NCBI GenBank assembly: GCA_000999095.1
Contig: LCFP01000004.1
Coordinates: forward strand, 80,930-144,929
Origin: Candidatus Gottesmanbacteria bacterium GW2011_GWA2_43_14
GTDB taxonomy: Bacteria; Patescibacteriota; Microgenomatia; 2-02-FULL-39-11
Reading direction: 5' to 3'
Length of the DNA: 64,000 nucleotides
Part shown: one piece after another, positions 1-64,000 of the stretch
How the letters are laid out: each line of letters opens with the position of its first letter
How positions within the stretch are numbered: the first letter of the stretch is position 1
Notes under the pieces: generated by a model
What the model was told of the DNA's origin: nothing
The model's database searches: none
What the model saw: only the letters and a program-made list of their open reading frames with translations
Made by a program: the position numbers and the translations under genes

Positions 1-604
1 AAGGATGCTCCGGATCAGCTTTCTCGAAAAACTGTTCCGGATCCACCCAGATATTTCTGAATTCAGTTAATTTATCCGGATTGACATATATGGTTACAGG
101 TCGCCTTCGTTTGGCGTCATCAGGGAAGATGTAATTCGGCTGCACTTCGATGGAATCCATCGGGGCGACATACGAAGGCATTGCTGGGTTACCCCAGATG
201 CCTTTTTCCTCGATCAGCTGTTCATTGTTGTAAATAATATCGTCACCCCCGAAAATATAACCCTGATGGATGAGCACATGCTTCCATTGTTTACGATCCA
301 GTATGCCTGCTAAATTTGTAGGAAAAATCTGCCAGTCTTCCTCCGAGGGTATGATACCTATTTCAGGGTTATTTCTTATTCCTTCCTCAATTTTTCTTCT
401 GTAATCGGGATCTTTCATCCTCTCCGTTAATCGCTCCAGTTCCTGAGTCGCCTGAGACTTATTGATTGTAAAAAAATTCTTTTCTTCAAATGTGGGCGGT
501 GGTCTATTCCATTTCGCAAGCATTTTATTTAATCGATCAATTTGTCCTGATTTTGGATATAGGTCTCCGGCGGATATTGAAATTGGCTCATCTGGGAAAC
601 TCAT
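1..604 (-). CDS. hypothetical protein (5' part; ORF runs off the left edge of the window)
   Basis: Continuous minus-strand reading frame from the ATG at 604..602 to the window edge (MSFPDEPISISAGDLYPKSGQIDRLNKMLAKW...). No family recognised. It is absent from the ORF track because it is truncated. Confidence 0.45.
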   Translation of the reverse strand, partial: MSFPDEPISISAGDLYPKSGQIDRLNKMLAKWNRPPPTFEEKNFFTINKSQATQELERLTERMKDPDYRRKIEEGIRNNPEIGIIPSEEDWQIFPTNLAGILDRKQWKHVLIHQGYIFGGDDIIYNNEQLIEEKGIWGNPAMPSYVAPMDSIEVQPNYIFPDDAKRRRPVTIYVNPDKLTEFRNIWVDPEQFFEKADPEHP

Positions 605-734
605 AAATTAATATTATCAAAATACGGAATTTATTATCGAAAACACGTTCTGATTTCTTCCAGTCCGCGCAACAAGATAAATTGCGCCTCACAAGGCGCT
701 GTTTTTTTATCCAGTAATCCTAAAGGATGAGGAA

Positions 735-1016
735 GTGAGAATGATCAATTATAGTAATAGTATGTGGTTTGTTTATGTTCTTCTTTGCGGGGATGGCAGT
801 CTGTATACCGGTATCACCGATGATCCTTCTCAAAGACTGGCTGACCACAAACAGGGTAAAGGCGGCCGATATACCAGATCCCACCAACCAGTGGAGATAA
901 TTTATCAGGAAAAGTGCAAAAGCAGAGGTGAGGCTTTAAAAAGGGAGTATCAGATCAAAAGCTGGGATAGGCAAAGAAAAATAAAAGATTTAAATTTGGC
1001 GGCTAAACTAAGATAA
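735..1016 (+). CDS. GIY-YIG nuclease family protein (UPF0213/YhbQ-like)
   Basis: 93-aa ORF with a GIY-YIG core (FVYVLLCGDGSLYTGITDDPSQRLADH...GGRYT...EYQIK). An alternative start at 744 is possible. An SD-like 'aaaggatgagg' lies upstream. Confidence 0.7.
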   Translation: MRMINYSNSMWFVYVLLCGDGSLYTGITDDPSQRLADHKQGKGGRYTRSHQPVEIIYQEKCKSRGEALKREYQIKSWDRQRKIKDLNLAAKLR

Positions 1017-1023
1017 GACCCTT

Positions 1024-1980
1024 ATGAACGATTTACCTCCGGCATTTTTGTCCAGGCTGAAAAAAATTGTACCACCGGAAAATCTAAGCGCAGTTGTAGG
1101 TTCTTTTTCTCTGAAGAAACCGACAACATTCAGGACTAATACCTTAAAAATAAAAACTGAGGAACTACGGGAAAAACTGCAACAGGCGGGACACAAAATT
1201 TCCCGCGTCAATTGGTACGGTGATGCTTTTATCTTTCGGGATCCGCAAAAAAAGTTAACGGAAACGGATCTTTATAAACAGGGATATTTTTACATCCAGA
1301 GCCTCTCCAGTATGATCCCGCCGCTTCTTCTGAATCCCCAAAAGAACGAAAAGGTTTTGGACATAACAGCTGCTCCGGGCAGCAAGACTACGCAAATGGC
1401 GGCAATGATGCAAAACAGCGGTGAGATTTTGGCCAATGATCTGTCCCAGATCAGACTTCTCCGGCTTCAAGCCAATCTGAAAATTCAGGGAGTTGCCAAC
1501 ACCGTCATTAAACATGCTGATGCCAGGTCTTTTTGGCAGGAATACCCGGAGTATTTTGACAAATCTTTAGCGGATGTTCCCTGCAGTCTGGAGGGCACGA
1601 TATATATTCATGATCCAAAAAGCTTCGAGAACTGGTCAATAAAAAAAATAGAGGAACTTGCCAACCGTTCCCGCTGGATTTTGCGGTCGGCATTCAGCAG
1701 TATCCGGGCGGGCGGACGGATCGTCTATTCAACCTGTACTTTAGCTCCCGAAGAGAACGAAGAAGTTATAGATTGGCTTTTGACCAAGGAAAAAGGCAAA
1801 GTTGAAGTTGAGGAAGCTCACATTCCCGGTCTTGATACATATCCGGCATTGAGAGGCTGGCAAGGGAAAGTATATGATCGGCAAATAAAAAAGACTTTCC
1901 GTATCCTGCCGTCTGAGTTGATGGAAGGTTTTTATGTGGCAGTTTTGAGAAAAATCAAATCAAATATAATAAAAGTATGA
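1024..1980 (+). CDS. NOL1/NOP2/Sun-family RNA (rRNA) cytosine-C5 methyltransferase (RsmB/RsmF-like)
   Basis: SAM-binding motif I (DITAAPGSKT), motif IV (DVPCS) and motif VI (YSTCTL), which are characteristic of m5C RNA methyltransferases. Confidence 0.8.
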   Translation: MNDLPPAFLSRLKKIVPPENLSAVVGSFSLKKPTTFRTNTLKIKTEELREKLQQAGHKISRVNWYGDAFIFRDPQKKLTETDLYKQGYFYIQSLSSMIPPLLLNPQKNEKVLDITAAPGSKTTQMAAMMQNSGEILANDLSQIRLLRLQANLKIQGVANTVIKHADARSFWQEYPEYFDKSLADVPCSLEGTIYIHDPKSFENWSIKKIEELANRSRWILRSAFSSIRAGGRIVYSTCTLAPEENEEVIDWLLTKEKGKVEVEEAHIPGLDTYPALRGWQGKVYDRQIKKTFRILPSELMEGFYVAVLRKIKSNIIKV

Positions 1981-2768
1981 AAATCATTCCATACGGTACA
2001 AACGGCTTTGTTTCCAGCTTCAACAGGCAAACTGCCTGTTATGTAATTCCGCTTGGTGACCAATTGATAATTCTTGATGCAGGCAGCGGCCTTTTCCGCT
2101 TTATGGAACCGGCAGGAAGAAAACTGCTTAAAGATAAGAGGAAAATAAAAATATTTTTATCCCATTACCATCTCGATCATACTTTCGGCTTTTACGCCGC
2201 CTTTGAAATGTTTGAAAAAGAGGAGGTTGAAGTTTTCGGTTTGGAAGACAGACATGTTTTAAAGGAGTTAGTATCAATCGGTCAGTTTCCGGTCGAATAC
2301 GAAAAAAAACACAGGAATTTCAGCTGGATAAAAGCAGAATCGGGAAAAGATGAAAATGAAGGATTTAAATATTCAACCAGAGTACAAAAGCACCGGTTTG
2401 AGAAAAGTCTTGGTTACAGGCTGGAATTTGAAAACGGCAAAAGCATTGCTTATGTGACGGATGCCGATCCTAGCAGGGAAAGCGTAAATTTTGTGAAGGG
2501 AGCAGATCTGTTGTTGCACGAACATGAAACTCAGAATGTGCCGGAGTATACCAAAGACAGCCGGTTGGAAGATCTGATAAGCAAAGGAGGACATATAACC
2601 ACCCAAGGAGCTGCCCTGATTGCCAAAGAGGCAGGGGTTAAAAAACTTTATTTAATTCATCATAATCCTCCATGTACATGGGCTGAACTTGAAAAAGATT
2701 TGAAAAAAGCAAAAAGAATATTCCCCGAAAGTTTTCTTACCCAAGATTTAGAAGAAATTGAGTTTTAA
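1977..2768 (+). CDS. MBL-fold metallo-hydrolase
   Basis: HxHxDH motif (SHYHLDHTFG) plus downstream His/Asp ligands. It overlaps the upstream gene by 4 bp. Confidence 0.75.
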   Translation: MKIIPYGTNGFVSSFNRQTACYVIPLGDQLIILDAGSGLFRFMEPAGRKLLKDKRKIKIFLSHYHLDHTFGFYAAFEMFEKEEVEVFGLEDRHVLKELVSIGQFPVEYEKKHRNFSWIKAESGKDENEGFKYSTRVQKHRFEKSLGYRLEFENGKSIAYVTDADPSRESVNFVKGADLLLHEHETQNVPEYTKDSRLEDLISKGGHITTQGAALIAKEAGVKKLYLIHHNPPCTWAELEKDLKKAKRIFPESFLTQDLEEIEF

Positions 2769-2837
2769 ATATCAATTTTTTGCCGGCCTGAATACGGATT
2801 TGACAGCTGTGGTAAGATATATAGAGATTTATAAATG

Positions 2838-3090
2838 CATTGATGGCATATGGTTGGGATGCCGGAGCAGCCCCGATAAAATCGGGGACGGAGGCGAAAC
2901 CGTAAAAAGACAGCAACGAGTGTCGTAAATAAAACGGAGCTCGTCAGAAATAAGGCTTTCCCGCCTTTTAATGACAGTCCCGATTTGATCGGGATTTTTT
3001 TAAGGAGGGGACGGCAAAACAAGGTGGCACCGCGAGTTATTCGCCCTTGATTCCCCGTGAATTATTCCGGGGAAAGGAGGGCGTTTTTTT
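2838..3090 (+). promoter_or_regulatory. T-box riboswitch leader, probably Trp-specific, upstream of trpE
   Basis: Conserved T-box sequence AACAAGGUGGCACCGCGAG at 3017..3036. The UGGC bulge would pair with the NCCA end of a tRNA whose discriminator base is G, as in tRNA-Trp. There is a candidate specifier hairpin with UGG (ggcauaUGGuugggaugcc, about 2846..2864). The leader lies directly upstream of the trp operon. A TTGACA -35-like hexamer lies at 2800..2805. Confidence 0.6.
3042..3090 (+). terminator. Intrinsic terminator forming the expression platform of the T-box leader
   Basis: Hairpin CGCCCUUgauuCCCCG...CGGGGaaAGGAGGGCG followed by a U7 run ending 1 nt before the trpE ATG. The 3' arm contains the trpE SD sequence AGGAGG. 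Confidence 0.5.
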
Positions 3091-4455
3091 ATGAGAAACA
3101 TATTTAAGACACTGAAAATCGGGAAATACCGGGAAGAGAAACTGGATTTAAATATCTCTGCCTTCGAGGTATTTAAGAGGCTTTATCCGCATTATAAAAA
3201 CCTCTTTTTATTGGAATCTTTAGGCGAAGAAGGCCGTTATAACCGTTTTTCTTATGTAGGAACTGCCCCAGATACGGTTTTAACTGCTATAGGTAAGGAA
3301 TTGATTATAGACGGAAAGTTACAGGAAAAAGTTAATCCTTTTGATTACCTGCGCCACTTGCCCAATATCAAATCAAGATCAAGCGGATTTATAGGCGGTT
3401 TAGTCGGTTATTTTACCTACGAAGCCGCCGGCTATTTTGAACCGGGCTTTAAGGGTTTTGAAAATAGCGGTTTTCCCGAATTTAGTTTAGGTCTTTATCT
3501 AGACGGCTTTATTTTTGACAAAAAAGGCCGTAAATGCCGCTATTTCCATTATGGCCGTTCAAGATTAAACCATTTCCTCAAACTGATTAATATGACAACC
3601 GGTAGATTGGCTGATTTTTCTTTTCAACCGTTAAGAAAACCTGATAAACAAAAACACATGGAAATGGTCAGTCATGCGCTTGAGGAGATAAAGAAAGGTA
3701 ATATTTTTCAGGTAGTTTTAGCTGACAAAAACAGTTACCGAATAAGCGGAGATTCCAGAAGGATTTATGCGGCTCTCCGCCAGGAAAACCCGTCACCTTA
3801 TATGATTTATCTTAAATTTGATAACCGGGAAATAATTTCTGCCAGTCCGGAGCTTTTAATTAGAGTTAAAGGCAAACAAATTGAACACTATGGAACCTTG
3901 GCCGGAACAATCAGAAGAGGCCGCGATCCGGATGAAGATCTTCGTTTGGAAGAAAAACTTAAAAATGACGCAAAAGAACAGGCCGAGCATCTGATGCTGG
4001 TTGATCTGGCCAGAAATGATGTCGGACGGATAGCCCAATTCGGTTCAGTGACGGCAGAAAAGATGGGAAGCGTCAAGAAATTTACCCATGTCCAGCATTT
4101 ATTCACAGAAATTCGGGGAAAACTCTTAAACGGTAAAAATTATTTCGATGCTTTAGCAGTCTGTTTCCCTGCCGGAACATTGACCGGCGCTCCGAAAATA
4201 GAGGCCATGAAGATAATAAAAGAGCTGGAGGGAGAATGCAGGGGACCGTATGGCGGTGTCGCCGGTTATTTTTCATTTAACGGTGAATCGATGCTGGCTA
4301 TACTGATCCGCTCTCTGTATATCAGGGGTCAACTGGCTGTAACCGAAACCGGGAGCGGTATTGTATTGGATTCAATCGCCGATCGTGAATTTAAAGAAAT
4401 TGTGAATAAACAGAAGGGCATGGAAAAAACTCTCCGGAAAGCGAGTGTGATATGA
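3091..4455 (+). CDS. trpE: anthranilate synthase component I
   Basis: Chorismate-binding enzyme signature (LMLVDLARNDVGRIAQFGSV, GAPKIEAM). Length 454 aa. First gene after the T-box leader. Confidence 0.9.
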   Translation: MRNIFKTLKIGKYREEKLDLNISAFEVFKRLYPHYKNLFLLESLGEEGRYNRFSYVGTAPDTVLTAIGKELIIDGKLQEKVNPFDYLRHLPNIKSRSSGFIGGLVGYFTYEAAGYFEPGFKGFENSGFPEFSLGLYLDGFIFDKKGRKCRYFHYGRSRLNHFLKLINMTTGRLADFSFQPLRKPDKQKHMEMVSHALEEIKKGNIFQVVLADKNSYRISGDSRRIYAALRQENPSPYMIYLKFDNREIISASPELLIRVKGKQIEHYGTLAGTIRRGRDPDEDLRLEEKLKNDAKEQAEHLMLVDLARNDVGRIAQFGSVTAEKMGSVKKFTHVQHLFTEIRGKLLNGKNYFDALAVCFPAGTLTGAPKIEAMKIIKELEGECRGPYGGVAGYFSFNGESMLAILIRSLYIRGQLAVTETGSGIVLDSIADREFKEIVNKQKGMEKTLRKASVI

Positions 4456-5033
4456 AAACATTAATTATTGATAATTATGATTCTTTTACCTATAACCTTT
4501 ATCAGCTTATCGGAGAATTAGGCGGGAACCCGCAGGTTATTCGGAATGACCGGATTTCACTTGCTGAAATTAAGGCATGCAAATATTCGCATATAGTCAT
4601 ATCTCCGGGACCCGGTAGCCCGGAAGATCCTAATTATTTCGGAATTTGTTCTCAAGTCATTATAAAAGCAGGCAAAAAAATGCCGGTTTTAGGAGTCTGT
4701 CTCGGGCATCAGGGGATTATTCACTGTTTCGGCGGAAAAATAGTCAGGGCCGAACAGATATTGCACGGAAAAAAGAGCCTCATAAAGCATAACCGGCAGG
4801 GCATATTTAAAAATATCAGAAGTCCTCTGTTGGGGATGCGTTATCACTCTTTGGTCGGGGAGAGAATTTCCTTGCCGGCGGAACTTGAGATCACGGCCGA
4901 AACCGATGACGACACCATTATGGGAGTCAAACATAAAAAATTTCCGATCTTCGGCATCCAGTTTCATCCGGAATCAATAGGTACTGAAGACGGATTGCTT
5001 ATTCTGAAAAATTTTCTGGGATCAGGATTATGA
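4452..5033 (+). CDS. trpG: anthranilate synthase component II (glutamine amidotransferase)
   Basis: Class I GATase catalytic Cys motif (GVCLGHQ) and the His/Glu dyad region (FHPES). ATGA overlap with trpE. Confidence 0.9.
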   Translation: MKTLIIDNYDSFTYNLYQLIGELGGNPQVIRNDRISLAEIKACKYSHIVISPGPGSPEDPNYFGICSQVIIKAGKKMPVLGVCLGHQGIIHCFGGKIVRAEQILHGKKSLIKHNRQGIFKNIRSPLLGMRYHSLVGERISLPAELEITAETDDDTIMGVKHKKFPIFGIQFHPESIGTEDGLLILKNFLGSGL

Positions 5034-6052
5034 ATCTGAATGATTATTTAAAAAAAATTACCGCTGGTGTTAATTTAAGCCGGAATGAAAGCGAAGAATT
5101 GGCAGGTTTGCTTTTGAATCATTCTCCGGAAGATTCAGTCAAAGCCGGGGCAGTTTTGACGGCTTTGAAAATGAAAGGGGAAACAGTCGAGGAGATTTTG
5201 GGATTCGTGCATATATTACGGAAAGAAATGATCAAAGTTCCTGTGGAAGGACTGATTGTTGATACCTGCGGTACAGGAGGCGACGGGCAACAGACTTTCA
5301 ATATTTCCACCGCCGCCGCTCTGGTTGCGGCCGCCTGCGGAGTTATGGTGGCCAAACACGGCAACAGAAAGGTTTCAGGATCAGTCGGCAGTGCCGATGT
5401 TTTGGAAGGATTGGCAGTAAAAATAAATTTAAGCCCCGAGGCAGCCAGCAAGTGTTTGGAAAAGATAAAATTTGCCTTTCTCTTTGCACCCAACTTCCAT
5501 CCGGCGCTTAAAACAATAGGAGCCATCCGCCAACAGTTGAAAATAAGCACGATTTTTAATCTTTTGGGGCCTTTGCTTAATCCCGCAGGAGTCAAAAGAC
5601 AGCTGATCGGCGTACCGAGTTTGGAAACAGCCGAAAAATTAAGTCAAGTTGTCAAAAAGCTGGACTATGAGCATGTTTTAGTGGTTTGCGCCGAAGACGG
5701 TTTGGATGAAATAAGTCTCTATGCCAGGACCCATATTTTTGAAATAAAAAACGGCCGCATCCGGCGGTTTATTTTAGATCCGAAAAGTTTGGGAATTAAA
5801 AGCAAGAATAAAGAATCAATCAAGGGGATTAACCGGAAACACAATGCCGGCATGATTTTGGATATTCTCAAAGGAAATCCTGGTGATCCGCGGGAGATAG
5901 TAATTCTGAACGCGGCTGCTGTTTTGACAGTGGTGGCGGCGGCTAAGAATTTTAAAGAAGGGATCATGTTGGCCAGACAGGCAGTTGATTCAGGCAAAGC
6001 CTTGGAAATTTATAAAAAATTTAAAGCTTTAACTTATGAACTTTCTGATTAA
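5030..6052 (+). CDS. trpD: anthranilate phosphoribosyltransferase
   Basis: DTCGTGGDG glycine-rich PRPP-binding motif and KHGNR. 4-bp overlap with trpG. Confidence 0.9.
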   Translation: MNLNDYLKKITAGVNLSRNESEELAGLLLNHSPEDSVKAGAVLTALKMKGETVEEILGFVHILRKEMIKVPVEGLIVDTCGTGGDGQQTFNISTAAALVAAACGVMVAKHGNRKVSGSVGSADVLEGLAVKINLSPEAASKCLEKIKFAFLFAPNFHPALKTIGAIRQQLKISTIFNLLGPLLNPAGVKRQLIGVPSLETAEKLSQVVKKLDYEHVLVVCAEDGLDEISLYARTHIFEIKNGRIRRFILDPKSLGIKSKNKESIKGINRKHNAGMILDILKGNPGDPREIVILNAAAVLTVVAAAKNFKEGIMLARQAVDSGKALEIYKKFKALTYELSD

Positions 6053-6707
6053 TCTAAAAAAACCATCAGGCTATTTCGCATTAATTGCCGAAATAAAACT
6101 CAAGTCGCCTTCCGAAGGATTTTTGGGAAACGAAAGCCAGGTGGTTGAAATTACCGGTCAATATCAGGAAGCAGGGGCTGATGCTTTGTCGGTTGTAACT
6201 GAAAAAAAACTATTTGCCGGAAATATTAAGCTGATTAAAACCGTCAAAAAAGCCTGCCAATTGCCTGTGCTTTGCAAGGATTTTGTGACAGAGGGACGTC
6301 AACTGAAGGCTATTGCTGAAGCCGGAGCGGATGCGGTTCTGCTTTTGTCCAGAATTCTCAATGACCTTCAGTTGGAAATATTAAAGCAGACGGCTCAAAA
6401 ACTTAATCTTTTGCCTATTGTCGAAGCCGATAATTTTAACGATTTGAATCGGATAAAAAACCGCAACTTTCCGGTAGTGGCCGTAAACGCCCGCAACTTG
6501 GATGACTTAACTGTTGACAGAGACAGAGCCTGCCGGATGCTGAGATTGATCCCGGAGGCAACTTTCAAATTGGCTTTTTCCGGCGTCAGAAACAGACAGG
6601 ATGTCAGGGATTACTTAAAAAGCGGAGCCAGAGGAGTCCTGGTGGGAACGGCTTTGATGAAATCAGCCGACAGAATTAATCTTATCCGGGAATTGAAAAA
6701 GTTGTGA
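6036..6707 (+). CDS. trpC: indole-3-glycerol phosphate synthase
   Basis: 223-aa TIM-barrel-sized ORF at the expected position in the trp operon. The start codon is uncertain; the ORF overlaps the trpD 3' end. Confidence 0.8.
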   Translation: MNFLINLKKPSGYFALIAEIKLKSPSEGFLGNESQVVEITGQYQEAGADALSVVTEKKLFAGNIKLIKTVKKACQLPVLCKDFVTEGRQLKAIAEAGADAVLLLSRILNDLQLEILKQTAQKLNLLPIVEADNFNDLNRIKNRNFPVVAVNARNLDDLTVDRDRACRMLRLIPEATFKLAFSGVRNRQDVRDYLKSGARGVLVGTALMKSADRINLIRELKKL

Positions 6708-7294
6708 AAACTAAAATTAAAATCTGCGGGATAAAAACATTGGAGGAAGCCCTTTTCTGCGGCCAGGCCGCCGCTGATTATCTGGGATTTAATTTCGTGC
6801 CAGCTTCATCCAGGCATATCGATATGGATACTGCCAAATCAATAATTGCCGGTTTGCCGTCAGGGAGGCTGGAGACAGTAGGAGTTTTTCGTGATGAGAG
6901 GCCTGAAAAAGTGTTACAGATAGCTGAAGTGTTACATCTTGACTTTGTCCAGTTACATGGAAATGAAAATGAGGATTACGTCAGATTACTGCCGAATTTA
7001 AGGATTATCAAAGTGATCAACGGAGATTCTCTTCCTGAAAAATTTCCGGCGGAATTTGTGATGATTGACCGGGAAATCCAGGGGCAAGGAATGACGGTAG
7101 ATTTCCAAAAACTGTCCAGTCGGCAAATAGGAAAGCCTCTCTTTCTGGCCGGAGGCTTAAAGCCGGAAAACGTCAGGCAGGCAGTGTCCATTGTCAGACC
7201 ATATGCGGTTGATGTCGCTTCCGGAGTCGAAACGAACGGAAAAAAAGATCCGCAGAAAATCAGAAAATTTATAACTCAGGTAAACTCTCTATGA
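6704..7294 (+). CDS. trpF: phosphoribosylanthranilate isomerase
   Basis: 196-aa PRAI-like ORF (KICGI..., QLHG) between trpC and trpB. 4-bp overlaps on both sides. Confidence 0.8.
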   Translation: MKTKIKICGIKTLEEALFCGQAAADYLGFNFVPASSRHIDMDTAKSIIAGLPSGRLETVGVFRDERPEKVLQIAEVLHLDFVQLHGNENEDYVRLLPNLRIIKVINGDSLPEKFPAEFVMIDREIQGQGMTVDFQKLSSRQIGKPLFLAGGLKPENVRQAVSIVRPYAVDVASGVETNGKKDPQKIRKFITQVNSL

Positions 7295-8445
7295 GCAAAA
7301 TAAACTTAACTCCAAAATCAGGCTATTTTGGCGAATTCGGCGGTAATTTTACCAGTGAGTTGTTGTATCCGGCTCTATTTGAACTAAGGAAGGTGTTTTC
7401 CAAATTAAAAAAGGACCGGCATTTTCTGAAAACATACCGGGGATATCTTGGCAGTTATGCCGGCAGGCCGACCCCTTTGTATTTTGCATCCAATCTGTCG
7501 GATTTTATCGGCTGCCGGGTTTATCTGAAGCGGGAAGATTTGGTCAACGGAGGCTCACATAAGCTGAATAACACTTTAGGCCAGGTACTGCTTACGAAAA
7601 CTTTGGGAAAAAAAGAAATTATTACTGAAACAGCGGCAGGCATGAACGGTGTGGCGACTGCCATGGCAGCAGCGGCCTTGGGGCTGACCTGCAAAGTTTT
7701 TATGGGGGTAAGAGACATGGAAAGGCAACGGCTGAATGCCCAAAAAGTTAAATTGCTTGGAGGAGAGATAATTCCGGTTAAAAGGGGAGAAGGAGTCTTG
7801 AAAGATGCGGTATCGGAGGCAATGGTCTATTGGATCAGAAATATACATACGTGTCATTATCTGATCGGTTCAACCGTGGGACCTGACCCGTTCCCGGAAA
7901 TGGCAGCTTTTTTTCAGAAAATAATCGGTTTTGAAACCCGGATGCAAATATTTCAGCAGGAAAAGAGACTGCCGGGAAAAATTATAGCCTGCGGTTCCGG
8001 AGGCAGCAATGCTATCGGTATTTTTCAGGCATTTGTAAATGATTCCTGTGAATTGATTTTCGTCGAAGGGGCGGAATCAGCGGCTTTATCATCGGGATCG
8101 GCCGGCATTTTCCAGGGGACAAAAACGTATATTTTGCAGGATGAGTACGGTATGGACAGGAAAACGACTTCCCGGGCAGCCGGCCTTAACTATCCGGCCA
8201 GGGGTCCGCAGATAAGTTATCTCTATAAATTGGGCAGAATTAAAGCGGAAACAGTAAATAACAGAGAAGCAGTGGCCGCTTTTCGGGAAACAGTGAGACT
8301 TGAGGGTTTGTTGCCTGCTTTGGAGACCTGCCATGCATTAGCGTATTTACTTAGAAACAAAGGGAAGTTTTCTCAAAAAGAACTAATTGTCGTTAATTTC
8401 TCCGGACGCGGAGATAAAGATATGGAAACAGTATTGAAAATATGA
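7291..8445 (+). CDS. trpB: tryptophan synthase beta chain
   Basis: PLP-lysine motif region YLKREDLVNGGSHKLNNTLGQVLL, which matches the TrpB consensus (GGAHKxNxxLGQ). Confidence 0.9.
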   Translation: MSKINLTPKSGYFGEFGGNFTSELLYPALFELRKVFSKLKKDRHFLKTYRGYLGSYAGRPTPLYFASNLSDFIGCRVYLKREDLVNGGSHKLNNTLGQVLLTKTLGKKEIITETAAGMNGVATAMAAAALGLTCKVFMGVRDMERQRLNAQKVKLLGGEIIPVKRGEGVLKDAVSEAMVYWIRNIHTCHYLIGSTVGPDPFPEMAAFFQKIIGFETRMQIFQQEKRLPGKIIACGSGGSNAIGIFQAFVNDSCELIFVEGAESAALSSGSAGIFQGTKTYILQDEYGMDRKTTSRAAGLNYPARGPQISYLYKLGRIKAETVNNREAVAAFRETVRLEGLLPALETCHALAYLLRNKGKFSQKELIVVNFSGRGDKDMETVLKI

Positions 8446-9173
8446 AAACTTTGATGACCCATCTTTATTACGGCGATATAAGTCCGGATTTTTCACAGAA
8501 ACTGGCATTAACTTTAGCTTCAGCTGGAGCTGATTTTTTGGAAATCGGGATTCCTTATTCAGATCCGGTATGCGACGGGGTTATTTTTCAGGCAGCCTGC
8601 CGGCAGGCGCTTAAACAGGGAATTACTCCTGATGATGTCATAAACGGCCTAAAAAAAATCAGAGAAAATACGGATACTCCAATTTACTTAACCAGTTATT
8701 TCGGTCCCATATTTAAAATGGGCATCGAAATTTTTTTACGGAAAGCAAAGTCAAGCGGGGTAAAGGGGTTGATTGTTCCAGATTTACCTTTGGAGGAACA
8801 AAAAATTAAATTGCCTCTTATTCAGTTTGCTGCTGTAAATTCAAGTACGGAGAGATTGCATCAGATTATTGAAGCCGCCCAGGATTTTATTTATGTCATG
8901 TCCTTGCCTGGAATTACCGGTGACGAAAATCCCGGATATGAAAATTTAAAAAAACTGCTGAAGTTAATTAAAAGCAAGACTGACAGGAAAATATTAGTCG
9001 GATTCGGTATCAGAACAGCAAAAGAGGCTGCTGAAATTTGCGGCATGGGAGCTGACGGGGTGATTATCGGCAGCAGGATCGCTGAAATTTACAGAAGTGA
9101 GCCCAAAAATGAAGATCAGAGCTTGGATAAAATCAGGAAATTAGTTATAAATGTTAAAAAAGCCATAGGATAG
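8442..9173 (+). CDS. trpA: tryptophan synthase alpha chain
   Basis: 243-aa TrpA-like ORF (LEIGIPYSDPVCDG...) that is the last trp gene. 4-bp overlap with trpB. Confidence 0.85.
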   Translation: MKTLMTHLYYGDISPDFSQKLALTLASAGADFLEIGIPYSDPVCDGVIFQAACRQALKQGITPDDVINGLKKIRENTDTPIYLTSYFGPIFKMGIEIFLRKAKSSGVKGLIVPDLPLEEQKIKLPLIQFAAVNSSTERLHQIIEAAQDFIYVMSLPGITGDENPGYENLKKLLKLIKSKTDRKILVGFGIRTAKEAAEICGMGADGVIIGSRIAEIYRSEPKNEDQSLDKIRKLVINVKKAIG

Positions 9174-9186
9174 GCAGGGATTTTTT

Positions 9187-9882
9187 ATGAGAGGAATAGG
9201 CACGATTCTAAATATCATCACTGTTTTGATTGGCGGATCCATAGGACTTATTATCGGAAACCGGTTGCCGGAAAATATTCACCGCGCAGTGATCGGAATA
9301 ACCGGTTTTATTTCTTTGGTCATCGGTATCCAGATGGCATTGGAGTCTAAAAATATTTTAATAGTCTTAATCAGTTTGATGGTCGGTGTGGTTGCCGGCG
9401 AAATGGCTGATATTGACGGAAGGCTTAAAAAGTTCAGTGAAGCGATTGAAAAAAAATTCAGCAAGGGAGATAAGGGGAAATTCAGCAAAGCTTTTCTCAC
9501 TTCCAGTTTGGTATTTTGTGTCGGGCCTTTAACAATCTTAGGTTCGATAAAAGACGGTTTGAGCGGGGATTATAGCCTCCTTGCTTTTAAATCCGTACTC
9601 GACGGATTTACCTCAATCGCCTTTGCCGCCTCTTTGGGAGTAGGTGTTTTATTTACAGCTTTTACTATTTTAGCAGTGCAGGGAAGCTTGACGCTGTTTG
9701 CCTCGACAATAAGCGGCTTGCTGACCGAAGCTGTCATTGCGGAACTTTCAGGTGTGGGCGGAGTTATGGTTATGTCAATTGGTCTGAATATTCTGGAAAT
9801 AAAGAAATTCAAAACAGCCAATATGCTGCCGGCTCTGGTTATTGCGCCTATAATTGTGACGCTCGTGGCTACAGTTTCTTAG
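9187..9882 (+). CDS. DUF554-family (YqgA-like) membrane protein
   Basis: Polytopic membrane protein with a DUF554-like N-terminus (GTILNIITVLIGGSIGL). It is co-directional and nearly contiguous with trpA. Confidence 0.55.
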   Translation: MRGIGTILNIITVLIGGSIGLIIGNRLPENIHRAVIGITGFISLVIGIQMALESKNILIVLISLMVGVVAGEMADIDGRLKKFSEAIEKKFSKGDKGKFSKAFLTSSLVFCVGPLTILGSIKDGLSGDYSLLAFKSVLDGFTSIAFAASLGVGVLFTAFTILAVQGSLTLFASTISGLLTEAVIAELSGVGGVMVMSIGLNILEIKKFKTANMLPALVIAPIIVTLVATVS

Positions 9883-9909
9883 ACTATAATATAAAGGAAA
9901 GGGCAATAT

Positions 9910-11424
9910 ATGGATGAAACAGTCAAAAAATACATTGAAGAATTAAAACAGCTGGGTATAGATTTCAAGGTTTTGGAACATCCCCAGCTTATTTCCGTGG
10001 AAAAAGTCCAGGAATACTTAGGGTTTGGCATGAGTGATGCCGGAGCCACTCTTCTGATGAAAGCCGATGACAATTTTGTGGCTATCATAAAGCGGGGTGA
10101 CACCAAATTGGACAGCGAAAAAGTCAAAAAAAATTTGGGAGTTAAAAATCTGAGAATGGCCAATGAAACGGAATTTGCCGAAATAACCGGAGTCCCAAGC
10201 GGAGCTGCCACAGTTTATCTCAAAAATATTCCTACTTATCTCGATGAAAAAGTATTGGAAAAGGAATACATTAATGCCGGCAGCGGTTCACTCCTGGTCA
10301 CTCTGCGCTTTAAATCAGAGGATTTTAAAAAAATCCCGGGAATAAAAATTGTTGATTTGACGAAAATAGAAACCGGGAAAATTTCCGGTAAAAAGACAAT
10401 CATCGGTAAAAAAAGAATTCTTTCGGGAATTACTCCTTCGGGAGACGGAACTCTTCATATCGGCAACTATTTAGGGGCTGTCAAACAGTTTATTGATTTT
10501 GCCAAAACCCACGACTGTTTTCTGATGGTGGCGGATTTGCATGCGTTGACAACAGTTCAGGACAAGGCAACATTGCAGAAGAACACGGAAAATCTGATTC
10601 TGAACGAACTGGCTCTATTGGGGGATTTGAGCAATATCACCTTTTTCCGGCAATCGGATGTGCCGATGCATGCAGAGTTGACTTGGATCTTTAACAACGT
10701 CACCCCACTGGGCCTCCTAAAACGCGCCCACGCCTACAAAGATAAACTGCAAAAAGACGTTATGGAGGAAGAAATCAATCTCGGGTTATTCAATTACCCG
10801 ATATTGATGGCTTCGGATATTCTCCTTTACAAGCCGGACTTTGTGCCTGTTGGGCGCGACCAGAAACAGCATATCGAAATTGCCAGGGATATCGCTGAAA
10901 GATTCAATAAGACTTTTAAAAGTAAAATTTTTCCATTGCCTGAGGCGCATATACCGGAAGAAGTTGCCGTGGTTATGGGTACTGACGGCAATAGAAAAAT
11001 GAGTAAATCGCTGGGCAACATCATCGGTATTTTTGACGATAGCGCGGTGATAAAAAAGCAGGTAATGTCGACTTATACCGATCCCACCCGGATTCATGCG
11101 GATGACCCGGGGCACATCGAAGGGAATATGGTCTTTACTTACCTTGATTTTTTCGGCGATAAAGGGAAGGTGGCGGAATATAAGGAAAAGTACAAACAGG
11201 GGAAAGTCCCTGATGTTGAAGTTAAAAACTATCTGTTCGAGACTTTGTTGAAATATTTCGCTCCGGCCAGGCAGCTTTACCGGGAGTTGAAGAGTAATCC
11301 TGTCAAAGTCAAAAAAATACTGAAAGAGGGAGCGGAAAAAGCCAGGGAAGTTGCCGGATCAACCATGACCGAAGTCCGGAATGCAACCGGTCTAACAAAC
11401 TCATATTCCTTCTTTGAGTATTAA
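9910..11424 (+). CDS. trpS: tryptophanyl-tRNA synthetase with an N-terminal YbaK/ProX-type deacylase domain (fusion)
   Basis: The C-terminal roughly 340 aa form a class I aaRS with HIGH (TLHIGN) and KMSKS motifs and a TrpRS-like SGITPSG start. The N-terminal roughly 165 aa are a clear YbaK/ProX aminoacyl-tRNA trans-editing fold (DDNFVAIIKRGDTKLDSEKV...NAGSGSLLVTL). Confidence 0.85.
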   Translation: MDETVKKYIEELKQLGIDFKVLEHPQLISVEKVQEYLGFGMSDAGATLLMKADDNFVAIIKRGDTKLDSEKVKKNLGVKNLRMANETEFAEITGVPSGAATVYLKNIPTYLDEKVLEKEYINAGSGSLLVTLRFKSEDFKKIPGIKIVDLTKIETGKISGKKTIIGKKRILSGITPSGDGTLHIGNYLGAVKQFIDFAKTHDCFLMVADLHALTTVQDKATLQKNTENLILNELALLGDLSNITFFRQSDVPMHAELTWIFNNVTPLGLLKRAHAYKDKLQKDVMEEEINLGLFNYPILMASDILLYKPDFVPVGRDQKQHIEIARDIAERFNKTFKSKIFPLPEAHIPEEVAVVMGTDGNRKMSKSLGNIIGIFDDSAVIKKQVMSTYTDPTRIHADDPGHIEGNMVFTYLDFFGDKGKVAEYKEKYKQGKVPDVEVKNYLFETLLKYFAPARQLYRELKSNPVKVKKILKEGAEKAREVAGSTMTEVRNATGLTNSYSFFEY

Positions 11425-11496
11425 CACTCATATTTAGGCAGTGCGATAATATCCTGTTGTTTTAGCCTCGATTTTGAGGTATAATTGCAGTCTTAA

Positions 11497-11832
11497 ATGA
11501 AAGCAGATATTCCTTTTGTGGACTTCCAAAAACTCGATCTCAGGGTGGGCAAAGTTCTTTCCGCCGAAGCGGTTGCAGGATCAACCAATTTATTGCGACT
11601 TAAAGTAAACCTGGGCAATGACCACGGGGTCAGGATTATTATTTCCGGCATTGCCAGATGGTATACTCCGGCTACACTAAAGGGAAAAAAGTTTGTTTTC
11701 GTCACTAATCTGGAACCCAAGAAATTAATGGGGGATGAAAGCCGGGGCATGATACTTTGTGCTGATTACGATCACAAGGCAGTTGTTGTTCCCGTTAACA
11801 AAAAGATCCCCGAAGGGACGATCATCAGATAA
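11497..11832 (+). CDS. tRNA-binding domain protein (Trbp111/CsaA-like, EMAP/OB fold)
   Basis: LDLRVGKVLSAEAV...L.V.LG......I.SG motif typical of Trbp111/MetRS-C tRNA-binding domains. A -35 TTGTTT / -10 TATAAT-like promoter lies at 11457..11485. Confidence 0.75.
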   Translation: MKADIPFVDFQKLDLRVGKVLSAEAVAGSTNLLRLKVNLGNDHGVRIIISGIARWYTPATLKGKKFVFVTNLEPKKLMGDESRGMILCADYDHKAVVVPVNKKIPEGTIIR

Positions 11833-11833
11833 A

Positions 11834-13726
11834 ATGGCCGCCAACAGCAAACATCAATCTAATAATAAACACTCAAAGGGTAAGAAAGGCAAAAAGATTT
11901 TTGAGTTTAAACTTAATCTGACGCCGAAAAATTTCTTCCTCTGGTCGATTGTCCTTTTAATAATATTTTTCATTTTCTTTTCCGCCCGGGACATCTCCAA
12001 TCTCTTTCCGGAAAAATCCCTGACGGCACTTATCGGTGATATTAAAAACGACAAGGTGGAAAAGGTTGAGGTCGTCGGAGACAAGATATTGTCAACTTAT
12101 GAAGACGGTAAAGTTTATTCAACAATAAAGGAAAGCCAGGATTCCCTTTATACCATCCTTTCAGATGCAGAGGTTGATCCGTCAAAAGTTGAAGTCGAGA
12201 TCAAAGATACGACCGGGGGAACTGTCTGGTTTAACATCCTCTCCAATGTTCTGCCGCTACTTTTGATGGTCGGTTTCTTTTTGTTTCTGTTAAGGCAGGC
12301 CAGGGGAGCCCAGGATTCCATTTTTTCCTTCGGGCAGTCCCGGGCAAAATTGTTTTCCAAAGATAATCCCAGAGTCACTTTTGCCGACGTGGCAGGAGTG
12401 GATGAGGCCAAACAGGAACTTTCTGAAGTAGTCGATTTTCTGAAAAATCCCCAGAAATACCGGGCATTGGGAGCCAGGACACCCAAAGGATTGTTGTTAG
12501 TCGGTCCCTCCGGAACGGGTAAAACCATGCTGGCCAGGGCATTGGCCGGAGAAGCAGGTGCGCCTTTTTTCTCCATGGCCGGCAGCGAATTCATGGAAAT
12601 GCTGGTTGGCGTGGGAGCTTCCCGGGTTAGGGATCTTTTCAATACAGCCAAAAAGAACTCACCCTCAATTATTTTTATCGATGAAATCGATGCCATCGGC
12701 AGAGTCAGGTCCATAGGCGCTGTCGGGGGACATGACGAAAGGGAGCAGACTTTAAACCAGATTCTGGTTGAGATGGACGGGTTTACCCCCAATGAACACG
12801 TGGTCGTGGTTGCGGCAACAAACAGAGGCGACCTTCTGGATCCGGCTCTCTTGCGGCCGGGCAGATTTGACCGGAGGGTAGTACTAGACTTGCCGGATCT
12901 AGAGGGAAGAAAAGCCATACTTAAGATCCACGTCCGGGGAAAACCGGTCGAGGCAAATGTCGATTGGGATAAAGTTTCCAGAAGAACGGTCGGTTTCTCA
13001 GGAGCTGATTTGGAGAATATGCTCAACGAGGCAGCCATTTTGGCTGCGCGCAAGAACCAGAAATCCATCACTTTTGTCGATATTGAAGAAGCAGCCACGA
13101 AAGTCAAACTCGGGCCTGAGAAAAAAAGGCTGCAGAGCGAGCTTGACCGTAAAATGACAGCCTATCATGAAGCCGGCCATGCCATCGTTTCTTATGCTTT
13201 GCCCCATATGGACCCGGTACACCGCATTTCCATTGTCTCCCGCGGAATGTCTCTGGGTTTTACGCTAATTCCGCCGGCAAAAGATCGGATTCATGAGACT
13301 AAAACCCATCTTGTCGAGCAGATTACGGCCATGATGGGAGGCCGCGCTGCCGAGCAACTGATTTTTTCGGAAATGACCTCAGGCGCCTCCAATGATATCG
13401 ATAAAGCCACGGCTTTGGCCCGCAATATGGTTACCGAGTACGGCATGTCCGGGTTGGGACCGATTAATTTCGGACCAACCATGGATGTAATGGAATGGGG
13501 TGGCCGTTATGTCCACGAGTCGAAAATTTCACCGGAAATGCAAAGCCGGATTGACACGGAAGTCAAGAGTATCATTGATATTGCATACAAAAATGCGGAA
13601 GCTATTTTAAAGAAACTGAAGACCAAACTTGATGCTGTAGCCACGGAACTATTGAAAAAAGAAACTCTCGAGAGCGAGGAATTTGAAAAAATCGTCGGTC
13701 CCCGTCCGGCTTTGGCCATAGCCTAA
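11834..13726 (+). CDS. ftsH: ATP-dependent zinc metalloprotease FtsH
   Basis: Walker A (GPSGTGKT), second region of homology, and the zinc-binding HEAGH motif. Lys-rich N-terminal extension. The start is set at the ATG at 11834, after the upstream stop codon. The track ORF starting at 11759 overlaps the previous gene. Confidence 0.9.
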   Translation: MAANSKHQSNNKHSKGKKGKKIFEFKLNLTPKNFFLWSIVLLIIFFIFFSARDISNLFPEKSLTALIGDIKNDKVEKVEVVGDKILSTYEDGKVYSTIKESQDSLYTILSDAEVDPSKVEVEIKDTTGGTVWFNILSNVLPLLLMVGFFLFLLRQARGAQDSIFSFGQSRAKLFSKDNPRVTFADVAGVDEAKQELSEVVDFLKNPQKYRALGARTPKGLLLVGPSGTGKTMLARALAGEAGAPFFSMAGSEFMEMLVGVGASRVRDLFNTAKKNSPSIIFIDEIDAIGRVRSIGAVGGHDEREQTLNQILVEMDGFTPNEHVVVVAATNRGDLLDPALLRPGRFDRRVVLDLPDLEGRKAILKIHVRGKPVEANVDWDKVSRRTVGFSGADLENMLNEAAILAARKNQKSITFVDIEEAATKVKLGPEKKRLQSELDRKMTAYHEAGHAIVSYALPHMDPVHRISIVSRGMSLGFTLIPPAKDRIHETKTHLVEQITAMMGGRAAEQLIFSEMTSGASNDIDKATALARNMVTEYGMSGLGPINFGPTMDVMEWGGRYVHESKISPEMQSRIDTEVKSIIDIAYKNAEAILKKLKTKLDAVATELLKKETLESEEFEKIVGPRPALAIA

Positions 13727-13747
13727 TCATGCTAAAATTACCCCATC

Positions 13748-14695
13748 ATGAAAAGATTGGTTGTAATTGACGGTCATGCCATCCTCCACCGCGCTTACCA
13801 TGCCTTACCTCCATTAATCACCCACGACGGCAATGTTGTCAATGCTGTTTACGGATTTGCATCTATGCTTATACGGGCTATCCAGGACCTTAAACCGGAT
13901 TACCTGATGGTTGCCTTTGACCATCCCAAACCAACCTTCCGGAAAAAGCTTTTTAAGGAATACCAGTCCCAAAGGCCGCCGATGGAAACTACCCTGATTT
14001 CACAAATTGAGACGGTCAAACGGATGGTTGATCTTATGGGTATTCCTGTTTACGGGATGGACGGATTTGAAGCTGATGATGTAATTGGAACGATTGCCCG
14101 GAAAGCCGGGAATATAAAGACAGACGAAGAGGAACTGGAAACCGTCATCATTACCGGCGACCGCGATATTCTTCAGCTGGTCAATAATTGTGTGAAAGTT
14201 TATATGCCGGTCAAGGGGCTGTCGGAGTCAAAAATGTACGGCATCAGGGAAGTTGAGGAAAAATATGAGATTAAACCGCAACAGATTCCTGATTTTAAAG
14301 CCCTGGTCGGTGATGCTTCGGATAATTACCCGGGTGTTTCCGGCATCGGTCCAAAGACGGCAATTGATCTTATTAAAAAATACGGTTCAGTGGAAGCAGT
14401 TTACCGGAACTTGGAAAAAATCGGAGGCAAACTTGAGGAAAGACTGTCTGCCGGAAAAGAGTCTGCCGTACTTTCAAAAAAACTGGCCGTCATTGTCTGT
14501 GACGTGCCAATAGAAGTCAGTATAAAAGATGCTAAATTGCCTCTTTTGGACAGGCCGGCAGTTATAAGTTTTTTCGAAAAAATGGAATTTAACAGCCTGA
14601 TTTCCAGACTGACTAACCGTAATGCCGGTAAAGAGGAAAATAAAAAAATAAAAACGGAAAAACAGAATGAGGGAAAACAACAGTCTTTATTTTAA
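13748..14695 (+). CDS. 5'-3' exonuclease (Pol I N-terminal/FEN-like domain, standalone)
   Basis: MKRLVVIDGHAILHRAYHALPP...GIPV...DDVIGT... are 5'-nuclease motifs. Only 315 aa and no polymerase domain. Confidence 0.8.
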   Translation: MKRLVVIDGHAILHRAYHALPPLITHDGNVVNAVYGFASMLIRAIQDLKPDYLMVAFDHPKPTFRKKLFKEYQSQRPPMETTLISQIETVKRMVDLMGIPVYGMDGFEADDVIGTIARKAGNIKTDEEELETVIITGDRDILQLVNNCVKVYMPVKGLSESKMYGIREVEEKYEIKPQQIPDFKALVGDASDNYPGVSGIGPKTAIDLIKKYGSVEAVYRNLEKIGGKLEERLSAGKESAVLSKKLAVIVCDVPIEVSIKDAKLPLLDRPAVISFFEKMEFNSLISRLTNRNAGKEENKKIKTEKQNEGKQQSLF

Positions 14696-14701
14696 ACCTT
14701 T

Positions 14702-15826
14702 ATGAAAGTCGCACTAGTGCACGATTATCTGAAAGAGTACGGCGGCGCTGAAAAAGTATTGGAGGCTTTACATGATATTTTCCCCGAAGCTCCATTATAT
14801 ACAGCCTTTTACTTTCCCGAGTACTTGGGACCTCACCGAAAAAGATTTGAGGATTGGGATATAAGAACTTCACTTTTGCAGAATATTCCATTTGCGGAAA
14901 AATTGGTCAGCCCTTTGAGACTTTTAAGTTCGCAGGTTTTTGAGAATTGGAATTTGGACCGTTATGATTTAGTGATAGTTTCTGCAACAGGTGCTTATTT
15001 TCCCAATCTGATCAGAACAAAGCAAGGATGTCTCCATCTTTGTTACTGTCATACTCCTCCGCGTTATCTTTACGGTTACGCCACCGCCCGCAATTGGAAA
15101 AAATATTCCTGGGGAAGGGTAGCCGGTGCTTATGTCAATCACAAACTGCGCCAAAGCGATTATGTATCGGCACAAAGACCGGATTATTATATTGCAAATT
15201 CCGAAGAGGTTAAAAACCGTATCCGGAAATTTTACCGCCGGGAAGCGTCCATAATTTATCCGCCTGTGGATTTGGCTGACAGAATAAACCCGAAGTCCGA
15301 AAACCGGAATTTGAAATCAGAAGCTGAATATTTTTTGGCCGGCGGCCGTTTGGCCAGAGCTAAACACATTGACCTGATTATCGAAGTTGCCAACAAACTT
15401 GAGTTTCCCCTGAAAATATTCGGGCGCGCCTTCGCCGGTTACGGGGCGGAATTGAAAAAAACGGCCGGCCCGACGGTTGAATTTGTCGGGGAAGTTTCCG
15501 ATGAAACACTTATAGAGCTTTACAGAAAGGCAAAAGCACTTATTTTTGCTTCGGAAGATGAGGATTTCGGGATTATGCCGGTAGAAGCCCAAGCCTGCGG
15601 TACCCCTGTTGTTGCCTACAGAAGCGGAGGAGTTAAAGAATCAGTCATTGAGGGCAAAACCGGTATCTTTTTTGACAGTCTTTCATCGGCAAGTCTGACA
15701 TCTGCCGTCAAACGAATGAACAAAACCATCATAAAAGCGGTTGACTGTCAGGAAAATGCCCGCAGATTCGGTAAAATGAGATTTACAAAAGAAATTTTGC
15801 GCTTCATTAAAGAAAAACGTGCCTGA
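14702..15826 (+). CDS. glycosyltransferase family 4 (GT-B, RfaG-like)
   Basis: C-terminal EX7E-type motif region (SEDEDFGIMPVEAQACGTPVVAYRSGG). Confidence 0.75.
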   Translation: MKVALVHDYLKEYGGAEKVLEALHDIFPEAPLYTAFYFPEYLGPHRKRFEDWDIRTSLLQNIPFAEKLVSPLRLLSSQVFENWNLDRYDLVIVSATGAYFPNLIRTKQGCLHLCYCHTPPRYLYGYATARNWKKYSWGRVAGAYVNHKLRQSDYVSAQRPDYYIANSEEVKNRIRKFYRREASIIYPPVDLADRINPKSENRNLKSEAEYFLAGGRLARAKHIDLIIEVANKLEFPLKIFGRAFAGYGAELKKTAGPTVEFVGEVSDETLIELYRKAKALIFASEDEDFGIMPVEAQACGTPVVAYRSGGVKESVIEGKTGIFFDSLSSASLTSAVKRMNKTIIKAVDCQENARRFGKMRFTKEILRFIKEKRA

Positions 15827-16622
15827 ACTTCCAGAAGTCGAAACCATCCGCCTGCAGCTAAAACAATTTATTTCCGGACTATTCATTTCCAAAATCACCA
15901 TTTACAAGGAGAAATCATTTCAGGGCAATCCAAAACAGATGGAAGGCGCCACTATTAAAGATTTGAAGCGTTTTGCCAAAGTTCTCATTTTCGAAACCGA
16001 TAAAGGAAATTCCCTGGCAGTTCATCTTAAAATGACCGGCCAGTTGATTTATAAAAAACAACAGGATAAGTCAAGTCTGCCAGATAAGCACACCCGTGTC
16101 TTTTTTCAGTTTAAAGATGGAAGCAGGCTCTTTTTCAATGATGTCAGGAGATTCGGCTGGATGAGAATTATTAAAAATATTAAGGAAATTACCTATAATT
16201 TCGGGCCGGACCCGTTTAAATTAACTGCTGCTGAATTTGAAATAATACTGTCAAAATCTGCCAAACCAATCAAGCTGTTACTGATGGATCAGGAAAAAAT
16301 CGCCGGTATAGGCAATATTTATGCCAATGAGGCGCTTTTTACGGCAAAAATAAATCCCCGAACCAAAGCCAATAAACTCAGTAAAAAAAAGGCAGATAAA
16401 ATACTGGCTGCCGTTAAAGACGTACTTGGCAAGGGGATTAAATTCGGAGGAGCCTCAGATAATAATTATTTGAATGCTTACGGGGAAAAAGGGGAGATGC
16501 AGGATCATTTTATGGTCTACGGAAGGAAAGACGAGAATTGTTTAAATGACTGTCATGGCCGGATTAAGCGGATAATACTAGGCGGCCGCGGGACTTTTTT
16601 CTGCCCCGAATGCCAGAAATGA
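15819..16622 (+). CDS. mutM: formamidopyrimidine-DNA glycosylase
   Basis: N-terminal MPELPEVE catalytic Pro2/Glu3, an H2TH region, and a C-terminal zinc finger (CPECQK). Confidence 0.85.
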   Translation: MPELPEVETIRLQLKQFISGLFISKITIYKEKSFQGNPKQMEGATIKDLKRFAKVLIFETDKGNSLAVHLKMTGQLIYKKQQDKSSLPDKHTRVFFQFKDGSRLFFNDVRRFGWMRIIKNIKEITYNFGPDPFKLTAAEFEIILSKSAKPIKLLLMDQEKIAGIGNIYANEALFTAKINPRTKANKLSKKKADKILAAVKDVLGKGIKFGGASDNNYLNAYGEKGEMQDHFMVYGRKDENCLNDCHGRIKRIILGGRGTFFCPECQK

Positions 16623-16676
16623 ATATTCAGCCGTCAGAGAACTCAGCTTGAATTTCTGCTATAATTGCCTCGATAA

Positions 16677-17375
16677 ATGGATAAATCCCATCCCATCGTA
16701 ATTTCCCTCGGAGGATCCCTGGTAGTCCCGAACGGAGGGATTGACACCCGGTTTTTAAAAGAATTCAACATGTTTATCAGACAGAAAATCGCCAGGGGAT
16801 GGCGATTTTTTATAGTGGTAGGCGGAGGTGCTACAGCGCGCCATTATATCGACAGTGCCAGGGAAATTGTCGGGCAAATATCCGACTGGGATTTGGACTT
16901 TTTGGGAATCCATTCAACCCATTTGAATGCCCATATGATCAGGACAATATTCCGGGATGTGGCCCACCCGAGAGTTATCATGAATTACCAGAAAAAGATA
17001 GTTAATCTGCAGGAACCGCTGGTAATTGCCGCCGGCTGGAAACCGGGCTGCTCGACAGACTATGATGCCATGCTGCTGGTCAGGGATTACGGAGCCAATG
17101 CACTTATAAACATGTCCAATATTGACAGCGTTTACGATAAAGATCCGAAGAAATTTCCGGAAGCTCTGCCTGTAAAAAAAATAAGCTGGAGGGAATTCGA
17201 AAAAATGATTACAGGCAAATGGAGCCCGGGATTCAGTTCACCATTTGATCCGGTGGCAACCAAACTGGCGATACAACTGGATTGTTCCGTCTATGTCATC
17301 GGTAAAAATTTGGATAATTTGGGGAAACTTCTTGAAGGTAAAGATTTTGAAGGAACATTGATTGCTTCTGAATGA
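16677..17375 (+). CDS. pyrH: amino-acid-kinase-family protein, probably archaeal-type UMP kinase
   Basis: IVISLGGSLVV and FFIVVGGGATAR glycine-rich loops of the AAK fold. About 230 aa. Confidence 0.55.
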   Translation: MDKSHPIVISLGGSLVVPNGGIDTRFLKEFNMFIRQKIARGWRFFIVVGGGATARHYIDSAREIVGQISDWDLDFLGIHSTHLNAHMIRTIFRDVAHPRVIMNYQKKIVNLQEPLVIAAGWKPGCSTDYDAMLLVRDYGANALINMSNIDSVYDKDPKKFPEALPVKKISWREFEKMITGKWSPGFSSPFDPVATKLAIQLDCSVYVIGKNLDNLGKLLEGKDFEGTLIASE

Positions 17376-18445
17376 TTTTAGAACGGATCAGTCTGGAAAA
17401 TTTCCGCAGCCATACAAAAGCCGCTTTCAGCTTCACTCCTGACGTCAATTTGATTTTAGGACAGAACACTTCCGGCAAAACCAATCTGATTGAAGCCATT
17501 AATTATTTGGCCGCAGGCAGAGGATTGCGTCCCGGCCGGGATTCAGAATCCATCAACCATAAGGCTGAGATGGCCAGAATCAAAGGCATAGTGGAGGATG
17601 CTTCTGGTGAAGCCAAATCTCTGGAAGTCATAATTACCCGCGGCAGTGTCATGGAAATTAAAACCCCGATGAAAAAATACATCGTCAATGACGTATCCAG
17701 AAGAAGTACAGATTTTGCCGGCATAATCAAAACGGTGCTTTTCTGGCCGCAGAATATGGACTTGGTTACAGGTTCACCGTCTCTTCGCCGTCGTTATCTG
17801 GACGATGTTTTAACCCAGACTGACCGAGAATATCATAGGACTCTGGTCTCTTATGAGAGGGGACTTAGGCAGAGAAATAAGCTGTTGGAAGCAATTTCGG
17901 AAAACCAGGCGCACCATCACCAGCTGCTTTTTTGGAACCAATTGTTGATAAAACAGGGAAGTTACATTACAGCCCGGCGTGAAGAATTTCTGGAATTTGC
18001 CAACCGCTTTAATTTTCCCGAAGAGATTAATCCCGGAGTGTCTTACATGCTTTTTTATGATAAAAGCATCATTTCCGAAAGCAGGCTGGAACAGTATAGT
18101 GAGGCGGAAGTTGCTGCCAAAGCAACCCTGGTTGGCCCGCACCGAGATGATTTTATTTTTAAGAAGCATGAGGAGAAAGACCGCGAGCTTGTTTCATACG
18201 GTAGCCGCGGAGAGCAACGTCTGGCAATTTTATGGCTGAAACTTACGGAATATGCTTATTTGCAGGAAAAAAGCGGAGGCAGACCTTTGCTATTGCTGGA
18301 TGACATCTTTTCCGAACTGGATCATACACACAGGGAAATAATTTTTCATCTGCTTGGCAAGCAACAGACAATAATGACCATTACCGATAAACACCTGATT
18401 CCGGAAAAGTACTTCCGGCTGGCCAAAGTGATAGAATTGGATTGA
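17372..18445 (+). CDS. recF: DNA replication and repair protein RecF
   Basis: N-terminal Walker A (GQNTSGKTNLIEAI), an SMC-like signature, and a C-terminal Walker B (LLLLDD). Confidence 0.85.
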   Translation: MILERISLENFRSHTKAAFSFTPDVNLILGQNTSGKTNLIEAINYLAAGRGLRPGRDSESINHKAEMARIKGIVEDASGEAKSLEVIITRGSVMEIKTPMKKYIVNDVSRRSTDFAGIIKTVLFWPQNMDLVTGSPSLRRRYLDDVLTQTDREYHRTLVSYERGLRQRNKLLEAISENQAHHHQLLFWNQLLIKQGSYITARREEFLEFANRFNFPEEINPGVSYMLFYDKSIISESRLEQYSEAEVAAKATLVGPHRDDFIFKKHEEKDRELVSYGSRGEQRLAILWLKLTEYAYLQEKSGGRPLLLLDDIFSELDHTHREIIFHLLGKQQTIMTITDKHLIPEKYFRLAKVIELD

Positions 18446-18449
18446 TTTT

Positions 18450-19337
18450 ATGAATCAGGACATCCAAATTGCATTAAAGAAAATATATCTGCCTGCCGCC
18501 AACTCCCACAAAGGCCAAAACGGCCGTTTGCTGATAATAGGCGGTTCCAAACTGTTCCATGCGGCCTCATTGTGGGCTCTCCAGGTCGCCTCAAGAATAG
18601 TTGATCTGGTTCATTACGCTTCTGTGCCGGAAGACAACCGCTTGGTCGCCAAATTGAAGCAGGAATTCAGAAACGGCATTGTAATACCGAGAAGCGAGAT
18701 AGAAAGTTATATTGAAGAAGACGACTGCATCCTGATCGGGCCGGGAATGGTCAGAAGCGGAATTCCGGCCCAAACGGATAAAAAAATGAATTCCGTTATC
18801 GAAATTGAAAAAATGGAAGATGAAGGATTGCAGACCTATTATTTGACAAAATTCTTATTAAAAAAATATGTCCATAAGAGATGGGTGATAGATGCCGGAG
18901 CTCTGCAGATGATGGATCCGGCCTGGACACCGCCCGGGGCTATATTAACGCCCCATACCAGGGAATTTATGACCGTTTACCGTAAAACAGATCTACCGAT
19001 GCAAAAATCAACCGCAGAAAAAGTCCGCGAGTTTTCCCGGAAATATAACTGTCTGATTCTTCTGAAAGGCGGGAAAGATGAGGTTGCCTTTAATGACAGG
19101 CAAGTAACAATCGAAGGCGGCAGTGCGGGAATGACCAAAGGAGGCACGGGAGACGTATTGGCCGGTCTGGCAGCAGCCTTATACTGCAAAAATGACGCCT
19201 GGACTTCAGCTGTGGCTGCCTCTTACATAAACAAAAAAGCCGGCGAAGCTCTTGCCGGCAAAATGGGCTACTGGTTTAACGCCACCGACCTGGCCAACCA
19301 AATTCCCCAGACAATGATGAGTCTTATTTTGGGGTAA
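18450..19337 (+). CDS. nnrD: NAD(P)H-hydrate dehydratase (YjeF C-terminal/carbohydrate-kinase-like)
   Basis: GGSKLFHAASLWAL...GGTGDVLAGLAAAL is the Nnr/YjeF-C signature. Confidence 0.8.
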   Translation: MNQDIQIALKKIYLPAANSHKGQNGRLLIIGGSKLFHAASLWALQVASRIVDLVHYASVPEDNRLVAKLKQEFRNGIVIPRSEIESYIEEDDCILIGPGMVRSGIPAQTDKKMNSVIEIEKMEDEGLQTYYLTKFLLKKYVHKRWVIDAGALQMMDPAWTPPGAILTPHTREFMTVYRKTDLPMQKSTAEKVREFSRKYNCLILLKGGKDEVAFNDRQVTIEGGSAGMTKGGTGDVLAGLAAALYCKNDAWTSAVAASYINKKAGEALAGKMGYWFNATDLANQIPQTMMSLILG

Positions 19338-19345
19338 TGGATTTA

Positions 19346-19753
19346 TTACTTTAATTTATCAGTCATTTCTTTGAATGGCTGGAAGTAATTCTTGAAATCT
19401 AAATATACCTCCGGTATTTTTTGAGTCTTACCGAATTGCTGAGCAGCTTTATATTCTTCCGCCACCCAGCCCGTTGAGAAATCAATTTTAAATAATTTAG
19501 AGTCGAAAACTATAAATAATTTTTCCTCATTCCAGAAAAAAGAGTACCAACCGTAATGCATTTCATTCTGAAATTCAGAAATTATGGGTTCAATTTTTTC
19601 TGTTTTATATTCCAGAAGAAAATTGTAATGGAATTTAGCCGTTGAAGACTCAGGTTCGTATTGAACTGTTACTTTTCGATGCTGAAATTTATTTAAGATG
19701 GTAGGGTTTTTTAATGAAGCTGAGTCTATTAAGGAGTAATATATTTTTTTCAT
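19346..19753 (-). CDS. hypothetical protein
   Basis: 135-aa ORF translationally coupled (4-bp overlap) to the upstream ORF. No recognisable motifs. Confidence 0.35.
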   Translation of the reverse strand: MKKIYYSLIDSASLKNPTILNKFQHRKVTVQYEPESSTAKFHYNFLLEYKTEKIEPIISEFQNEMHYGWYSFFWNEEKLFIVFDSKLFKIDFSTGWVAEEYKAAQQFGKTQKIPEVYLDFKNYFQPFKEMTDKLK

Positions 19754-20121
19754 TTTTCTTTACTAATCCACCATTGTTTAAATAAAGTGCATGAATCGTG
19801 CTGATTTAACTTTATAAGGAAAATTCCATCCAATTCCGCTTTTATACCGGAAGGGATCCGGGTGAATGAAGCCCGCCAATGAGCGGTATATTGTCGATTT
19901 TTTTCTGAAATGATTTCAAAATTAAAGGAAATATTCTTTTGAGAATCGGGAACATCAAGCCACAGTTTAATGAGATTAGTTTTATTGGTAATGGGTTTTT
20001 CGAATGGTGTTTCATAATATTTGAATTTTTCCGCAAACAGAGAAGTAATGACTTCTGGCTTTTTATCAATCCAAGCCTGCCCCATTTTATTTATCCATTC
20101 CCAGCCAGCATCCTTTTTCAT
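19750..20121 (-). CDS. hypothetical protein, possibly NTF2-like/SnoaL-like fold
   Basis: 123-aa ORF with weak resemblance to NTF2-like small proteins. Confidence 0.35.
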   Translation of the reverse strand: MKKDAGWEWINKMGQAWIDKKPEVITSLFAEKFKYYETPFEKPITNKTNLIKLWLDVPDSQKNISFNFEIISEKNRQYTAHWRASFTRIPSGIKAELDGIFLIKLNQHDSCTLFKQWWISKEK

Positions 20122-20122
20122 T

Positions 20123-20986
20123 TTATAAAGAGAGTTTTAAAGCACAAATTATCATAACGGCAGCGGCTGTAAAACGAATGGCATAAACTTTAAATGTATG
20201 CTTTTCCAAAAGTTTGGGAGCAAAGTAAGACAGAAGAAAAGCCAAGACCATTGACAGTGGTAGTGCAGTAATGATGCTTGTTATGGTGACATTGTCCTGA
20301 TAAGCACGATTTTCCGTAAATATTCCTATAGCTAACATGATTGACATGGCAAAAACGGATATTATCTGCTTTAAATTCAGTTTACCAATATCTTTTTTAA
20401 AGAAGGGATAAGTTAAAAGCAGCATTATTTGTGAAAGCGCTGCCATCCATAGAGTAACTCCCCAATAGCCGTTTTTACCGATAGACCAGTTAATTGATAT
20501 GCCGTAGAAAGTGTAAGATAAAGTGCATAAAATCCCGACAAAAATAGGCCAGCGAAAAAAAGAGCGTATTGATAATTTTTCGTCCACACTCACAAATAAT
20601 CCGCCGATAAATATCAGTGCAATTAATAAATATTGATATAGCATAAGTATCTCCCCCAGAAAAATTGCGCTAAAAATTGCCACAAAAGCGGTTCTTAAAT
20701 TCATTAGAGGAATAAGAACAGAAATATCCAAGAGAGAAAGACTGAGTATATACAGGATTCCGAATACAGCATTAAAAATAGACACAAGAATTAGACTAGG
20801 CCAATGAGTAGGTAGGGTGGCACCGTTTAGAAAGGCAACGGGAATTGTGATTAGGAGCGAAAATAGCATCCAAAGGAAATTGAATAGCCAGACATTGGGA
20901 ATTGCATATTTATTGGTTAATTTTCCGATGATACTGACAAACCCGAAAGCAAAAGAAGCAATCCAAGCATAGACTGCAAATGTCAT
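20123..20986 (-). CDS. EamA/DMT-family transporter
   Basis: 287-aa protein with about 10 TM segments in two EamA-like repeats. Confidence 0.6.
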   Translation of the reverse strand: MTFAVYAWIASFAFGFVSIIGKLTNKYAIPNVWLFNFLWMLFSLLITIPVAFLNGATLPTHWPSLILVSIFNAVFGILYILSLSLLDISVLIPLMNLRTAFVAIFSAIFLGEILMLYQYLLIALIFIGGLFVSVDEKLSIRSFFRWPIFVGILCTLSYTFYGISINWSIGKNGYWGVTLWMAALSQIMLLLTYPFFKKDIGKLNLKQIISVFAMSIMLAIGIFTENRAYQDNVTITSIITALPLSMVLAFLLSYFAPKLLEKHTFKVYAIRFTAAAVMIICALKLSL

Positions 20987-21058
20987 GTTGACGAAATAAT
21001 AGCATAGGGATTGTTGTATTGCACAAAGCGGGAATTATGCGATAATTAATTTTGGAAA

Positions 21059-22108
21059 ATGTATATCCCGAAATTTACCATCACCAATAAAATTCTGAGG
21101 AACATCGGCTTGATCGAAGCCGGACGGGAAGTTATTCTCAATGCGCCTCTGGTGCCGGCCTATGAAAAGAAATTCCGGGAGGAGGCAATTGTCAGGACTG
21201 TCCATCACGGTACCCATATCGAAGGCAATGAACTGAATTTAACCGAAGCGGAAAGGGTTCTTAAAGGCCAGCCGGTGGTTGCCCGTGACCGGGATATCCA
21301 GGAAGTCATCAATTACCGCAATGTCTTGAACTATCTTGATTATGTAGGCCAGGGAGAGATATCAAAAGGCAGAATTACCGAAGAGGTGGTTAAAAAAATC
21401 CATACCCTGACGGTGGAAAAATTGATGCAGCCGGAAGCAGGGGGCAGTTTCCGCAAGACCCAGGTAGTCGTCAAAAATTCCAAAACCGGAGAAATTACCT
21501 TCCGTCCTCCACCGGCCATAGAAGTCCCTTACCAAATATCTGATTTTTTGGAATGGCTGAATAAAACCTCCAAGGATGATATGCATCCGGTCCTCAAAGC
21601 CGGCATAACACATTATGAACTGGTGCGGATCCATCCCTTTATCGACGGAAACGGCCGTATGGCCAGGGCTGCTGCTACTCTGGTTCTGTTTTTCGACGAT
21701 TATGACATCAGAAAATTTTTCTCATTGGAAGAATATTACGACCGGGATGCAGCTCATTATTATGATTCATTAAGAAGCGCAGCTCAGGGTGAATTGACCA
21801 CCTGGCTGGAATATTTTACCGAAGGCCTGGCCATTGAGCTTTCCCGCATCAAAGAAAAAGTGCAGAAATTATCGACTGATTTGCAGTTAAAGCAAAAATT
21901 GGGAGGCCAGCAGGTTTTTCTGACGGAAAGGCAAATCTCGATTATGGAATACATCCAAAGAGTGGGATTTCTCAATAACCAGGGATTTGAAGATCTTTTC
22001 CCTAAAATTTCCGAAGACACCATTTTACGGGACCTTAAGGATTTGATGGGGAAGGGGATTATCAAGAAAGAAGGCAAGACCAAAGCTTCAAGATACATGC
22101 TCCGGTAA
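21059..22108 (+). CDS. Fic/Doc-family protein (AMPylation-type) with a C-terminal winged HTH
   Basis: Canonical Fic motif HPFIDGNGRMARA. N-terminal inhibitory-helix-like element (HIEGN). The C-terminal 90 aa resemble a wHTH. Confidence 0.85.
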   Translation: MYIPKFTITNKILRNIGLIEAGREVILNAPLVPAYEKKFREEAIVRTVHHGTHIEGNELNLTEAERVLKGQPVVARDRDIQEVINYRNVLNYLDYVGQGEISKGRITEEVVKKIHTLTVEKLMQPEAGGSFRKTQVVVKNSKTGEITFRPPPAIEVPYQISDFLEWLNKTSKDDMHPVLKAGITHYELVRIHPFIDGNGRMARAAATLVLFFDDYDIRKFFSLEEYYDRDAAHYYDSLRSAAQGELTTWLEYFTEGLAIELSRIKEKVQKLSTDLQLKQKLGGQQVFLTERQISIMEYIQRVGFLNNQGFEDLFPKISEDTILRDLKDLMGKGIIKKEGKTKASRYMLR

Positions 22109-22113
22109 TCACT

Positions 22114-23874
22114 ATGACTTTTAAAAGACTGGCAGAATATTTTCATAAACTGGAAAATACCACACTCCGCAACCAAATGACGGAGATTCTGGCGGAATTG
22201 TTTAAAGAAGCTCCTCAAAATGAGATCGGCAAGATTGTTTACCTTTTACAGGGCCGTGTGGCACCTCTATATGAAGCAGTCGAATTCGGACTGGCTGATA
22301 AGATGATTATCCGGGCGATTGCAGACGGGTTAAAAGTCGACAGTCAAAAAGTGACGCGGGTTTTTAAAGAGAGCGGTGATTTGGGTAAAACAGCCGAAAA
22401 ACTCAAAGCAAATGTTAAAACAAAACACAATTTAAACGTATTACAAGTTTTCGGGACTTTGCATAAAACAGCCTTGGCCGGTGGGGAAGGGTCGCAGGAT
22501 GTAAAGATCAAATTATTAGGAAGCCTGATCAGGGATCTTGATTCTTTGTCAGTCAGATATTTGGTACGGATTCCGGTAGCCAAACTGAGGCTGGGTTTTT
22601 CCGATATGACAATTCTGGATGCTCTGTCATGGATGAAGGCAGGTTCGAAAAAATTAAGGCCGCAATTTGAAAAAGCATATAATGTCCGCCCTGATTTGGG
22701 ATTAATTGCCGAGACCGTCAAGAGACACAAAGAAAATAATTTCAATATCGAGCCCCGTGTAGGTATACCGATTCTCATGGCCAGGGCGGAGAGAATGGGC
22801 AGCGGAGAGGAAATTATAGACAAAATAGGCCGCTGTGCCGTCGAACCGAAATACGACGGTTTTCGTTTGCAAGGGCATAAAATGGGAAACAAAGTGGAGC
22901 TTTTTTCCAGAAATTTGGAAAATGTTACCCATATGTATCCTGATATCGTCCAGGGTATAAAAAAACAGGTTAAAACCAAAGAAGCGATTATTGAAGGAGA
23001 AGCTGTTGCTTATAATCCGCAAACAGGCGAGTATTTGCCTTTCCAGGAGACGGTGCAGCGGAAAAGAAAATATAATATTGAAGCCAAAGCCAAGGAAATT
23101 CCTCTGAAGCTGTTTGCTTTTGAACTTCTGTACCAGACGGGTAAAAATTTAATCATGTCTGAGTATGTTGAACGCCGTAAACAACTGGAAAAAATAGTTG
23201 CCCGGGGTGAGGTGATTTTGATTGCCCAGGAAGAAGTGATTGATACCCCTAAAAGACTGGAAGCAATCTTTCTTGATACAGTCAGCCGGGGACTTGAAGG
23301 CGTCATGGCCAAAAAATTGGACGGCATTTACCGTGCCGGTTCCAGGGATTTCAACTGGATTAAATACAAAAGAAGCTATGCGGGAAAATTGGATGATACG
23401 GTGGATGCTGTTGTTATGGGTTATGATTTCGGCCAGGGAAAACGGACGGCTTTCGGTATCGGTGATTTTCTGATCGGAGTCTTCGACGAAAAACTGGAGA
23501 AGTATGTTTCCATTGCCAAAATCGGAACGGGCCTGACCGATGAGGAATGGAAAGAGATAAAAATCAGGAGCGAAAAGCTGAAGGCCCCGGAAAAACCCAA
23601 AAATTATGAAGTCGACAAAATCATGGGTTGTGATGTCTGGATAACCCCTAAAATAGTCGTCGAAATCCGGGCGGATGAGATAACCCGTTCTCCCGTGCAT
23701 ACTGCAGGCAGAATCATGGGGCCTACTAAAACCGGATCTGCGATTGAAGTCAAAGAAGCAGGGCTGGCTTTACGTTTTCCGCGCCTTGAAAGGTTCCGCG
23801 ATGACAAAAACCCAACCGATGCCACCACACTCGGGGAACTTAAAAAAATGTTGCATCGGCAAATGAAAAAGTAA
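22114..23874 (+). CDS. ATP-dependent DNA ligase (archaeal/eukaryotic Lig1-type: DBD + adenylation + OB)
   Basis: Adenylation motif I KxDG (EPKYDGFR), motifs III-V (FAFELLY, EGVMAKK, WIKYK), and an N-terminal DNA-binding domain. Confidence 0.85.
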   Translation: MTFKRLAEYFHKLENTTLRNQMTEILAELFKEAPQNEIGKIVYLLQGRVAPLYEAVEFGLADKMIIRAIADGLKVDSQKVTRVFKESGDLGKTAEKLKANVKTKHNLNVLQVFGTLHKTALAGGEGSQDVKIKLLGSLIRDLDSLSVRYLVRIPVAKLRLGFSDMTILDALSWMKAGSKKLRPQFEKAYNVRPDLGLIAETVKRHKENNFNIEPRVGIPILMARAERMGSGEEIIDKIGRCAVEPKYDGFRLQGHKMGNKVELFSRNLENVTHMYPDIVQGIKKQVKTKEAIIEGEAVAYNPQTGEYLPFQETVQRKRKYNIEAKAKEIPLKLFAFELLYQTGKNLIMSEYVERRKQLEKIVARGEVILIAQEEVIDTPKRLEAIFLDTVSRGLEGVMAKKLDGIYRAGSRDFNWIKYKRSYAGKLDDTVDAVVMGYDFGQGKRTAFGIGDFLIGVFDEKLEKYVSIAKIGTGLTDEEWKEIKIRSEKLKAPEKPKNYEVDKIMGCDVWITPKIVVEIRADEITRSPVHTAGRIMGPTKTGSAIEVKEAGLALRFPRLERFRDDKNPTDATTLGELKKMLHRQMKK

Positions 23875-23891
23875 TAAAGTAATCTTAAAGC

Positions 23892-24596
23892 ATGAAAGCG
23901 ACTGTCATCGTTCCTGCATACAACGAAGAAAAATATATCGGGAAGACGTTGGGATCCATAAAATCCCTGGAAAAAGATAATATTGAAATAGAAATAATAG
24001 TTGTTGATGCTTCTTCAACTGACAAAACTGTAGAAATTGCCAAATCATACGGGGCAAAAGTCGTCCCTGAACCGCACAAAGGCATAGGATTCGCCCGCCA
24101 GCAGGGATTGCTGCATGCCAAAGGAGAAGTAGTAGCTTATACCGATGCCGATACGGTAGTCCCGAGAAACTGGTTAAAGAGACATATAAAAGTATTGGAA
24201 CAGCCGGGAGTTGTTTTTACTTATGGAACCTTCCGGGTGACAGACGGCAAATTTCCTTATTTTCACTATATAAATTACATTCAGCCGAGAATCTTGTGGA
24301 TGATGCATTATCTTTTCGGCAAAGAAATCGCCGCCGGCCAAAATTTGGCTTTCTGGAAAGATAAAGCTTTGGCAATCGGGGGTTTCGACGATAAATTGAA
24401 GGTAATGGAGGATATTGATCTGGCAGTACGTATGAAAAAAACAGGCAAAACAGTCTTTATTCCTGATTTAATTGTCCTGTCATCGGGCAGACGGTCTTTG
24501 GAAGGCTGGGCTTTTTTTTCCAGAATGATCGGAACTTTAGTGAGATATTTCTTTTTCGGGGTAAAAAAACTGCAGGTTTTTCCGGATTTCAGGTAG
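23892..24596 (+). CDS. glycosyltransferase family 2
   Basis: GT-A fold: VPAYNEE, DASSTD and DAD (DxD) motifs. Confidence 0.75.
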   Translation: MKATVIVPAYNEEKYIGKTLGSIKSLEKDNIEIEIIVVDASSTDKTVEIAKSYGAKVVPEPHKGIGFARQQGLLHAKGEVVAYTDADTVVPRNWLKRHIKVLEQPGVVFTYGTFRVTDGKFPYFHYINYIQPRILWMMHYLFGKEIAAGQNLAFWKDKALAIGGFDDKLKVMEDIDLAVRMKKTGKTVFIPDLIVLSSGRRSLEGWAFFSRMIGTLVRYFFFGVKKLQVFPDFR

Positions 24597-25320
24597 CTGT
24601 GACTGAAACTGGTTTGTCGAACTGATGGCATTTTAGGGTTTTGAAATAGCGAGAAATGTACTGCACCAGATAAAGGTGAACGCCCCGAACGGGATTTTCC
24701 CTCATCCTTCTGGTAGAGCTTGAAACTGCCAGTTCCGGGAGAAAGAGCACTTTTCCCGTTTTTGCCAGATGATAAGACAAATCAAGGTCTTCCAGAACTT
24801 CCGTCTCATCGCCGCACACCCTGGTTTTTTCCCAGGCTGATTTTTTTATCACCATATTGGGACCAAGAAAGCAATCCTGGCCTACATAAGTTTTGAATAA
24901 TATTTTTTCGGCCGTCAGCGAATATATTTTCCCGAAAAAACTCAGAATTCCTCCTGATTTAAAGATAGGGCCGCTGAAGCCGACAGCATCCGGATGGTTT
25001 TTGAATGCCAGATCTATTTTTTCCAGCCAGTCGTCCGGAACTAAAGTATCCGCATCTGTCCTGGCCAGGATGTCCGCTTTGGCTTCCCGGAAGCCTCTCT
25101 CGCGGGCGGCGATAAGACCCTGTTTTTTTTCTTTGACAACCCTGGCTCCGTATTTTTTCGCAATTTGGGCGGTATCATCAGTTGAATTATTGTCGACGAC
25201 AATCACTTCATAGTCACGGAAAGTCTGTTTATTGACTGCTTCCAAACAGGCTGGTAAGAATCCGGCTTCATTAAAAGCAGGTATTACGACCGAAATCCGG
25301 GGATGTTTATGCTGGTTCAT
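24589..25320 (-). CDS. glycosyltransferase family 2
   Basis: VIPAFNE, DNNSTD and TDADT motifs. Confidence 0.75.
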   Translation of the reverse strand: MNQHKHPRISVVIPAFNEAGFLPACLEAVNKQTFRDYEVIVVDNNSTDDTAQIAKKYGARVVKEKKQGLIAARERGFREAKADILARTDADTLVPDDWLEKIDLAFKNHPDAVGFSGPIFKSGGILSFFGKIYSLTAEKILFKTYVGQDCFLGPNMVIKKSAWEKTRVCGDETEVLEDLDLSYHLAKTGKVLFLPELAVSSSTRRMRENPVRGVHLYLVQYISRYFKTLKCHQFDKPVSVTAT

Positions 25321-25333
25321 AAATCAAAAAAGT

Positions 25334-26062
25334 TTATCTGACGGGTTTGGCTTTAATAATTGCCTTCCCGAGAATTTTGGCAGTCAGGTAATTCAGCCAA
25401 TAATTATAGAGAAGCTGGACAAAAAAATAGCGGGAAATGCCGATTTTCAATCTCCGGCTGTGTGTTTGGGGAACAGGTTTGGTTATGTAGTGAATTTTAC
25501 CAGCCTGTTTCAACCTCATTAAAAAGTCAATTTCATCGCCGCCGAAATCAAGCTTGGTATTATAACCGTTAACTTTTAAAAATGCGGATTTTCTGAATGC
25601 CAGGTTAAGCGCAGGGGCATAAACAACTTTTCCGGTAAAAATATAGATTGCTTCAAATAAACTGTAAAATATCCACCAGACGGGTTTCCACCACCAGGGA
25701 CAATTATAAAAATAGATTTTGCCGCTCATGGCTGAGGCGTCTTTGTTTTTATCGAATACCTGAAGGACTGTTTCCAGGTAATTTTCCGGGTAAAAGGTAT
25801 CGGCATCTGCTCCGGCTATGATGTCTCCTTCGGCCAGCCTGGTCCCTTTATCCCTGGATAGGCAGACATTGGCTCCGTCAAAAACAAAGACTTTATCGGT
25901 ATACTTTTTGGCTATTGCCACCGTTTTATCTTTCGAACCGCCATCAGCAATAATGATCTCAAAATCCTTAAAAGTCTGTTTTTTCAGGCTGTCCAAAGCG
26001 ATTTTCAGATATTTTTCTTCCTGGAGGGTGGGGATGACAACCGACAGTCTAGGTTTTTTCAT
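25334..26062 (-). CDS. glycosyltransferase family 2
   Basis: VIPTLQEE, DGGSKD and ADADT motifs. Confidence 0.75.
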   Translation of the reverse strand: MKKPRLSVVIPTLQEEKYLKIALDSLKKQTFKDFEIIIADGGSKDKTVAIAKKYTDKVFVFDGANVCLSRDKGTRLAEGDIIAGADADTFYPENYLETVLQVFDKNKDASAMSGKIYFYNCPWWWKPVWWIFYSLFEAIYIFTGKVVYAPALNLAFRKSAFLKVNGYNTKLDFGGDEIDFLMRLKQAGKIHYITKPVPQTHSRRLKIGISRYFFVQLLYNYWLNYLTAKILGKAIIKAKPVR

Positions 26063-26148
26063 AGTGAAATTAGCTGTTATCTTATCATGAATTTATTCCG
26101 GCAGACAATTCGCTCATCAAAATAATCTGTGATATCATTTTCCGCAGG

Positions 26149-27396
26149 ATGAAAAAGGTATTGCTCATGCCAGCGGGAATTGGTATAGCCCACGTTGGGC
26201 GACTGATCATGATCGCCAAGGAACTGCAGAAGTTGCAAGTTGAGGTAATTTTCGGAGCGGGAGCTGAAGCTTGCAAAATCCTTAAAGGTGAAAATTTACC
26301 GTATCGGATTATTAAGGAATTTCCGCGGAATGTTTACGAAGAAAAAATTAAAAAAAATAACTTTTTCATTTATAACCGTACAAACTTCACCGACTTTGTT
26401 AAAAGCGAACAGGCTTTGTATAAAAAGGTCAAGCCCGATTTGATTGTTTTTGATACTCGAATTACTGCCAAAGTTTCGGCAACTATAGCCGGAATTCCTC
26501 TAATATCCGTAAATAATGCAGACGCCACCAGTTACTATGATTACCAGAAATGCAGGTTTCCCCTGAATACAACTATCGGCAGATATTTACCGGGTAAGGT
26601 TGTGAGGCTGCTGGAACGGGAATACGGCCAGAAATTCCTGTTAAAAGCCGCCGAAAGGGCGATCCCGGCCATGCTGATTGCGGCCATGGTGAATATCTTT
26701 CCTGCTTTTATCAAATTAAGGTACAAACCATCCAGAGATCCTTTTCAATTTTTCCAGGGTGATATTACTTTGTTGGCTGATATTCCTGAGTTCAGGCCGG
26801 TAAAAAATCTGCCGGAAAATATAAAAATGGTCGGCCCGATATTTTGGGACGGAGTGAATAAACTGCCTGTCTGGAGTAAAGAAATAGAAGAGAGAAACAA
26901 TATTATATATGTGACAGCTTCCGGAACCGGGGACAAACAAATATTTTTGCAGATGCTGGATTTTTTGAAAGAAACTGATTATACGGTTATTGCCACAACA
27001 GGCAATACTTTAAGTCCAAAAGAGGTGACGGTAAGCTACCCTTCCTTATACCTGACTGATTATCTGCCCGGTTCGTACATAATGCCCAGAGCCCAAGCAG
27101 TTATCTTCCCCGGCGGCAACGCTTCCTGCTATCAGGCTTTAAGTTACGGTGTGCCTCAAATTGCCACACCGTTCCATATTGATCAGGAAGATAATGCCAA
27201 TCAGCTGGAACGGTTAGGTACAGGAGTAATTCAAAATCATTTTAAAAATTTTGACCGGAAGCACTTTCTGGAAACTGTAGATAAGGTTATAAGCAACAAA
27301 TCCTATAGGACAAAAGCAGGGGAGTTAAAAAAGATTATCGCCAATTACAACGGTAAAAAAACAGCCGCCCGGCTTATCGCGGATTTTATGAGCTGA
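26149..27396 (+). CDS. glycosyltransferase, GT1/GT28-like (MGT/UDP-glycosyltransferase family)
   Basis: GT-B architecture. The C-terminal nucleotide-sugar-binding region (FPGGNASCYQALSYGVPQIATPFHIDQEDNA) resembles the UDPGT/MurG signature. Confidence 0.6.
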   Translation: MKKVLLMPAGIGIAHVGRLIMIAKELQKLQVEVIFGAGAEACKILKGENLPYRIIKEFPRNVYEEKIKKNNFFIYNRTNFTDFVKSEQALYKKVKPDLIVFDTRITAKVSATIAGIPLISVNNADATSYYDYQKCRFPLNTTIGRYLPGKVVRLLEREYGQKFLLKAAERAIPAMLIAAMVNIFPAFIKLRYKPSRDPFQFFQGDITLLADIPEFRPVKNLPENIKMVGPIFWDGVNKLPVWSKEIEERNNIIYVTASGTGDKQIFLQMLDFLKETDYTVIATTGNTLSPKEVTVSYPSLYLTDYLPGSYIMPRAQAVIFPGGNASCYQALSYGVPQIATPFHIDQEDNANQLERLGTGVIQNHFKNFDRKHFLETVDKVISNKSYRTKAGELKKIIANYNGKKTAARLIADFMS

Positions 27397-27399
27397 ATA

Positions 27400-28236
27400 A
27401 TGATAGTTCCTTATTTTTCCGTCATCATTCCGGCTTTGAATGAAGAGAAATACCTGCCGACAATTCTTAAGAGTCTGACAATGCAGACGTTTAAGGATTT
27501 TGAAGTGATTGTGGTTGACGGAAACTCAAGGGATAAAACAGTGGATGTTTTTAATAAATTCCGTCCCAAACTGCCCTATTCTAAAATTTTGGTCACGAAA
27601 AGAGCTAATGTCGGTTTCCAGAGAAATTCGGGCGGAAAGGAAGCTGGCGGAAAGTATTTTATTTTTTTGGATGCGGACGTAGATATAAGTTCTACCTTTC
27701 TTGAAGAAATTCATCTTGCATCCATAAAAAAAGGCTTTAAATTGGCTACAACCTGGATAATGCCGGACAGCCGGGACCCGATTGACCAAACGATGATACT
27801 GCTCGGTAATTTAGGCCAGGAATTGTCCAAGCTGTTCAATAAGCCTTTTTCCGGGGGTTACAATACCATTGTCAAAAAGGAGGCATTTCAAAAATTGAAG
27901 GGTTTCCGGGAGGATATGAAAATAAATGAAGATCAGGATTTTGCCATCAGAGCTTTTAAAAAAAATATTGAAACGGTAATTTTGCAGGAACCGAAAGTCA
28001 CTTATTCCTTAAGAAGATTCAGATCCGAAGGTACATTACAAGTATTGCGCAAGTATGCCCAATCAAATCTGCATTTCTATTTAAAAGGTCCGATTACCCA
28101 TGAATTGTTTGAGTACAGAATGGGCGGACACGTCCATAAAAGAAGGAGAAAACAGCTTAATTTAACTAAAATAGACACCTATATCAAAGCCATGGAAAAG
28201 CTGGAAGATAAGATTGTCGCCCTTCTGTCCGAATGA
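27400..28236 (+). CDS. glycosyltransferase family 2
   Basis: IIPALNEE, DGNSRD and DADVD motifs. Confidence 0.75.
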   Translation: MIVPYFSVIIPALNEEKYLPTILKSLTMQTFKDFEVIVVDGNSRDKTVDVFNKFRPKLPYSKILVTKRANVGFQRNSGGKEAGGKYFIFLDADVDISSTFLEEIHLASIKKGFKLATTWIMPDSRDPIDQTMILLGNLGQELSKLFNKPFSGGYNTIVKKEAFQKLKGFREDMKINEDQDFAIRAFKKNIETVILQEPKVTYSLRRFRSEGTLQVLRKYAQSNLHFYLKGPITHELFEYRMGGHVHKRRRKQLNLTKIDTYIKAMEKLEDKIVALLSE

Positions 28237-28262
28237 GGTTATAATATTGAGATAAATTACTG

Positions 28263-29588
28263 ATGAAAATAATCACTGATTTACAAATCCATTCCAAATA
28301 TGCCAGAGCTGTCTCTCCTGAGATGGTCGTGCCTAAAATCTGGGAATGGGCGAAAAGAAAGGGGATAGGCCTTATTGCCACCGGTGATTGGACACATCCC
28401 TTATGGATGAGAGAGATAAAAAAAGACCTTGAAGAAACAGGCACCGGTCTTTTGAAACTTAAAAACCAGGATAGTGGCCCTTTATTTCTGCTGGAAACCG
28501 AAGTCTCCTGCATTTATTCGCAAGGCGGCAGGTTAAGGCGCGTTCATACCATGATTTGGGCGCCGTCGCTTGATTCAGCAGAAAAAATCAATAAAAAATT
28601 AATGTCCCTGGGAGCAAATCTCATGTCTGACGGCCGGCCTATCATGGGATTGACCAGTATTCAAATAGCAGAGGTGGTTTTGTCAATTGACCCCAAAGCA
28701 CTGATTGTACCGGCCCATATCTGGACACCCTGGTTTTCCCTTTACGGCTCGGAATCCGGGTTCGATTCGATTGCTGAGTGTTTCGGTGAATATGCCAAGT
28801 ATATATATGCCATTGAAACAGGTTTATCCAGTAATCCCGAAATGAACTGGAGAGTCAAAGATCTGGATACGCGCTCCATAGTATCATTCTCCGATGCCCA
28901 CTCGGGTCCCAAATTAGGCCGTGAGGCCACAGTATTTGAACTGGAAAACCTAAGTTTTGAGGCTATCCGTCAGGCTCTCATATTACCCAATAAAACCAAA
29001 AACCGAGTTGCTTATACAATGGAATTTTATCCTGAGGAAGGAAAATACCATTACACCGGACACCGTAATTGTCAAATAAAACAAACTCCGGAGGAAACCC
29101 GTGCAAAAGGGACTCTTTGTCCTGTCTGCGGCAAGAAGTTAACCGGTGGAGTCTTGTACCGTGTCGACCAGCTGGCAGGCAGAAGTGAAGCTGATCTGGG
29201 AATGGAAAAAACAACTATGGAGGGTATCCTGACGACTATGTACCGTTCAAAAATGATTTCAGACAGGCCGCCTTACCTGATGATGGTGCCTTTGGCTGAA
29301 ATCATATCAGAAGTCAACGGAGGCAGCCCGACGACCAAAGGCGTATTAAATGAATATTTCAAACTGGTGGAGCATTTCGGATCGGAATTTAAAGTCTTAA
29401 CCGAAGTAGAAGCAGAAAACCTGTCCAAAATTTCCGGTGAGAAACTAGCTCAGGCAATTGACAAGGTAAGAAAGGGAGATATCTTTGTCGATCCGGGATA
29501 TGACGGTGTTTTCGGAAAAGTTAAAATTTGGGCTGACGAGAAAAAAGATACAGAAAGCGTCAATAAAAAACAAATGAGCCTCTTTTAA
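28263..29588 (+). CDS. PHP-domain nuclease, endonuclease Q (EndoQ, COG1379)-like
   Basis: N-terminal PHP motif (DLQIHSKYARAVSP...GLIATGDWTHP) and a mid-protein Cys zinc finger (CPVCGKK). The architecture matches archaeal/Bacillus EndoQ. Confidence 0.5.
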   Translation: MKIITDLQIHSKYARAVSPEMVVPKIWEWAKRKGIGLIATGDWTHPLWMREIKKDLEETGTGLLKLKNQDSGPLFLLETEVSCIYSQGGRLRRVHTMIWAPSLDSAEKINKKLMSLGANLMSDGRPIMGLTSIQIAEVVLSIDPKALIVPAHIWTPWFSLYGSESGFDSIAECFGEYAKYIYAIETGLSSNPEMNWRVKDLDTRSIVSFSDAHSGPKLGREATVFELENLSFEAIRQALILPNKTKNRVAYTMEFYPEEGKYHYTGHRNCQIKQTPEETRAKGTLCPVCGKKLTGGVLYRVDQLAGRSEADLGMEKTTMEGILTTMYRSKMISDRPPYLMMVPLAEIISEVNGGSPTTKGVLNEYFKLVEHFGSEFKVLTEVEAENLSKISGEKLAQAIDKVRKGDIFVDPGYDGVFGKVKIWADEKKDTESVNKKQMSLF

Positions 29589-29596
29589 AACATCCG

Positions 29597-30325
29597 ATGA
29601 AAAAGCGCCTGCTGGCTGTTTTTGCCCATCCTGATGATGAAGCCTTTGGTCCGGGCGGAACATTGACGAAATCAGCCGCCGAAGGAGTCGAAATCCATTT
29701 GCTTTGTGCAACCCGCGGTGAAGGCGGCCAGTTGCATAAAGAAATAACAGAAACGGGTAAGGATGTAAAAATCCATCATCTCAGGGAAAGAGAACTTTTA
29801 AAATCAGCCGGCATTTTAGGCATAAAAAAAGTAGAGTTTTTGGACTTTTTGGACGGTCATTTATGCAATGCGAATTATCATGATTTGGCCGGGAAAATAA
29901 TTTCTAAAATAAGGTCATTTAAACCGCATGTCATATTGACAACTGACAGGACCGGAGTATCGGGACATCTGGACCATATTGCCGTTTCCATGGTAACGAC
30001 TTTCTCTTATTTGAAAACGACCGAAGCCAATAAATTATATTATTATTGCCTGTCAAAAAAACAAAGGAGGCCGGAAGGCGATGATTATTTTGTTTACTTT
30101 CCCGAGGGCTATTCCGAAGATCAAATTACCACCAGAATTGATTACCAAAAGTTTTTTGAGGCTAAAACTGCAGCCATGTTTCAGCATAAGAGCCAATTGT
30201 CTGATGTTACGGCCATTCATTCATTTATAAAAAATAAGCCGAAAATTGAAAATTTTATCCTGCAATACTACAGGAACATAAAAGTAAGATTTCCGGAGAC
30301 GAATCTTTTCGGGGGAATAGAATAA
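29597..30325 (+). CDS. PIG-L/LmbE-family N-acetylglucosaminyl deacetylase
   Basis: AHPDDEAFGPGG zinc-binding motif and HxDH. Confidence 0.8.
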   Translation: MKKRLLAVFAHPDDEAFGPGGTLTKSAAEGVEIHLLCATRGEGGQLHKEITETGKDVKIHHLRERELLKSAGILGIKKVEFLDFLDGHLCNANYHDLAGKIISKIRSFKPHVILTTDRTGVSGHLDHIAVSMVTTFSYLKTTEANKLYYYCLSKKQRRPEGDDYFVYFPEGYSEDQITTRIDYQKFFEAKTAAMFQHKSQLSDVTAIHSFIKNKPKIENFILQYYRNIKVRFPETNLFGGIE

Positions 30326-30389
30326 AGCTTCTATTGACCTGGTAAAAATACGGATGCTATGCTTAATAGAGGATCGGAGGTGATATTTT

Positions 30390-30734
30390 ATGGCGGAGAA
30401 AACCGCAAATAACGAAAAAATGATGGGTGCACTTGCTTATCTTCTCGGACCGGTTACCGGAATAATTTTACTGATAACGGAAAAGAATAACCAGTTTGTC
30501 AGATTTCATGCCATGCAGTCGACGATGATTTTCGGTGCCATATTACTGTTTAATATGGTTTTAGGTATTGTTCCGGTATTGGGATGGATCATCGCCCTGA
30601 TTCTTTCACCTTTGGTTGCCTTGGTTTCATTTATTCTTTGGCTGGTTCTGATGTGGAAAGCCTACAACGGTGAAAAGTACAAATTACCTTACGTCGGGGA
30701 TTTAGCCGAAAAACAATTGGCCAAGATGAAGTAA
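30390..30734 (+). CDS. DUF4870-like small membrane protein
   Basis: GALAYLLGPVTGIILLI...FVRFHAMQS motif typical of DUF4870. 3 TM segments. Confidence 0.5.
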   Translation: MAEKTANNEKMMGALAYLLGPVTGIILLITEKNNQFVRFHAMQSTMIFGAILLFNMVLGIVPVLGWIIALILSPLVALVSFILWLVLMWKAYNGEKYKLPYVGDLAEKQLAKMK

Positions 30735-30747
30735 TTTATAACCCCTA

Positions 30748-31389
30748 ATGTTTAAGGACAGGAAAGAAGCCGGTCGACAACTGGCGGAAAAGTTAAAAGA
30801 CTTCCGGGACAGTAGTGAAACCGTCATTGTGGCCCTGCCAAGAGGCGGGGTCATTGTCGGTAAGGAGGTTGCTCAAGTTCTTCGGCTCCCTTTGACAGCA
30901 TTGCCGGTAAAAAAATTAAGAGCTCCGGCCAATTCTGAGTTGGCCATCGGTGCAATCTCTATAAACAAGGTAAAATACCTGAATTTTGAATTGATTAAAG
31001 CATTGTCTGTGTCCGACGATTTCCTGTCATCCGAAATTTCGGAAAAAGAAAAGCAAGTAGGGGAGCAGGCTTTGATTTTCCGGACTGATATTGACTATCT
31101 GACCAGCTTCCGCTATTACATTATTATCGATGACGGGATAGCCACAGGATCTACAGTCTTGGCTGCCGTCAAACTGCTCAGGAATGGTTTAAAGGACAAG
31201 AAAAAAATAATAGTAGCCGTCCCGGTAATCGCCCGGGATATATTTGAGGTTTTACAAAATGAAGTTGACCGGTTGGAGACAATGGTAGTTTCTTCTGATT
31301 TTAAAGCCGTTGGCCAGTTTTACCGGAATTTTAAGCAGGTATCAGACAAAGAGGTTATTCACAGTTTAAGAAAAGGAGAAGAAAATTAA
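30748..31389 (+). CDS. phosphoribosyltransferase-domain protein (COG1926-like)
   Basis: PRTase type I fold with a PRPP-binding loop (YIIIDDGIATGST). Confidence 0.7.
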   Translation: MFKDRKEAGRQLAEKLKDFRDSSETVIVALPRGGVIVGKEVAQVLRLPLTALPVKKLRAPANSELAIGAISINKVKYLNFELIKALSVSDDFLSSEISEKEKQVGEQALIFRTDIDYLTSFRYYIIIDDGIATGSTVLAAVKLLRNGLKDKKKIIVAVPVIARDIFEVLQNEVDRLETMVVSSDFKAVGQFYRNFKQVSDKEVIHSLRKGEEN

Positions 31390-31991
31390 TGAAAATGATC
31401 GTCGGCTTGGGGAATCCTGAAGAAAAATACCTTTATAACAGGCATAATATCGGATATATGGTGGTGGAGAAGCTGGCTAAAGTGTTGTTGCCGGTTGACA
31501 GCAGTGAAAAAGAGTGGATTGGTGAAAAAAAATTCACAGCACAGTTATGCCGGGTGAACAAGTCATTAATTCTGGTAAAACCTCATACCTACATGAACAG
31601 ATCGGGTATAGCGGTTTCCGCTTTAGCCCGATTCTACAAGATAGAAGAATCTGATTTGTGGGTAATCCATGACGATATAGATTTGCCTTTGGGAAAAATA
31701 AGAATTAGAAAGGGAGGCAGCTCCGGAGGGCACAACGGAGTCGAGTCCATTATTCAGCATTTTCAATCTGCAGATTTTATCCGCTTCAGGTTAGGTATTG
31801 GGCGGGGCAAATTGGATGCAAAAAAAACTACGGATATTAATCTCTCGCGCCAGGGTATTGAAAAATTTGTTTTGTCAACTTTTAAAGACAGCGAAGCGGG
31901 TGAAGCCAAAAAGATGATTAAAAACGCCGTTAAAGCGGTAATTTTAACACTGGATAAAGGGCTCGAAAAAGCGATGAATAGGTTTAACTGA
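31389..31991 (+). CDS. pth: peptidyl-tRNA hydrolase
   Basis: MKMIVGLGNPEEKYLYNRHNIGY, which is the Pth N-terminal signature. Confidence 0.85.
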   Translation: MKMIVGLGNPEEKYLYNRHNIGYMVVEKLAKVLLPVDSSEKEWIGEKKFTAQLCRVNKSLILVKPHTYMNRSGIAVSALARFYKIEESDLWVIHDDIDLPLGKIRIRKGGSSGGHNGVESIIQHFQSADFIRFRLGIGRGKLDAKKTTDINLSRQGIEKFVLSTFKDSEAGEAKKMIKNAVKAVILTLDKGLEKAMNRFN

Positions 31992-32643
31992 AAGCGGGTA
32001 AAGCCACAGCCTTTTTGGCTTTGAGGAAATTAAAGACTTTTACTAAAGCAAAATAGGATAAAGTAATCCCGCCGGCCATAAGGGTCCTTTCAATCAGAGT
32101 TTGGGGAATAAGAGCCAGCCACATTTCTTTTGACAGACCGAAAGCCCAAACCCAGAGAGCCCCTCCGACTGCATGAGCGGAAAAGGTTGCTCCCAAGCTT
32201 CTGATAAACAAATTTTTCCTGAAATAATGGGCCATAACTGGAATAAGCCATAAAAGAGAATACTGCCAGGCGCTTCTGCCGATCGGATGGAGATTAAAAA
32301 TAAGCATAGAGAGAAGGGGTATCAATAAATTCACGGACCTTTTTTGGGAAAAGTAATAAACGGCAAAGAGAACCGGGAAAAGTCTGATAACTGAAGACAG
32401 GCCGGTTAAGGAATCGGGATGGATAAAGAAATTTACCAGTTGAATCAAAAGAACCGTAAAGATACCCGGCAAAGTTGTTAAAAATACTCCGGCAGTAGGA
32501 GCCAGGAAATCATATAAAGTGAATTGCACATTGCCCCCGAGAAGTCTGGTAAAAGGAATCTGAAGAGCTATAAGGCCAATCAGGAAAAAAAGAATTATGA
32601 AAGACAGTTTTGAACCGAGGTTTTTCATCATTGAAATTTTCAT
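31984..32643 (-). CDS. hypothetical polytopic membrane protein (possibly an ECF-transporter S-component-like substrate carrier)
   Basis: 219 aa with 5-6 TM segments. No diagnostic motif. Confidence 0.35.
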   Translation of the reverse strand: MKISMMKNLGSKLSFIILFFLIGLIALQIPFTRLLGGNVQFTLYDFLAPTAGVFLTTLPGIFTVLLIQLVNFFIHPDSLTGLSSVIRLFPVLFAVYYFSQKRSVNLLIPLLSMLIFNLHPIGRSAWQYSLLWLIPVMAHYFRKNLFIRSLGATFSAHAVGGALWVWAFGLSKEMWLALIPQTLIERTLMAGGITLSYFALVKVFNFLKAKKAVALPAFS

Positions 32644-32668
32644 TATTTTAACATTTCAAAACATCCTG

Positions 32669-33400
32669 TCAACTGCTAAAGCCCGGCCGCCAGCCTCCAC
32701 TGATTTCCAGATTGGCACCATTGATATAGGCCGATTCCGTTGACAATAAAAAGTGAACTGCCGCGGAAATATCTTCAAATTGAGCAAATTTACCTGTGGG
32801 GGTCTTGGGTTTGGCGAAGCTGGTTTTCAGGATTCCCGGGGATATGGAATTGACTGTAATGCCGTACTTGGCGTATTCGAAGGCCATTACTTTGGTAAGC
32901 ATAATAACTGCTGTTTTGGCCATATAATACGGGGTGGTATTCTTTCGAATAGTTATGGTGTCTGCGGCGACTGCTCCGAAATTGATAATCCGTCCCCATT
33001 TTTTCTTTTTCATTTCCGGCAAAGCCTGTTGAGAACAGAGAAAAGTCGCATAGAGATTGGATTCAATAACATCTTTGAATTTGGCAAATGAAGTTTCGGC
33101 AATCGGCTGATAAATAAAATTGCCGATCAGGTTTATAAGTATCTCCACCGTGCCCAGCTTCTTTTCGATATGTTTAAACATAGTGTTTACTTCGGCAGGC
33201 TCAGTCAGGTCTGCCCGGAACATTTCTCCCGAGGAATATTTCTTGACCTGTGATATGGTTGCGGTTGCTTCGGTCAAGCTATCCCTGAAATGGACGGCGA
33301 TTTTAGCTCCTTTTTCCGCCATGGACAAAGCCAAATGGCGGCCTAAATTTTTTCCGCTGCCCGTGACTAATACTGTTTTACCTCTCAATTCATTTTTCAT
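32669..33400 (-). CDS. SDR-family oxidoreductase
   Basis: Rossmann motif TGSGKNLG and catalytic YxxxK (YYMAK). Confidence 0.8.
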   Translation of the reverse strand: MKNELRGKTVLVTGSGKNLGRHLALSMAEKGAKIAVHFRDSLTEATATISQVKKYSSGEMFRADLTEPAEVNTMFKHIEKKLGTVEILINLIGNFIYQPIAETSFAKFKDVIESNLYATFLCSQQALPEMKKKKWGRIINFGAVAADTITIRKNTTPYYMAKTAVIMLTKVMAFEYAKYGITVNSISPGILKTSFAKPKTPTGKFAQFEDISAAVHFLLSTESAYINGANLEISGGWRPGFSS

Positions 33401-33416
33401 ATATAATCTGTGGGCA

Positions 33417-34742
33417 ATGATAAGGACATTTCAGGAAGCAGTCAAGTTCCTGGAGCGTTATATACCTCCGGCTGATAAAAAGCACCCGGGCGTCCTGGGA
33501 CTTGAAAGAATGAGGGAACTGACCGGCAGGCTGGGCAATCCGCAATTAAAATACAGGACGATCCATGTGGGTGGCACATCAGGAAAAGGATCAACAGCCA
33601 CCATGATTGCTTCAATTTTAGGAACAAAATACAAAACCGGTCTTTACACTTCGCCTCATCTGGTAAGGATAAACGAAAGGTTCACCGTCATTGAGCCGTT
33701 AAACTCAGTTCAAAGGGAAATCTCAGACGGTGTTTTCACCCGTTTAATTAATAAGATTAAACCACATGTTGAAGCGATGGGGGAAACAGATTTGGGATCA
33801 CCCAGTTATTTTGAAATCGTCTCGGCTCTGGCTTTTCTCCATTTCTACAAAGAAAAAGCAGAGGCAGCCGTGATAGAAGTGGGTTTAGGAGGACTGTATG
33901 ATGCTTCAAACGTCGTCCAACCGGAAATCGCCGTCATAACCAATGTGGGACTTGATCATACCGAAATTCTGGGGGAGACCCTCGAGGAAATAGCCGCTGA
34001 TAAAGCCGGTATTATAAAAAAAGGTATGAAAGTGATTTCAGGCACTGATATTTCTTCGGTTAAAGCAATTTTCAAAAACAAGTCTGATCAAAACAATGTC
34101 CCATTATTTTTGGCCGGGCTCAATTTCAGAACAGATATAAAAAGAGTATCAATCTCAGGCAGCCGCTTCGATTTTCATAACTTCCAATATTACCGGAATC
34201 TGCATCTTGGCATGTTAGGCCGGCACCAGGTGGCAAATGCGGCATTGGCTGTTAAAGCTTGCGAAGAATTCGGGGGTATCGGGGTAAAAGAGATAAAAAG
34301 CGGTTTAAAAACGGTAAAATTTGCCGGCCGGCTGGAAATCATCAGGAAAAAGCCTTTAATTGTTTTGGACGGAGCCCACAATCCCGATAAAATTAAAGCA
34401 CTGGTTGATGCAGTCAGGGAAATCTGGCCCGGAAAAAAAGCCACGACAGTCCTGGCTATAAAAAAAGACAAAAATGCTGCCGGGATGATCCGGCTGCTGT
34501 CTTTGATAACGGAAAAATTTATCCTGACAAATTACCGTGTTATTATGGACCAGGGTGAAATAAGCTCTTATGATCCGGCTGAGTTAGCCCGGTTTATGCA
34601 AAAACACGTTTCCTTTGAAGTCAACCACAATGCATTTTCAGCTTTGGAAAGCGCTCATAAATCAGCCGGTAACAGCGATTTAATTTTGGTTACTGGTTCT
34701 TTATATCTTGTGGGAATAATCCGGAAAAAATTTATTTCATGA
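33417..34742 (+). CDS. folC: folylpolyglutamate synthase/dihydrofolate synthase
   Basis: Mur-ligase-family P-loop (HVGGTSGKGST) and a FolC-like region. The start is placed at the ATG at 33417, after the SDR start on the opposite strand. The longer track ORF (33120) overlaps the SDR gene. Confidence 0.8.
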   Translation: MIRTFQEAVKFLERYIPPADKKHPGVLGLERMRELTGRLGNPQLKYRTIHVGGTSGKGSTATMIASILGTKYKTGLYTSPHLVRINERFTVIEPLNSVQREISDGVFTRLINKIKPHVEAMGETDLGSPSYFEIVSALAFLHFYKEKAEAAVIEVGLGGLYDASNVVQPEIAVITNVGLDHTEILGETLEEIAADKAGIIKKGMKVISGTDISSVKAIFKNKSDQNNVPLFLAGLNFRTDIKRVSISGSRFDFHNFQYYRNLHLGMLGRHQVANAALAVKACEEFGGIGVKEIKSGLKTVKFAGRLEIIRKKPLIVLDGAHNPDKIKALVDAVREIWPGKKATTVLAIKKDKNAAGMIRLLSLITEKFILTNYRVIMDQGEISSYDPAELARFMQKHVSFEVNHNAFSALESAHKSAGNSDLILVTGSLYLVGIIRKKFIS

Positions 34743-35074
34743 AAAATACAAAAATCCAGTCCATCGGAGACATCCTGACAAAATTCAATCCGCTTGAAGA
34801 TAAATTTATTTCCCGGGAATTCCAGTCATTCGGTTACCATATAGCGGAAACTTTAAATGACATCAAACATAAATCGCTCTATATAAAACTGGCCAGGGAT
34901 ATTCCGCGGCCATTTCTCGAAAAAGCACTGAGTTTTTGCGCTGATGCCAAAGTAAAAAACAAAGGCGCTTTGTTTATGTGGAAACTGAAAGAAATTGGAG
35001 CATGGCAAAATAAAAAATCCGCGAAAAAAAAATTGATTGAAAATAAGCAAAATTCAAAAGATATACCCTTTTAA
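34739..35074 (+). CDS. hypothetical protein
   Basis: 111-aa ORF coupled to folC by a 4-bp overlap. Basic C-terminus. Confidence 0.35.
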   Translation: MKNTKIQSIGDILTKFNPLEDKFISREFQSFGYHIAETLNDIKHKSLYIKLARDIPRPFLEKALSFCADAKVKNKGALFMWKLKEIGAWQNKKSAKKKLIENKQNSKDIPF

Positions 35075-35112
35075 AATTACCCGGCTTTTTATAATTTATC
35101 CATGCTATCATT

Positions 35113-35691
35113 ATGAATATGGCCGATCATAAGGCTAAAAAGAATAACTGGCAGAAAATCGGTGAGGGGAAGAGTTTCCGTATTGCAGTTTTTGTAATCA
35201 GCTTATTGCTGCTTTATCTCCTCTGGATCAACCGGGATGATCTGAAAGACGTAGAAAGCTGGGGTTTTTTAGGCATCTTCGTCATCAATTTCATTTCCAA
35301 CGCCACCATAATTCTGCCTGCGCCGGGTACTGCCTCAGTTTTTGTAGGGGGAGCTATTTGGAATCCGCTGGCAGTGGGATTGTTATCAGGTATCGGAGCG
35401 GCCTTCGGAGAGCTTTTCGCTTATTTTCTGGGATTTGGAGGCCGGGGTGTATTACGATTCGTTGAAAAAGGGGGAAAGTGGGTAAAAACTTTGGAAGGAT
35501 TTTTTCACCGTGCCGGTTTTATAACAACATTTGTCTATGCCTTGATCCCTCTGCCTTTTTTCGATGTTTTGGGTATTATTGCCGGAGCGGTTAACTATCC
35601 GGTCTGGAAGTTTTTTCTGGCGGTTCTTCTGGGAAGAATAATCAGAAATGTCATTATTGCACTATCCGGGGCCAAGTTCCTGACTGATTAA
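35113..35691 (+). CDS. YqaA/DedA-like (VTT-domain) membrane protein
   Basis: NATIILPAPGTA...GRGV...LIPLPF layout typical of the VTT/SNARE-associated family. Confidence 0.5.
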   Translation: MNMADHKAKKNNWQKIGEGKSFRIAVFVISLLLLYLLWINRDDLKDVESWGFLGIFVINFISNATIILPAPGTASVFVGGAIWNPLAVGLLSGIGAAFGELFAYFLGFGGRGVLRFVEKGGKWVKTLEGFFHRAGFITTFVYALIPLPFFDVLGIIAGAVNYPVWKFFLAVLLGRIIRNVIIALSGAKFLTD

Positions 35692-35699
35692 TTATTAAA

Positions 35700-36677
35700 T
35701 CAGAGAAAAATGATGATCTGTGCTACCAGAATGGCCAGATAACTGGAGAAAAGAATAAAACCTTCTTTCCGCGAAATACCCCTGCCTGAGATCATATAAA
35801 TAAATAATAAAAAGCTAATCCAGACAACAACGGGAATATCAAAGGTCAGCCAGTTGGATTGCATTTCAATCGGAGAAATCATGGCTATAATGCCAGTTGT
35901 TACGAGGAGAGTAAAGACGTTTGAACCGATAGTCTCTGAAACCGCCACCTCCGTCAAACCCTTTTTAGTGGCTTTATAAGCGGCCGCGATATTGGGTATG
36001 GAGGGAACAAACGCTCCGATAGTCATGCCGACGAATAGGGGGTCAAGTGAAAACAGGTTGACCAGGGAAATCAGCTGCCCTGAAAAAAGATAAGTTCCGA
36101 TAAGAAGTATTACCAGTCCAAGGGAAAAAGACAGCCAACCTGCCTTTATGTGGCCGAAATCCAAACCGATCAGTTGTAACTCGATTTCTATATCCCGTTT
36201 GAGCGCTTCCTCGTTATATTCCGTATGTTTTTCCTGCAAGAAGACATTGGTCAGGTATGGAATAAAAAGAAGAAGCAGGGCAAAGCCGTGAAGCCTGGTT
36301 ATTGTGCCGCCTGAAGAAATGGCAAAAATAAGAATGGGAACGACAATTGAAAATATACCGTCTCTAAGAACCATATTTTTGGAAACAGTCAGCGGTCTGA
36401 TCATGGCCGGCAATCCGACCATAAGTCCTATATTGCAGATAATCGATCCGAAGATAACTCCCAGGCTGATCTGTACATATCCCCGGAGGCCTGCGTCTAC
36501 TGCTACCAGGATTTCCGGCAGGCTGACGACCATTGAAACCAAAATGATGGCAATAGAGATATTTGAAGTCTTAAGTTTGGCTGCAATCGGAGCCAATGAG
36601 TCAGTAAGCCAATCAGCACCTTTAGATATTAGGAGAATGCTGGTTATAATGGAGATAGAAAGCAGGATTAAAGCCAT
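35700..36677 (-). CDS. CaCA-family Na+/Ca2+ (cation) antiporter (YrbG-like)
   Basis: Two alpha-repeat regions (GLMVGLPAMIRP... / GSNVFTLLVTTGIIAM). Confidence 0.75.
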   Translation of the reverse strand: MALILLSISIITSILLISKGADWLTDSLAPIAAKLKTSNISIAIILVSMVVSLPEILVAVDAGLRGYVQISLGVIFGSIICNIGLMVGLPAMIRPLTVSKNMVLRDGIFSIVVPILIFAISSGGTITRLHGFALLLLFIPYLTNVFLQEKHTEYNEEALKRDIEIELQLIGLDFGHIKAGWLSFSLGLVILLIGTYLFSGQLISLVNLFSLDPLFVGMTIGAFVPSIPNIAAAYKATKKGLTEVAVSETIGSNVFTLLVTTGIIAMISPIEMQSNWLTFDIPVVVWISFLLFIYMISGRGISRKEGFILFSSYLAILVAQIIIFL

Positions 36678-36698
36678 TTACGGTATATAAAATATATC

Positions 36699-36977
36699 AT
36701 GAAAAGAGTACGCGCTCATGTGTTCATTTCCGGTGATGTCACCGGTGTCGGCTACAGAGCCTGGACGGTGCGCGAGGCGACCAGACTGGAGCTTAAAGGC
36801 TGGGTCAGGAATGCCGACCGGAATCTGGTTGAGCTTGTTTGTGAAGGTGCGGAGGATATTGTTAATAAGTATATAGATATCTGCAAAAACGGGCCGGAGA
36901 CAAGCCTGGTGGCGGATATCGAAGTAAAATGGGAAAAGACGGGTGACGACCTGGCCGGGTTTGAAATCAGGTATTGA
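36699..36977 (+). CDS. acyP: acylphosphatase
   Basis: VFISGDVTGVGYRAWT...GWVRN is the acylphosphatase signature. Confidence 0.8.
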   Translation: MKRVRAHVFISGDVTGVGYRAWTVREATRLELKGWVRNADRNLVELVCEGAEDIVNKYIDICKNGPETSLVADIEVKWEKTGDDLAGFEIRY

Positions 36978-36996
36978 AAAAGATTAGAATTAAATT

Positions 36997-37644
36997 ATGA
37001 AGCGTCAGGTGTTTATAGTTTGGTTTTTCATTTTTATTGTTTGGGCTTTTTACCGGGCTAAATTTATTCTGCCTGAAAGCGTGGACGAGTTTATCGTAAA
37101 ACCGTTAATTTTTTTGGTACCGCCTCTTTTTCTTGTCTGGGTCTGGGAAAACAAAAAACTTAAAGAACTGGGTATAAGTTTTGATGTCAAAAGCTTTCTG
37201 ACGGATGTATATATCGGTGTTGTATTAGGAATAATTCTGGCTGTTGAAGGCCTTATGGCCAATTATCTTAAATATCAAAAATTTTCCTTTGAACCGGTTG
37301 CGGCCGTGTTATTAGCCGGTGGTATAGGTTCATTTCTGCTGATTAATTTGGCCACCGCTTTTTCCGAGGAAGTATTGGGGCGTGGCTTTCTGTTCGGACG
37401 CTTGTATAAAGTGACCGGTAAGCAATTTCCGTCTGCCATAACCGCCAGTTTTCTGTTCATGCTGCTTCATCTTCCGGTAATGTTTACGAGGCTGCATCTG
37501 ACGGGAACAGCTTTACTTTTTTATCCCGCGTCGATTTTTTTGATGGGAGTTACCAACAGTTATCTTTACACATTCCGCCGAAACCTGGTTCTGCCGATCC
37601 TATTACATGCTTTCTGGAATATGACGGTCTCTCTTTATTTGTAA
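36997..37644 (+). CDS. CPBP-family intramembrane metalloprotease (CAAX protease-like)
   Basis: EExxxR motif (SEEVLGRGFLFGRL), a second Glu/His region and a C-terminal HAFWN motif. Confidence 0.7.
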   Translation: MKRQVFIVWFFIFIVWAFYRAKFILPESVDEFIVKPLIFLVPPLFLVWVWENKKLKELGISFDVKSFLTDVYIGVVLGIILAVEGLMANYLKYQKFSFEPVAAVLLAGGIGSFLLINLATAFSEEVLGRGFLFGRLYKVTGKQFPSAITASFLFMLLHLPVMFTRLHLTGTALLFYPASIFLMGVTNSYLYTFRRNLVLPILLHAFWNMTVSLYL

Positions 37645-37651
37645 AACCGTT

Positions 37652-37870
37652 TTACGTATTGAGGTTGGCAGTATAACCGGCCTTTTTGATGATTTCTTCG
37701 ATTTTCTTCTCGTCCAGCACTTCCGGATCAAATTCTACTTCCGTTAGGGCTTTGGCATAATTGGTTCTGGCTGATTTGATACCATGGTTATCTTCAAGCT
37801 CAAAATCAATGTTTATGGCGCAGGCAGTGCAATGCATATCCAGTATTTTCCAGACGGTTTTTTTAGTCAT
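37652..37870 (-). CDS. heavy-metal-associated (HMA) domain metallochaperone, CopZ-like
   Basis: MxCxxC motif (DMHCTACAINI). Confidence 0.75.
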   Translation of the reverse strand: MTKKTVWKILDMHCTACAINIDFELEDNHGIKSARTNYAKALTEVEFDPEVLDEKKIEEIIKKAGYTANLNT

Positions 37871-37874
37871 AATG

Positions 37875-38900
37875 CTAAATCACTTTGATGACTCCGTTAT
37901 ACATACCCATACTGCAGGAGAAAGTCAGGTCCTGGGGAATTTCCGGAGCAGTGAAAGACAAGCTTGTTTTACTACCCGTTCTGACGACTTTTTGGATATT
38001 TAATTTGGGGATAACGAAAGCCTGGATGCAGCCTTCTCCGTCATTATTAATAAGATTCAGTTTTACCTCGGACCCTTTTGCCACCGTAATATTTTCAGGT
38101 GAATACCCGCGTGAATTAAAGTAAATAGTGGCTTCCGAAACAGGCGTGGCAGCCTTGGCCAAAACCTGGCCGGAACAATTGCTTAAAACCGTACAGTTAA
38201 AATCTTTCCATAAATTATTAAGGGTGAAGTTGGAGCCCGACAAAACCGCGGCCGCATTAATGTTAAAAACAGCCAAAAAGATAATGGCAAAAGCGGCTAT
38301 TTTGCCAAACGAGGTTTGGAACAGGGAACTTAATTTGGTGGTTAATAAACCTAAAATAAAAAAGACGGGCGCAGTACCAAGAGTAAAAGCAAACATAATT
38401 ATGGCAGAATAAGCAGGGTTGGCTGAAACCAGTGCTAAAGCCATCATTGCCTGAGTGGTGCCGCAGGGGATAAAAATTGTCAAAGCACCCAAAAAAGCAG
38501 GTGCAAATAAATCACCGCTTCTCGATTGCCGGCGGATGATCCTCAACAGGAAGCGGGGAGGCTGGATAATGAAATAACGGAAAATGGGGTGAACATTCAA
38601 TAAATTAAGTGCAGTGCCGATCATAAAGATCCCGACGGCTATTTGCAGAAAGACTTGGGTTGAGACTGACAACCGGAAGAAAGAGCCGAAAATTCCCAGC
38701 AACGCACCCAAGACAGTATAGGCGATGATTTTGGCTATCAGGAAAGCTAATATCGGCCAAGCCCGTCCTTTGGTGGCGATACCTCTCAGTCTGTCTTCTT
38801 CATTCTGTACAAGTGTGGTTGCCAGCAGACCGCCCTGGACGGCCATGCAGGATAAACCGCCAGTAAGAAGCCCTGTTAAAAAAACGGTCCACAAATTCAT
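37875..38900 (-). CDS. membrane protein: DsbD_2/CcdA-like Cys-pair transmembrane domain fused to a C-terminal cupredoxin-like Cys/Met metal-binding domain
   Basis: TM region with conserved GGLSC and IPCG motifs. The extracytoplasmic C-terminal domain has a GEGC...FSCSMGMYNGVIKV motif. It is a paralogue of 45805..47643 but lacks the HMA domain. Confidence 0.55.
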   Translation of the reverse strand: MNLWTVFLTGLLTGGLSCMAVQGGLLATTLVQNEEDRLRGIATKGRAWPILAFLIAKIIAYTVLGALLGIFGSFFRLSVSTQVFLQIAVGIFMIGTALNLLNVHPIFRYFIIQPPRFLLRIIRRQSRSGDLFAPAFLGALTIFIPCGTTQAMMALALVSANPAYSAIIMFAFTLGTAPVFFILGLLTTKLSSLFQTSFGKIAAFAIIFLAVFNINAAAVLSGSNFTLNNLWKDFNCTVLSNCSGQVLAKAATPVSEATIYFNSRGYSPENITVAKGSEVKLNLINNDGEGCIQAFVIPKLNIQKVVRTGSKTSLSFTAPEIPQDLTFSCSMGMYNGVIKVI

Positions 38901-38949
38901 CGGTAACTATCAATTTTAACATTGATGAAGACTGATGCAAATAAAGAGG

Positions 38950-39084
38950 TTATTTCTTTTTATTGATTTCTTTCCAGAAATAAATGATTCCCAGAACCAG
39001 AAAAGTGATTATAAGCAGCCAGGTTACAGCTCCCAAAAAGCCCCAACCTCCCATCATGCCGGAGTAACCCCAATTAGCCATCAT
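38950..39084 (-). CDS. small membrane peptide (44 aa), Met/Gly/Trp-rich N-terminus
   Basis: Not in the ORF track because it is under 60 aa. Strong SD sequence (AGGAGGTG) 7 nt upstream of ATGATG. Sequence MMANWGYSGMMGGWGFLGAVTWLLIITFLVLGIIYFWKEINKKK with one TM helix. It lies between two operon genes. Confidence 0.45.
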   Translation of the reverse strand: MMANWGYSGMMGGWGFLGAVTWLLIITFLVLGIIYFWKEINKKK

Positions 39085-39132
39085 ACAAATCACCTCCTGA
39101 TTCTATTATAAATGAAATCTTTAAAAGTAAAA

Positions 39133-39558
39133 TCAGATTTTGCGTTTAAGTCGGATGAGATAAATTATACTCGCGAGATTGGAAAGAATTGCCAACAGTA
39201 AAATTTCTTTCTGGAATTGGATTAAGAGTGAAGTGAGAAGACTTAAGCCTAACAGCGGCAGGACATCAGTCAGATGATGGGCGCAGCAGGCGATCATACC
39301 CAGAGTCGAAGTTGAAGAATTGCCCACCATCATTTTACGGCTGCCCCCTTTAATTTTATTTTTTAAGCTGACATAAAGCCCGGATTGAATCCCGAAACCG
39401 GCAGAGAGTGAAGTCATGTAAGGCCAAAGTGTCGAAAATTGCCACCAGGCAGTTTCAAAAGAACCTGTCAGAAGTCTCATAAGGAAAAAATAAAAGGTCA
39501 AAAGAAAGGATGAAGCAACAATCCCCATGAAAATGGGGGAGGAGAGAAATTTAGTCAT
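39133..39558 (-). CDS. hypothetical membrane protein with an intramembrane ACCAHH motif
   Basis: 141 aa and 4 TM segments. A vicinal Cys pair followed by His-His (GMIACCAHHLTD). Confidence 0.45.
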   Translation of the reverse strand: MTKFLSSPIFMGIVASSFLLTFYFFLMRLLTGSFETAWWQFSTLWPYMTSLSAGFGIQSGLYVSLKNKIKGGSRKMMVGNSSTSTLGMIACCAHHLTDVLPLLGLSLLTSLLIQFQKEILLLAILSNLASIIYLIRLKRKI

Positions 39559-39564
39559 AGTCTT

Positions 39565-39837
39565 TCAACTTTTTTTAGCTAGATAATTATAGGTTGCGGC
39601 AATAAAATAACCGGTGATCCAGGCTGATATGCTGAAAGTGATAAAGCCGAATAGAACAGTTCCGATTGCAGGCGGCTGTCTGTTCCAGACAGTGGTCACA
39701 TCCACGCCGTGCATCCAGGATTGGGCAAATTGACGGTAAAGATCCGGTGCCAAAAAGACCAGCAGTGTGCAAATAAGATAATAGGCAGCTGCCACAATGG
39801 CCAAAGTATTGGCTAATACCGATTCCTTAAATTTCAT
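39565..39837 (-). CDS. hypothetical small membrane protein
   Basis: 90 aa and 2-3 TM segments. Same operon. Confidence 0.4.
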   Translation of the reverse strand: MKFKESVLANTLAIVAAAYYLICTLLVFLAPDLYRQFAQSWMHGVDVTTVWNRQPPAIGTVLFGFITFSISAWITGYFIAATYNYLAKKS

Positions 39838-39840
39838 GTT

Positions 39841-40302
39841 TCACCCCCTTTCCCCTTCAACTTTAAATTCCCTTCTCGGGATGCCTGATAAATTCTTAAT
39901 TATTATGGCGAAAGGAAGTTCAATTTTTTCAAAAACCGCCTTTGCTTTTTTATGATGGGTTTGTCCAGAAACTTCAATTTTTAGAGACGGATAAAGTCCT
40001 TCGTTTTTTTCAAGATAAATACCTTTCTGATAATCATAAGCATCCAGGTTGACATTATGGGTATCAAAATTCAAATTAAAATTCCAACCATCCTCATCCC
40101 CTCCGGCATAAGCGACGGAAACGCTGACCCCGCCGGCTGCACCGGCCGAAGGACTGACAACCACAGAGTCAGTGATTTGATTAGAAGTGATCAGGCTTGA
40201 GGTATCTGTATCTTTTGCTTTAGTTAGGGTAAATAGAAGAATAATAGCTAGAATCCCACTGATTAAGAATAAAAACCAATATTCCCAGGATATTTTTTTC
40301 AT
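39841..40302 (-). CDS. TM-anchored extracytoplasmic protein (possibly FixH/YtkA-like beta-sandwich)
   Basis: N-terminal signal anchor, then a 120-aa Gly/Ala-rich and beta-rich domain. Family assignment is speculative. Confidence 0.35.
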   Translation of the reverse strand: MKKISWEYWFLFLISGILAIILLFTLTKAKDTDTSSLITSNQITDSVVVSPSAGAAGGVSVSVAYAGGDEDGWNFNLNFDTHNVNLDAYDYQKGIYLEKNEGLYPSLKIEVSGQTHHKKAKAVFEKIELPFAIIIKNLSGIPRREFKVEGERG

Positions 40303-40318
40303 CTATTCTTCCAGTGTA

Positions 40319-41260
40319 TCAGACGCCGCAGCCGCCGCCGCCTTCAACTTTGGGAAGGATGCCTTCCGACTGAAGTTCCTTGTTGATAGCCTGGTAACCG
40401 GCGCCACTCGAGTAAGGACTGCCTAATGCCTCCTTGGGATCTACATCCTGCCAATCCTCACCCTTTTTGCTTTTGAAGTACATGGCCAGTTCCACATAAG
40501 TCTGGGGGAACCACTGGGAATTTAAAAGCAGGGCTTTTTTGTATATTTCATTCCGGCTCATACCCTGGACAACGGCCAGCTCAATATAGCCCAGCATGGC
40601 CGCCCCGTGATTGCAGTCGGGAAAGTAGGTGGAATTGCCGCAGCAGGGCCGGTAAATATTTTGGGCAATTTCAATCACTTCCTTTTCCTGTTCGGGCGTT
40701 AACGGCAGGATAGGGAAACGGTTGAAAAGTTTACCGCCTTCCTCCTTTCCCAAAGTCCAACCGCCGGTTGAAGCGTAATTGCCGGAATCTTCCTTCATCG
40801 GCCCTTCTTCCAGAAATTTGGTTTTGTTGGCAATTCCCAGCGGCCAGAGGAGGTTGAGGATGATGGCATTGTTTTCTTTGGTGACGATTATCTTTTCGGA
40901 AGAATCCTTATCAAAAAGATCCGTAAATTCGGCAGGTAAACCTCCGCGGCTTTGATAGAGATCTAAAAATTTTTGCTTATCTATAGCGCCTGTCTCGACC
41001 ATTTTTTTGACGGTCTCACCAAAGGAGACACCGAGGTTGAATTTATCAGGCAGAACTTTTTGGGTTACTTCTGAAAGCAATTGATCGGACTTAATAGAAG
41101 CCGTTTTTTCTGCTGGTGTTTCACTTTCCGGATTAGTAGCTTTCCGGTAATTAGAAAGTTTCGGGATAAGCACAAACAATAACAGGCCGATCAAAAGTCC
41201 CGTGACAATACCGGTCAAATAAGATTGATGTTTATTTTCAGAATTATTTTTTTTCACCAT
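40319..41260 (-). CDS. TM-anchored extracytoplasmic protein with a PCCGNSTYFPDCNHG motif (uncharacterised)
   Basis: 313 aa with a single N-terminal TM segment. Conserved-looking Cys cluster (RPCCGNSTYFPDCNHGAAM) and a C-terminal GGGGCGV. No family recognised. Confidence 0.45.
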   Translation of the reverse strand: MVKKNNSENKHQSYLTGIVTGLLIGLLLFVLIPKLSNYRKATNPESETPAEKTASIKSDQLLSEVTQKVLPDKFNLGVSFGETVKKMVETGAIDKQKFLDLYQSRGGLPAEFTDLFDKDSSEKIIVTKENNAIILNLLWPLGIANKTKFLEEGPMKEDSGNYASTGGWTLGKEEGGKLFNRFPILPLTPEQEKEVIEIAQNIYRPCCGNSTYFPDCNHGAAMLGYIELAVVQGMSRNEIYKKALLLNSQWFPQTYVELAMYFKSKKGEDWQDVDPKEALGSPYSSGAGYQAINKELQSEGILPKVEGGGGCGV

Positions 41261-42059
41261 GGCCTACCTCCTTTATCATAATTTTGATAAATATAACCAA
41301 AAGGGCAATCAATAACAGGTCTATCAGGGGATTTCCCAGCCGATTGGACAGATTAAAGATAAATCTTCTAAGGGATTCTCCGTAGGCCATATTCTTATCC
41401 ATCTCAATTTTTCCCGTCAGAGCCATCAAAGCGATAATCACCGCCGAGACCATGAAAGTAACAGAAGCCAATATTTTCAGCGGTTTTTCCCAACTACTCT
41501 TGATTTTATAGAGGTATTTATTGCTCAGCTTTTCATAAAAAAGAGACAGGAAAAAAAGAGGGAAAACGATTCCTAAGACATAGGCTATTGAAACAATCAG
41601 GGAAGACAGAAGGGTCGGTGATAGTGAGGACAGGGTGATAGCGGCAAAAAGAACCGGGGCGCAGCAAGAGGAGGTGATACCGGAAAAAAGTCCCAATATA
41701 TAAGTTGAGAGGACAGTTGTTTCTTTGGGCATGGTGTAATGGGGCAGGGGAAGCATCAGTTTCACTTCAAATAGAGTCATCAACCCAACCAGAAACATCA
41801 CTAAAGCCCCAAGAAGATATGTCGTGGTATGGAATTTATCAAAGAAAGAGACGATAATCGAAGCGCCCAAAGCCACCGGTACCAGGATTGATCCCAAACC
41901 CGCGGCAAAAATCATCGTCAGAAAAACCACCCTTTTCCTATCTTTGAAAATTGTTCCCAAATAAGAAGGAAAAAGAAAAGTAATACAGCAGGGAGCAAAC
42001 AAGGCCACCATGCCGCCCAAAAAAGAGGCAGTCAGGGAAACTCCGAAGAAAAGATTCAT
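41244..42059 (-). CDS. CcdA/DsbD-like membrane protein with two vicinal Cys pairs
   Basis: Polytopic membrane protein. FAPCC in TM1 and SSCCAP in a later TM, at the positions where CcdA carries SPC/PC motifs. Confidence 0.5.
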   Translation of the reverse strand: MNLFFGVSLTASFLGGMVALFAPCCITFLFPSYLGTIFKDRKRVVFLTMIFAAGLGSILVPVALGASIIVSFFDKFHTTTYLLGALVMFLVGLMTLFEVKLMLPLPHYTMPKETTVLSTYILGLFSGITSSCCAPVLFAAITLSSLSPTLLSSLIVSIAYVLGIVFPLFFLSLFYEKLSNKYLYKIKSSWEKPLKILASVTFMVSAVIIALMALTGKIEMDKNMAYGESLRRFIFNLSNRLGNPLIDLLLIALLVIFIKIMIKEVGHGEKK

Positions 42060-42065
42060 AAGTAA

Positions 42066-42587
42066 TTATTCGACTGTGGCATTGATATTGAATATCAAGG
42101 TTTCATTTTCCGGGTCATTGGTGTTGAGTGAGGCTTGTCTGGTAACCAGTCCTTTGACCGGCATAATAAACGGCCGGTAAGTAACAAACAATTTGGCTGT
42201 CTCTCCCGGCGGCAGTTGAGCCTTCCAGTTGTTTTTTGAATGCATGGTAAATTCCGGACTAATGACTCCATTGATATCCAGTTTGGCAAATGTACAGTCG
42301 CAGGAAGTCGATAATTTATAGAGTTCCAAAGGCTTGGAGCCGTTATTTTTTATGCTGAATTCAGCTGTCCTCTCATCACTGACTTTCATCTTGCCCAATT
42401 CTTTTAAATTAGAATCAATTGAAGCCGCCGGTTTTTCCGTGTCACCTTTGGTATAAGAGATAGCATCTGATTGCGTGGCTCCCTTTCCTTCTTTAACGGC
42501 AAAGACAATAATCAGTAGGAATACCAGCAAGGTGAATCCGCCAATTACCAATAATATTAATTTTTCTCCTGAGAAGCGTTTGAACAT
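42066..42587 (-). CDS. DUF1573-domain protein (TM-anchored, extracytoplasmic)
   Basis: Signal anchor plus a DUF1573-like beta-sandwich region with an SCDCT motif (LYKLSTSCDCTFAKL). Confidence 0.55.
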   Translation of the reverse strand: MFKRFSGEKLILLVIGGFTLLVFLLIIVFAVKEGKGATQSDAISYTKGDTEKPAASIDSNLKELGKMKVSDERTAEFSIKNNGSKPLELYKLSTSCDCTFAKLDINGVISPEFTMHSKNNWKAQLPPGETAKLFVTYRPFIMPVKGLVTRQASLNTNDPENETLIFNINATVE

Positions 42588-42644
42588 ATTGGCTTAATAA
42601 TACAGCCTGGATTATTAAGAAATTATGAAGATTTTTTGGGAAAA

Positions 42645-45566
42645 CTATTCAAAAGCCATGGAGGAGCTGATTTTGGCAAAACCGCCGAAAATTATGCTGA
42701 AAAGAATCAGCATCGCAAGCGGAGCAATCAAAGACAAGTAATTCCGTTTGCCCGGCCGGAAATATTTTAAAGTCAGGGAATTGGTAACGACGGAGATGGA
42801 GGATAAAGCCATGGCCAAACCTGCCAATTCGGGTTTAAGCACAAGCCCCATGAAAGCGAAAGCCCGGGCAGCGACGGGGATGCCAACGATGTTATAAAAG
42901 AGGGCGAAAAACATGTTTTGCTTAATTTTACTCATCGTATCGTGGGAAAGATTGATGGCAGTAACTACATCCCGCAGGTCGTTTTTGACGATGACGATAC
43001 CGCCTGTTTCCATCGCGACATCAGTTCCCGAACCCATGGCAATCCCTAAATCAGCCTGAGCTAATGCCGGCGCATCATTGATGCCGTCGCCGACCATGGC
43101 CACAATTTGTTTTTTATCCTGAAGTTTTTTGACTTCATTGGCTTTGTCTTCAGGTAAAACTTCCGCCAGAATATTGGTAATGCCGACCTGATCAGCAATA
43201 GCCTGGGCAGTCCGTTCATTGTCGCCGGTGATCATATAAACTTCGATATTTCTTTTTTTAAGCTGATCGATAGCTTCCCGGCTGGTTTCTTTGACGGTAT
43301 CGGCAACCGCAATCGCTCCCAGGATCTGATTTTTATCTGCCAAAAGCATGGCGGTTTTACCCATGTTTTCCAATCTAATCAGTTTGTCGTGAAGTTGACC
43401 GAGCTCAACTTTGGCGACATCTGTCATCAGTTTCCGGTTGCCCATATAATAAGTTTCGCCTTTGATGGTGCCGGTGACTCCGTGACCGGGTATGGCCTTA
43501 AAATTCTCGACATTCTTCATGAGCATATCTTTTTCCCGGGCAAAGCCTACAATGGCTTCCGCTAAAGGATGTTCAGAAGATTTTTCCAATGAAGCGGCAA
43601 TTTCCAGGATTTGAGCCTCTCCGGTTTCAGTGTAGCTTTCGATATCGGTCACAATCGGTTTGCCGTTGGTTAAAGTACCGGTTTTATCGAAAATGATGGT
43701 TGTTATCCGGCAAATCTTTTCCAAGGGTTCGCCGCCTTTTATTAAAATGCCGTGTTCCGCGCCCTTACCAGTACCGACCATCAAAGCGGTCGGAGTCGCC
43801 AAGCCCAAGGCGCAGGGACAGGCAATGACGATAACGGCCGTGAATGCCATCAGGGCAAATGATAAGGAAGCCCCAAAGATCAGGTACCAGACGAGAAAGG
43901 TGCCGATGGCGATAATGATGACGGCCGGGACAAACCAGGCTGAAATGCGGTCGGCGAAGGCCTGAATGGGTGCCTTGGAACCCTGGGCTTCCTCAATTAA
44001 ACGGATGATTTGGGCTAGCGTGGTTTCGCTGCCGACCCGGGTTGCCTCAAATTCAAAGCTGCCCATTTTATTGATGGTTGCCCCGACCACATTATCACCG
44101 CTGTTTTTTTCAACAGGTATGCTTTCGCCGGTAATCATCGATTCATCGACGGAAGATGAGCCTCTGATAATTTTGCCGTCAACCGGGATTTTTTCGCCCG
44201 GCCGGACCAGCAAAATGTCGCCTTTGACCACCTGATCCAAAGGAATATCAACCGTATTGCCATTTCTTATAACTCTGGCGGTTTTTGGCTGAAGGCCCAT
44301 CAATTTTTTTATGGCATCTGATGTTTTACCCTTGGCTCTAAGTTCCAGCCATTTTCCCAAAAGAACAAAAGTAATCAAAAAGGCGGATGTTTCAAAATAC
44401 AATTCCGGTATTTTTTCTATCACCGGCCCGAGGAGAGTACCTGTTAGGGAGAAATAACTCAAATAATTGAAAGCGCTGTAAAAATAGGCAGCCGAGGTGC
44501 CGATGGCTATCAGACTGTCCATATTAAAGGTTTTCATCCTGAGAGCGGACCACATGCCTTTATAGAAACCGTAACCCAAAACAAACTGCACCGGGGTCGA
44601 CAGGATGAAAGAGAGGACGCCGACATAAGGATTAAAGAACAGTTTGCCGATTGCACCCGGGAAAAAGTCGAACAGCATGAAATAAAGCAATGGCAAGCTC
44701 AGGATCAGGCTGGAAATGAACTTCGAAAAAAGCATTCTAGTTTCTTCCTGACGTTTTCGCGTTTCAAATTCGGTATCTTTTTGATCAATCTGACTGGCTT
44801 TATAACCGCTGTTTTCCACCGCTTTGATCAGATTTTCGACAGTCGCCTGGTTAGAGTCAAAGTCAACCAGCGCCTTTTCGGCGGCAAAATTGACGTTGGC
44901 GGAAGAGACGCCATCAACCTTTTTAAGGGAACGTTCAATCAGTTGGGCACAGGAAGAGCAGTGCATACCGGAGAGAGATAACGAAACTCTTTTGCGTATA
45001 TCAGGCGTTTCAGCCGGAGTACTTATTTCAGGAATTTGTGATTTTTTTGCCGGTATTTGATCAGGTTTATTCGACAAGACGTTATCTTGGGAGGGGAGAG
45101 GGTTGAATAGCGGGGCATTATCCAAAGATCCGGAAAGTTTTGACATAAAATTCTTCACTTCTCCATTACCGAAAGATTGTTGGTATTCGGATTTTTGGAA
45201 TTTGCTGATTTTACCATCAAAAAATGGTTCACCATGATCATTTAGAAAAACACGCCCTTGCGCTTCAACTCTTGATTCAATTTTAACCGGAACACTGCTT
45301 CTTGTCACTTTTGCCCCAGCGGTGCTTTTATTAGCTTCCGTTCCAACACTTTCTTCCTGGAGTGCTTCATAGCCTGCCCGTTTGACCGCTTCGATCACTT
45401 CGGTCAGGCTGTTTTTACTTTGGTCAAGAGTGAGAACGGCCAGCTGTTTTTGGAAACTGACATTTATATCGGAAACACCCGGTAAAGCCGCCAGTTCCTC
45501 TTTCGTAACCACTTCACAGGAGCGGCAATGCATGCCTTTGATATTTAATTTCAGCTTTTTTTTCAT
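42645..45566 (-). CDS. copA: copper-translocating P1B-type ATPase with two N-terminal HMA domains
   Basis: Two MxCxxC HMA domains ([18 protein letters not shown]), TM6 CPC ([12 protein letters not shown]), DKTGTLT, the YN and MxxSS TM signatures, and GDGINDAP. Confidence 0.9.
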
Positions 45567-45579
45567 TAAGAAATTTTCT

Positions 45580-45792
45580 TCAGTTTATAACCTGATAATC
45601 CGTACCTTCCAGTGATTTCTTAATTTCCGTAAGATTAATATCACGTCTGGCGGTAACTTGCGCCTCACCGGTCAGGGAAACGTTAAAATCCAAAACACCT
45701 TCGATTGAATTGACTCTGCGTTTGATAAGTTTCAGACAAGCGTCACAGGTGATGCCGGTAACGTAGAATTTTAGCGTATTTATATCGGACAT
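45580..45792 (-). CDS. copZ: HMA-domain copper chaperone
   Basis: GITCDAC MxCxxC-type motif. 70 aa. Immediately upstream of copA. Confidence 0.8.
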
Positions 45793-45804
45793 GAAAAGAC
45801 TCCT

Positions 45805-47643
45805 TTAAACAACCTTAATAATGCCGCGGGGTACCCCCATGGCGCAGGTAATCGGGTATTCACCGGGAGTTTTCGGGGTGAATTCAAGAACTATCGTTTC
45901 TCCCTTTTTAAGAAATTGGGGATTATCGGCTAAACCGGGGACGGCAATTGTTGCCATACAGCCGGAACCGTTGTCTTTGACTTCAATTTCCATTCTGACG
46001 GGCTTTCCCGCATTAACTTCAAAAGCATTTGGACTGATATCAGTATTTTGGGTATACACAGTTTTAATGATTTGCTCATCTTTATTTTCTTGAGCTTTCA
46101 CCGGAGTGACATTTGTGTTTTGGACCTGCTTTTGCCCTCCACCTCCGCAACCGCAGCCTCCGCTACCGCAAGACGCACCTCCGGCAGAATTAGCGGTTTT
46201 AACAGCGGCGGTGTCATCGGGGAGAGTCGCAGCCTGTACTTGAATACCATTGACATCATTAACCACCCTGATCGATCCGGAAAACATGCCCATACTGCAG
46301 GTAAATCGGATAACGCCTTCTTCGGAAGGCGTAAACTCAATCACATTTTCACCAGGATGGAGCAATTTTTGCACGCCGATTTTGTCGGCCACAATTGAAG
46401 CGGCACAGGTGTTGGGATCTTTGGAATCGATAACCCAGCGGACAGGTACGCCTTTTTTAACCGTGAAGACTTTCGGATTGTAACCTCCGGCATCCTGGAC
46501 CATACGGATGACCTGTTTGCCGTTTTCCAGTTGAACTCCTTCTGTATCAGCTGCTGCCACAACAGTTGTTTTCCCGGGGAAATTAAAATAACCCGGATTT
46601 AAGCCGGTCAGATTCAGGCCATTGTTAAGATTGAAAAGACTTAAGACGATAACAACGACACCGGCAATCCGGAAAAAACTTTGAGCAAAAGCTCCTTTGA
46701 CCAGCGATGTCAAACCGCCAATTCCCAGAAGTCCAGGTGCTGTCCCCAAGGCAAAAGTGCCCATGATTAAAGCGCCCGAAACAGGATTGCCTGTCGTCAT
46801 GGCAAAAAGCTGCATCGCCTGGGTGAAGCCGCAGGGCAGAAAAAAGGTCAGGCCTCCCATAAAGACAGAATTTTTATTGCTGTATTCAGCCTCTTTTTTT
46901 GAATTAATTCTCAAAATTTTTCCCACTCCGGCAGGCAGAGTCAGTTTAAAATCTTCCAGTCTGGGGGAAAGCCCGGTTAGCTGTAAACCCATCAAAAGCA
47001 TAACCATGCTTACAAAAACCGTCAGCATACCAAGGCCGAAACCGGACAGCTGGAAAAAAGAACCAAACCAACCGATTATCGCACCGAAAAAAAGATAAGA
47101 ACCTATCCTGCCAAGATTAAAAAACAGATGCGGTTTGAATTTTTCAAGAGGAGTAGCTAAAGAATGCTTTTCGGCAAACCTGGCAGAAACACCCAAAACC
47201 AAGCCGCCGATTAAAGCCATGCAGGTGGAGAAGCCGGCTGTTAACCCGATTAAAAGCACTACTAAAAGGCTGGAAGGATGATTGGAGATGGCCGGCAGGG
47301 CAATTTTAATGCCGAAAATGTCTAGGAGAACATAGCCTAAAAAGACGGCAATCAGAAAAATTATTATTTCCTGATAAATATTAAAATCGCGGGTAAATAA
47401 AGGTTTTTTTTCGGGTAGGCCGATTGAATAGCCTGCTCCTTCGATAGTCGAGTTGACCGCTTCATAGTTTAGATTACCTTTATAAGCGATTTCCGCTAAG
47501 CCCTTTTTTTGGCTGACGGCAACTTTTTTGACACCCTCAAGAGAGCAGAGTTCACCTTCAATCAAAAGCTCGCAAGAACGGCAATGCATGCCTTTTATCG
47601 GAACGGATGCTGTTTTTATCATGTTAAAAATCTTACCAGTCAA
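45805..47643 (-). CDS. fusion protein: N-terminal HMA domain + DsbD_2/CcdA-like Cys-pair membrane domain + Cys/Gly-rich linker + two cupredoxin-like Cys/Met domains
   Basis: HMA domain ([10 protein letters not shown]). TM core with GFSTC and FFLPCGFTQAM motifs. Linker ASCGSGGCGCGGGG. Two repeated extracytoplasmic domains ending FTCSMGMFSGSIRVV and ITCAMGVPRGIIKVV, each with an upstream conserved Cys (NTCAAS / GSGCMA). Confidence 0.6.
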   Translation of the reverse strand: MTGKIFNMIKTASVPIKGMHCRSCELLIEGELCSLEGVKKVAVSQKKGLAEIAYKGNLNYEAVNSTIEGAGYSIGLPEKKPLFTRDFNIYQEIIIFLIAVFLGYVLLDIFGIKIALPAISNHPSSLLVVLLIGLTAGFSTCMALIGGLVLGVSARFAEKHSLATPLEKFKPHLFFNLGRIGSYLFFGAIIGWFGSFFQLSGFGLGMLTVFVSMVMLLMGLQLTGLSPRLEDFKLTLPAGVGKILRINSKKEAEYSNKNSVFMGGLTFFLPCGFTQAMQLFAMTTGNPVSGALIMGTFALGTAPGLLGIGGLTSLVKGAFAQSFFRIAGVVVIVLSLFNLNNGLNLTGLNPGYFNFPGKTTVVAAADTEGVQLENGKQVIRMVQDAGGYNPKVFTVKKGVPVRWVIDSKDPNTCAASIVADKIGVQKLLHPGENVIEFTPSEEGVIRFTCSMGMFSGSIRVVNDVNGIQVQAATLPDDTAAVKTANSAGGASCGSGGCGCGGGGQKQVQNTNVTPVKAQENKDEQIIKTVYTQNTDISPNAFEVNAGKPVRMEIEVKDNGSGCMATIAVPGLADNPQFLKKGETIVLEFTPKTPGEYPITCAMGVPRGIIKVV

Positions 47644-47730
47644 GTTATTAAGATTTTATGAAGAGTGCTTCTTTTATTATTTTTATATTAATGAGTTCTA
47701 TCTTATACATTTTAACTGTAATCTTAAAAA

Positions 47731-49149
47731 GTGAAAGTTTTTATTTCTCCAATTTTCGTTGTTCTAATCTATGCCTTTCTGTTAAGAATTTATAATCTCA
47801 ATTACAATTCTCCTTTTTTGGATGAAGCTCAATATCTAATATTAGGACGGAAAGTTTTGGTAGGGCATTGGCAGGAAAGCAATCCTTTTGCCTGGGTAGG
47901 AGGGATGCCATTGTTTTATCCGACACTTTCGGCTGTCTTTGGTTTTTGGGGCATCACAGGCAGCAGGTTGTTAAATGCATTATTGGGCACAATATCCGTT
48001 TACCTTTTATATTTAATCGTCAGATATTTGAAATTATCCAATAATGATCAGGATAATGAAACCTCAGCTATCATTGCCGCCAGTTTTTTGGCAGTTTTAG
48101 CCGTGCCTTTGTACTTAAGCCGTCTGGCTATTTACGATATGCTTTCATTTACGCTGCTTTTAGCAGGATTGGTATTGCTGCTAAAAAGCTTAAAGTCGGA
48201 AAAACAAAAAGACTGGCGGAAGGAAAATTGGTATTTTGGGGCAGCAGTTTTTATAGCCGCTTCATATCTTGCAAAGTATATCTCCTTTATCATATTTCCG
48301 GTGGTTGCTCTGGCGGCTTTTTGGCAAGCAAAAATTAATGGTAATCATGAAGTCCGACTTTATTTAAAGTATTTTTTGCTGCCGCTGTCGACAATTGTCA
48401 TAGGCTATGCTCTTTGGCAGTATCCGGCGCTTATCCACTTTCAAGAAGAACAGATAAGCAAGGCAACCAGCCACTCAGTGGTAATTCTTAAAAGCTTTTA
48501 TTCTTACAGCCTGCCCGTTCTGCTGCCGGCGGCAATCGGAGCACTTTTGCTGTTTTTCAAAAGTAGCCGGACAGCCCTTGTTTTAATTATCTTAGCTCTG
48601 ACCCCGCTTGCCGTCCATCTGGCTACCAACAATTCAGCTGCCAGCGGGCAGCATTCATATTTGACGGTCATTTTCCTACTGCCATTGGCCTCATATGGAT
48701 TACAGTCATTTATAGGGAGGTGGCCCAGATTTGGCAACCTGTTATTAGGTTTATTGTTTATCGCCACTTTTTTCTATTCTTACTCCCAACTTTTGAAGCT
48801 TGAGAGAGCCTGGCCGAATACTGATAAAGCCATGGACTTTTTAAAAACAAGAACATCCGATCACGAAAAAATACTCTCTTCACAGGATGACGTGACACTT
48901 TTGGCGCTTCCCAATTTCAGGGATGAGAACATTACGGGAATCTTTGATTTTAAATATAAAAATCTGACAGGTTCCCAAGCATACAGCCTGGCCCTGTCCG
49001 AAAATTTCTTTGACTTTGTCCTTTTGGACGACCACGCCCACGGGACAATTGAATCGACAGTCTTGAATTCAATAACGTTCCATTACCGCCCAATTTACAA
49101 TGAGGAGCCTTTTACCATCTACCATAAGTCAGCTATCGCCCAAGGATGA
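47731..49149 (+). CDS. ArnT/PMT-like (GT39/GT83 family) membrane glycosyltransferase
   Basis: 472 aa with about 11 TM segments. N-terminal loop motif (NSPFLDEAQYLILGRK) resembling DE/DD-loop lipid-linked sugar transferases. Confidence 0.6.
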   Translation: MKVFISPIFVVLIYAFLLRIYNLNYNSPFLDEAQYLILGRKVLVGHWQESNPFAWVGGMPLFYPTLSAVFGFWGITGSRLLNALLGTISVYLLYLIVRYLKLSNNDQDNETSAIIAASFLAVLAVPLYLSRLAIYDMLSFTLLLAGLVLLLKSLKSEKQKDWRKENWYFGAAVFIAASYLAKYISFIIFPVVALAAFWQAKINGNHEVRLYLKYFLLPLSTIVIGYALWQYPALIHFQEEQISKATSHSVVILKSFYSYSLPVLLPAAIGALLLFFKSSRTALVLIILALTPLAVHLATNNSAASGQHSYLTVIFLLPLASYGLQSFIGRWPRFGNLLLGLLFIATFFYSYSQLLKLERAWPNTDKAMDFLKTRTSDHEKILSSQDDVTLLALPNFRDENITGIFDFKYKNLTGSQAYSLALSENFFDFVLLDDHAHGTIESTVLNSITFHYRPIYNEEPFTIYHKSAIAQG

Positions 49150-50186
49150 AAAGAGCTCTTTTCCTGATATTAGCTGCCGGGGTTATTTACTTTTTATGGG
49201 AAAGCAGTGACAGAACCGGCATACCTTCGCCTAATCCTGATCATAAGCTGTCATATACTGGGTCAATAGGTATCGGGAAAGATAAGCTGGACCGGTCCCT
49301 TTTCTCATTTAAGGCCAATTTAACTAAACTGGACTATGTATCTTTGTACTGGTACAACCTGGATGATGATGGACGGATCAGCCGCGATGATTCAATATCT
49401 GCGGAGATGGAAGAAGAAGTTTTGTCGCTTTCTAAAGAAAACAACCTCAAAATAATGATGGGAATAGGGGATCACGGTGATGTCGGCCGGGCCGACGAAA
49501 TTTTGGATGATAAGGACACACAAAAAGAACATTTTTCTGATGTTTTGGAAACAGCAGCCGAAAAGGGTTACGACGGGGTGACCATTGATTACGAAAACCT
49601 TAAGAATAACCAGGAAGAAGAGTTTACGGAATACATACGCACCCTCTCAAAAGAAATTAAAAATACAGGAAAAATATTGAGTATATCTATACCTGTTGAG
49701 ACCGAAGGCAGGGTAACTCACGGCATCAATCTGACTGAGATAGGCAAAATTGCCGACCGACTGCACCTTAATATATATGAAGAGTACGGCCAGGATACGG
49801 GGCCCGGGCCGATCGCTTCTTTTGAATGGGTAAATGCAGTCATTAAAAACGCTCTTAAACAGGGGGTTCCGGCTGAGAAAATTATTTTAGGCACAGCCCA
49901 TTCAGGGCACGACTGGATCATTGAGCCGGAAGAAGAATTTTATAAGGATATGAGAACAGCCGAGACGTTAACAATTCTTGCGGGAACCGGAGTTGAGCTT
50001 CGTTGGGATGAGGCAAAAAGAGCTAATTTTTTTGAATATACCGACGAAGGGCAAAAGCACCAAGTCTGGCTGGAAGATGCCAGTTCGTTCAAAGCCAAAA
50101 TTGATCTGGCCAAAGCTTACGAGCTGGGAGGAATCTTCATCTGGTATCTGGGCGGCGAAGACCCCGGGATATGGGAAATTCTCTAA
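49146..50186 (+). CDS. glycoside hydrolase family 18-like protein
   Basis: GH18 catalytic DGxDxDxE motif (YDGVTIDYENL). TIM-barrel size. Confidence 0.65.
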   Translation: MKRALFLILAAGVIYFLWESSDRTGIPSPNPDHKLSYTGSIGIGKDKLDRSLFSFKANLTKLDYVSLYWYNLDDDGRISRDDSISAEMEEEVLSLSKENNLKIMMGIGDHGDVGRADEILDDKDTQKEHFSDVLETAAEKGYDGVTIDYENLKNNQEEEFTEYIRTLSKEIKNTGKILSISIPVETEGRVTHGINLTEIGKIADRLHLNIYEEYGQDTGPGPIASFEWVNAVIKNALKQGVPAEKIILGTAHSGHDWIIEPEEEFYKDMRTAETLTILAGTGVELRWDEAKRANFFEYTDEGQKHQVWLEDASSFKAKIDLAKAYELGGIFIWYLGGEDPGIWEIL

Positions 50187-50315
50187 TCCTTATCCTGATT
50201 AGGTTGAGATAAACTCTTATAGAGATATTTATCTATTTTAAGCGATAAATTTTTCGGTCCATTTGTTTTTATGGCAGTTAAAGACAGTAAAGCTTTGCCG
50301 ATGGAAGATTCTGGA

Positions 50316-51318
50316 TTATTTCAGATATTTGTCAAAAAATTGAAGGGATCTGGCGGAAATTTGCGCCCAGCCTAAATTGCGAAAATTGTGGTCCTGTCCG
50401 GGATACTCAAAATACTCAACCTGTTTACCTGCCTGTTTCAATGCTTCGTTCAGCTCTTTTGACCAGGCGGGATCCACTTCGGTATCAAAAAGCCCCTGGT
50501 GGAGGCTTACCGGAGTTGAAATGTAATTTAGAAAATCAATAGGGGAGGCACTTTCGGTGCCTTGATTGTTATTTGCGACTGGGCGTCTACCTCCGTAGAA
50601 TCGGGCATTATCGGAAACACGGGCGCTGGTGGGAGCCCATAAGACGAGAGCTTTGATTTTATCGGTTGCTTCAACCACCCTCAAGCCAACCTCTCCGCCC
50701 TAACTGTGCCCCCACATGCCGATTTTTTCCAGGTTAAGGAAAAGACCGTCAGATTGGTCTTGGGGATTCTTTAGATTTTTTAAGGAGGCAAGAAGGTTTA
50801 AGACGTCAATGGCATATTCGCCGGTGTCCGCGTGATACCCGCCCGTCATCCTCACTATTGCCGTGGCCACGATAGTCTGAAGCCAGGGTCAGATAGCCGT
50901 TGCGGGCCATAATATCCGCCATGGTTTGTGTGCCGTCGCCGCTTTTAAATGAGGTATTATTGAAATAGCCGTGATTGAGGATGATAACGGGAAAACCTCC
51001 GGCAGGGGATTCACCAAAGGGTATATTCATACGGCCGTAAATTTTCAGGCCGTCTGAAGAATATGAAAAAAGGTAACCGCTGTAAGAACCGTTGCGCTCA
51101 ATTTCATTTTCTATTTTAAACTCCCCATCTCCGTATGAGCGTTCCCGCAGGGAGTCAATAAAAGAAGGCTCTTTGTTTTCTTGAGGATCTGAAAAGTTTT
51201 TATTTGCGGATTCCGGTGAAGCTTCCTGTCCATTATTGCCCTGATAGAACTTTTGGAGAAGACTGAAACCGATTAAAACCGGAATAAAAAATAATAAGGG
51301 AAAGAAACGTTTCATCAA
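50316..51318 (-). pseudogene. secreted alpha/beta-hydrolase (dienelactone hydrolase/peptidase S9-like) disrupted by a frameshift and an in-frame TAG
   Basis: N-terminal part (50806..51318) has a signal peptide and runs to YRGHGNSE. C-terminal part (50316..50684) carries the Asp/His region (GQDHNF). The bridging sequence in a third frame reads ...IGMWGHS*GGEV..., i.e. the GxSxG nucleophile motif interrupted by TAG (plus strand cta at 50700..50702). A frame change lies near 50860. Confidence 0.6.
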
Positions 51319-51497
51319 CTAGCATAATTTTGGGGATCAGCTTCAAAGGTTTTTTGGCAGTTTTCCGAGCAGAAATAGTAGGTTTTGCCATCATGGTTGC
51401 TTTTATATTCCGCTTTTTCAGGATCGACCATCATTTTGCAAACCGGATCTTTAACCTTGTTTTTATTGGCGGAAAATAATTTATCTAAGAAACTCAT
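51315..51497 (-). CDS. YHS-domain metal-binding protein
   Basis: DPVCKMMVD...YYFCSENC is the YHS/TRASH motif. Start placed at the ATG at 51497, which forms an ATGA overlap with the upstream DUF305 stop. Confidence 0.7.
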   Translation of the reverse strand: MSFLDKLFSANKNKVKDPVCKMMVDPEKAEYKSNHDGKTYYFCSENCQKTFEADPQNYAS

Positions 51498-51865
51498 GGA
51501 TTTGCCTCCCATTCTTTTTGCCACATTTTCATTTGTTCAATTTCGTTCTCTTGAGCTTCTATTATATCATCTGCCAAATTTTTGATCTCTTCATGCATGC
51601 CTTTTGCTTTCGCTTCTTTGGCCATTTCAATGGCGCCTTCATGATGGACCATCATCGAGTTCATGAAAGCCATATCAAAATCTTCCCCTTCAGCCTTTTC
51701 CAGTGATTGCATCATTTCATTCATGCTGGAATTCATGGTCATCATGCCGCTGCCACCCATCATATTAGCAGGTTGAGCCTGCTGTCTGTTGTAACCTGTT
51801 ATGAGAACTGTTAACAGAATCCCGGCGATAAAAGTTGTAATTGCCAATAAATAATTATTTTTCAT
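51494..51865 (-). CDS. DUF305-family protein (Met/His-rich, copper-resistance-associated)
   Basis: Signal anchor. Met-rich stretch (MMGGSGMMTMNSSMNEMM) and the DUF305 motif MMVHHEGAIEMA. SD sequence GGTGA upstream. Confidence 0.7.
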   Translation of the reverse strand: MKNNYLLAITTFIAGILLTVLITGYNRQQAQPANMMGGSGMMTMNSSMNEMMQSLEKAEGEDFDMAFMNSMMVHHEGAIEMAKEAKAKGMHEEIKNLADDIIEAQENEIEQMKMWQKEWEANP

Positions 51866-51879
51866 TTCAAATCACCGCC

Positions 51880-51900
51880 ATCTATAGATAAGTATCTATA
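51880..51900. promoter_or_regulatory. palindromic operator-like site in the DUF305 promoter region
   Basis: ATCTATAGAT (10-bp perfect palindrome) overlaps TATAGATA-ag-TATCTATA (8-2-8 inverted repeat), 15-37 nt upstream of the DUF305 ATG. A related AGATA-tt-TATCT palindrome lies at 50223..50234. Confidence 0.4.
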
Positions 51901-51949
51901 AATATTAGCATAACAAAGATTAAGATTCCATGAAGAAAGACAGATTCAG

Positions 51950-52612
51950 TCAGACCCGATGGTGATCGATGCCGCGGTAGGCTTTAATAAATTTTTCTAT
52001 TCTCTCTTCATTAAACTCATTGAATTTATCCAACTTGGTCCAGGCTGTCAGGGCGATTTTAGTATCAAGCTGAGGGTAGGGGGCAAGTATTACTTTATCC
52101 TTATATTTTTTTATGACGGCTGTTAATCCGGCAACCAGTTTTTGGCATTCATCTTGCCCTTCGGCACTGTCAGTGGCCTCTTTTTGGCTGTCCCCATCCG
52201 GCGTGCAATTATACTGTACCATAATCCCGCCGTCCTCCAGATTATGAAGCTGGAGTTCGTCAGGAATAGGGGACCCGCTTACTCCCCAGGGGGCTTTATT
52301 ATTCACGTGGGTACCTGAAGTCGGAGGCAGGGAATTGTAAGATTCGTGGGTATCGGTGATGTTTTGGATATGTTCATTGCCTAAGGTGGGGACAAATTCC
52401 CCGGGCTTCGGTTTAGAGGCTTCTCTGATAAACCAGTATCCGCCAGCAAGAAACACCAAACAAGCGGCAATAATTATTCCGTATTTCTGCAACTTACCCA
52501 GCCGCAGCTGTTTATTCATCTGTTCCCGGTAAAATGCACGTTTTATCTTCCTGCGTTCTTTTTTGGGTAATCCTTCAGGTAAATCAGGTCTGTTTTTCAT
52601 AACAGATTTCAC
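51950..52612 (-). CDS. DUF3105-domain protein
   Basis: N-terminal TM segment, then LGNEH...PPTSGTH...HNLEDGG motifs typical of DUF3105. Confidence 0.65.
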   Translation of the reverse strand: MKSVMKNRPDLPEGLPKKERRKIKRAFYREQMNKQLRLGKLQKYGIIIAACLVFLAGGYWFIREASKPKPGEFVPTLGNEHIQNITDTHESYNSLPPTSGTHVNNKAPWGVSGSPIPDELQLHNLEDGGIMVQYNCTPDGDSQKEATDSAEGQDECQKLVAGLTAVIKKYKDKVILAPYPQLDTKIALTAWTKLDKFNEFNEERIEKFIKAYRGIDHHRV

Positions 52613-52725
52613 AAACTTTCAGTAAGGTGTTCTGAATTATTAGTAAGGACAAAAATATAGGGAAAAAGCCTAAAAAGAAATAAGGATAAACTTAAGAAAC
52701 CGGTGAAATATCCATAAATTTATAT

Positions 52726-53466
52726 TTATTTTAAGGCTGCATCAATCATAGGCTTGATACTTTCATAGGGAAGAGCCCCGGGTATAAGCTGGGTACTGCC
52801 ATTTTCAGTCAGAATGATTGTACCGGGAGTTCCAGTTACACCTTCTTCACTTCCTTTGGCCATCTGGTCCTGCACTTTTTGGGTATACTTACCCGAGTCA
52901 AGACATTTTTGGAATTTGGTCTGATCAACCCCTACTTCATTGGCCAGGGAACCCAGTTTGTCCAGCGCAAAGCCGGTGCCATTGGAGGTCGTACGCTCAA
53001 AAATGGCATCAATATATTTCCAAAAAACGTCATTGCCTCCCAATTCGTTGACACACCAGCCTGCCTCCGCTTCTTTTTGTGCATTCTGATGAAAGTTTAA
53101 AGGGTAATCACGATACACCCATTTTACTTTATCACCGTATTCTTTCATGACCTGCTGCATGGTGGGATGAAAATTTTTACAGTAGGGACATTCCAGATCA
53201 GAGTATTCAATAAGTGCTACTTTGGCGTTTTTGTTGCCTCTCACGCGGTCATCACTTTCCAATTCCGGCTTTTTGGCTGCAGGTTGGGGAGAGGGGATTT
53301 GCGCGGAAACGGTGTCGTTTCCTCCTGTCCCGGCCTGGATTTCCGCCACGCCCGGGTTTCCTTTTTCCAGAAGTTTAACTTTGGTGTAAAGGGAACCGAT
53401 TGCAAACGAAGCGACAATTAGAAGGGCAACCAGAATTAATGAGCTTTTAGATTTTACTTCAGACAT
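52726..53466 (-). CDS. DsbA-family thiol:disulfide oxidoreductase (BdbD-like)
   Basis: Signal anchor. Thioredoxin-fold CxxC (ECPYCKNF). Confidence 0.8.
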   Translation of the reverse strand: MSEVKSKSSLILVALLIVASFAIGSLYTKVKLLEKGNPGVAEIQAGTGGNDTVSAQIPSPQPAAKKPELESDDRVRGNKNAKVALIEYSDLECPYCKNFHPTMQQVMKEYGDKVKWVYRDYPLNFHQNAQKEAEAGWCVNELGGNDVFWKYIDAIFERTTSNGTGFALDKLGSLANEVGVDQTKFQKCLDSGKYTQKVQDQMAKGSEEGVTGTPGTIILTENGSTQLIPGALPYESIKPMIDAALK

Positions 53467-53468
53467 AT

Positions 53469-53485
53469 TACTACAAAGTGTAGTA
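53469..53485. promoter_or_regulatory. BlaI/CopY-type operator (perfect 7-3-7 palindrome TACTACA-aag-TGTAGTA) abutting the dsbA-like start codon
   Basis: Perfect inverted repeat located 2 nt upstream of the ATG (minus strand) of 52726..53466. A near-identical site lies upstream of the BlaI/CopY-like gene (54817..54833). Confidence 0.5.
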
Positions 53486-53510
53486 GTAAAGCTGACGGTT
53501 TGTCAATAGG

Positions 53511-54446
53511 TCAAAGCGGGAGTATATAAAGTCCGGAACATGAATGGTGGCATTCTGTATTCGGGCGGCAAAAAGATTTATGTCCCCCGTTTTCCGGACC
53601 GGTTTCCGCAGTTGACACTGAAGATAAAGCAAACACCAGAAAAATTATAAGAGTGAAAAAGGTTTGGAGGAGATTTTTAAGTGAGGGTTTTTTGGCGGGA
53701 ACTTTCAGATTAAGAAGCGCCTTTATTCTGGCCTCAAGAGTTTCGTACGCGTTTAATCCGGCAACCGCCGGCAGGGGAGCGGGTTTGTATGTTATGAGTT
53801 TTTTAAGAACATCTGACAGACAGTATTGGTCATTTTTTTGCCGGATGGCCTGCCGGTCAGCCTCAAGTTCGCGATTCAGTCTGTAATTTCCTATCAGATC
53901 TGAAACAAGCGGAAAGAAGGGAAATAAGCATTGGGTTAGATCGGCCAACAAAAGGGTGGCCGTATCTTTGTTTTCCAAATGGTATTTTTCGTGGCGCAGA
54001 ATGACTGCCAGTTCCTTCAGGCTAACCAGCCTGATAATTCCGGTGGTTATGAATATCCTAGGGTTTAAAAAGCCAAAGCAAAAAGCGGTCGGAGCATTTT
54101 TTGGGAGGATCATTACTTTATTTTCCAAACCTAAATCTTTAATAAGTCTTCTCGTCCGTTTATTCCCGGTAACCAGCGGGGAAAGGGTGCGGCTAAAGCG
54201 GTATATTTTAAAGAACGAGATAAGCAGTTTTATGGCAGTATGGAGTATCAGTAGGGACAAAAATATAAAAATAAAATCTCCAACAAGAGGGCTTGAGCCA
54301 AATGATATGTTTTTTACCATTTCCCGACAGTAATAAAGCGCATGATGAAAAAAAACCGGAAAAAACCTAAACAATATTAACAGATAACCTGATATAAGAA
54401 AGGTAAAAAGAAATGAAAAAACAAAAAGATATTTATTTATTTTCAT
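53511..54446 (-). CDS. M56-family peptidase, BlaR1/MecR1-like transducer protease domain without a penicillin-binding sensor domain
   Basis: 4 TM segments plus a zinc-protease motif HEKYHLENKD (compare BlaR1 HELYHxxRxD). It overlaps the upstream repressor gene by 14 bp. 311 aa, and there is no C-terminal PBP domain. Confidence 0.7.
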   Translation of the reverse strand: MKINKYLFVFSFLFTFLISGYLLILFRFFPVFFHHALYYCREMVKNISFGSSPLVGDFIFIFLSLLILHTAIKLLISFFKIYRFSRTLSPLVTGNKRTRRLIKDLGLENKVMILPKNAPTAFCFGFLNPRIFITTGIIRLVSLKELAVILRHEKYHLENKDTATLLLADLTQCLFPFFPLVSDLIGNYRLNRELEADRQAIRQKNDQYCLSDVLKKLITYKPAPLPAVAGLNAYETLEARIKALLNLKVPAKKPSLKNLLQTFFTLIIFLVFALSSVSTAETGPENGGHKSFCRPNTECHHSCSGLYILPL

Positions 54447-54813
54447 CCGGATTGGCCAATAATTTTAACAGGCGCTTTTTTTTATCCTTGGGGAGCCGTT
54501 CGATCGATTGGGCAAAAGAGGCAACCGCCGAATCGCCAAAGGAAGAGAAAAACTGGCGCATAAATGACCGGGCGGCGCTTTTACCGTAATCGACTTTTGA
54601 AATTTTGGGAAAGTAGTACAGGCGGGAATCATGAGTTTCCTTCAAGACTAAGCCTTTTTGATAAAGGCGGGAAAGGATGGTGGCCACGGTAGTATAAGCA
54701 AGTTTTTTCTTAAGGTTGATTTTTCTCACGACATCACGCACAGAACAATCACCGCATGCCCAGACAATTTCCATAATCAGTTGTTCCAGATGGCTTAATG
54801 ATTTGACGGACAT
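54433..54813 (-). CDS. BlaI/MecI/CopY-family transcriptional repressor
   Basis: Penicillinase-repressor winged-helix N-terminus (LSHLEQLIMEIVWACGDCSVRDVVRKI...TTVATILSRLYQKGLV) and a C-terminal dimerisation helix. Confidence 0.8.
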   Translation of the reverse strand: MSVKSLSHLEQLIMEIVWACGDCSVRDVVRKINLKKKLAYTTVATILSRLYQKGLVLKETHDSRLYYFPKISKVDYGKSAARSFMRQFFSSFGDSAVASFAQSIERLPKDKKKRLLKLLANPDENK

Positions 54814-54816
54814 ATT

Positions 54817-54833
54817 TACTACAGAGTGTAGAA
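54817..54833. promoter_or_regulatory. BlaI/CopY-type operator (TACTACA-gag-TGTAGAA), autoregulatory position
   Basis: TACA/TGTA dyad typical of BlaI/MecI/CopY boxes, 3 nt upstream of the repressor ATG. It shares a roughly 20-nt conserved block (CTACAC-T-y-TGTAGTAA-ATATGTC) with the site at 53469. Confidence 0.5.
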
Positions 54834-54866
54834 TAGGATTAATTAAATTTCAACAAGGAGATTGGA

Positions 54867-57161
54867 TCAAACGGTTACTAAATCCTTTTCCGCACGGTTA
54901 AGAAGGACGGCGTTGGTGGCGACAATGATAGAGGAGATGCTCATCAGAAGCGCTGAGATTTCCGGTCTCAAGATAATACCGTATTTGGGATATAAGACTC
55001 CGGCGGCAACAGGAATGGCCAGCAAATTATAGATTGAAGCCCAAAAAAGGTTTTGCTTCATTTTGGTAACGGTGGCTTTGCTTAGACGGATAGCCCTTAA
55101 AATATCCGCCGGATCGGATTTCATCAGAACTACCTTGGCGGTTTCGATGGCCACATCAGTACCGGCTCCGATGGCAATGCCGATGTCAGCCTGGGCAAGG
55201 GCGGGTGCGTCGTTGACCCCGTCACCGACCATGGCGACAAATTTTACTTCTTTTTGAAGTTTTTTGACGTATGAGGCTTTATCTTCTGGGAGCACTTCAG
55301 AAAAGATCCTATCTATATTAAGCTGCTTGCCGATAGCCTCTGCAGTTTTTTTGTTATCTCCGGTGATCATCGCAACCTCTAACCCGAGCTCCTTCATGCG
55401 AGTAATCGCTTGCTTGGCGTTTTCCTTCACAGGATCAGAAGCGGCTGCGACACCAGCAATCTTAGTGTTAACTGCAAGTACCATAATTGTCTTGCCCCCT
55501 GAGAAAAGTCTATCTATATCATTTTGAAGTGGTGAAATATCAACCTTTGAATCTTTCATTAATTTTACGGTTCCCACAAGTACATGCTTACCGTCAACTA
55601 CTGCCTCAACCCCATGGCCTGCTAGATTTTTAAACTTTTCAACCCTGGTAGAAATACTGACTTTTCTTCTTTTAGCTTCCTCTAAAACCGCCAGACTCAA
55701 CGGGTGCGAAGATTTAGCTTCGGCTGCAGCGTCAAGAGCAATAATATCGTTCTCGGTAAATCCTTTGGAGGCAACAACATCAGTAATTTTGGGCTTGCCT
55801 TCAGTGAGGGTTCCAGTTTTATCAAGAACGACAGCCTGGATTCGTGAAACCTGTTCGAGAGTAGGAGCATCTTTAATTAAAATATTATGTTTGGCGCCAA
55901 GGCCTGTTCCGACTGCTACAGCAGTAGGGGTGGCCAGGCCTAAAGCATCGGGGCAGGCAATTACTACAGTTGATATGGCAAAAGTCAGAGCGAAAAGTAG
56001 AGGCTGTCCTAATATAAAATACCAAACAGCAAAAGTCAGAAGACCTCCTCCTACTGCCACAATCACCAGATATTTGGCAAAACGGTCGGCCAGTTTCTGG
56101 CCGGGAGCCTTGGAATTTTGGGCAATTTCAACCATTTTGACTATCTGGGCCAAAGCTGTGTCAGAGCCAATTTTGGTCGCTTTGAATTTGACTGAACCTG
56201 AGGTATTGATTGAACCACCAATTACCGTATCACCAACACTTTTAGTAACAGGCAAAGATTCTCCTGTCACCAGGGATTCATCAATAGCAGTTTCACCATC
56301 GATGATTTCTCCATCAACCGGAATTTTATCTCCAGGCTTGAGAATAAGAATATCCCCGAGTTTGACTTCCGATGTAGGCACAAAAGTCTCTTCCCCGTCT
56401 TTCCAGAGCCTTGCCTGTGGAGGAACAAGATCAAACAATGCTTGGAGGGCATCTGTAGTCCCGCGTCTACTTTTCATCTCCATCCAATGACCAAAGAGAA
56501 CAAAGGTAGTGAGCATGGCCGCGGCTTCATAGAATGATTCTTCACTGCCCAGGAGTGATAAGACGACACTGAATACGTAAGCCGCAGTAATACCAACAGC
56601 AATCAGAACCGCCATGTTAAGAGTTTTGGCTTGCAATGCTTTGTATGTTGAGTAAAGAAATATCCAGCCTGAATAAAAGAAAACGGGAGTAGTCAAAAGA
56701 AACATAATCCAATTGGCAGAAATTGGCGTTGGAAGCCTTAACCCCAAAATATTTGTACCAAGCGGAGAGTAGGCAATAATAGGCAAGGTGAGTATGAGGG
56801 CGACAAAAAACTTATTGCGGATGTCTTCTTCCATGAGTTTAGCCATTTCCCGTCCCGCTAAACCCCCATGCTCCATACCCATCGCCATAGTCATGCTAAT
56901 CTTGAACTTTTCCCAGGAGGACATCTCTGAGACAGGTTTCATCATATGCTCGCCATGTTTCATAGCCCCATGCTCGCCCGCTTTGCCCTTCGGGCTTCGA
57001 GGGGCAGGCATTCCATCGTGGTTCATTTTACCCTCTGCTATTTTTTTATCCTTCATAGCATTAGCGACGAGGGGCATCCCGCATTTTGGGCAAGTCCCGG
57101 GTTTACTCCGATGTACATCGGAGTGCATCGGACATGTATAATTTTCGGTTTCTGAGGTCAT
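54867..57161 (-). CDS. P1B-type heavy-metal ATPase with a Cys4 N-terminal metal-binding domain, a His/Met-rich linker and an atypical CPD transmembrane motif
   Basis: N-terminal CPMHSDVHRSKPGTCPKCGM (HMBD/zinc-ribbon-like). His/Met-rich segment (HDGMPAPRSPKGKAGEHGAMKHGEHMMKP...MTMAMGMEHGG). TM6 reads IACPDALGLATP, confirmed on the DNA at 55936..55952. DKTGTLT, YN and MSISS motifs, and GDGVNDAP. Confidence 0.9.
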   Translation of the reverse strand: MTSETENYTCPMHSDVHRSKPGTCPKCGMPLVANAMKDKKIAEGKMNHDGMPAPRSPKGKAGEHGAMKHGEHMMKPVSEMSSWEKFKISMTMAMGMEHGGLAGREMAKLMEEDIRNKFFVALILTLPIIAYSPLGTNILGLRLPTPISANWIMFLLTTPVFFYSGWIFLYSTYKALQAKTLNMAVLIAVGITAAYVFSVVLSLLGSEESFYEAAAMLTTFVLFGHWMEMKSRRGTTDALQALFDLVPPQARLWKDGEETFVPTSEVKLGDILILKPGDKIPVDGEIIDGETAIDESLVTGESLPVTKSVGDTVIGGSINTSGSVKFKATKIGSDTALAQIVKMVEIAQNSKAPGQKLADRFAKYLVIVAVGGGLLTFAVWYFILGQPLLFALTFAISTVVIACPDALGLATPTAVAVGTGLGAKHNILIKDAPTLEQVSRIQAVVLDKTGTLTEGKPKITDVVASKGFTENDIIALDAAAEAKSSHPLSLAVLEEAKRRKVSISTRVEKFKNLAGHGVEAVVDGKHVLVGTVKLMKDSKVDISPLQNDIDRLFSGGKTIMVLAVNTKIAGVAAASDPVKENAKQAITRMKELGLEVAMITGDNKKTAEAIGKQLNIDRIFSEVLPEDKASYVKKLQKEVKFVAMVGDGVNDAPALAQADIGIAIGAGTDVAIETAKVVLMKSDPADILRAIRLSKATVTKMKQNLFWASIYNLLAIPVAAGVLYPKYGIILRPEISALLMSISSIIVATNAVLLNRAEKDLVTV

Positions 57162-57181
57162 AATTTAATGATACAAGATTT

Positions 57182-57847
57182 TCATTTCGAATTCCCTGAA
57201 ATAGCGGATTTAGCGATCATTTCGTCCAGAAGAAGTTTTACATTGGGAATAAAACCGGGAACTTCGTTTTTATATACTTTGTACACCGACCCGAATTTCC
57301 TGAGCATCTTTTTTTCTTCACTTTTTGCCAGACGGATGTAGCGGAAAATAAGGATCGGCGCCATGACAAGCGTTATAATGGTTGGCCACTGGATGAGAAA
57401 ACCAACAATTATAAGGATAAAGGCCAGATATTGAGGGTGGCGCAGATATTTATAGACACTAATAACAGCCAGACTTTGTTGCTTTTGGGCTTTATAAAGG
57501 ACTTCCCAGGCTTTACCCAAAAGAATTAACCCTCCGATAATAAGCGCGTAACTGATGATATGCAGGATATTAAAGTGAGGATCACCTTTCAGACCCAACA
57601 GGGTGTTTAATATATGACCGTTGTTGTGTGTAAAATCCAAGCCTAACCGACTTCCAAAGAACGAAGTTAACAGGTAAATTGTCAAAGGAAATCCATACAT
57701 TTCGGCAAACAGCGCGACTATAAAGGCTCCAAAGATACAGTAAGTCTGCCAATCAATCTTTGTTCTTGGTTTGAAAGCGCTATAAATAAAATAGAGAAAA
57801 AGAACAATATTGAATAAAACCAGAAGCCAGTTACCATACTCATACAT
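57182..57847 (-). CDS. isoprenylcysteine carboxyl methyltransferase (ICMT/PEMT)-family membrane protein
   Basis: C-terminal region RHPQY...EE..L...FG..Y..Y is characteristic of the ICMT family. 5-6 TM segments. Confidence 0.65.
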   Translation of the reverse strand: MYEYGNWLLVLFNIVLFLYFIYSAFKPRTKIDWQTYCIFGAFIVALFAEMYGFPLTIYLLTSFFGSRLGLDFTHNNGHILNTLLGLKGDPHFNILHIISYALIIGGLILLGKAWEVLYKAQKQQSLAVISVYKYLRHPQYLAFILIIVGFLIQWPTIITLVMAPILIFRYIRLAKSEEKKMLRKFGSVYKVYKNEVPGFIPNVKLLLDEMIAKSAISGNSK

Positions 57848-57898
57848 ATACGAACAGTGTAACAGTAAGAGATTAAGAATTTATGAGGCCTTTATCAA

Positions 57899-58282
57899 TT
57901 ATCTGCTTCTATCAATAATTTCTTTAATAATTTTATCAATTTCGATAGGTAGCGCACCGAGATGTGCTTTCGGGAAAAACCGGGGAAGGATAATTGGGCG
58001 CATGCCTGAAATATACGTAATCCCATCCTTCCGGTAGACGTTTATCTTACAGGGCAAACATAATCCTATCTTGATATCAGCCTGAAGTACAGTATAGGCG
58101 CTTCTAGCATTGCAAATCTCGATAATCTTGAATGGTTCAGCCTTAAAACCCTTCTCTTTCAATGTGGCTGTGACATCATGGATATAAAGCACGCGAAATC
58201 CGGCATTTTTCGTTTCTTTCTCAACCGCTTTAACCGCTTGATCAAATGATTTCTCCGTTGTAACCGTGTAATCAAAATCCAT
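57899..58282 (-). CDS. DUF302-domain protein
   Basis: 127 aa with the DUF302 fold signature (FRVLYIHDVTATLKEKGF...IIEICNA). Confidence 0.7.
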   Translation of the reverse strand: MDFDYTVTTEKSFDQAVKAVEKETKNAGFRVLYIHDVTATLKEKGFKAEPFKIIEICNARSAYTVLQADIKIGLCLPCKINVYRKDGITYISGMRPIILPRFFPKAHLGALPIEIDKIIKEIIDRSR

Positions 58283-58306
58283 ACGCTTATTTAAAAAGTT
58301 ATTACT

Positions 58307-58402
58307 TTAGAAATGCTGGCAGGCATTGACGGGCATTTCTGCTGATTGAATTTTGCCGCATTTTGGGCAAGTCAGATTTGCTGTGGTAATAATTTGGTCC
58401 AT
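58307..58402 (-). CDS. 31-aa Cys-containing mini-ORF, truncated paralogue of the 60006..60239 protein
   Basis: MDQIITTANLTCPKCGKIQSAEMPVNACQHF aligns with residues 6-36 of the 77-aa protein (LTCPLCHAEQSTEMPINACQYF). Not in the track because it is under 60 aa. It may be a gene remnant. Confidence 0.35.
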   Translation of the reverse strand: MDQIITTANLTCPKCGKIQSAEMPVNACQHF

Positions 58403-58425
58403 AAAATAAGTTTAAAATTTAAATA

Positions 58426-58830
58426 TTAATTTTTTTTAAGAGAAAAACCTTTGGATTGCCAGTCGTGCATCCCTAAGATGTGATTGTAAACATTGGTGTA
58501 GCCGAGTTCAGTCAGGCGTTTGGCGGCGATAGCACTCATCCGGCCGCTTTTGCAATACAAGATGATTTTGGCATTTTTATCTTTGGGGAATTTATTGAGA
58601 TTTTCATCAATCCGGTCATAGGGAATAAAAGCATCGGTTTTTTCAATTTCTCCCTCATAAGGCGTGTGGACATTGACAAAATAAAAATCTTTATTTTGCA
58701 GCATGGTTTTTAACTGGTCACTGGTTATATCAGTATATTCAAACGCTGAAGGAGTTTGATGAATTTTATAAAAATACAACCAACTGCCAAGAAAAACAGC
58801 CAGGAAAAGAATAATTAGGAATTTTTTCAT
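58426..58830 (-). CDS. rhodanese-domain protein (membrane-anchored/exported)
   Basis: N-terminal TM/signal segment and a rhodanese active-site loop (ILYCKSGRMS). Start placed at MKKFLIIL (58830) to avoid overlap with the upstream gene. Confidence 0.75.
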   Translation of the reverse strand: MKKFLIILFLAVFLGSWLYFYKIHQTPSAFEYTDITSDQLKTMLQNKDFYFVNVHTPYEGEIEKTDAFIPYDRIDENLNKFPKDKNAKIILYCKSGRMSAIAAKRLTELGYTNVYNHILGMHDWQSKGFSLKKN

Positions 58831-58831
58831 C

Positions 58832-59341
58832 TTAAAAACAATGGCGAAGTTTGGCTTCGAAATTTTCAGGATCGGCAATTCCGGCAACTAAGATTTTGTC
58901 CTTATATCCGCCTGAAGCACTAGTTTCAATAATAACATCACCGAAATGAAAAATTTTACCCAGGAATGATTGTTTAATGGTGACGGAACGGATGTTGTTA
59001 AGATCATAAACTTTCTCCTGGATGGAAAAAATACCCTGATGTTTGACAAGATGCTTTTCAGTTAAAAAGAAGGATTTTCCGCGCCAGTGAAGAATAGTGG
59101 AAATGATAAAAAATATCTGGATAACGCTTTTGAATACATGGATAAAAGCCAATAAAAGAACTACAAAATGGTGAATGTTGAAAGGTAAAGTCAATTTCAG
59201 AAAGTAGATCCGGAGTAAAGAAAAGTTTAAAAAAGCATAGAGACCGTCAGTAATCAGTAAAAACATCGTCAGCTGAAAAATCAGCAGGGTCATGTTTCCT
59301 TTAATTACGTCTGATGGTGATGTCGTGTGTGTCCATTCCAT
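58832..59341 (-). CDS. bPH_2 (DUF304, YdbS/YdbT-like) membrane protein
   Basis: Two TM segments followed by a PH-like domain (ITDGLYAFLNFSLLRIYF...VYDLNNIRSVTIKQSFLGKIFHFGDVIIET). Confidence 0.5.
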   Translation of the reverse strand: MEWTHTTSPSDVIKGNMTLLIFQLTMFLLITDGLYAFLNFSLLRIYFLKLTLPFNIHHFVVLLLAFIHVFKSVIQIFFIISTILHWRGKSFFLTEKHLVKHQGIFSIQEKVYDLNNIRSVTIKQSFLGKIFHFGDVIIETSASGGYKDKILVAGIADPENFEAKLRHCF

Positions 59342-59347
59342 AATTAA

Positions 59348-59695
59348 TTAAGGCAGCAGAATACCTCCCCGATAGCCCGGAATCCACCACGGAATAAAGA
59401 CATAGATAATAAAGATAAACCCGGCGGTCAGAGACAAAAGCAGATAAAGAGTCAGGCCTCTCAGGCGGTCATAGAAAGTTTTATACCCTTTAAGGGTGCA
59501 ACTGTGTTGATGATGCAGATATTGCCAAAAAAGAAGGGCTGTCAAAAGAAGTGCCGGCAGAAGAAAGATTTTATTGCTTGCTTCTTGGCTTAGCATGAAT
59601 AAAATTCCCGAAGAAACAAGCAGAAAAAGCAACATCCCGCAACAGATAAGGTGGATAAACAGAAAAGGAAAAACAGCCCCGACTGCCTGTCTCAT
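59348..59695 (-). CDS. hypothetical membrane protein
   Basis: 115 aa with 3 TM segments. Same operon. Confidence 0.4.
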   Translation of the reverse strand: MRQAVGAVFPFLFIHLICCGMLLFLLVSSGILFMLSQEASNKIFLLPALLLTALLFWQYLHHQHSCTLKGYKTFYDRLRGLTLYLLLSLTAGFIFIIYVFIPWWIPGYRGGILLP

Positions 59696-59961
59696 TATTT
59701 TTCAGGTGATTGATGGTGTTTATTGCCTTTGGAGTGATCTTTCATCATAAAGACATGTAAGATGGGACAGGCGAGAATTGCTCCATAAAAAAGTAGGTTG
59801 TTGATGGGAACTTTAAAGACGGAAACCGCTGCGAACGTAGCGATTAAGACTGCTCCGCAAAGATATAGCCATTTGGCCCGAGGGTTTATTTTAGGACTCT
59901 GGTTGGATTCATTCCCGGATTCCTGCTGTTTAGACTTTTCATCATTATTACAACAATTCAT
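59695..59961 (-). CDS. DUF2933-like small membrane protein (N-terminal MNCCNN, C-terminal His-rich tail)
   Basis: Start moved to the internal Met (MNCCNNDEKS...) to remove the overlap with 60006..60239. TM helix plus ACPILHVFMMKDHSKGNKHH tail reminiscent of DUF2933. Confidence 0.45.
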   Translation of the reverse strand: MNCCNNDEKSKQQESGNESNQSPKINPRAKWLYLCGAVLIATFAAVSVFKVPINNLLFYGAILACPILHVFMMKDHSKGNKHHQSPEK

Positions 59962-60005
59962 CTTTATCAGGATACCAGATGAAAGATTAAGAAATGATGA
60001 ACAAG

Positions 60006-60239
60006 TTATACAGGATTTATGATTTTTCTGATAACTACTGTTTCTGAATGCTGTTTCGGTGGGCACTTGGTTTTGCTGTACGAGCAGAAAACACAACAAT
60101 CTCCCTCTTTCGGTTTTAGCATTTCCCCGCATTTTTGGCTTTGGTAAAAATACTGACAGGCGTTAATAGGCATTTCCGTTGATTGTTCAGCATGGCACAG
60201 AGGACAGGTTAATACTGCAGCTGTAACGATTTTTTTCAT
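60006..60239 (-). CDS. small Cys-rich (9 Cys per 77 aa) putative metal-binding protein
   Basis: CPLCH...C..., CGEM and GDCCVFCSYSKTKCPP motifs. Immediately downstream of the two-component system (4-bp overlap with the kinase gene). Confidence 0.5.
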   Translation of the reverse strand: MKKIVTAAVLTCPLCHAEQSTEMPINACQYFYQSQKCGEMLKPKEGDCCVFCSYSKTKCPPKQHSETVVIRKIINPV

Positions 60240-61627
60240 ACAAGCGGAAGAGTTATGGTAATGGTAGTGCCTTTATTAAAGATACTTTTTACGGTAATAG
60301 TACCTTTATAGATATCGATAATGGATTTGGAAATGGCCAACCCCAAACCGGAACCTGAGATATTTTGAGTTTTTGCCCCGCGGTAAAATCTTTCAAAAAT
60401 ATATGGCAGATCTTCTTTGGCTATTCCAAGACCCCTGTCACTAATGGTTAGAATTGCTATGTTTCCGTGAGTTTTGAGCTTAATATCAATATGTCCCTTT
60501 TCTTTCGAATACTTTACGGCGTTATCAAGGCAATTGAGGATAGCCCTGCCCAGTTTATCTTCTTTGCCGTACACAAAAACATCTGGTTGGAAGTCTAAAT
60601 TTACCCTGATTGATTTTGCCTGGGCCAGTTTGACCGCAATTTCACCAAGCTCGGACAAGAGACTGCTTAAATTGACCTTATTATTATCAGCTTTAGCCTG
60701 CGAAGCTTCACTCCAGGCCAGATCGAGGATATTTTGCAGAGTATTCGACAGTCTGTTGTTATCAATAATAGCCTCCTCGATTACTTTTTTATATTCAGCT
60801 TTTGACCGTTCTTTTTGAAGAGAGACCTCCAAACCGGTCCTTTGAGTGGCAAAGGGTGTTTTAAGTTCATGCGCCACATCGGCGATAAACTGCCGTTCAC
60901 GTTTGAAAGCCAGTTTGATCCGGTCAAGGAGTTTATTGAAAGTGGTGGCCAGTTCGGAAATTTCATCACCTGTTCCCGGATCGTTTATCCGCTCACTGAG
61001 ATTTTCACCGGAAATTTTATTTAATTTACGGCTAATATCGGAAACTGGCTTTAATGCACGTACTGAAAACCAATAACCGCCAAGTAAAGTAGGGAACAGC
61101 ATGACGGCAAAAGCGGCGATTAAAGTCAAAGATAATTTATTTAATGACGACTGAATAACATCGATCGGATGACCTACTAAAACGACGCCCGATAGCTCGC
61201 CTTCAAAATAAACGGGGGATGCGTAAAATCTGATACTTTGACTGCCCAGTCTGGTATTGGTTAAGATATTTTTCCGACTATTGATCGCCTGGCGGTGCAT
61301 AGCGGCAAAGGTATTTCTGTCAAAACTGTTCATCAACGAACTGGAGATGATATCTCCCCGGGTATTCATGATGATGACCAACATCCCCGGAATTTCCGAA
61401 AACTCGTAAAGAAAGGCTCTTTGAGCCAGGACTTCATTCGAGTCTTGTCCCTGTTTAGAGACGACTTCAACCACTTTATTGCCATGGGAAATAAGAGAAC
61501 TGTCAGTTTGTTGATAAAGAAGCTGGCTGGTCAACAAAAAAAAGCCTGCAAATATAACTGTAGTTGTTAACAAAAAAGCCAGGAAATACCAAATGGTCAG
61601 GCGGAATTTGATACTGCGAATGTTCAT
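60236..61627 (-). CDS. sensor histidine kinase (two TM segments, periplasmic sensor, HAMP, HisKA, HATPase_c)
   Basis: H-box (ADVAHELKTP) and N, G1 and G2 boxes (DNAVKYS, DRGLGI, GSGLGLAI). Confidence 0.85.
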   Translation of the reverse strand: MNIRSIKFRLTIWYFLAFLLTTTVIFAGFFLLTSQLLYQQTDSSLISHGNKVVEVVSKQGQDSNEVLAQRAFLYEFSEIPGMLVIIMNTRGDIISSSLMNSFDRNTFAAMHRQAINSRKNILTNTRLGSQSIRFYASPVYFEGELSGVVLVGHPIDVIQSSLNKLSLTLIAAFAVMLFPTLLGGYWFSVRALKPVSDISRKLNKISGENLSERINDPGTGDEISELATTFNKLLDRIKLAFKRERQFIADVAHELKTPFATQRTGLEVSLQKERSKAEYKKVIEEAIIDNNRLSNTLQNILDLAWSEASQAKADNNKVNLSSLLSELGEIAVKLAQAKSIRVNLDFQPDVFVYGKEDKLGRAILNCLDNAVKYSKEKGHIDIKLKTHGNIAILTISDRGLGIAKEDLPYIFERFYRGAKTQNISGSGLGLAISKSIIDIYKGTITVKSIFNKGTTITITLPLV

Positions 61628-61643
61628 TTTTAATACCCGAGTG

Positions 61644-62318
61644 TTAGACTGATTTGCTGATTTTATAACCGACTCCGTGTAAGGTATGAATCAATTTAAA
61701 AGTTGCTTTGCCGTCAATTTTTTTTCGTAATGCGGCGACAAAAACATCAACCACATTGCTTAACCCTTCGAAATTATAATCCCAAACATGTTCGATTAGC
61801 ATGGTTCTCGAGACAACTTCGTCTTTATGCCTCATTAAAAATTCCAGAATGGCAAATTCCTTGGGGGTCAGCTTGATATGATGTTTATTTCTATTGACTG
61901 TATGTTTGATGGGGTCGACTGTCAGGTCGGCGATCTTTAAAACCGGAGAACTTTCACCGCGGCTTCTTCTGATGAGGGCATGGATACGGGATTTTAACTC
62001 CAGAAATGAAAACGGTTTGGTCAAATAATCATCAGCTCCCGAGTCAAGGCCGGTCACCTTGTCTTCGACATTGGATTTGGCCGTGAGCATGATGACTGGG
62101 ATATTGTGTTTTTTCTGCCTCAATCTCCGACAAATGGCCACTCCGTCAAGTTTCGGCAGCATGATGTCCAGAATAATAAGATCATATGGCTCTGTTTCAG
62201 CCATAAACATGCCGTCTTCGCCATCATAAGCCAGATCGACGGCAAAACCATCTTCAATAAGGCCTTTTTTAACGACATGGGCCAGTCTCCGCTCGTCTTC
62301 GATGATTAAAATACGCAT
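61644..62318 (-). CDS. OmpR-family response regulator (CopR/CusR-like)
   Basis: Receiver domain (Asp in LIILDIMLP) and a C-terminal winged-helix trans_reg_C domain. Confidence 0.9.
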   Translation of the reverse strand: MRILIIEDERRLAHVVKKGLIEDGFAVDLAYDGEDGMFMAETEPYDLIILDIMLPKLDGVAICRRLRQKKHNIPVIMLTAKSNVEDKVTGLDSGADDYLTKPFSFLELKSRIHALIRRSRGESSPVLKIADLTVDPIKHTVNRNKHHIKLTPKEFAILEFLMRHKDEVVSRTMLIEHVWDYNFEGLSNVVDVFVAALRKKIDGKATFKLIHTLHGVGYKISKSV

Positions 62319-62356
62319 AAGTGAGGTATTTTACAATATCGAGGATTAAAAAAACA

Positions 62357-63244
62357 TTAAGAAATAATGAAGGGATATTTCTTTAAAACTTGAGACATAA
62401 TTTCCGGGCCTTTTAAAATTCCCATTTCATTTATTACTCTAACCTGCTCAAAGTAGGGGATAAAGTCGAAGGCCGGAGTATGAAATTTCAGTCCTTTTGG
62501 AGCATTCTCCCAAATCTCGACACCTTCTCTTCTTTCGATAATTGTCTCCTTAAACGGTCGGTGATCATATTTTAATAGAATGCTCAGGACATAGACCGGA
62601 ATATTCTTTGAATTGGCGGCAAAGGTTATGCCCAGGCTGCCGACTTTGTTGACGAAACCTGATGAACTTAACAAATCGGCTCCGATAAAAACAGCCGAGA
62701 CGGGTTTTGTGAGAAGAATTGAGGCGGCAGCATCGTCAATGATCATGGTGACATCAGTCAGTCCGGCCCCGATCAATTCCCGAGCGGTGATTCTGCCCTG
62801 ATAAAGAGGCCTGGTTTCGGTGGCGTATACAGAGAACTTTTTGCCTTGAAGGTAGGCTTCCATAAACATATTTGTCACGGTTGAAGAATGGCAGTGAGTC
62901 AGGTAAATTCCACCGTCTGCAATCAGTTGGCTTCCTATTTGACCCATTGTCTCCTTGGCGGATTTCAGAATCTCCTTAAATTTTTCTGCCATTTCCGCAT
63001 ATTTAGTCGGATCAGTTTGTTTAGCCTGGAAGATGAATTTCAGCGCATTGACAGCTAAAGGTTCCGTCGGCCGGGCTTGGGCCAGTTTCTGCAACGCGGT
63101 AAATAAAAATTCATGATAATCAGCCGGATAAATTGCGGTCTTCATGACTTCCTTCAGTCCGTCAATAACTGCCAAAGCTACGTTAGTCGCTCCCTGGATT
63201 TTCAGGCTCTTGATGTCAGCCTCAATTTGCTTTATTTTATCCAC
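62357..63244 (-). CDS. eIF-2B alpha/beta/delta-family protein (ribose-1,5-bisphosphate isomerase/MtnA-like)
   Basis: IF-2B fold features (GATNVALA...THCHSSTV...GADL). 295 aa. Confidence 0.55.
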   Translation of the reverse strand: MDKIKQIEADIKSLKIQGATNVALAVIDGLKEVMKTAIYPADYHEFLFTALQKLAQARPTEPLAVNALKFIFQAKQTDPTKYAEMAEKFKEILKSAKETMGQIGSQLIADGGIYLTHCHSSTVTNMFMEAYLQGKKFSVYATETRPLYQGRITARELIGAGLTDVTMIIDDAAASILLTKPVSAVFIGADLLSSSGFVNKVGSLGITFAANSKNIPVYVLSILLKYDHRPFKETIIERREGVEIWENAPKGLKFHTPAFDFIPYFEQVRVINEMGILKGPEIMSQVLKKYPFIIS

Positions 63245-63266
63245 AAGACTATTTTAACGGATAAAA

Positions 63267-63713
63267 ATGCTTTATACACCCCACTTTCTGACCGGCGCAG
63301 TGATTTTGAAATATGTTCCCAATCCGCTGGTCGGACTGCCTCTGGCATTACTGTCGCATGTAGTTCTTGATTTAACGCCTCATAATGATTTCGGATTGCG
63401 GCCGGGAATTACCCTGAAAGAATTCTGGAAAATGGAGATAAGGAGAAGAAACATCATTATTTCGGCCTTACTTTTCGACTACTTATTATGTGCCGGAGTA
63501 TTTGTTTGGCTGTTTTCGACCTACAGGAATTGGTGGCTACTTCTGGGAGGCATAGCCGGGGTATTTCCTGATGCCTTGGAGCAATTCCTGATGCTGTTTG
63601 GTATAGCGCTCCCGGGCTGGCAGGATAAACTGCAATGGAGGGTTTCGGCCAAATACGGCTTTATTTCATACCCTTTAATTTCCCTGTTATCGCTTTTTTT
63701 CCTTTTAAGATAA
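63267..63713 (+). CDS. hypothetical membrane protein
   Basis: 148 aa with 4 TM segments. No diagnostic motifs. Confidence 0.35.
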
Positions 63714-63766
63714 GATAAATTTTGGTAAGATATTAAAGTTATTATTATTGAAAAGGAGAAAAATAA

Positions 63767-64000
63767 TGTCAGAGAAAACTGTAACGGATAAGGATTTTGA
63801 TGAGAATGTGGTCAAATCCGCCCTTCCGGTCCTGGTGGATTTTTGGGCGGTTTGGTGCGGACCCTGCCAAATCCAAAATCCGATTTTAGAAGAACTGGCA
63901 AAGCAATATAATGGTAAGGTTGTCATAGCTAAACTGAATGTGGATGAAAATCCGGCAACAGCAGCAAAGTTTGGAGTGATGAGCATCCCCACTCTTATGC
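63767..64000 (+). CDS. trxA: thioredoxin (3' end beyond the window)
   Basis: SD sequence AAAGGAGA 9 nt upstream. WCGPC active site ([12 protein letters not shown]). Not in the ORF track because it runs off the right edge. Confidence 0.85.

Follow-up and report, generated by a model that had tools for sequence, protein, structure and literature searches.

The 64-kb stretch of Gottesmanbacteria DNA analysed here (hereafter the window) contains a forward-strand tryptophan operon that ends in a composite tryptophanyl-tRNA synthetase (TrpRS) gene. The genes trpE-G-D-C-F-B-A and a gene for a DUF554 membrane protein (3091..9882, +) lie directly upstream of this trpS, with gaps of 13 and 27 nt. The trpS gene is an uninterrupted open reading frame from ATG to TAA (9910..11424, +) that encodes 504 aa in three parts: an N-terminal domain of the INS/YbaK superfamily (hereafter the N-domain; aa 1–154, 9910..10371, +), a flexible, Lys-rich linker (aa 155–168, 10372..10413, +), and the TrpRS catalytic body (10414..11424, +). 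A sequence-only reading of this locus had proposed an in-frame N-terminal YbaK/ProX/INS-fold domain of about 165 aa on TrpRS, and both the architecture and the size hold. The single frame matches PF04073 and TIGR00233 and has no internal stop or frameshift, including between the domains, and the fold itself (aa 1–153 or 154) is followed by a basic linker of ~15 residues that extends to about aa 168 (about aa 154–168). In the full-length AF2 model (pTM 0.62), pLDDT drops below 50 at aa 154–163, and no fixed interface is predicted between the N-domain and the TrpRS body. Since Met is absent from the linker, TrpRS can be made only as the fusion.

Upstream of trpE lies a T-box-like leader (2831..3051, +). 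It aligns with RF00230 over the full model length at 57 bits (E 6e-12) against a gathering score of 93; at gathering thresholds Rfam returns no match in the window, and the T-box is seen at the E-value threshold only. The leader includes a 'GGUGGCACCGCGAG' box and a terminator hairpin that ends at the trpE start, and of Stem I only a short, UGG-containing hairpin remains. Such an element probably regulates the operon that ends in the trpS fusion, and the fusion is therefore probably induced when tRNA-Trp is uncharged. ProRS, YbaK and tRNA genes are all absent from the 64-kb window.

The C-terminal part of the fusion is, judged by profiles and motifs, a complete TrpRS with the hallmarks of a tryptophan--tRNA ligase. 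It scores 302.9 bits with the NCBIfam model TIGR00233 (trpS), over the cutoff of 176.75, and matches Pfam PF00579 at aa 169–450 (E 1.5e-65); HIGN lies at aa 183–186 (10456-10467) and KMSKS at aa 363–367 (10996-11010). To our knowledge TrpRS has no editing domain and no need for amino-acid proofreading, a point on which the sequence-only reading was right. That reading also took the next gene to encode a Trbp111-like tRNA-binding protein, which agrees with our searches: the product of this separate gene (11497..11832, +), Trbp111/MetRS-C-like, matches PF01588 with 81.3 bits (gathering 27, E 5.5e-23). It is nearest to the MetRS C-terminal type (TIGR00399, 108 bits, just under the cutoff of 116.65) and shares 46% identity with the C-terminal domain of P0043; in many relatives the tRNA_bind module is the C-terminal part of the same enzyme. 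In the window the two genes share a frame, with three in-frame stops and a promoter-like TTAACA-18-GATAAT site between them, which rules out read-through or a recent split.

The two-domain architecture recurs well beyond the window. An identical 504-aa protein is found on 6 contigs from two sequence sources (for two of the 6 placements the source is given, an ENA metagenome assembly and the Logan assembly of SRR29904083), and INS-like and TrpRS domains are joined in ~85 of the 120 best database clusters, with a conserved junction motif, ...K(R/K)ILSGITPSG. Named carriers of the fusion are Patescibacteria (Gottesmanbacteria, Roizmanbacteria), and in Patescibacteria metagenomes the fusion proteins bear the annotation 'tryptophan--tRNA ligase' only. 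Purifying selection acts on the N-domain, with a dN/dS of ~0.12 against L001 and dN about equal across the protein (0.158 in the N-domain, 0.147 in the TrpRS core). With an intact frame, identical proteins on 6 contigs from two sources, ~85 clusters sharing the junction, and selection on the N-terminal part, the possibility that mis-assembly, a frameshift or a sequencing error joined two genes is practically excluded. Whether YbaK-TrpRS fusions might already be a widespread, described family had also been raised: widespread they are in Patescibacteria metagenomes, and a paper describing them was not found.

Profile and structure comparisons place the N-domain in the INS/YbaK/ProX superfamily. 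Pfam PF04073 (tRNA_edit) matches aa 24–141 with 74.1 bits (E 1.3e-20; gathering 25.5), covering profile positions 1–122 of 123. Its AF2 model (pLDDT 89.5) has the YbaK-type alpha/beta fold, and Foldseek aligns it with 1wdv, 2cx5, 2z0k and 1dbu at a probability of 1.00, TM scores of 0.75–0.89 and rmsd of 1.8–2.5 Å; signalling proteins (SadB 9qzk, 3mem) are also among the fold matches. The closest sequence matches are APE2540 and the ProRS INS domain, the latter at E 4.5e-10 with a profile, and the match to PRK09194 (ProRS) is confined to its editing segment, positions 249–390. The YbaK equivalog TIGR00011 gives only 32 bits, under its cutoff of 153.25; the "very clear similarity" to YbaK claimed earlier was thus overstated, and assignment to the YbaK or ProX type fails because the conserved Lys (here Ala46) and the Pro of the GXXXP loop are absent. 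By these marks the N-domain is a member of the INS/YbaK/ProX superfamily, yet neither YbaK nor ProX proper. With both residues missing, deacylase activity cannot be assumed from homology.

The active site differs from that of characterised relatives in a patterned way. Lys and the GXXXP loop are present in every characterised INS-superfamily deacylase (PMC11286415). In pairwise and profile alignments, the strand GATLLMK (aa 45–51, 10042..10062, +) places Ala46 at the superfamily Lys position, and in six PDB alignments, including 5znj, 1wdv, 1dbu, 3op6 and 2j3l, Ala46 faces that Lys (YbaK K46, ProXp-ala K45, INS K279). Across 164 Lys-less domains the Lys column holds Ala (72), Ser (49) or Pro (33), and never Lys. 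The AF2 hairpin E44-52/E55-62 pairs the Ala46 strand with a strand that carries the basic pair K61-R62, part of a KRGD motif that also includes D64 (aa 61–64, 10090..10101, +). At position 61, 85% of Lys-less domains have R/K and 85% of Lys-containing relatives have L/V/I; R occupies position 62 in 88% of the former and 15% of the latter. Loss of the Lys thus co-varies with gain of a basic pair on the paired strand, and the N-domain is, on its alignments, a member of a distinct Lys-less clade (its "class A") that usually has a [KR]-R pair there.

We considered a universal rule that the Lys moved to position 61 and softened it. Position 61 is basic in 85% of Lys-less domains and in every TrpRS-fused N-terminal domain of the first alignment; it is non-basic (I/L/S), with R62 retained, in the free-standing P0128-P0130 and P0136, and Ala in the C-terminal domain of P0131. 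In the loop that corresponds to GXXXP, GAATV (aa 98–102, 10201..10215, +), G98 is kept and Pro is replaced by Val102; class B domains of relatives retain GYVSP there. Elsewhere the superfamily's conserved residues are kept (H24, G98, D112, G126, D138). The family Lys serves chiefly to bind and steer the C75-A76 phosphate, and the chemistry falls to the A76 2'-OH (PMC10164551); with roles divided in this way a relocated basic residue is plausible.

Lys-less domains keep consistent company. Wherever a fusion partner could be identified in our sample, it is TrpRS. The domain is N-terminal on two TrpRS lineages (that of the window; L002 and P0156) and C-terminal on TrpRS in P0131, and domains of different classes also occur on TrpRS as tandem pairs, A-B and C-B. 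Free-standing members span 147–159 aa. In two contexts they lie in apparent operons with TrpR-family regulators, one of which also includes an amino-acid racemase, and a racemase is in or near two free-standing loci. A split form, with the free-standing domain encoded next to trpS, is unsupported at all loci examined: no such copy was seen beside trpS in L003, L009, L010 or L094-L099, or at 16 TrpRS loci of a Microgenomates-type clade that lack the N-domain.

These partners bear on the view, raised by the sequence-only reading, that the N-domain proofreads tRNA-Pro in trans. In its broader form, the N-domain would deacylate tRNA-Pro or other tRNAs mischarged with Ala, Cys, Ser, Thr or Abu, with TrpRS as a mere platform. 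Substrates of this kind are used by every characterised family member, and in sequence the N-domain is best matched by the ProRS INS domain and ProX-type proteins. The Lys-less clade, however, is attached in our sample to TrpRS only, across two TrpRS lineages and three or more arrangements, with no fusion to ProRS or any other synthetase; its free-standing members adjoin TrpR-family regulators, and the signature residues of ProXp and YbaK are missing. We consider this role very unlikely.

The module is optional among close relatives. At the syntenic Gottesmanbacteria loci L007 and L011, trpA is followed directly by a TrpRS that lacks the N-domain. In one pair the TrpRS cores are 100% identical and presence of the N-domain is the only difference, with the limit that Logan contigs may be chimeric, which bears on the L012/L013 comparison and not on the window. 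No column of the TrpRS core tracks N-domain presence (maximum mutual information 0.23 bit), and co-adaptation of the core to the N-domain is accordingly rejected. A single-sequence scan of the genome collection gave 3 loci only, and a word-indexed search with the L003 protein matched only that protein itself. A dispensable module that no core residue tracks is more readily understood as an accessory enzyme than as a tRNA handle that TrpRS requires.

Such a handle is what the main alternative proposes: a catalytically dead editing-fold domain, reused for binding or handing over tRNA in concert with the Trbp111-type module at the opposite end. The N-domain would hold the acceptor end or the body of tRNA-Trp and so raise the affinity of a minimal TrpRS. 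Such reuse would account for the loss of the hallmark Lys and loop Pro, and it accords with a PF01588 module fused or adjacent in the same TrpRS lineage and with the reuse of the YbaK-like fold in signalling proteins (SadB 9qzk, 3mem). It also has a precedent in the AlaX homologue on P. falciparum TrpRS, which has lost its editing residues, is needed for function and probably binds tRNA (PMC4828885). Yet the lost Lys is the very residue that binds A76 of the tRNA, an odd loss for a tRNA-binding domain, and pocket-type conserved residues are retained. Close relatives work without the domain, as the identical-core pair illustrates, and no core residue co-varies with it; moreover, the tandem classes and the free-standing copies beside TrpR and racemase genes better fit enzymes with distinct substrates. 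We regard a tRNA-binding role as somewhat unlikely.

Combining these observations, we propose, at an even chance, that the N-domain is a tethered proofreading module for tRNA-Trp, with D-Trp as the leading candidate substrate and Trp analogues as the alternative. Editing would be post-transfer: once TrpRS has acylated the 3' end, the flexible tether would let the CCA end reach the INS-like pocket within the same dimer, where a non-cognate aminoacyl ester would be hydrolysed by substrate-assisted chemistry involving the A76 2'-OH and the backbone. R/K61 and R62 would replace the missing Lys in steering the phosphate. Induction at uncharged tRNA-Trp would coincide with the greatest likelihood of mischarging by competitors of L-Trp.

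Several lines of evidence favour tethered editing: the recurrent fusion, the confident fold, the retained conserved residues, the co-variation of Lys loss with the basic pair, a dN/dS of ~0.12, TrpRS-only partners in several arrangements, dispensability, free-standing members with TrpR-family regulators and a racemase, and the T-box-like leader with tight gene spacing. Other points weigh against it. The INS pocket normally takes small side chains, not indole; TrpRS is not known to need proofreading; and some members of the Lys-less clade have no basic residue at position 61. Lys has become Ala and the loop Pro Val, when characterised deacylases have both (PMC11286415), and a degenerate editing-domain homologue for tRNA binding is known on P. 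falciparum TrpRS (PMC4828885).

The old pocket might instead serve as a sensor, in which free Trp, a derivative or an aminoacyl-adenylate-like molecule modulates TrpRS. A conserved pocket that lacks the tRNA-steering Lys, Trp-linked contexts (the T-box-like leader, the TrpR neighbours) and the reuse of the fold in signalling proteins would all suit ligand sensing. The AF2 model argues otherwise, with a disordered linker and no fixed TrpRS interface at pTM 0.62, and free-standing copies have no enzyme to regulate. As the INS/YbaK fold also offers no precedent for binding a free amino acid, we give this explanation very little credence.

The partners of INS-like domains suggest a bolder extension of the proofreading model, in which those on TrpRS, TyrRS and AspRS would be chiral proofreaders (of D-Trp, D-Tyr and D-Asp) that do the job of DTD. 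We hold this generalisation to be unlikely. If it were correct, the window enzyme would combine TrpRS with its own D-Trp-tRNA-Trp deacylase and be induced by Trp starvation, and the free-standing copies with TrpR and racemase would safeguard translation during salvage or synthesis of D-Trp. In its favour, the synthetases found fused to INS-like domains (TyrRS, AspRS and TrpRS) make up the classical DTD substrate set, a racemase lies in or near two free-standing loci, and a tRNA_edit domain is fused to a D-Ala-D-Ala carboxypeptidase. The INS domains appended to TyrRS and AspRS contain the Lys and are more canonical. DTD, a possible functional analogue of the N-domain with an unrelated fold and mechanism, was seen neither in the window nor in 0.8 Mb of further loci, which are loci and not whole genomes.

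The INS/YbaK superfamily is described as a set of proline-system editing factors that all rely on a single Lys and a GXXXP loop and, INS excepted, consist of one domain. The Lys-less clade departs from this description on both counts: the Lys is gone, and TrpRS, specifically, has acquired its domains repeatedly as an exchangeable module. A 2020 network analysis reportedly defined ProXp-7/8/9. Literature searches on the YbaK-TrpRS fusion, on Patescibacteria or candidate-phyla editing domains and on ProXp-8/9 gave nothing relevant, with most subscription papers outside the search, and we found no description of the Lys-less, TrpRS-fused branch in the searchable literature. If the module is catalytic, it would represent a new, possibly chiral editing activity on tRNA-Trp and a new active-site design in this fold, and tRNA-Trp may have an unstudied quality-control step. 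If it is non-catalytic, it would be the second independent disabled editing domain on a TrpRS after that of Plasmodium, and a hint at what a minimal TrpRS lacks. In both cases the translation apparatus of candidate-phyla bacteria, itself poorly understood, would gain a feature that concerns fidelity or tRNA handling.

Four known systems resemble the fusion in part. The ProRS INS domain (E. faecalis 2j3l, S. aureus 5znj) shares the fold and the RGD that follows the hairpin, gives the best sequence matches, and works in cis on its own synthetase; it is an insertion that separates motifs 2 and 3 of a class II ProRS and clears Ala-tRNA-Pro with Lys279 and GXXXP kept, whereas the N-domain sits at the N-terminus of a class I TrpRS and has neither the Lys nor the loop Pro. 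The ProXp-ala of Plasmodium and trypanosomatids is likewise an INS-superfamily domain attached through a disordered linker, but to the N-terminus of ProRS; it has the canonical Lys and GXXXP, and its deacylation of Ala-tRNA-Pro has been measured. Free-standing YbaK, ProXp-x (T. thermophilus 2cx5) and APE2540 (1wdv) are the closest structures and similar in size (~150 aa); they share ~20–24% identity with the N-domain and differ in having the catalytic-site Lys. P. falciparum TrpRS also carries an N-terminal editing-domain homologue with altered catalytic residues (PMC4828885), although there the fold is AlaX rather than INS and the synthetase is of the eukaryotic type. That AlaX-like domain is reported to be essential to the function of the enzyme (PMC4828885), whereas the N-domain is optional among close relatives.

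The gene at 9910..11424 (plus strand) is one uninterrupted 504-codon frame that joins an editing-type domain to tryptophanyl-tRNA synthetase (TrpRS). Its Pfam matches are PF04073, the aminoacyl-tRNA editing domain, at residues 24-141 (74 bits, E 1.3e-20), and PF00579, the class I W/Y synthetase family, at residues 169-450; with the trpS equivalog of NCBIfam it reaches 302.9 bits, above the cutoff of 176.75. The synthetase motifs HIGN (residues 183-186) and KMSKS (residues 363-367) are both intact. These matches bear out the sequence-only reading of an in-frame editing domain on TrpRS, with no frameshift or stop between the two. Moreover, the interdomain segment, KIETGKISGKKTIIGKKR, lacks Met, so no form of TrpRS other than the fusion can be made. 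The next gene (11497..11832, plus strand; PF01588), for a tRNA-binding protein, shares the frame of the fusion but is separated from it by three stop codons and a promoter-like site.

The chance that assembly falsely joined two genes is negligible. The identical 504-aa protein occurs on six contigs, among them ones in an ENA metagenome assembly and the Logan assembly of another run. Both domains are present in ~85 of the 120 top-scoring clusters at 90% identity; the few named ones belong to Candidatus Gottesmanbacteria, Roizmanbacteria, Microgenomates or 'Patescibacteria group'. Compared with a homologue from Gottesmanbacteria RBG_16_37_8, the N-domain has dN 0.158 and dS 1.34 (dN/dS ~0.12), and this dN is on a par with the 0.147 of the TrpRS body, so selection has kept the domain.

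The N-domain has the INS/YbaK-superfamily fold. Its AlphaFold2 model (25 homologues) is confident (pLDDT 89.5), and superposition gives TM 0.75-0.89 to APE2540 (1wdv), to ProX of T. thermophilus (2cx5/2z0k) and to YbaK of H. influenzae (1dbu). The label YbaK/ProX-type stands for the fold but not for the signature: both signature features of the superfamily are missing, and the score with the YbaK equivalog model is 32, far short of its cutoff of 153. In six PDB alignments, obtained by searching with the single sequence and with profiles, Ala46 of 'DAGATLLMK' lies opposite the Lys of 'xKT(L/M)' (YbaK K46 and equivalents), and the counterpart of the GXXXP loop reads G98-A-A-T-V102. Every characterised superfamily member uses the Lys and the GXXXP loop (PMC11286415). 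The Lys chiefly binds and steers the C75-A76 phosphate, and hydrolysis depends on the A76 2'-OH (PMC10164551).

This domain belongs to a larger Lys-less clade. Appended domains in 120 homologues fall into three classes, ~25-30% identical to one another: class A, which includes the window's domain, class B ('GVSTLIF...RRDD...GYVSP') and class C ('AMATILY...KRAD...GLVPY'). We aligned these with 150 representatives from an exhaustive profile search. The 164 Lys-less domains have A/S/P at position 46, in no case K, together with R/K at position 61 (85%), R at position 62 (88%) and D at position 64 (92%). Of the 91 Lys-containing relatives, 85% have L/V/I at position 61 and just 15% have R at position 62; H24, G98, D112, G126 and D138 are conserved in both groups alike. 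Since the predicted model forms a hairpin of residues 44-52 and 55-62, residue 61 would pair with residue 46, which would fit a shift of the positive charge onto the adjacent strand. Exceptions at position 61 are the free-standing P0128-P0130 and P0136, with I/L/S.

Lys-less domains pair with TrpRS. Writing W for TrpRS, the architectures are A-W, A-B-W, B-W, C-W and C-B-W, each found both with and without tRNA_bind at the C-terminus; class A also occurs on another TrpRS lineage (L002, P0156), and a class-A-like domain sits C-terminally on a further TrpRS (P0131). The identifiable partner of long Lys-less representatives is TrpRS in every case, and a role for the domain on tRNA-Pro seems improbable. 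Lys-containing relatives are fused N- or C-terminally to archaeal-type TyrRS (P0179, P0253, P0270), C-terminally to non-discriminating AspRS (P0211, P0216, P0191), and in one case to a YqgF-like protein. We found no mention of canonical INS-like domains on AspRS or TyrRS in the searched literature. In another Lys-containing relative, the 486-aa P0202, the partner of the tRNA_edit domain is a D-Ala-D-Ala carboxypeptidase of the serine type (Peptidase_S11).

Already known are the fold, its role in editing, and its fusion to a synthetase in the case of ProRS. A 2024 review describes superfamily members as single-domain, INS excepted, and ProXp-7/8/9 as uncharacterised. An already described, widespread family would have been the other objection to the finding; the fusion is indeed widespread among the best clusters, but a TrpRS-specific, swappable, Lys-less INS-superfamily clade has no description in the searchable literature, which leaves out most subscription papers and so allows for prior mention.

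The editing-type module is optional among relatives. At L007, the syntenic locus on a 1.1-Mb Gottesmanbacteria contig, trpEGDCFBA is followed 4 nt past trpA by a 339-aa TrpRS, then tRNA_bind, ftsH, 5'-3' exonuclease, GT4, fpg and so on. P0061, one of the two nearest TrpRS cores at 86% identity, likewise lies right behind trpA and lacks an N-domain. On a neighbour-joining tree of TrpRS cores, classes and domain-less forms intermingle, and no core column tracks domain presence. Among 80 metagenome loci, the domain occurs in 6 of ~21 Microgenomates-type-clade TrpRS loci, while all 59 of the more distant TrpRS loci lack it. Two contigs, L012 (1684-2991) and L013 (1130-2437), are 100% identical over 1308 nt, starting exactly at the SGITPSG codons, the first conserved ones of TrpRS, and differ completely upstream. 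There L013 carries trpA and a class C domain in fusion, and L012 an unrelated gene and the short start MRKRIL. Either strains have swapped the 5' module, or a Logan contig is chimeric.

Patescibacteria usually have few amino-acid biosynthesis pathways. Here the fusion gene ends a tight run in which a complete trpE-G-D-C-F-B-A operon (3091-9173, plus strand) is followed, with gaps of 13 and 27 nt, by a DUF554 membrane protein gene (9187-9882, plus strand) and edit-trpS. Relatives L007, L011 and L013 have trpS directly after the trp operon; DUF554 is absent from that position in the syntenic L007 and L011, and may have come in along with the N-domain as a Trp- or indole-related transporter. Upstream of trpE lies a T-box-like leader (2769-3090, 322 nt, plus strand), matched by RF00230 at 2831-3051 over the full model length (57 bits, E 6e-12, below the Rfam gathering score of 93). 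It has a canonical GGUGGCACCGCGAG box, a reduced Stem I consisting of a very short hairpin containing UGG, and a terminator hairpin and T-run ending at the trpE ATG, with the Shine-Dalgarno within the hairpin's 3' arm. From these features, uncharged tRNA-Trp probably induces the operon. To our knowledge, T-box leaders are not commonly reported in candidate-phyla bacteria. Elsewhere, the window encodes an ATP-dependent DNA ligase with N, adenylation and C domains (22114-23874, plus strand) adjoining a Fic-domain protein (21059-22108, plus strand), and a metal-handling cluster (42645-47643 and 54867-57161, minus strand) with two heavy-metal P-type ATPases (HMA/HMBD) and an HMA-DsbD_2-cupredoxin membrane protein.

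Some class-A-like proteins that stand alone, with 41-53% identity to the domain in the window, have neighbours that hint at a Trp link. Free-standing Lys-less genes apparently form operons with TrpR-family regulators (L094, L095, and L097 with its parent 8.8-kb JGI contig). At L094 (5741-6456) and L095 (3790-4505) the domain gene overlaps the end of the regulator (PF01371, 56.5 bits) by 4 nt. In one of these cases, on a contig other than L094 and L095, the genes run from a TrpR-family regulator through an amino-acid racemase (TIGR00035, 145 bits, above cutoff) and a 421-aa protein without family match to the INS-like domain, and they overlap or stand a few nt apart. An Asp_Glu_race gene lies 2.7 kb from the more distant P0136; no TrpR-family or racemase neighbours were seen at L003, L009 and L010. 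Elsewhere, a free-standing class B domain (P0291; L096:3563-7469, on a 520-kb contig) has two M20 peptidases and a beta-lactamase-family protein at its flanks.

A chiral-proofreading role is conceivable, if rather doubtful, given that INS-like domains occur with three synthetases (TyrRS, AspRS, TrpRS) that match the classical substrate set of D-aminoacyl-tRNA deacylase, that racemase genes lie by free-standing members, and that a D-Ala-D-Ala carboxypeptidase is the partner of one relative. We found no D-aminoacyl-tRNA deacylase in the window or in 0.8 Mb of retrieved loci, a stretch too small to speak for whole genomes. A ligand-sensing role looks a slim prospect.

The full-length predicted model has two well-folded bodies and a disordered linker (pLDDT < 50 at residues 154-163, pTM 0.62), suggesting that the N-domain is tethered, not docked, to TrpRS. 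We favour, at about even confidence, a putative accessory proofreading module: the tethered domain would act on the 3' end of tRNA-Trp charged by the attached TrpRS, and would matter most when L-Trp is scarce. Proofreading best fits the conserved pocket-type residues, purifying selection, dispensability in close relatives, tandem arrays of different classes, TrpRS-exclusive association, and Trp-linked regulation of fused and free forms. The main rival, possible if on the unlikely side, is a disabled editing fold turned to tRNA binding, to which the missing hallmark residues and the companion Trbp111 module point. Such a disabled editing fold on TrpRS has a precedent in the AlaX-TrpRS of Plasmodium (PMC4828885).

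Follow-up and report, generated by a model that had tools for sequence, protein, structure and literature searches.

At positions 37652–47643 of the window—the 64,000-nucleotide stretch of a Gottesmanbacteria contig analysed here—lies a copper-efflux island that appears to be coupled to envelope thiol redox. In the operon of this bacterium of the candidate phyla radiation (CPR), a normal copper pump is combined with a CcdA module that would supply electrons and with several uncharacterised Cys/His membrane proteins. Hundreds of other genomes have the same parts next to their copper pumps; culturable Burkholderia and Streptomyces are among them, which makes the proposed functions testable. We read the twelve genes (Table 1) as a composite Cu(I) defence operon of four cooperating modules—efflux core, reductant supply, ATPase-coupled acceptor unit, and a cassette of DsbD_2-cupredoxin and HMA proteins—a reading that we hold with as much doubt as confidence.

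Table 1. Genes of the operon in transcriptional order, with positions in the window.
Gene	Position	Strand	Description
g1	45805..47643	-	Cytoplasmic HMA, one extra TM helix, 6-TM DsbD_2 and two cupredoxin domains of CupA type with predicted outward orientation
g2	45580..45792	-	CopZ-like HMA metallochaperone with CxxC motif (GITCDAC)
g3	42645..45566	-	CopA, P1B-1 ATPase for Cu(I) export, with two HMA domains at its N-terminus
g4	42066..42587	-	N-terminally anchored Ig-like DUF1573 protein with invariant S-C-x-C-T
g5	41244..42059	-	CcdA-family membrane thiol:disulfide electron transporter, 6 core TM helices and 1 extra
g6	40319..41260	-	Membrane-anchored extracytoplasmic protein with CcmH-like helical module; family without Pfam model
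g7	39841..40302	-	N-terminally anchored extracytoplasmic domain, probably beta-rich, with three invariant His
g8	39565..39837	-	DUF5676 protein of two TM helices; Cys in TM1 and His in outer loop are conserved
g9	39133..39558	-	Four-helix membrane protein; family without Pfam model
g10	38950..39093	-	44-aa peptide (ATG at 39084) with one TM helix and basic tail
g11	37875..38900	-	6-TM DsbD_2 with invariant Cys in TM1 and TM4 and fused outward-facing CupA-type cupredoxin
g12	37652..37870	-	HMA metallochaperone (MHCTAC), fixed downstream partner of the DsbD_2-cupredoxin gene

Operon layout and copper-efflux core

An ORF check bore out the twelve co-directional minus-strand genes described in an earlier note on this DNA, which lie head-to-tail and fill the interval. 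From g1 to g12, the intergenic gaps are 12, 13, 57, 6, −17, 16, 3, 6, 39, 49, and 4 bp. The widest of these, between copA (g3) and the DUF1573 gene (g4), exceeds the 50 bp that the note had given as the upper limit for all gaps; g4 and g5 are 6 bp apart, and g5 and g6 overlap by 17 bp. Terminator-like sites were found in none of the intergenic gaps on the minus strand, a promoter-like site with an extended −10 element is present between g10 and g11, and co-transcription of all 12 genes is assumed here. The true start of g1 is probably the ATG at 47622, not the TTG at 47643. For g10, the longest ORF encodes 47 aa from a GTG, and the ATG at 39084 is preceded by AGGAGG at a distance of 8–9 nt; hence, g10 is taken as a peptide of 44 aa, the length given in the note.

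Domain assignments derive from Pfam and NCBIfam searches of the window proteins, and topologies from the positive-inside rule only, which leaves g4, g6, and g7, each with a single TM pass, ambiguous. The searches agree with the HMA, DsbD_2, cupredoxin, CopA, and DUF1573 identities previously assigned to g1, g2, g3, g4, g11, and g12, and with the statement that models of MerT, MerC, MerF, CopC, and CopD find no match. The quoted cysteine motifs are likewise present: PCC/SCCAP in g5, PCCG...CNHG in g6, and ACCAHH in g9. The queried FixH-like label of g7 is lost, as no FixH match was obtained.

Within the efflux core, g2 matches the Pfam HMA model (6.8e-09; 36.4 bits against a cutoff of 24.8) and scores under the NCBIfam CopZ equivalog cutoffs. 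The ATPase g3 reaches 632.8 bits with TIGR01511 (NCBIfam; cutoff 397) and carries [15 protein letters not shown], Nx6YNx4P, and Px6Mx2SSx5N motifs. Based on this family membership, the CopZ-type HMA proteins g2 and g12, together with the HMA domains at the N-termini of g1 and g3, would bind cytoplasmic Cu(I), and CopA would export it.

The CcdA module

As a single sequence, g5 finds no match in a Pfam search; its family profile aligns with Thermus thermophilus CcdA (PDB 5VKV; E=8.5e-23 over 8–216). P23-C24 and C133-x-P135 are invariant, while the vicinal partners C25 and C132 vary. Judged by its sequence, g5 is an ordinary, true homologue of CcdA, and its invariant Cys correspond to the catalytic pair of that family. 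The "CcdA-like" of the earlier note can thus be tightened to CcdA, and the vicinal Cys pairs that it had stressed are not conserved. For g4 (Pfam DUF1573, 1.4e-10), all 33 of 33 family members match the NCBIfam OS_HP2 (seleno)protein model, with a best value of 3.5e-14 that lies under the curated cutoff. Its invariant residues are S95, C96, C98, and T99, and we propose it as an extracytoplasmic thiol-redox partner of CcdA.

The g6 family is marked by an invariant R-P-C-C-x-N-S-T-x-F-P-D-C-N-H-G and a C-terminal Cys in GGGGCGV. Its similarity to CcmH is weak (hhalign E 0.066): Foldseek against the PDB found nothing, Pfam CcmH does not match, and no structural match was found for the large extra N-terminal domain. 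Nevertheless, g4 and g6 look like thiol-redox partners of g5, and the g4–g5–g6 module most likely moves electrons, not metal. As suggested by homology, motifs, and synteny, reductant might pass from cytoplasmic thioredoxin via g5 to the anchored CxC Ig-fold of g4 and/or to the CcmH-like g6, and would hold outward-facing Cys reduced where copper catalyses disulfide formation. A thioredoxin-fold acceptor is absent inside the operon, the nearest DsbA-like gene lying 5 kb off (52726–53466).

A CcdA homologue and a CcmH-like module could also belong to cytochrome c maturation, as a reductive branch in which CcdA works with a partner of the ResA, CcmG, or CcmH type and which stands beside copA by accident. 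The helical module of g6 indeed matches the fold of the periplasmic domain of CcmH, and its motif does so in part, reading R-P-C-C...D-C-N-H against L-R-C-x-x-C...D-S-N; the CxxC of CcmH is missing, and the large N-terminal domain comes in addition. Furthermore, a WGxxWxWD haem-handling protein is absent from the window and from 2585 ORFs of 85 related loci, CxxCH motifs occur at noise level in the same set, matches to ResB/CcsA or cytochrome c Pfam models are absent in the annotated CPR loci, and the linkage to a P1B ATPase holds across phyla. A cytochrome c branch is, hence, hardly credible.

A precedent for a copper-linked envelope thiol-redox pathway is given by the Scs proteins (ScsB/ScsC/ScsD) of Salmonella, Caulobacter, and Proteus. 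These are copper-induced envelope thiol reductases, in which a membrane transporter of the DsbD superfamily passes electrons to extracytoplasmic proteins with Cys motifs; Cu(I) is also bound by some of the latter (PMC10907172, PMC3322552, PMC8900818). Unlike in Scs, the transporter here is a minimal CcdA, the module shares an operon with copA in a monoderm-like CPR host, and the partners are an Ig-fold CxC protein and a CcmH-like Cys3-His protein instead of thioredoxin-fold proteins. The precedent also speaks for a pure Scs/DsbD-type disulfide repair that is co-regulated with copA, in which the accessory proteins would repair surface proteins damaged by copper, through reduction or isomerisation, and none would handle copper ions: CcdA, the OS_HP2-type CxC protein, and the CcmH-like module are all present, and related islands hold thioredoxin, redoxin, and DsbA genes. 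We regard repair alone as very unlikely, since the Cu(I) ligands of the CupA type are invariant in every DsbD_2-cupredoxin protein that has the domain, an HMA partner is obligatory for these proteins, and g9 and g7 bear residues that resemble metal sites.

Conservation of the neighbourhood

The g6 family motif is present in 516 species genomes. The gene order DUF1573–CcdA–g6 is found in 37 of 82 fetched loci, and at least two of the three genes are adjacent in 28 further ones. Of the 31 loci of at least 18 kb, 26 have a P-type ATPase no more than 10 kb away; over 80 loci, 55 contain the ATPase, at a median distance of 1.5 kb. One locus (L006), whose g6 is 79% identical, has the whole 12-gene order, a second island (L001) also holds thioredoxin, thioredoxin reductase, and CsoR, and two more (L094 and L095) carry redoxin, glutaredoxin, and DsbD_TM genes. 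The arrangement exceeds chance, because the same gene sets recur across many genomes. The embedding of copper-efflux genes among membrane and extracytoplasmic proteins with Cys/His motifs, as the earlier note described it, is thus a conserved one. Loss of synteny with copA and membership in cytochrome c biogenesis had been named there as objections: the synteny is conserved across the CPR and beyond, and no cytochrome c maturation machinery accompanies the set, so that neither objection applies.

Outside the CPR, Burkholderia copper islands place a g6 homologue directly after a P1B ATPase and also contain CueR, CcdA, TlpA, and SCO. The pair of DsbD_2-cupredoxin and HMA genes recurs in Actinomycetota, Deinococcus, and Chloroflexota, where it stands beside P1B ATPases, CcdA, and TlpA or peroxiredoxin-family genes (Streptomyces, Tsukamurella, Mycolicibacterium, Deinococcus, and Chlorohelix). 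Plasmid loci of the TlpA/Sco/CcdA type in Actinomycetota and Burkholderia share with the operon the P1B ATPase, CcdA, an extracytoplasmic thiol reductase, and either the DsbD_2-cupredoxin and HMA pair or a g6 homologue, next to a BlaI/CopY and M56 pair and ICMT. The CPR operon differs in having neither TlpA/thioredoxin-fold proteins nor Sco; g4 and g6 fill that position.

Such islands might suggest that the cluster matures and metallates extracytoplasmic cuproproteins in the manner of Sco, PCuAC, TlpA, and CcdA—CopA supplying the copper and the thiol module readying the target Cys. Plastocyanin-type cupredoxins directly after g6 in two loci (L004 and L031), other type-1-like cupredoxins in three (L052, L074, and L078), and the SCO, TlpA, CcdA, and c-type cytochromes of the Burkholderia islands with g6 homologues fit this explanation. 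On the other side, a CopA with two HMA domains, a CopZ, and regulators such as CsoR or CueR are typical of detoxification pumps; the window has this CopA together with CopZ, and in its relatives CopA adjoins CsoR or CueR. The window operon contains no obvious cuproenzyme target, and merA/merB, ArsR-type regulators, and cation-efflux (CDF-type) genes in the plasmid islands point to resistance. Copper delivery is, on balance, quite unlikely.

Putative metal sites in the membrane proteins

Coming back to the defence operon, g9 belongs to a family of at least 3346 homologues, every one of them hypothetical and none with a Pfam match. Its AF2 model comprises 4 helices (pLDDT 71); M88, C91, C92, and H94 are invariant in helix 3, as are Q40, Q58, Q116, and N127 at other positions. 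In CPR loci, g9 directly follows P1B ATPases, and the start of g7 overlaps the stop codon of g9 by 4 nt. One protein (P0298; E=8.6e-35) is a fusion of g9 and g6, and long forms of g6 contain a 4-TM domain with CPxC where g9 has its CC pair. The three His of g7 are H82, H116, and H117 in the family alignment, and DUF5643 is a weak match for 10 of the 17 family members (best 1.2e-06). In appearance, the Met-Cys-Cys-His of g9 and the His3 of g7 are metal sites more than dithiol-disulfide couples. We propose g9 as an intramembrane Cu(I) site that acts with g6 and g7, and g7 as its Cu-binding partner. Together with g10, they may form an ATPase-coupled acceptor unit that would receive or buffer copper at the outer face, with the Cys3-His and tail Cys of g6, the His3 of g7, and the Met-rich g10 as candidate ligands. 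The N-terminus of g10 is Met/Gly/Trp-rich and predicted outside, and similar peptides of 43–57 aa (MMG..MMGGWG, TM helix, LWKxIxKK) are encoded at 8 or more other loci. The DUF5676 protein g8 (Pfam 3.7e-21; 76.3 bits against a cutoff of 27.6) adjoins g5, g6, or g7 in 25 of 80 loci.

The remaining cassette consists of g1 and the g11–g12 pair. In Pfam searches, g1 matches HMA (7e-10), DsbD_2 (1.9e-31), and, over two stretches, Cupredoxin_1 (2.6e-22), with the extra helix at 93–111 ahead of the DsbD_2 core; g11 matches DsbD_2 (3.2e-30) and Cupredoxin_1 (2.8e-12), and g12 HMA (3.7e-11). The odd loops of g11 hold 12 K/R and the even ones 2, which indicates an N-out/C-out topology. All 30 relatives keep the TM1 Cys and the Cys of a PCG in TM4, and C...CxMxM of the cupredoxin is kept as well, except for two HMA-DsbD_2 proteins that do not have this domain. 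A DsbD_2-cupredoxin gene is followed by an HMA gene in 15 CPR loci and in 5 of the 5 plasmid loci examined, and full-length g11 homologues with 31–47% identity are encoded on plasmids of other phyla.

The cupredoxins of g1 and g11 are homologous to those of S. pneumoniae CupA and CopA (PDB 2MRY, 4F2E, 4F2F)—the g11 family profile scores 3.4e-13 against CupA (2mry) and 1.1e-11 against the CopA metal-binding domain (4f2f)—and retain Cys and Cys-x-Met-x-Met, but are fused C-terminal to a 6-TM DsbD_2 and predicted outside the cell, whereas CupA works at the cytoplasmic face of the membrane. In addition, the metal-binding domain of the CopA studied here is an HMA and not a cupredoxin. Cytoplasmic Cys2 chaperone, two intramembrane Cys, and external CupA-type Cys2Met2 would string soft ligands from one side of the membrane to the other, and along them the cassette most likely transfers Cu(I) by ligand exchange, be it inward or outward. 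If the operon has a thiol-lined conduit for Cu(I), the g11–g12 pair is its best candidate, with all Cu(I) ligands kept in the g11 cupredoxin. Instead of metal, the DsbD_2 domain could also move electrons, with the cupredoxin of the same protein as acceptor; it is a member of the DsbD superfamily with one Cys each in TM1 and TM4, like CcdA.

Mer transporters carry CC and CxxC pairs, which are echoed by the CC of g9 and the CPxC of long g6 forms. Like MerT/MerP and MerTP, the cassette combines a soluble Cys2 domain, an intramembrane Cys pair, and a further thiol site across the membrane from the first; its DsbD_2-cupredoxin and HMA pair stands just upstream of merA on a Tsukamurella plasmid and near merB in Deinococcus, positions that usually house a transporter and an HMA protein. 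With the vicinal Cys in TM helices of g5 and g9 and the HMA and CupA-type domains that flank the DsbD_2 core, this suits the ATP-independent Cu(I)/Hg(II) thiol relay of the earlier note, in which g5, g9, and the DsbD_2 domains would let metal cross in parallel with CopA. However, sequence relationship is lacking: only the HMA parts match MerTP/MerP models, and Mer transporter models stay within noise. MerA is absent from the window. In the cassette, the membrane domain is a 6-TM one of the DsbD/LysE superfamily, with one Cys in TM1 and another in TM4, and the HMA is cytoplasmic instead of periplasmic. Moreover, g5 is a regular CcdA, the look of g4 and g6 suggests a redox role, and it is not obvious what would drive passive export of Cu(I) when copper is in excess outside. 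A single relay of this kind is, hence, unlikely. The genes do not form one homogeneous vicinal-Cys relay; metal transfer is plausible only for g1, for g11 with g12, and for the g9–g6–g7 group.

g6, g9, and the DsbD_2-cupredoxin fusion appear uncharacterised. CupA-like domains also occur on their own: genes for single-domain, N-terminally anchored forms immediately precede copA in more than 10 CPR loci.

Layout of the operon and its copper-efflux core

The twelve genes of the operon (g1–g12) are all present as open reading frames that run head to tail on the minus strand, as the earlier note had claimed. From g1 to g12, the intergenic gaps measure 12, 13, 57, 6, -17, 16, 3, 6, 39, 49, and 4 bp—ten of them within the 50 bp assumed in that note, with the gap between copA (g3) and g4 exceeding it. 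None of these gaps bears a terminator-like hairpin, and the genes are presumably co-transcribed. The GC content of the operon is that of the rest of the window, and its composition shows no sign of recent horizontal acquisition.

The central gene, g3, encodes a P-type ATPase that scores 632.8 bits against TIGR01511 (cutoff 397) and bears two N-terminal HMA domains, the DKTGT phosphorylation site, CPC in TM4, Nx6YNx4P in TM5, and Px6Mx2SSx5N in TM6. This is every signature of the P1B-1 (Cu+/Ag+) class, the motifs being those of the Arguello classification, and the metal of the operon is therefore copper. Pfam and NCBIfam searches assign HMA, DsbD_2, and two Cupredoxin_1 domains to g1 and DsbD_2 with Cupredoxin_1 to g11; Pfam further places g2 and g12 in HMA, g4 in DUF1573, and g8 in DUF5676, and the single sequences of g5, g6, g7, g9, and g10 give no Pfam match. 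As metallochaperones we counted proteins with an HMA fold of ~70 aa and an MxCxxC-type motif. The small proteins g2 and g12 score above the Pfam HMA cutoff, both with CxxC, and below the NCBIfam CopZ equivalog cutoffs; hence, they are HMA chaperones of no specific named CopZ subfamily.

As to regulation, the inverted repeat that fills most of the copA–g4 gap folds weakly as RNA (-5.4 kcal/mol), is not followed by a T-run, and may serve as an operator or mark a processing site. The promoter-like element between g10 and g11, together with the self-contained occurrence of the g11–g12 cassette in other phyla, indicates that this cassette may have its own promoter. A CopY box TACANNTGTA was not found in the window, and tblastn gave no CsoR homologue there.

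Our preferred reading of the operon is that of a Cu(I) efflux core with three accessory layers, which would comprise a thiol-maintenance line fed by the CcdA protein g5 (g4–g6), a unit of membrane and extracytoplasmic metal sites that is coupled to the ATPase (g9, g6, g7, g10, and perhaps g8), and a cassette of HMA, DsbD_2, and CupA-like domains. Observed directly are the order of the genes, their domains and families, the invariant residues, the synteny between genomes, and the g9–g6 fusion; topology, electron flow, binding of metal, direction of transfer, and co-transcription are inferred.

Features of the window and of related loci (L numbers) with their positions
Feature	Position	Strand	Remarks
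Operon g1–g12	47643-37652	-	
Inverted repeat, copA–g4 gap (57 bp)	42585-42627		21 nt, imperfect, 81% complementary
Promoter-like element, g10–g11 gap (49 bp)	38913-38941	-	TTTGCA, 17-nt spacer, TAAAAT, extended -10 TG
PMT-family glycosyltransferase and GH18 chitinase-like gene	47731-50186	+	between the two metal modules
Second metal module	51494-62318	-	a few kb from the operon; DUF305 (Met-rich), DUF3105, DsbA-like CPYC protein, BlaR1-like M56 peptidase with BlaI/CopY-family repressor, second P1B ATPase, ICMT, DUF302, rhodanese-like, bPH_2-like, DUF2933, histidine kinase with response regulator
BlaI/CopY-family repressor and M56 (BlaR1-like) pair	53511-54813	-	also L088 4443-5788; L090 15188-16509
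Second P1B ATPase	54867-57161	-	N-terminal HMBD (PF19335), not HMA
ICMT family gene	57182-57847		also L004 62-727; L094 2697-3362; L091 4646-5305
115-aa membrane protein	59348-59695	-	H-L-I-C-C-G in TM helix 1; without Pfam family; adjoins the DUF2933 gene
Rhodanese–DUF1573 fusion	L095 13-849		marine CPR contig
CupA-like gene upstream of copA			L008, L013, L015, L016, L026, L045, L047, L056, L062, L083
Contigs with doubtful titles			L009, L013, L017, L018, L021, L022, L025, L028, L031, L045
g6 island of Burkholderia contaminans			CueR, CcdA, peroxiredoxin, thioredoxin genes, ICMT, TlpA, SCO, DUF2933

Conservation and genomic surroundings

The window proteins g6 and g9 show 100% identity to hypothetical proteins of Candidatus Gottesmanbacteria bacterium GW2011_GWA2_4x, which belongs to the Microgenomates within the candidate phyla radiation. 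The g6 motifs IYRPCCGN and FPDCNHGA mark 539 stretches in the GTDB species set—nearly all with labels of the Patescibacteria or candidate phyla radiation (CPR)—and a g6 relative is encoded in 516 of them. Eighty loci fetched by these motifs and five fetched by exact-protein look-up were classified, open reading frame by open reading frame, in iterated profile searches seeded with the window proteins. The operon arrangement is strongly conserved. Among 82 non-redundant loci, 37 keep the order g4–g5–g6, and in 28 more, two or all three of these genes are neighbours in some other order; g9 directly precedes g7 in nine, g7–g8–g9 stand together in four, the DsbD_2–cupredoxin gene is followed by an HMA gene (g11–g12 order) in 15, and a small cupredoxin gene lies immediately 5′ of the ATPase in 11. 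Of 80 loci, 55 encode a P-type ATPase, as do 26 of the 31 that comprise at least 18 kb, and its median distance from g6 is 1.5 kb—a lack of synteny with copA, which the earlier note had held to speak against a joint system, is thus not what these genomes show. The full twelve-gene order recurs where g6 is 79% identical (L006), and at 55% identity (L015) a cupredoxin, CopA, g4 to g9, the DsbD_2–cupredoxin protein, and HMA are retained. Extra genes in related loci encode CsoR repressors, thioredoxin, thioredoxin reductase, DsbA-like proteins, redoxins, YHS, and ICMT.

Directly upstream of copA, many CPR genomes encode single-domain, N-terminally anchored CupA-like cupredoxins, mostly of 117–121 aa (longer if the reading frame extends upstream) and with C...CGMNM, which mirrors the pneumococcal cupA–copA arrangement. 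Type-1-like cupredoxins (H..C..H..M) take their place in L004, L031, L052, L074, and L078. Ten contigs titled as 'uncultured Gammaproteobacteria' or 'Chloroflexota' MAGs bear CPR-typical gene content and g6 identities of 46–62%, and these contigs are probably mislabelled or misbinned.

Outside the CPR, g6 homologues of 36–40% identity are found on plasmids of Burkholderia contaminans, B. thailandensis, and Paraburkholderia fungorum. Both RPCCxNST...DCNHG and the C-terminal Cys are conserved in them, and their twin-arginine signal (TRRRFL) supports an extracytoplasmic location. In B. contaminans, the homologue lies directly 3′ of a P1B ATPase; B. thailandensis has most of the genes of the B. 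contaminans island (see the table) but no ATPase beside the homologue, and the ATPases of P. fungorum are a few kb distant from it.

The window itself appears to contain a single metal island in two parts, since several genes of the second metal module are contiguous with the copA operon in L004. The response regulator of this module is 55% identical to one directly upstream of g4–g5–g6 in L001. Its ATPase has CPD, not CPC, in TM4 and P1B-1-type motifs in TM5 and TM6. Metal islands of Streptomyces and Mycolicibacterium also have the pair of repressor and M56 peptidase found in this CPR genome; the repressor of the window is without a C-terminal Cys motif. Genes for ICMT (isoprenylcysteine carboxyl methyltransferase) recur in copper islands from the CPR to Burkholderia. 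The 115-aa protein with HLICCG was compared with small proteins from the islands of Burkholderia and Actinomycetota and matched none of them.

A probable CcdA electron line and a putative soft-metal unit

On the level of sequence, g5 is a CcdA homologue by its core and by its TM1 and TM4 cysteines: A family profile of 40 relatives matches Thermus thermophilus CcdA (5VKV) over the whole 6-TM core with E=8.5e-23 (query 8-216, chain 2-202), and P23-C24 and C133-x-P135, invariant in 40 sequences, align with the catalytic PC motifs of CcdA. The single g5 sequence stays under the Pfam DsbD_TM threshold. The vicinal partner cysteines C25 and C132, to which the earlier note had drawn attention, reach a conservation of 40–70% only. 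The preceding gene, g4 (41.5 bits against DUF1573, PF07610; cutoff 26.1), encodes an anchored Ig-fold protein with a family-wide invariant S-C-x-C-T; its profile finds generic HYDIN/Ig-like domains in the PDB and no DsbD-alpha match. All 33 of 33 g4 members match the NCBIfam OS_HP2 (seleno)protein over the SCxCT-containing segment, each below the curated cutoff. Selenocysteine in place of one Cys of the OS_HP2 CxC, if so, would indicate a redox-active site. In L095, a rhodanese–DUF1573 fusion adjoins a second DUF1573 gene and CsoR, which hints at a link of this CxC Ig-fold family to sulfur transfer or persulfide.

The third protein, g6, probably contains a CcmH-like module, with Y-R-P-C-C where CcmH (PF03918) has L-R-C-x-x-C and the first CcmH Cys falling on Arg204 in the hhalign register. 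It is no member of the CcmH family itself. In place of the CxxC, it has an invariant R-P-C-C...D-C-N-H, together with a Cys in the Gly-rich C-terminal tail. The g6 profile has no meaningful match among PDB sequences, and a Foldseek search with the g6 model returned nothing from the PDB at E<2. In its parts, the operon is nearest to CupA/CopA, CcdA, and CcmH. Cytochrome c maturation—the well-characterised placement that the earlier note had set against its own reading—is nonetheless an unlikely purpose of g4–g5–g6, because the haem-handling motif WGxxWxWD occurs neither in the window nor in 2585 open reading frames of the 85 loci, and CxxCH motifs stay at noise level in both. Most likely, g4–g5–g6 would instead form an electron line and not a metal line. 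In the relative L001, the neighbouring genes include those for thioredoxin and thioredoxin reductase. The thiol relay proposed for the whole operon is partly supported, its remaining candidates being the DsbD_2–cupredoxin/HMA proteins and g9–g6–g7.

The g9 family comprises at least 3346 hypothetical proteins without a Pfam model, and the AF2 model of g9 shows four helices (pLDDT 71). Invariant in 41 sequences are M88, C91, C92, and H94 as well as Q40, Q58, Q116, and N127. This single vicinal Cys pair with flanking Met and His, and with several invariant polar residues elsewhere, is more suggestive of a soft-metal site than of a dithiol–disulfide relay. Its putative partner g7 bears three invariant His. 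Here, the FixH-like call of the earlier note fell, as no FixH match was found and relatives match DUF5643 weakly instead; the other domain calls (HMA, DsbD_2, cupredoxin, P1B ATPase, and DUF1573) largely stood, with g8 now placed in DUF5676. The g7 profile has no meaningful match among PDB sequences, and a word-based homologue search gave one near-identical sequence only.

Three observations tie g9, g6, and g7 together and connect them with the ATPase: Woesebacteria and a marine CPR contig bear the order P1B ATPase, g9, g7; g9 and g7 overlap there by 4 nt at stop and start; and homologue P0298 is a direct g9–g6 fusion (g9 profile at residues 7-144, E=8.6e-35; g6 domain 178-419). This fusion stems from a HMMER scan of 1.84 billion representatives, which gave 615 g6-family clusters at 50% identity, ~25 of the top 150 being long forms with an N-terminal 4-TM domain. 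The remaining long forms bear CPxC where g9 has its CC pair; homology of g9 to this CPxC domain was rejected (hhalign E 0.03-0.2, not significant). A C-terminal BNR/Asp-box beta-propeller extends the g6-family protein P0337 (603 aa) and its cluster members. The 44-aa peptide g10 is a real conserved small gene, with a strong Shine-Dalgarno sequence and with relatives in at least eight loci; its N-terminus is rich in Met, Gly, and Trp, and a single TM helix and an LWKxIxKK tail follow.

In agreement with the first reading of the sequence, no MerT, MerC, MerF, or CopC/CopD protein is recognisable. Only HMA segments match Mer transporter models (MerTP or MerP), and CopC/CopD and FixH models match none of the twelve proteins. 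An identity of g5, g8, or g9 with MerT/MerF/MerC/MerE or CopC/CopD was rejected, with matches only at noise level (g8 against merT_RC607, E 0.04; one g9 relative against MerE, E 0.03). tblastn of g8 and g9 against plasmids gave no match.

The DsbD_2–cupredoxin and HMA cassette

The proteins g1 and g11 are clear members of DsbD_2 (PF13386; 109.9 and 106 bits, cutoff 24.9), and as this family profile does not match CcdA 5VKV at E<1, they are distinct from g5. Their cupredoxin profile matches the S. pneumoniae Cu(I) chaperone CupA (2mry, 3.4e-13) and the cupredoxin metal-binding domain of S. pneumoniae CopA (4f2f, 1.1e-11). A TM1 Cys and the Cys of P-C-G in TM4 are invariant in 30 relatives from five phyla, as are a Cys and Cys-x-Met-x-Met of the cupredoxin (C291, C329, M331, M333) in all 28 sequences having this domain. 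In g11, the odd loops hold 12 K/R and the even loops two, which predicts both termini—and hence the cupredoxin—to lie outside; one extra TM helix in g1 would leave its HMA domain in the cytoplasm. CupA differs in being N-terminally anchored, facing the cytoplasm, and serving the cupredoxin domain of CopA, whereas the g1/g11 cupredoxin is a C-terminal fusion to DsbD_2 and predicted outside. Also, the metal-binding domains of g3 are HMA, unlike the cupredoxin domain of CupA's CopA partner.

A chain of a cytoplasmic Cys2, two membrane Cys, and an external Cys2Met2, with an obligatory HMA and not a thioredoxin partner, favours metal hand-over as its putative role. Possibly, the DsbD_2 part passes electrons to its own cupredoxin. 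Under metal hand-over, these proteins (g1, g11+g12) and, separately, g9–g6(–g7) might represent unrecognised classes of ATP-independent, thiol-lined membrane conduits—a possibility that we consider less likely than not. Cu(I), or another soft metal such as Hg(II) or Ag(I), would then cross the membrane through an exchange of ligands, with a cytoplasmic chaperone on one side and a chaperone domain on the extracytoplasmic side, and the dedicated CcdA reductant line would keep the conduits active. If true, this would be a new transporter mechanism from the CPR to Actinomycetota, Deinococcus, Chloroflexota, and Burkholderia. MerT/MerP comes nearest to the cassette in this proposed mechanism.

In logic, the nearest characterised analogue of the operon is the Scs system, which is copper-induced (PMC10907172, PMC3322552, PMC8900818). 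The resemblance is functional only: Scs combines ScsB (alpha and beta domains) with the thioredoxin-fold ScsC/ScsD, whereas the operon has neither a thioredoxin-fold protein nor a DsbD alpha domain. Extracytoplasmic copper handling in single-membrane bacteria is poorly understood, and for most species this includes the acceptor of Cu(I) from CopA. The operon and its relatives provide candidates—the g6 and g9 families without Pfam model, the cross-phylum DsbD_2–cupredoxin and HMA cassette, and a CcdA line with unusual non-thioredoxin partners. Our literature search found no study of g6, g9, DUF5676, PF13386/DsbD_2 with copper, or a TauE + cupredoxin or DsbD_2–cupredoxin fusion. That 12 to 25 copper-related genes are kept in very small CPR genomes suggests that copper and thiol stress is of importance to these bacteria in their life attached to surfaces. 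The hypotheses are genetically testable, since culturable Burkholderia, Streptomyces, Deinococcus, and relatives of the mycobacteria have homologues.

The DsbD_2–cupredoxin and HMA cassette is not CPR-specific. Plasmids of Ca. Chlorohelix, Deinococcus, Tsukamurella, Mycolicibacterium, and Streptomyces encode full-length DsbD_2–cupredoxin homologues of 31–47% identity, each followed by a small HMA gene. All are annotated as 'sulfite exporter TauE/SafE family protein', and there are grounds to correct this widespread misleading annotation. Their neighbours include P1B ATPases, CcdA with TlpA or peroxiredoxin-family genes, and BlaI/CopY + M56 pairs, and some of these cassettes lie beside merA or merB.

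Follow-up and report, generated by a model that had tools for sequence, protein, structure and literature searches.

A six-gene block with invariant vicinal cysteine motifs beside CopA in Candidatus Gottesmanbacteria, and its possible role in a copper/thiolate relay

Gene content of the copper island

We analyzed a 64,000-nucleotide stretch of contig LCFP01000004.1 from a Candidatus Gottesmanbacteria bacterium, a tiny, uncultured member of the CPR from groundwater (referred to as the window). A copper island of 11 or 12 co-directional genes extends in it from 47643 to 37652; its gaps measure -17 to 57 bp, except for one of 232 bp with a small ORF inside it. The island includes the block studied here (39133-42587), which consists of six ORFs, all on the minus strand, that immediately follow the gene for a CopA-type ATPase of 973 aa. 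The island comprises:

45805..47643, minus strand: HMA domain, DsbD_2 membrane domain and two Cupredoxin_1 domains, 612 aa (Pfam PF00403, PF13386, PF13473); island gene 1
45580..45792, minus strand: CopZ-like HMA metallochaperone, 70 aa, CDAC motif (Pfam HMA, E 6.8e-9)
42645..45566, minus strand: CopA-type P1B ATPase, 973 aa, CPC membrane motif, two N-terminal HMA domains (GMHCxSC)
42066..42587, minus strand: membrane-anchored DUF1573 Ig-like protein, 173 aa (Pfam DUF1573, E 1.4e-10)
41244..42059, minus strand: CcdA/DsbD-family membrane protein, 271 aa (family profile against PDB; Cys alignment)
40319..41260, minus strand: "PCC" protein, 313 aa, putative new family
39841..40302, minus strand: "u153", 153 aa, membrane-anchored extracytoplasmic domain, putative new family
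39565..39837, minus strand: DUF5676 two-TM protein, 90 aa (Pfam PF18926, E 3.7e-21)
39133..39558, minus strand: "CCAHH" four-helix membrane protein, 141 aa, putative new superfamily
38950..39093, minus strand: small unannotated ORF, 44-47 aa, AGGAGG upstream, one TM segment
37875..38900, minus strand: DsbD_2 membrane domain and Cupredoxin_1, 341 aa (Pfam PF13386, E 3.2e-30; PF13473, E 2.8e-12)
37652..37870, minus strand: HMA protein, 72 aa, CTAC (Pfam HMA, E 3.7e-11); last island gene

The 612-aa gene is separated from the next gene by 12 bp, and the genes for the 271-aa and 313-aa proteins overlap by 17 nt. The CopZ-like protein also gave CopZ/MerTP-type matches in NCBIfam, below cut-off. The N-terminus of the small ORF is rich in Met, Gly and Trp (MMANWGYSGMMGGWGF), and the 341-aa protein carries the Cys/Met motif FSCSMGM.

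The initial annotation had drawn attention to vicinal cysteines in this block, and the six ORFs and every quoted motif were located: the 271-aa protein has FAPCC and SSCCAP, the 313-aa protein RPCCGNSTYFPDCNHG, the 141-aa protein MIACCAHH and the 173-aa protein SCDCT, together with MNCCNN (59950-59955) and GDCCVFC (60093-60098) in a second cluster of the window. The clustering of Cys-Cys exceeds chance, because the 1,141-aa block contains four CC dipeptides where 0.085 are expected from a Cys content of 0.86% among 20,305 residues of ~76 predicted genes (Poisson P ~2e-6). Outside both metal clusters, CC was found only in one doubtful ORF (32753-33091), nested in a minus-strand ORF (32669-33400). 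All 13 Cys of the block occupy motif positions conserved within their families, and in the PCC, u153 and CCAHH proteins all Cys and nearly all His are motif residues. The Cys pairs were invariant across hundreds of homologues, whereas the initial annotation had named a lack of conservation of these pairs as an outcome that would speak against its reading.

Protein families of the block

The 271-aa protein, previously counted among six uncharacterised proteins, belongs to the CcdA/DsbD family. Its family profile matches Thermus thermophilus CcdA (PDB 5VKV, E 3.5e-17), and PF02683 is matched by 13/26 family members; the window's own sequence did not reach Pfam significance by itself, the assignment being made by the family profile only. 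The homology to CcdA (PF02683, 5VKV) covers ~200 residues and the six-helix core, with the first Cys of each pair aligned to a CcdA active-site Cys, one in TM1 and one in TM4. Unlike CcdA, the block protein has a second invariant Cys after each active one, in FAPCC (C24 and C25, 41985-41990) and SSCCAP (C132 and C133, 41661-41666), such that the PCxxP motifs are altered to APCCxxxxxP and SSCCAP. It also differs in an extra C-terminal hydrophobic segment (seven hydrophobic segments were found), in its partners, which are DUF1573, PCC or CCAHH proteins instead of the thioredoxin-like ResA/CcmG, and in lying outside any cytochrome c context. The PCC and CCAP motifs are invariant in 26/26 aligned members and in 31/35 CcdA-type neighbours; invariant columns include P23, C24, C25, C132, C133, A134 and P135. 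In 11 loci, the gene for this CC-variant CcdA immediately precedes the CCAHH gene. To our knowledge, no CcdA with doubled Cys has been described as carrying electrons, and the two pairs could instead form a metal site.

The 173-aa DUF1573 protein has one TM segment and a CxC motif (SCDCT, residues 96 and 98, 42294-42302), kept as [ST]SCxCT in 30/30 syntenic homologues. It also matches the HYDIN/VesB Ig-like domain (PF22544, E 8.6e-9), and an NCBIfam OS_HP2 (seleno)protein match spans the motif (E 1.1e-8, below cut-off). The CxC corresponds to the UGC (UxC) site of the selenoprotein form (PMC9312934). Four rhodanese-DUF1573 fusions were found. The DUF5676 protein, which has an SWxHG loop, carries a Cys (C23) in its TM1, with the Cys kept in 18/21 and the His in 15/21 syntenic homologues, and shows weak similarity to MerT_RC607 in NCBIfam (E 0.04).

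The 313-aa and 141-aa proteins had been described as matching no nameable family, and neither gave a sequence match in Pfam, NCBIfam or PDB. Judging from its homologues, the 313-aa protein founds a large new family (2,563 homologues in 515 clusters at 50% identity, from at least 592 GTDB species). It consists of an N-terminal membrane anchor followed by a domain predicted to be extracytoplasmic because homologues (L083, P0363, P0413 and P0397) carry lipoprotein or signal peptides. Nearly all members share RPCCxNxTxFxDCNHG and a GGGGCGV tail at the C-terminus, with CC..C.H kept in 268/269; in the window's protein these residues are C206 and C207 (40640-40645), C216 (40613-40615), H218 (40607-40609) and, on the flexible tail, C311 (40328-40330). 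The AlphaFold2 model (pLDDT 89.9; tail disordered, pLDDT 43) places C216 at the N-terminus of helix 217-231, and it had no Foldseek match in PDB at E < 1. PCC has many invariant polar residues (R204, N209, D215, N217, N247 and an ASTGGW loop), a pattern that resembles the pocket of an enzyme more than the site of a simple chaperone.

Natural fusions join PCC to HMA, plastocyanin-type cupredoxin, rhodanese (three clusters) and DsbC_N, directly to a CCxHH membrane domain (P0383), and to a 4TM-CPxCG domain in 22/150 representatives. The rhodanese fusions hint at sulfur chemistry and were counted against a copper relay. Within 5 kb of short-form PCC genes (n=62) we found CC-CcdA in 40 cases, DUF1573 in 36 and P1B ATPases in 30, versus 5, 1 and 3 for PCC fused to 4TM-CPxCG (n=25); the loci are not phylogenetically independent, and Fisher P values on these counts are indicative only. 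Since CcdA and DUF1573 are both rarer near the fused genes, the 4TM-CPxCG domain appears to replace the pair. The neighbours of long-form PCC are DsbA and DUF3105 and seldom P1B ATPases (3/25), so that PCC may not be copper-specific.

The 141-aa protein (AlphaFold2 pLDDT 83) carries the invariant in-membrane motif M-x-A-C-C-A-H-H-L-T-D, with CCAHH at 39274-39288. Its 75 homologues come from CPR, ANME-2, Diapherotrites and Chloroflexi; CC and HH are invariant in 36/36 diverse homologues, and the invariant residues are M88, C91, C92, H94, H95, T97 and D98. The protein is remotely homologous to the PCC-fused 4TM-CPxCG domain (hhalign 83.5%, E 8e-6) and is assigned to a putative new superfamily of membrane proteins with four helices. 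In 2 loci it is fused to HMA. The neighbouring u153 protein, with no match in Pfam or NCBIfam, has zero Cys and only three His (H82, H116 and H117), which fall in the conserved motifs [DN]TH[STN] and G(G)HH. Its gene lies within 1 kb of the CCAHH gene in 49/77 loci and is fused to it in 7 loci.

Metal transfer, thiol redox and sulfur chemistry

The initial annotation interpreted the vicinal cysteines as soft-metal transfer sites. This is supported in part: the flanking CopA, CopZ and HMA-DsbD_2-cupredoxin genes favour a soft-metal link, as do the HMA-CCAHH, HMA-PCC and cupredoxin-PCC fusions, but two of the four CC motifs sit in a CcdA-family thiol-disulfide transporter. Because of this CcdA homology, the match of the DUF1573 CxC to a known selenoprotein UxC site, and the fusion of PCC to DsbC_N and rhodanese, at least part of the block is, on sequence grounds, thiol-redox machinery, instead of or besides metal-transfer sites. 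The same CcdA and UxC correspondences would suit a purely redox system, a pathway that repairs by reduction, or isomerises, the disulfides of envelope proteins in the style of DsbD-DsbC or ScsB-ScsC, with PCC as a new-fold thiol oxidoreductase, copper genes adjoining because copper stress oxidises thiols, and CC sites without physiological metal. In the DsbC_N-PCC fusion (PF10411, E 1.3e-9), PCC occupies the place of DsbC's thioredoxin domain; stand-alone 4TM relatives lie immediately downstream of DsbA in 9/10 genome loci, an arrangement that recurs in metagenome loci; and long-form PCC goes with DsbA and not with P1B ATPases. However, such a system leaves the HMA and cupredoxin fusions unaccounted for, a P1B ATPase gene is found no more than 5 kb from roughly half of the short-form PCC genes, and the His of CCAHH and of the Cys-free u153 are invariant, His being ligands and not disulfide-exchange residues. 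We regard a purely redox function as rather unlikely. Persulfide trafficking outside the cytoplasm is another, very unlikely reading, in which the swinging Cys at the PCC C-terminus would, as with DsrC/TusE, be loaded with sulfane sulfur by rhodanese, CcdA and DUF1573 would recycle thiols, and sulfide or persulfide would precipitate or detoxify thiophilic metals. The three rhodanese-PCC clusters are independent and join the four rhodanese-DUF1573 fusions in its favour; membrane-anchored rhodanese genes adjoin PCC in several loci and occur in the window's second cluster (58426-58887), the Gly-rich PCC tail holds a single invariant Cys, and the L083 PCC/CCAHH pair lies near DsrE and a cysteine desulfurase. 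Yet rhodanese is within 5 kb of only 8/87 PCC genes and absent from the block, no sulfur-oxidation or -reduction genes were seen, and this reading offers no role for the His motifs that CCAHH and u153 carry.

Alternatively, CC-variant CcdA and CCAHH could be direct permeases for Cu(I), Hg(II) or As(III), working by thiolate ligand exchange and not carrying electrons, with PCC, DUF1573 and u153 as outer-face donors or acceptors; import would then be possible, for cuproprotein assembly or intracellular detoxification. Vicinal Cys pairs are essential for Hg(II) transport by MerT and MerF (PMC5500634), a precedent to which can be added the CcdA scaffold, whose four Cys in the middle of the membrane would suit a soft-metal site, the cytoplasmic HMA, CxxC or Zn-ribbon elements ahead of 4TM domains, a layout shared by the adjoining HMA-DsbD_2-cupredoxin proteins, and weak MerT-type matches of DUF5676 and one stand-alone 4TM member. 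The block resembles mer systems in its vicinal Cys-Cys in or by a membrane helix, its common HMA fusions, and a putative hand-over that links HMA domains with Cys sites in the membrane and with a Cys carried by a flexible tail at the C-terminus, as in the Cys-pair tail of MerA. In contrast, its proteins have no detectable sequence membership in MerT/MerF, and no member reached the MerT, MerF or MerC family thresholds; CCAHH has four helices and two additional invariant His; PCC is extracytoplasmic and lacks a flavin domain; no MerA, MerR or ars operon lies in the window; and the pump encoded next to the block is of the copper type (CPC). The CcdA-like protein is, moreover, consistently paired with a CxC Ig-like protein in the fashion of an electron relay, and an energy source for transport is not evident. 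Permease activity seems distinctly improbable. Ordinary cytochrome c maturation by CcdA and accessory proteins, which the initial annotation had named as an alternative, or a fortuitous grouping of hypothetical genes with no relation to one another is scarcely credible: some sources name the 271-aa protein a cytochrome c biogenesis protein, and two non-CPR loci place CCAHH or PCC near CcmE/F/H, but no window gene contains CxxCH, Ccm and Res genes are likewise missing from the window, the synteny and fusions recur in hundreds of lineages, and the CC enrichment is as given above.

A tentative copper/thiolate relay

The sequences show the order of the genes, the invariance of the motifs, the homology to CcdA, a location outside the cytoplasm, the co-occurrence of the genes and their fusions. 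On this basis we tentatively favour, with a little less than even confidence, a previously undescribed relay in which copper or another soft metal is handled by outer-face thiolates kept reduced by CcdA. By synteny and natural fusions, the six genes fall into two modules, DUF1573(CxC)-CcdA-PCC and CCAHH with the His-motif protein u153, which would be linked, CPR-specific and co-transcribed with the CopA/CopZ efflux genes. In the first module, reducing equivalents from cytoplasmic thioredoxin would cross the membrane via CC-variant CcdA to the anchored DUF1573 CxC, acting in the role of the DsbD/ScsB Ig-fold alpha domain, and from there pass to PCC. The PCC centre would comprise Cys206-Cys207, Cys216 and His218 at a helix start plus the mobile Cys311 on the glycine tail, and its reduced thiols would bind the Cu(I) that CopA releases, restore thiols oxidised by copper, or do both. 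The second module, with DUF5676, would be a metal relay in which the ion is exchanged between the in-membrane Cys2His2 site of CCAHH and the u153 domain with its three His on the outer face. In this scheme we infer which way electrons flow, that the ion is Cu(I) and the order of hand-over between proteins.

Such a relay, although assembled from new protein families, would have its closest parallels in the copper-stress thiol relay DsbD/ScsB-ScsC-CueP of Salmonella and Caulobacter, where the Cys domains employed by DsbD and ScsB have an Ig fold and CueP receives the Cu(I) that Scs proteins bind (PMC10907172). Common to both are a DsbD-family membrane electron conduit, partners primed by an Ig-fold Cys domain, Cys-rich extracytoplasmic Cu(I) binders needing reduction (putative for the block), and genetic coupling to CopA-type efflux and copper stress. 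The block differs in that electrons would pass through a minimal CcdA whose Cys are doubled (PCC/CCAP), its Ig-like CxC domain is a separate polypeptide, a thioredoxin-fold partner is missing, the terminal PCC protein has a predicted new fold unrelated to CueP or ScsC, and the host belongs to the CPR and lacks an outer membrane. In being adjacent and at times fused, u153 and CCAHH recall CopC-CopD (PcoC-PcoD, YcnJ), in which a small exofacial beta-rich domain with His/Asp ligands is paired, and sometimes fused, with a polytopic membrane protein in copper loci; the block proteins are without sequence similarity to these (no Pfam match), and CCAHH differs in having four helices and an in-membrane Cys2His2 motif.

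The copper island and its cysteine-motif block

The island comprises 11 co-directional minus-strand ORFs of at least 70 aa running from 47643 to 37652, or 12 if a small ORF of 44–47 aa is counted. Gaps between genes are −17 to 57 bp, the sole exception being a gap of 232 bp that contains the small ORF, and GC content is uniform across the region. Genes were assigned using Pfam and NCBIfam. Hypothetical proteins from Candidatus Gottesmanbacteria bacterium GW2011_GWA2_4x, of the CPR/Microgenomates, show 100% identity to the 313-aa and 141-aa products.

Gene order of the copper island (all minus strand; names used in the text in parentheses)
1. HMA-DsbD_2-2xCupredoxin_1
2. CopZ-like HMA
3. 42645-45566, CopA (CPC, two HMA)
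4. 42066-42587, DUF1573, 173 aa
5. 41244-42059, 271-aa membrane protein (CC-CcdA)
6. 40319-41260, 313-aa protein (PCC)
7. 39841-40302, 153-aa protein (u153)
8. 39565-39837, DUF5676, 90 aa
9. 39133-39558, 141-aa protein (CCAHH)
10. 38950-39093, small ORF, 44–47 aa
11. DsbD_2-Cupredoxin_1
12. HMA

The initial annotation had singled out genes 4–9 for their vicinal Cys-Cys motifs, and an ORF and motif check placed all six ORFs and their motifs as it had claimed. Four CC dipeptides are present in the 1,141 residues of the block, compared with 0.085 expected from a Cys content of 0.86% in about 20,300 residues of 76 predicted genes (Poisson about 2e-6). All 13 cysteines of the six proteins are motif residues, as is nearly every histidine of PCC, u153, and CCAHH. 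The small ORF, located between the CCAHH and DsbD_2-cupredoxin genes and lacking annotation, encodes a head rich in Met, Gly, and Trp (MMANWGYSGMMGGWGF) together with a single TM segment, and is preceded by a strong AGGAGG. A 173-aa Met-rich, TM-tailed protein resembling it follows the CCAHH/ArsR genes in locus L083 of a more distant lineage.

All six proteins had been described as uncharacterised; this holds for the 313-aa and 141-aa proteins, which match no family, and not for the 271-aa protein. A profile of 26 syntenic homologues of the latter (A3) matched Thermus CcdA (5VKV) with E 3.5e-17 over positions 6–223, the six-helix core. PF02683 (CcdA/DsbD_TM) was reached individually by 13 of the 26 members (best E 9.5e-13), and the window sequence alone gave no Pfam match at E ≤ 0.1. 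The invariant C24 and C132 align with the two catalytic Cys of CcdA. The PCxxP-type motifs are altered: each catalytic Cys is followed by an invariant extra Cys (C25, C133), the Pro at +3 in TM1 is lost, and so is the Pro preceding the Cys in TM4. All 26 aligned members have this second Cys (FAPCC, CCAPV), as do essentially all of the 120 nearest relatives in the database and 31 of the 35 CcdA-type genes adjoining PCC. No soluble domains were detected by Pfam or hydrophobic-segment analysis. The 271-aa protein is a CcdA, here called CC-CcdA. From its adjacency to DUF1573 and PCC, both carrying exofacial Cys motifs, we infer that it would take electrons from cytoplasmic thioredoxin and hand them to a thiol-disulfide partner outside the cytoplasm.

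The 173-aa protein belongs to PF07610 (E 1.4e-10, above the cut-off); membership of the OS_HP2 subfamily NF041425 was not reached (E 1.1e-8, 35 bits against a cut-off of 100). The CxC motif was retained in all 30 DUF1573 neighbours, and fusions of rhodanese to DUF1573(CxC) were found at four loci. The CxC has a UGC selenoprotein counterpart (PMC9312934), and the Ig-like CxC domain can be compared with the alpha domains, of Ig fold, in DsbD/ScsB (PMC10907172).

The PCC family and the four-helix membrane proteins

Homologues of PCC yielded 2,563 matches in a 90%-clustered database, forming 515 clusters at 50% identity, and the protein is encoded by at least 592 GTDB species, nearly all Patescibacteria. 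The motif RPCC[GND]N[SP]Tx[FY]xDCNHG, including the vicinal Cys pair, was kept in 268 of 269 sampled members, and nearly all end in GGGGCGV or a near variant. Invariant columns are G91, W139, R204, P205, C206, C207, N209, D215, C216, N217, H218, G219, A221, and C311. Neither the window protein nor 66 family members matched a Pfam or NCBIfam family, a PDB sequence search gave no relative, and a PDB profile search gave nothing below E 0.17, in agreement with the earlier statement that the protein has no nameable family. Models of CopC, CopZ/HMA, CusF, PCuAC, CueP, CopG/DUF411, and DUF1541 matched neither PCC (window protein and 66 members) nor the u153 window protein. The confident AlphaFold2 model (pLDDT 89.9) consists of an anchor helix, an alpha/beta subdomain, a helical subdomain, and a disordered tail, with C216 at the N-terminal end of helix 217–231, and had no Foldseek match in the PDB at E < 1. 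Because homologues carry lipoprotein or secretory signals, the domain is placed outside the cytoplasm. An Fe-S cluster was rejected, given the exofacial location and a Sec-type anchor or lipoprotein signal with no twin-arginine motif; a role of GGGGCGV as a C-terminal sorting signal was ruled out, no hydrophobic segment following it. By these searches, PCC is the founder of a large family that carries no annotation.

Relatives of CCAHH (75) were found in CPR, ANME-2, Diapherotrites, and Chloroflexi. Of the four long helices, helix 3 contains the invariant M-x-A-C-C-A-H-H-L-T-D, and the vicinal Cys pair lies within a predicted membrane helix. This invariance was established among homologues not fetched by motif; a further 80 metagenome loci were fetched through the motif itself, and motif conservation among them is circular. 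As first noted, this protein too is without a family: scans of 36 CCAHH and 19 stand-alone four-helix (4TM) members against Pfam and NCBIfam, PDB sequence and profile searches with CCAHH, and a Foldseek search of the PDB with its confident AlphaFold2 model (E < 1) gave no family. The four-helix CPxCG domain fused to long-form PCC aligned with CCAHH over 143 columns with the Cys motifs in register (hhalign 83.5%, E 8e-6); controls of the 4TM families against CcdA and DUF5676 gave probabilities of 1–19%, supporting the specificity of the match. The two are remotely homologous. One protein, P0383, is a direct CCxHH-PCC fusion and shares 31% identity with the window protein (E 2e-13). In two loci a signal-less HMA is fused N-terminally to CCAHH, which places the CCAHH N-terminus in the cytoplasm, and in seven loci CCAHH is fused to u153. 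The latter contains no Cys, has conserved [DN]TH[STN] and G(G)HH motifs, and matched no Pfam or NCBIfam family.

In stand-alone 4TM proteins, which are absent from Pfam and NCBIfam, helix 3 contains an invariant GCAxCG and helix 4 is followed by a Cys. A local match of their profile to the GMTCxSC loop of ATP7B HMA (E 1e-3) was judged motif convergence, not homology. In 9 of 10 genome loci and several metagenome loci their gene lies directly downstream of a DsbA-like gene (L013, L015, L016, L026, L055, L065, L068, L079, L011, L103, L105, L108, L113, L121, L123, L153), and they are possible DsbA partners in CPR. This gene pairing is the only likeness of the superfamily to DsbB/VKOR: no Pfam or PDB sequence matches were found, nor any Foldseek match in the PDB at E < 1. 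The DsbA-4TM-PCC-rhodanese operons of long-form PCC loci also repeatedly include a membrane-anchored protein of about 140–175 aa that bears the motif (I/L)HWHP(E/T/V)L (L001 3716-4240; L015 3028-3552; L016 8813-9340 and 11224-11643); a Pfam scan of the two from L016 gave no match.

Gene neighbourhoods and candidate functions

The order DUF1573-CC-CcdA-PCC, or a permutation of it, recurs in the 81 genome loci examined. Around short-form PCC, which lacks the 4TM domain (n=62), CC-CcdA was found within 5 kb in 40 loci, DUF1573 in 36, and a P1B ATPase in 30. By contrast, PCC with the N-terminal CPxCG domain (n=25) had these neighbours in 5, 1, and 3 loci, suggesting that the fused membrane domain replaces CcdA and DUF1573 as the PCC partner. 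Fisher P values were 2.8e-4, 1.8e-6, and 1.5e-3, respectively, for loci that are not independent, the counts being affected by short contigs and shared ancestry. Among metagenome loci fetched by the CCAHH motif, u153 lay within 1 kb in 49 of 77 and CC-CcdA directly upstream in 11, and the order P1B-CcdA-CCAHH-u153-(DUF3105-DsbA-4TM) recurs. The 4TM-CPxCG domain is joined to PCC in 22 of 150 representatives; other fusion partners of PCC are rhodanese (three clusters), HMA with an added TM segment, a cupredoxin of plastocyanin type, the DsbC_N dimerisation domain, and Cys motifs that resemble Zn ribbons. In all, more than 10 kinds of natural fusion, together with synteny, tie PCC, the four-helix superfamily, and CC-CcdA to copper efflux, DsbA, and rhodanese. 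Literature searches on DUF5676, Patescibacteria CcdA/copper, and CPR DsbA/VKOR yielded no account of these families.

In the more distant lineage of L083 (5406-7558) and L084, genes for a PCC homologue of lipoprotein type, DUF2085, and a homologue of CCAHH precede those for ArsR-type regulators, DsrE, DUF302, and a SAM methyltransferase; upstream, a membrane protein of 68 aa carries a further CC (MAICCALP). This setting hints at use of PCC/CCAHH with other soft metals or metalloids. In two GC-rich, non-CPR loci (L087, L088) and one from ANME-2 (L082), fused PCC and CCAHH genes have as neighbours HMA, a pair of DsbD_TM genes, and CcmF/CcmH or CcmE/CcmF. In organisms with cytochromes, these families may accordingly share a CcdA/DsbD hub with cytochrome c maturation.

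Evidence from thiol-disulfide chemistry (CcdA, the Ig-like CxC domain with its Sec counterpart, the DsbC_N fusion, DsbA pairing, and rhodanese) stands beside soft-metal evidence, namely the CopA, CopZ, HMA, and cupredoxin context and fusions, the invariant His of CCAHH and u153, and vicinal Cys of the kind found in MerT/MerF (PMC5500634). We tentatively favour, at somewhat under an even chance, a relay of two modules, both serving copper tolerance alongside CopA. CC-CcdA, DUF1573, and PCC would make up an exofacial thiolate centre that is kept in the reduced state; CCAHH and u153, together with DUF5676, would relay metal from the membrane to the surface. This reading is favoured because Scs/CueP shows that thiol relay and metal handling can share one relay (PMC10907172). 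The resemblance to Scs (ScsB/ScsC/ScsD) is functional only: CC-CcdA has no fused Ig-like alpha or thioredoxin-like gamma domains and the block has no thioredoxin-fold gene, the nearest DsbA-like gene (CPYC) lying at 52726-53466. A purely redox role for the block would draw on the first line of evidence and leave the soft-metal context and the invariant His aside, and is rather unlikely. That CC-CcdA and CCAHH are direct metal permeases is less probable again. One stand-alone 4TM relative matched MerT/MerTP with E 6e-5 to 3e-4; DUF5676 matched merT_RC607 weakly (E 0.04, 14 bits where the cut-off is 130), and CCAHH, DUF5676, and the 271-aa protein showed no membership of MerT (PF02411), MerF, or MerC at Pfam/NCBIfam threshold. 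Persulfide trafficking, for which the rhodanese fusions could speak, is less probable still. Cytochrome c maturation is unlikely, as CxxCH occurs in none of the window genes; Ccm/Res genes are likewise absent from the window.

In a broader and doubtful reading, the PCC domain and the four-helix superfamily (CCxHH, CPxCG, and DsbA-adjacent GCAxCG) might constitute unrecognised envelope thiol/metal machinery, largely of CPR/Patescibacteria, replacing DsbB/VKOR/DsbC functions. In organisms without quinones, the membrane domain would take the place of DsbB/VKOR or DsbD-type partners. PCC would be a catalytic Cys3-His domain of new fold whose C-terminal cysteine swings, and would link thiol-disulfide exchange with extracellular copper or sulfur chemistry.

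The logic of the system is that of DsbD/Scs-type relays; its parts are new, namely the doubled-Cys CcdA, a CxC domain that stands apart as DUF1573, the PCC fold and the Cys arm at its C-terminus, and the four-helix CCxHH/CPxCG superfamily, whose His-motif partner is u153. These parts are confined mainly to CPR. CPR/Patescibacteria account for a large part of bacterial diversity, and a function has been assigned to only a minority of their envelope proteins. Delineated here are the PCC family, without database model or solved-fold match; a new superfamily of four-helix membrane proteins whose Cys/His motifs lie within the membrane; and a CcdA variant with doubled active-site cysteines. If the two-module relay is correct, it would show by what means minimal bacteria poor in quinones tolerate copper and maintain their exofacial thiols in the reduced state, and a new fold would join the short list of copper/thiol-handling domains. 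The soluble PCC domain (about 250 residues) and the u153 domain (about 110 residues) are small, expressible targets for biochemistry.

The second cysteine-rich cluster and flanking stress genes

A second cluster of three small Cys-rich proteins (59348-60239) lies near a second P1B ATPase and a set of envelope stress genes.

Genes of the second region (all minus strand)
51494-51865, DUF305, envelope stress gene
51950-52612, DUF3105, envelope stress gene
52726-53466, DsbA-like protein (CPYC), envelope stress gene
53511-54446, BlaR1/M56 membrane protease, envelope stress gene
54433-54813, BlaI/CopY-like repressor, envelope stress gene
54867-57161, P1B ATPase, 764 aa
57182-58887, ICMT-family membrane methyltransferase, DUF302, membrane-anchored rhodanese
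59348-59695, 115-aa membrane protein with LICCGML
60006-60239, GDCCVxC-domain protein, 77 aa (NF041374, E 2e-25)

Both CC motifs reported earlier for this cluster were traced to proteins, GDCCVFC to the GDCCVxC-domain protein and MNCCNN to a DUF2933 protein. The methionine of MNCCNN near 59961 is probably the true start of the latter, and the 145-aa ORF call over-extended. The 115-aa protein matched no family. The ATPase has CPD in its membrane metal motif (IACPDALGLATP), not CPC/CPH, and its N-terminus carries YxCPMH..CPKCGMPL followed by a His/Met-rich stretch. In other genomes, DsbA and DUF3105 recur near PCC and CCAHH genes, and PCC in L008 and L009 has an ICMT gene as its immediate upstream neighbour.
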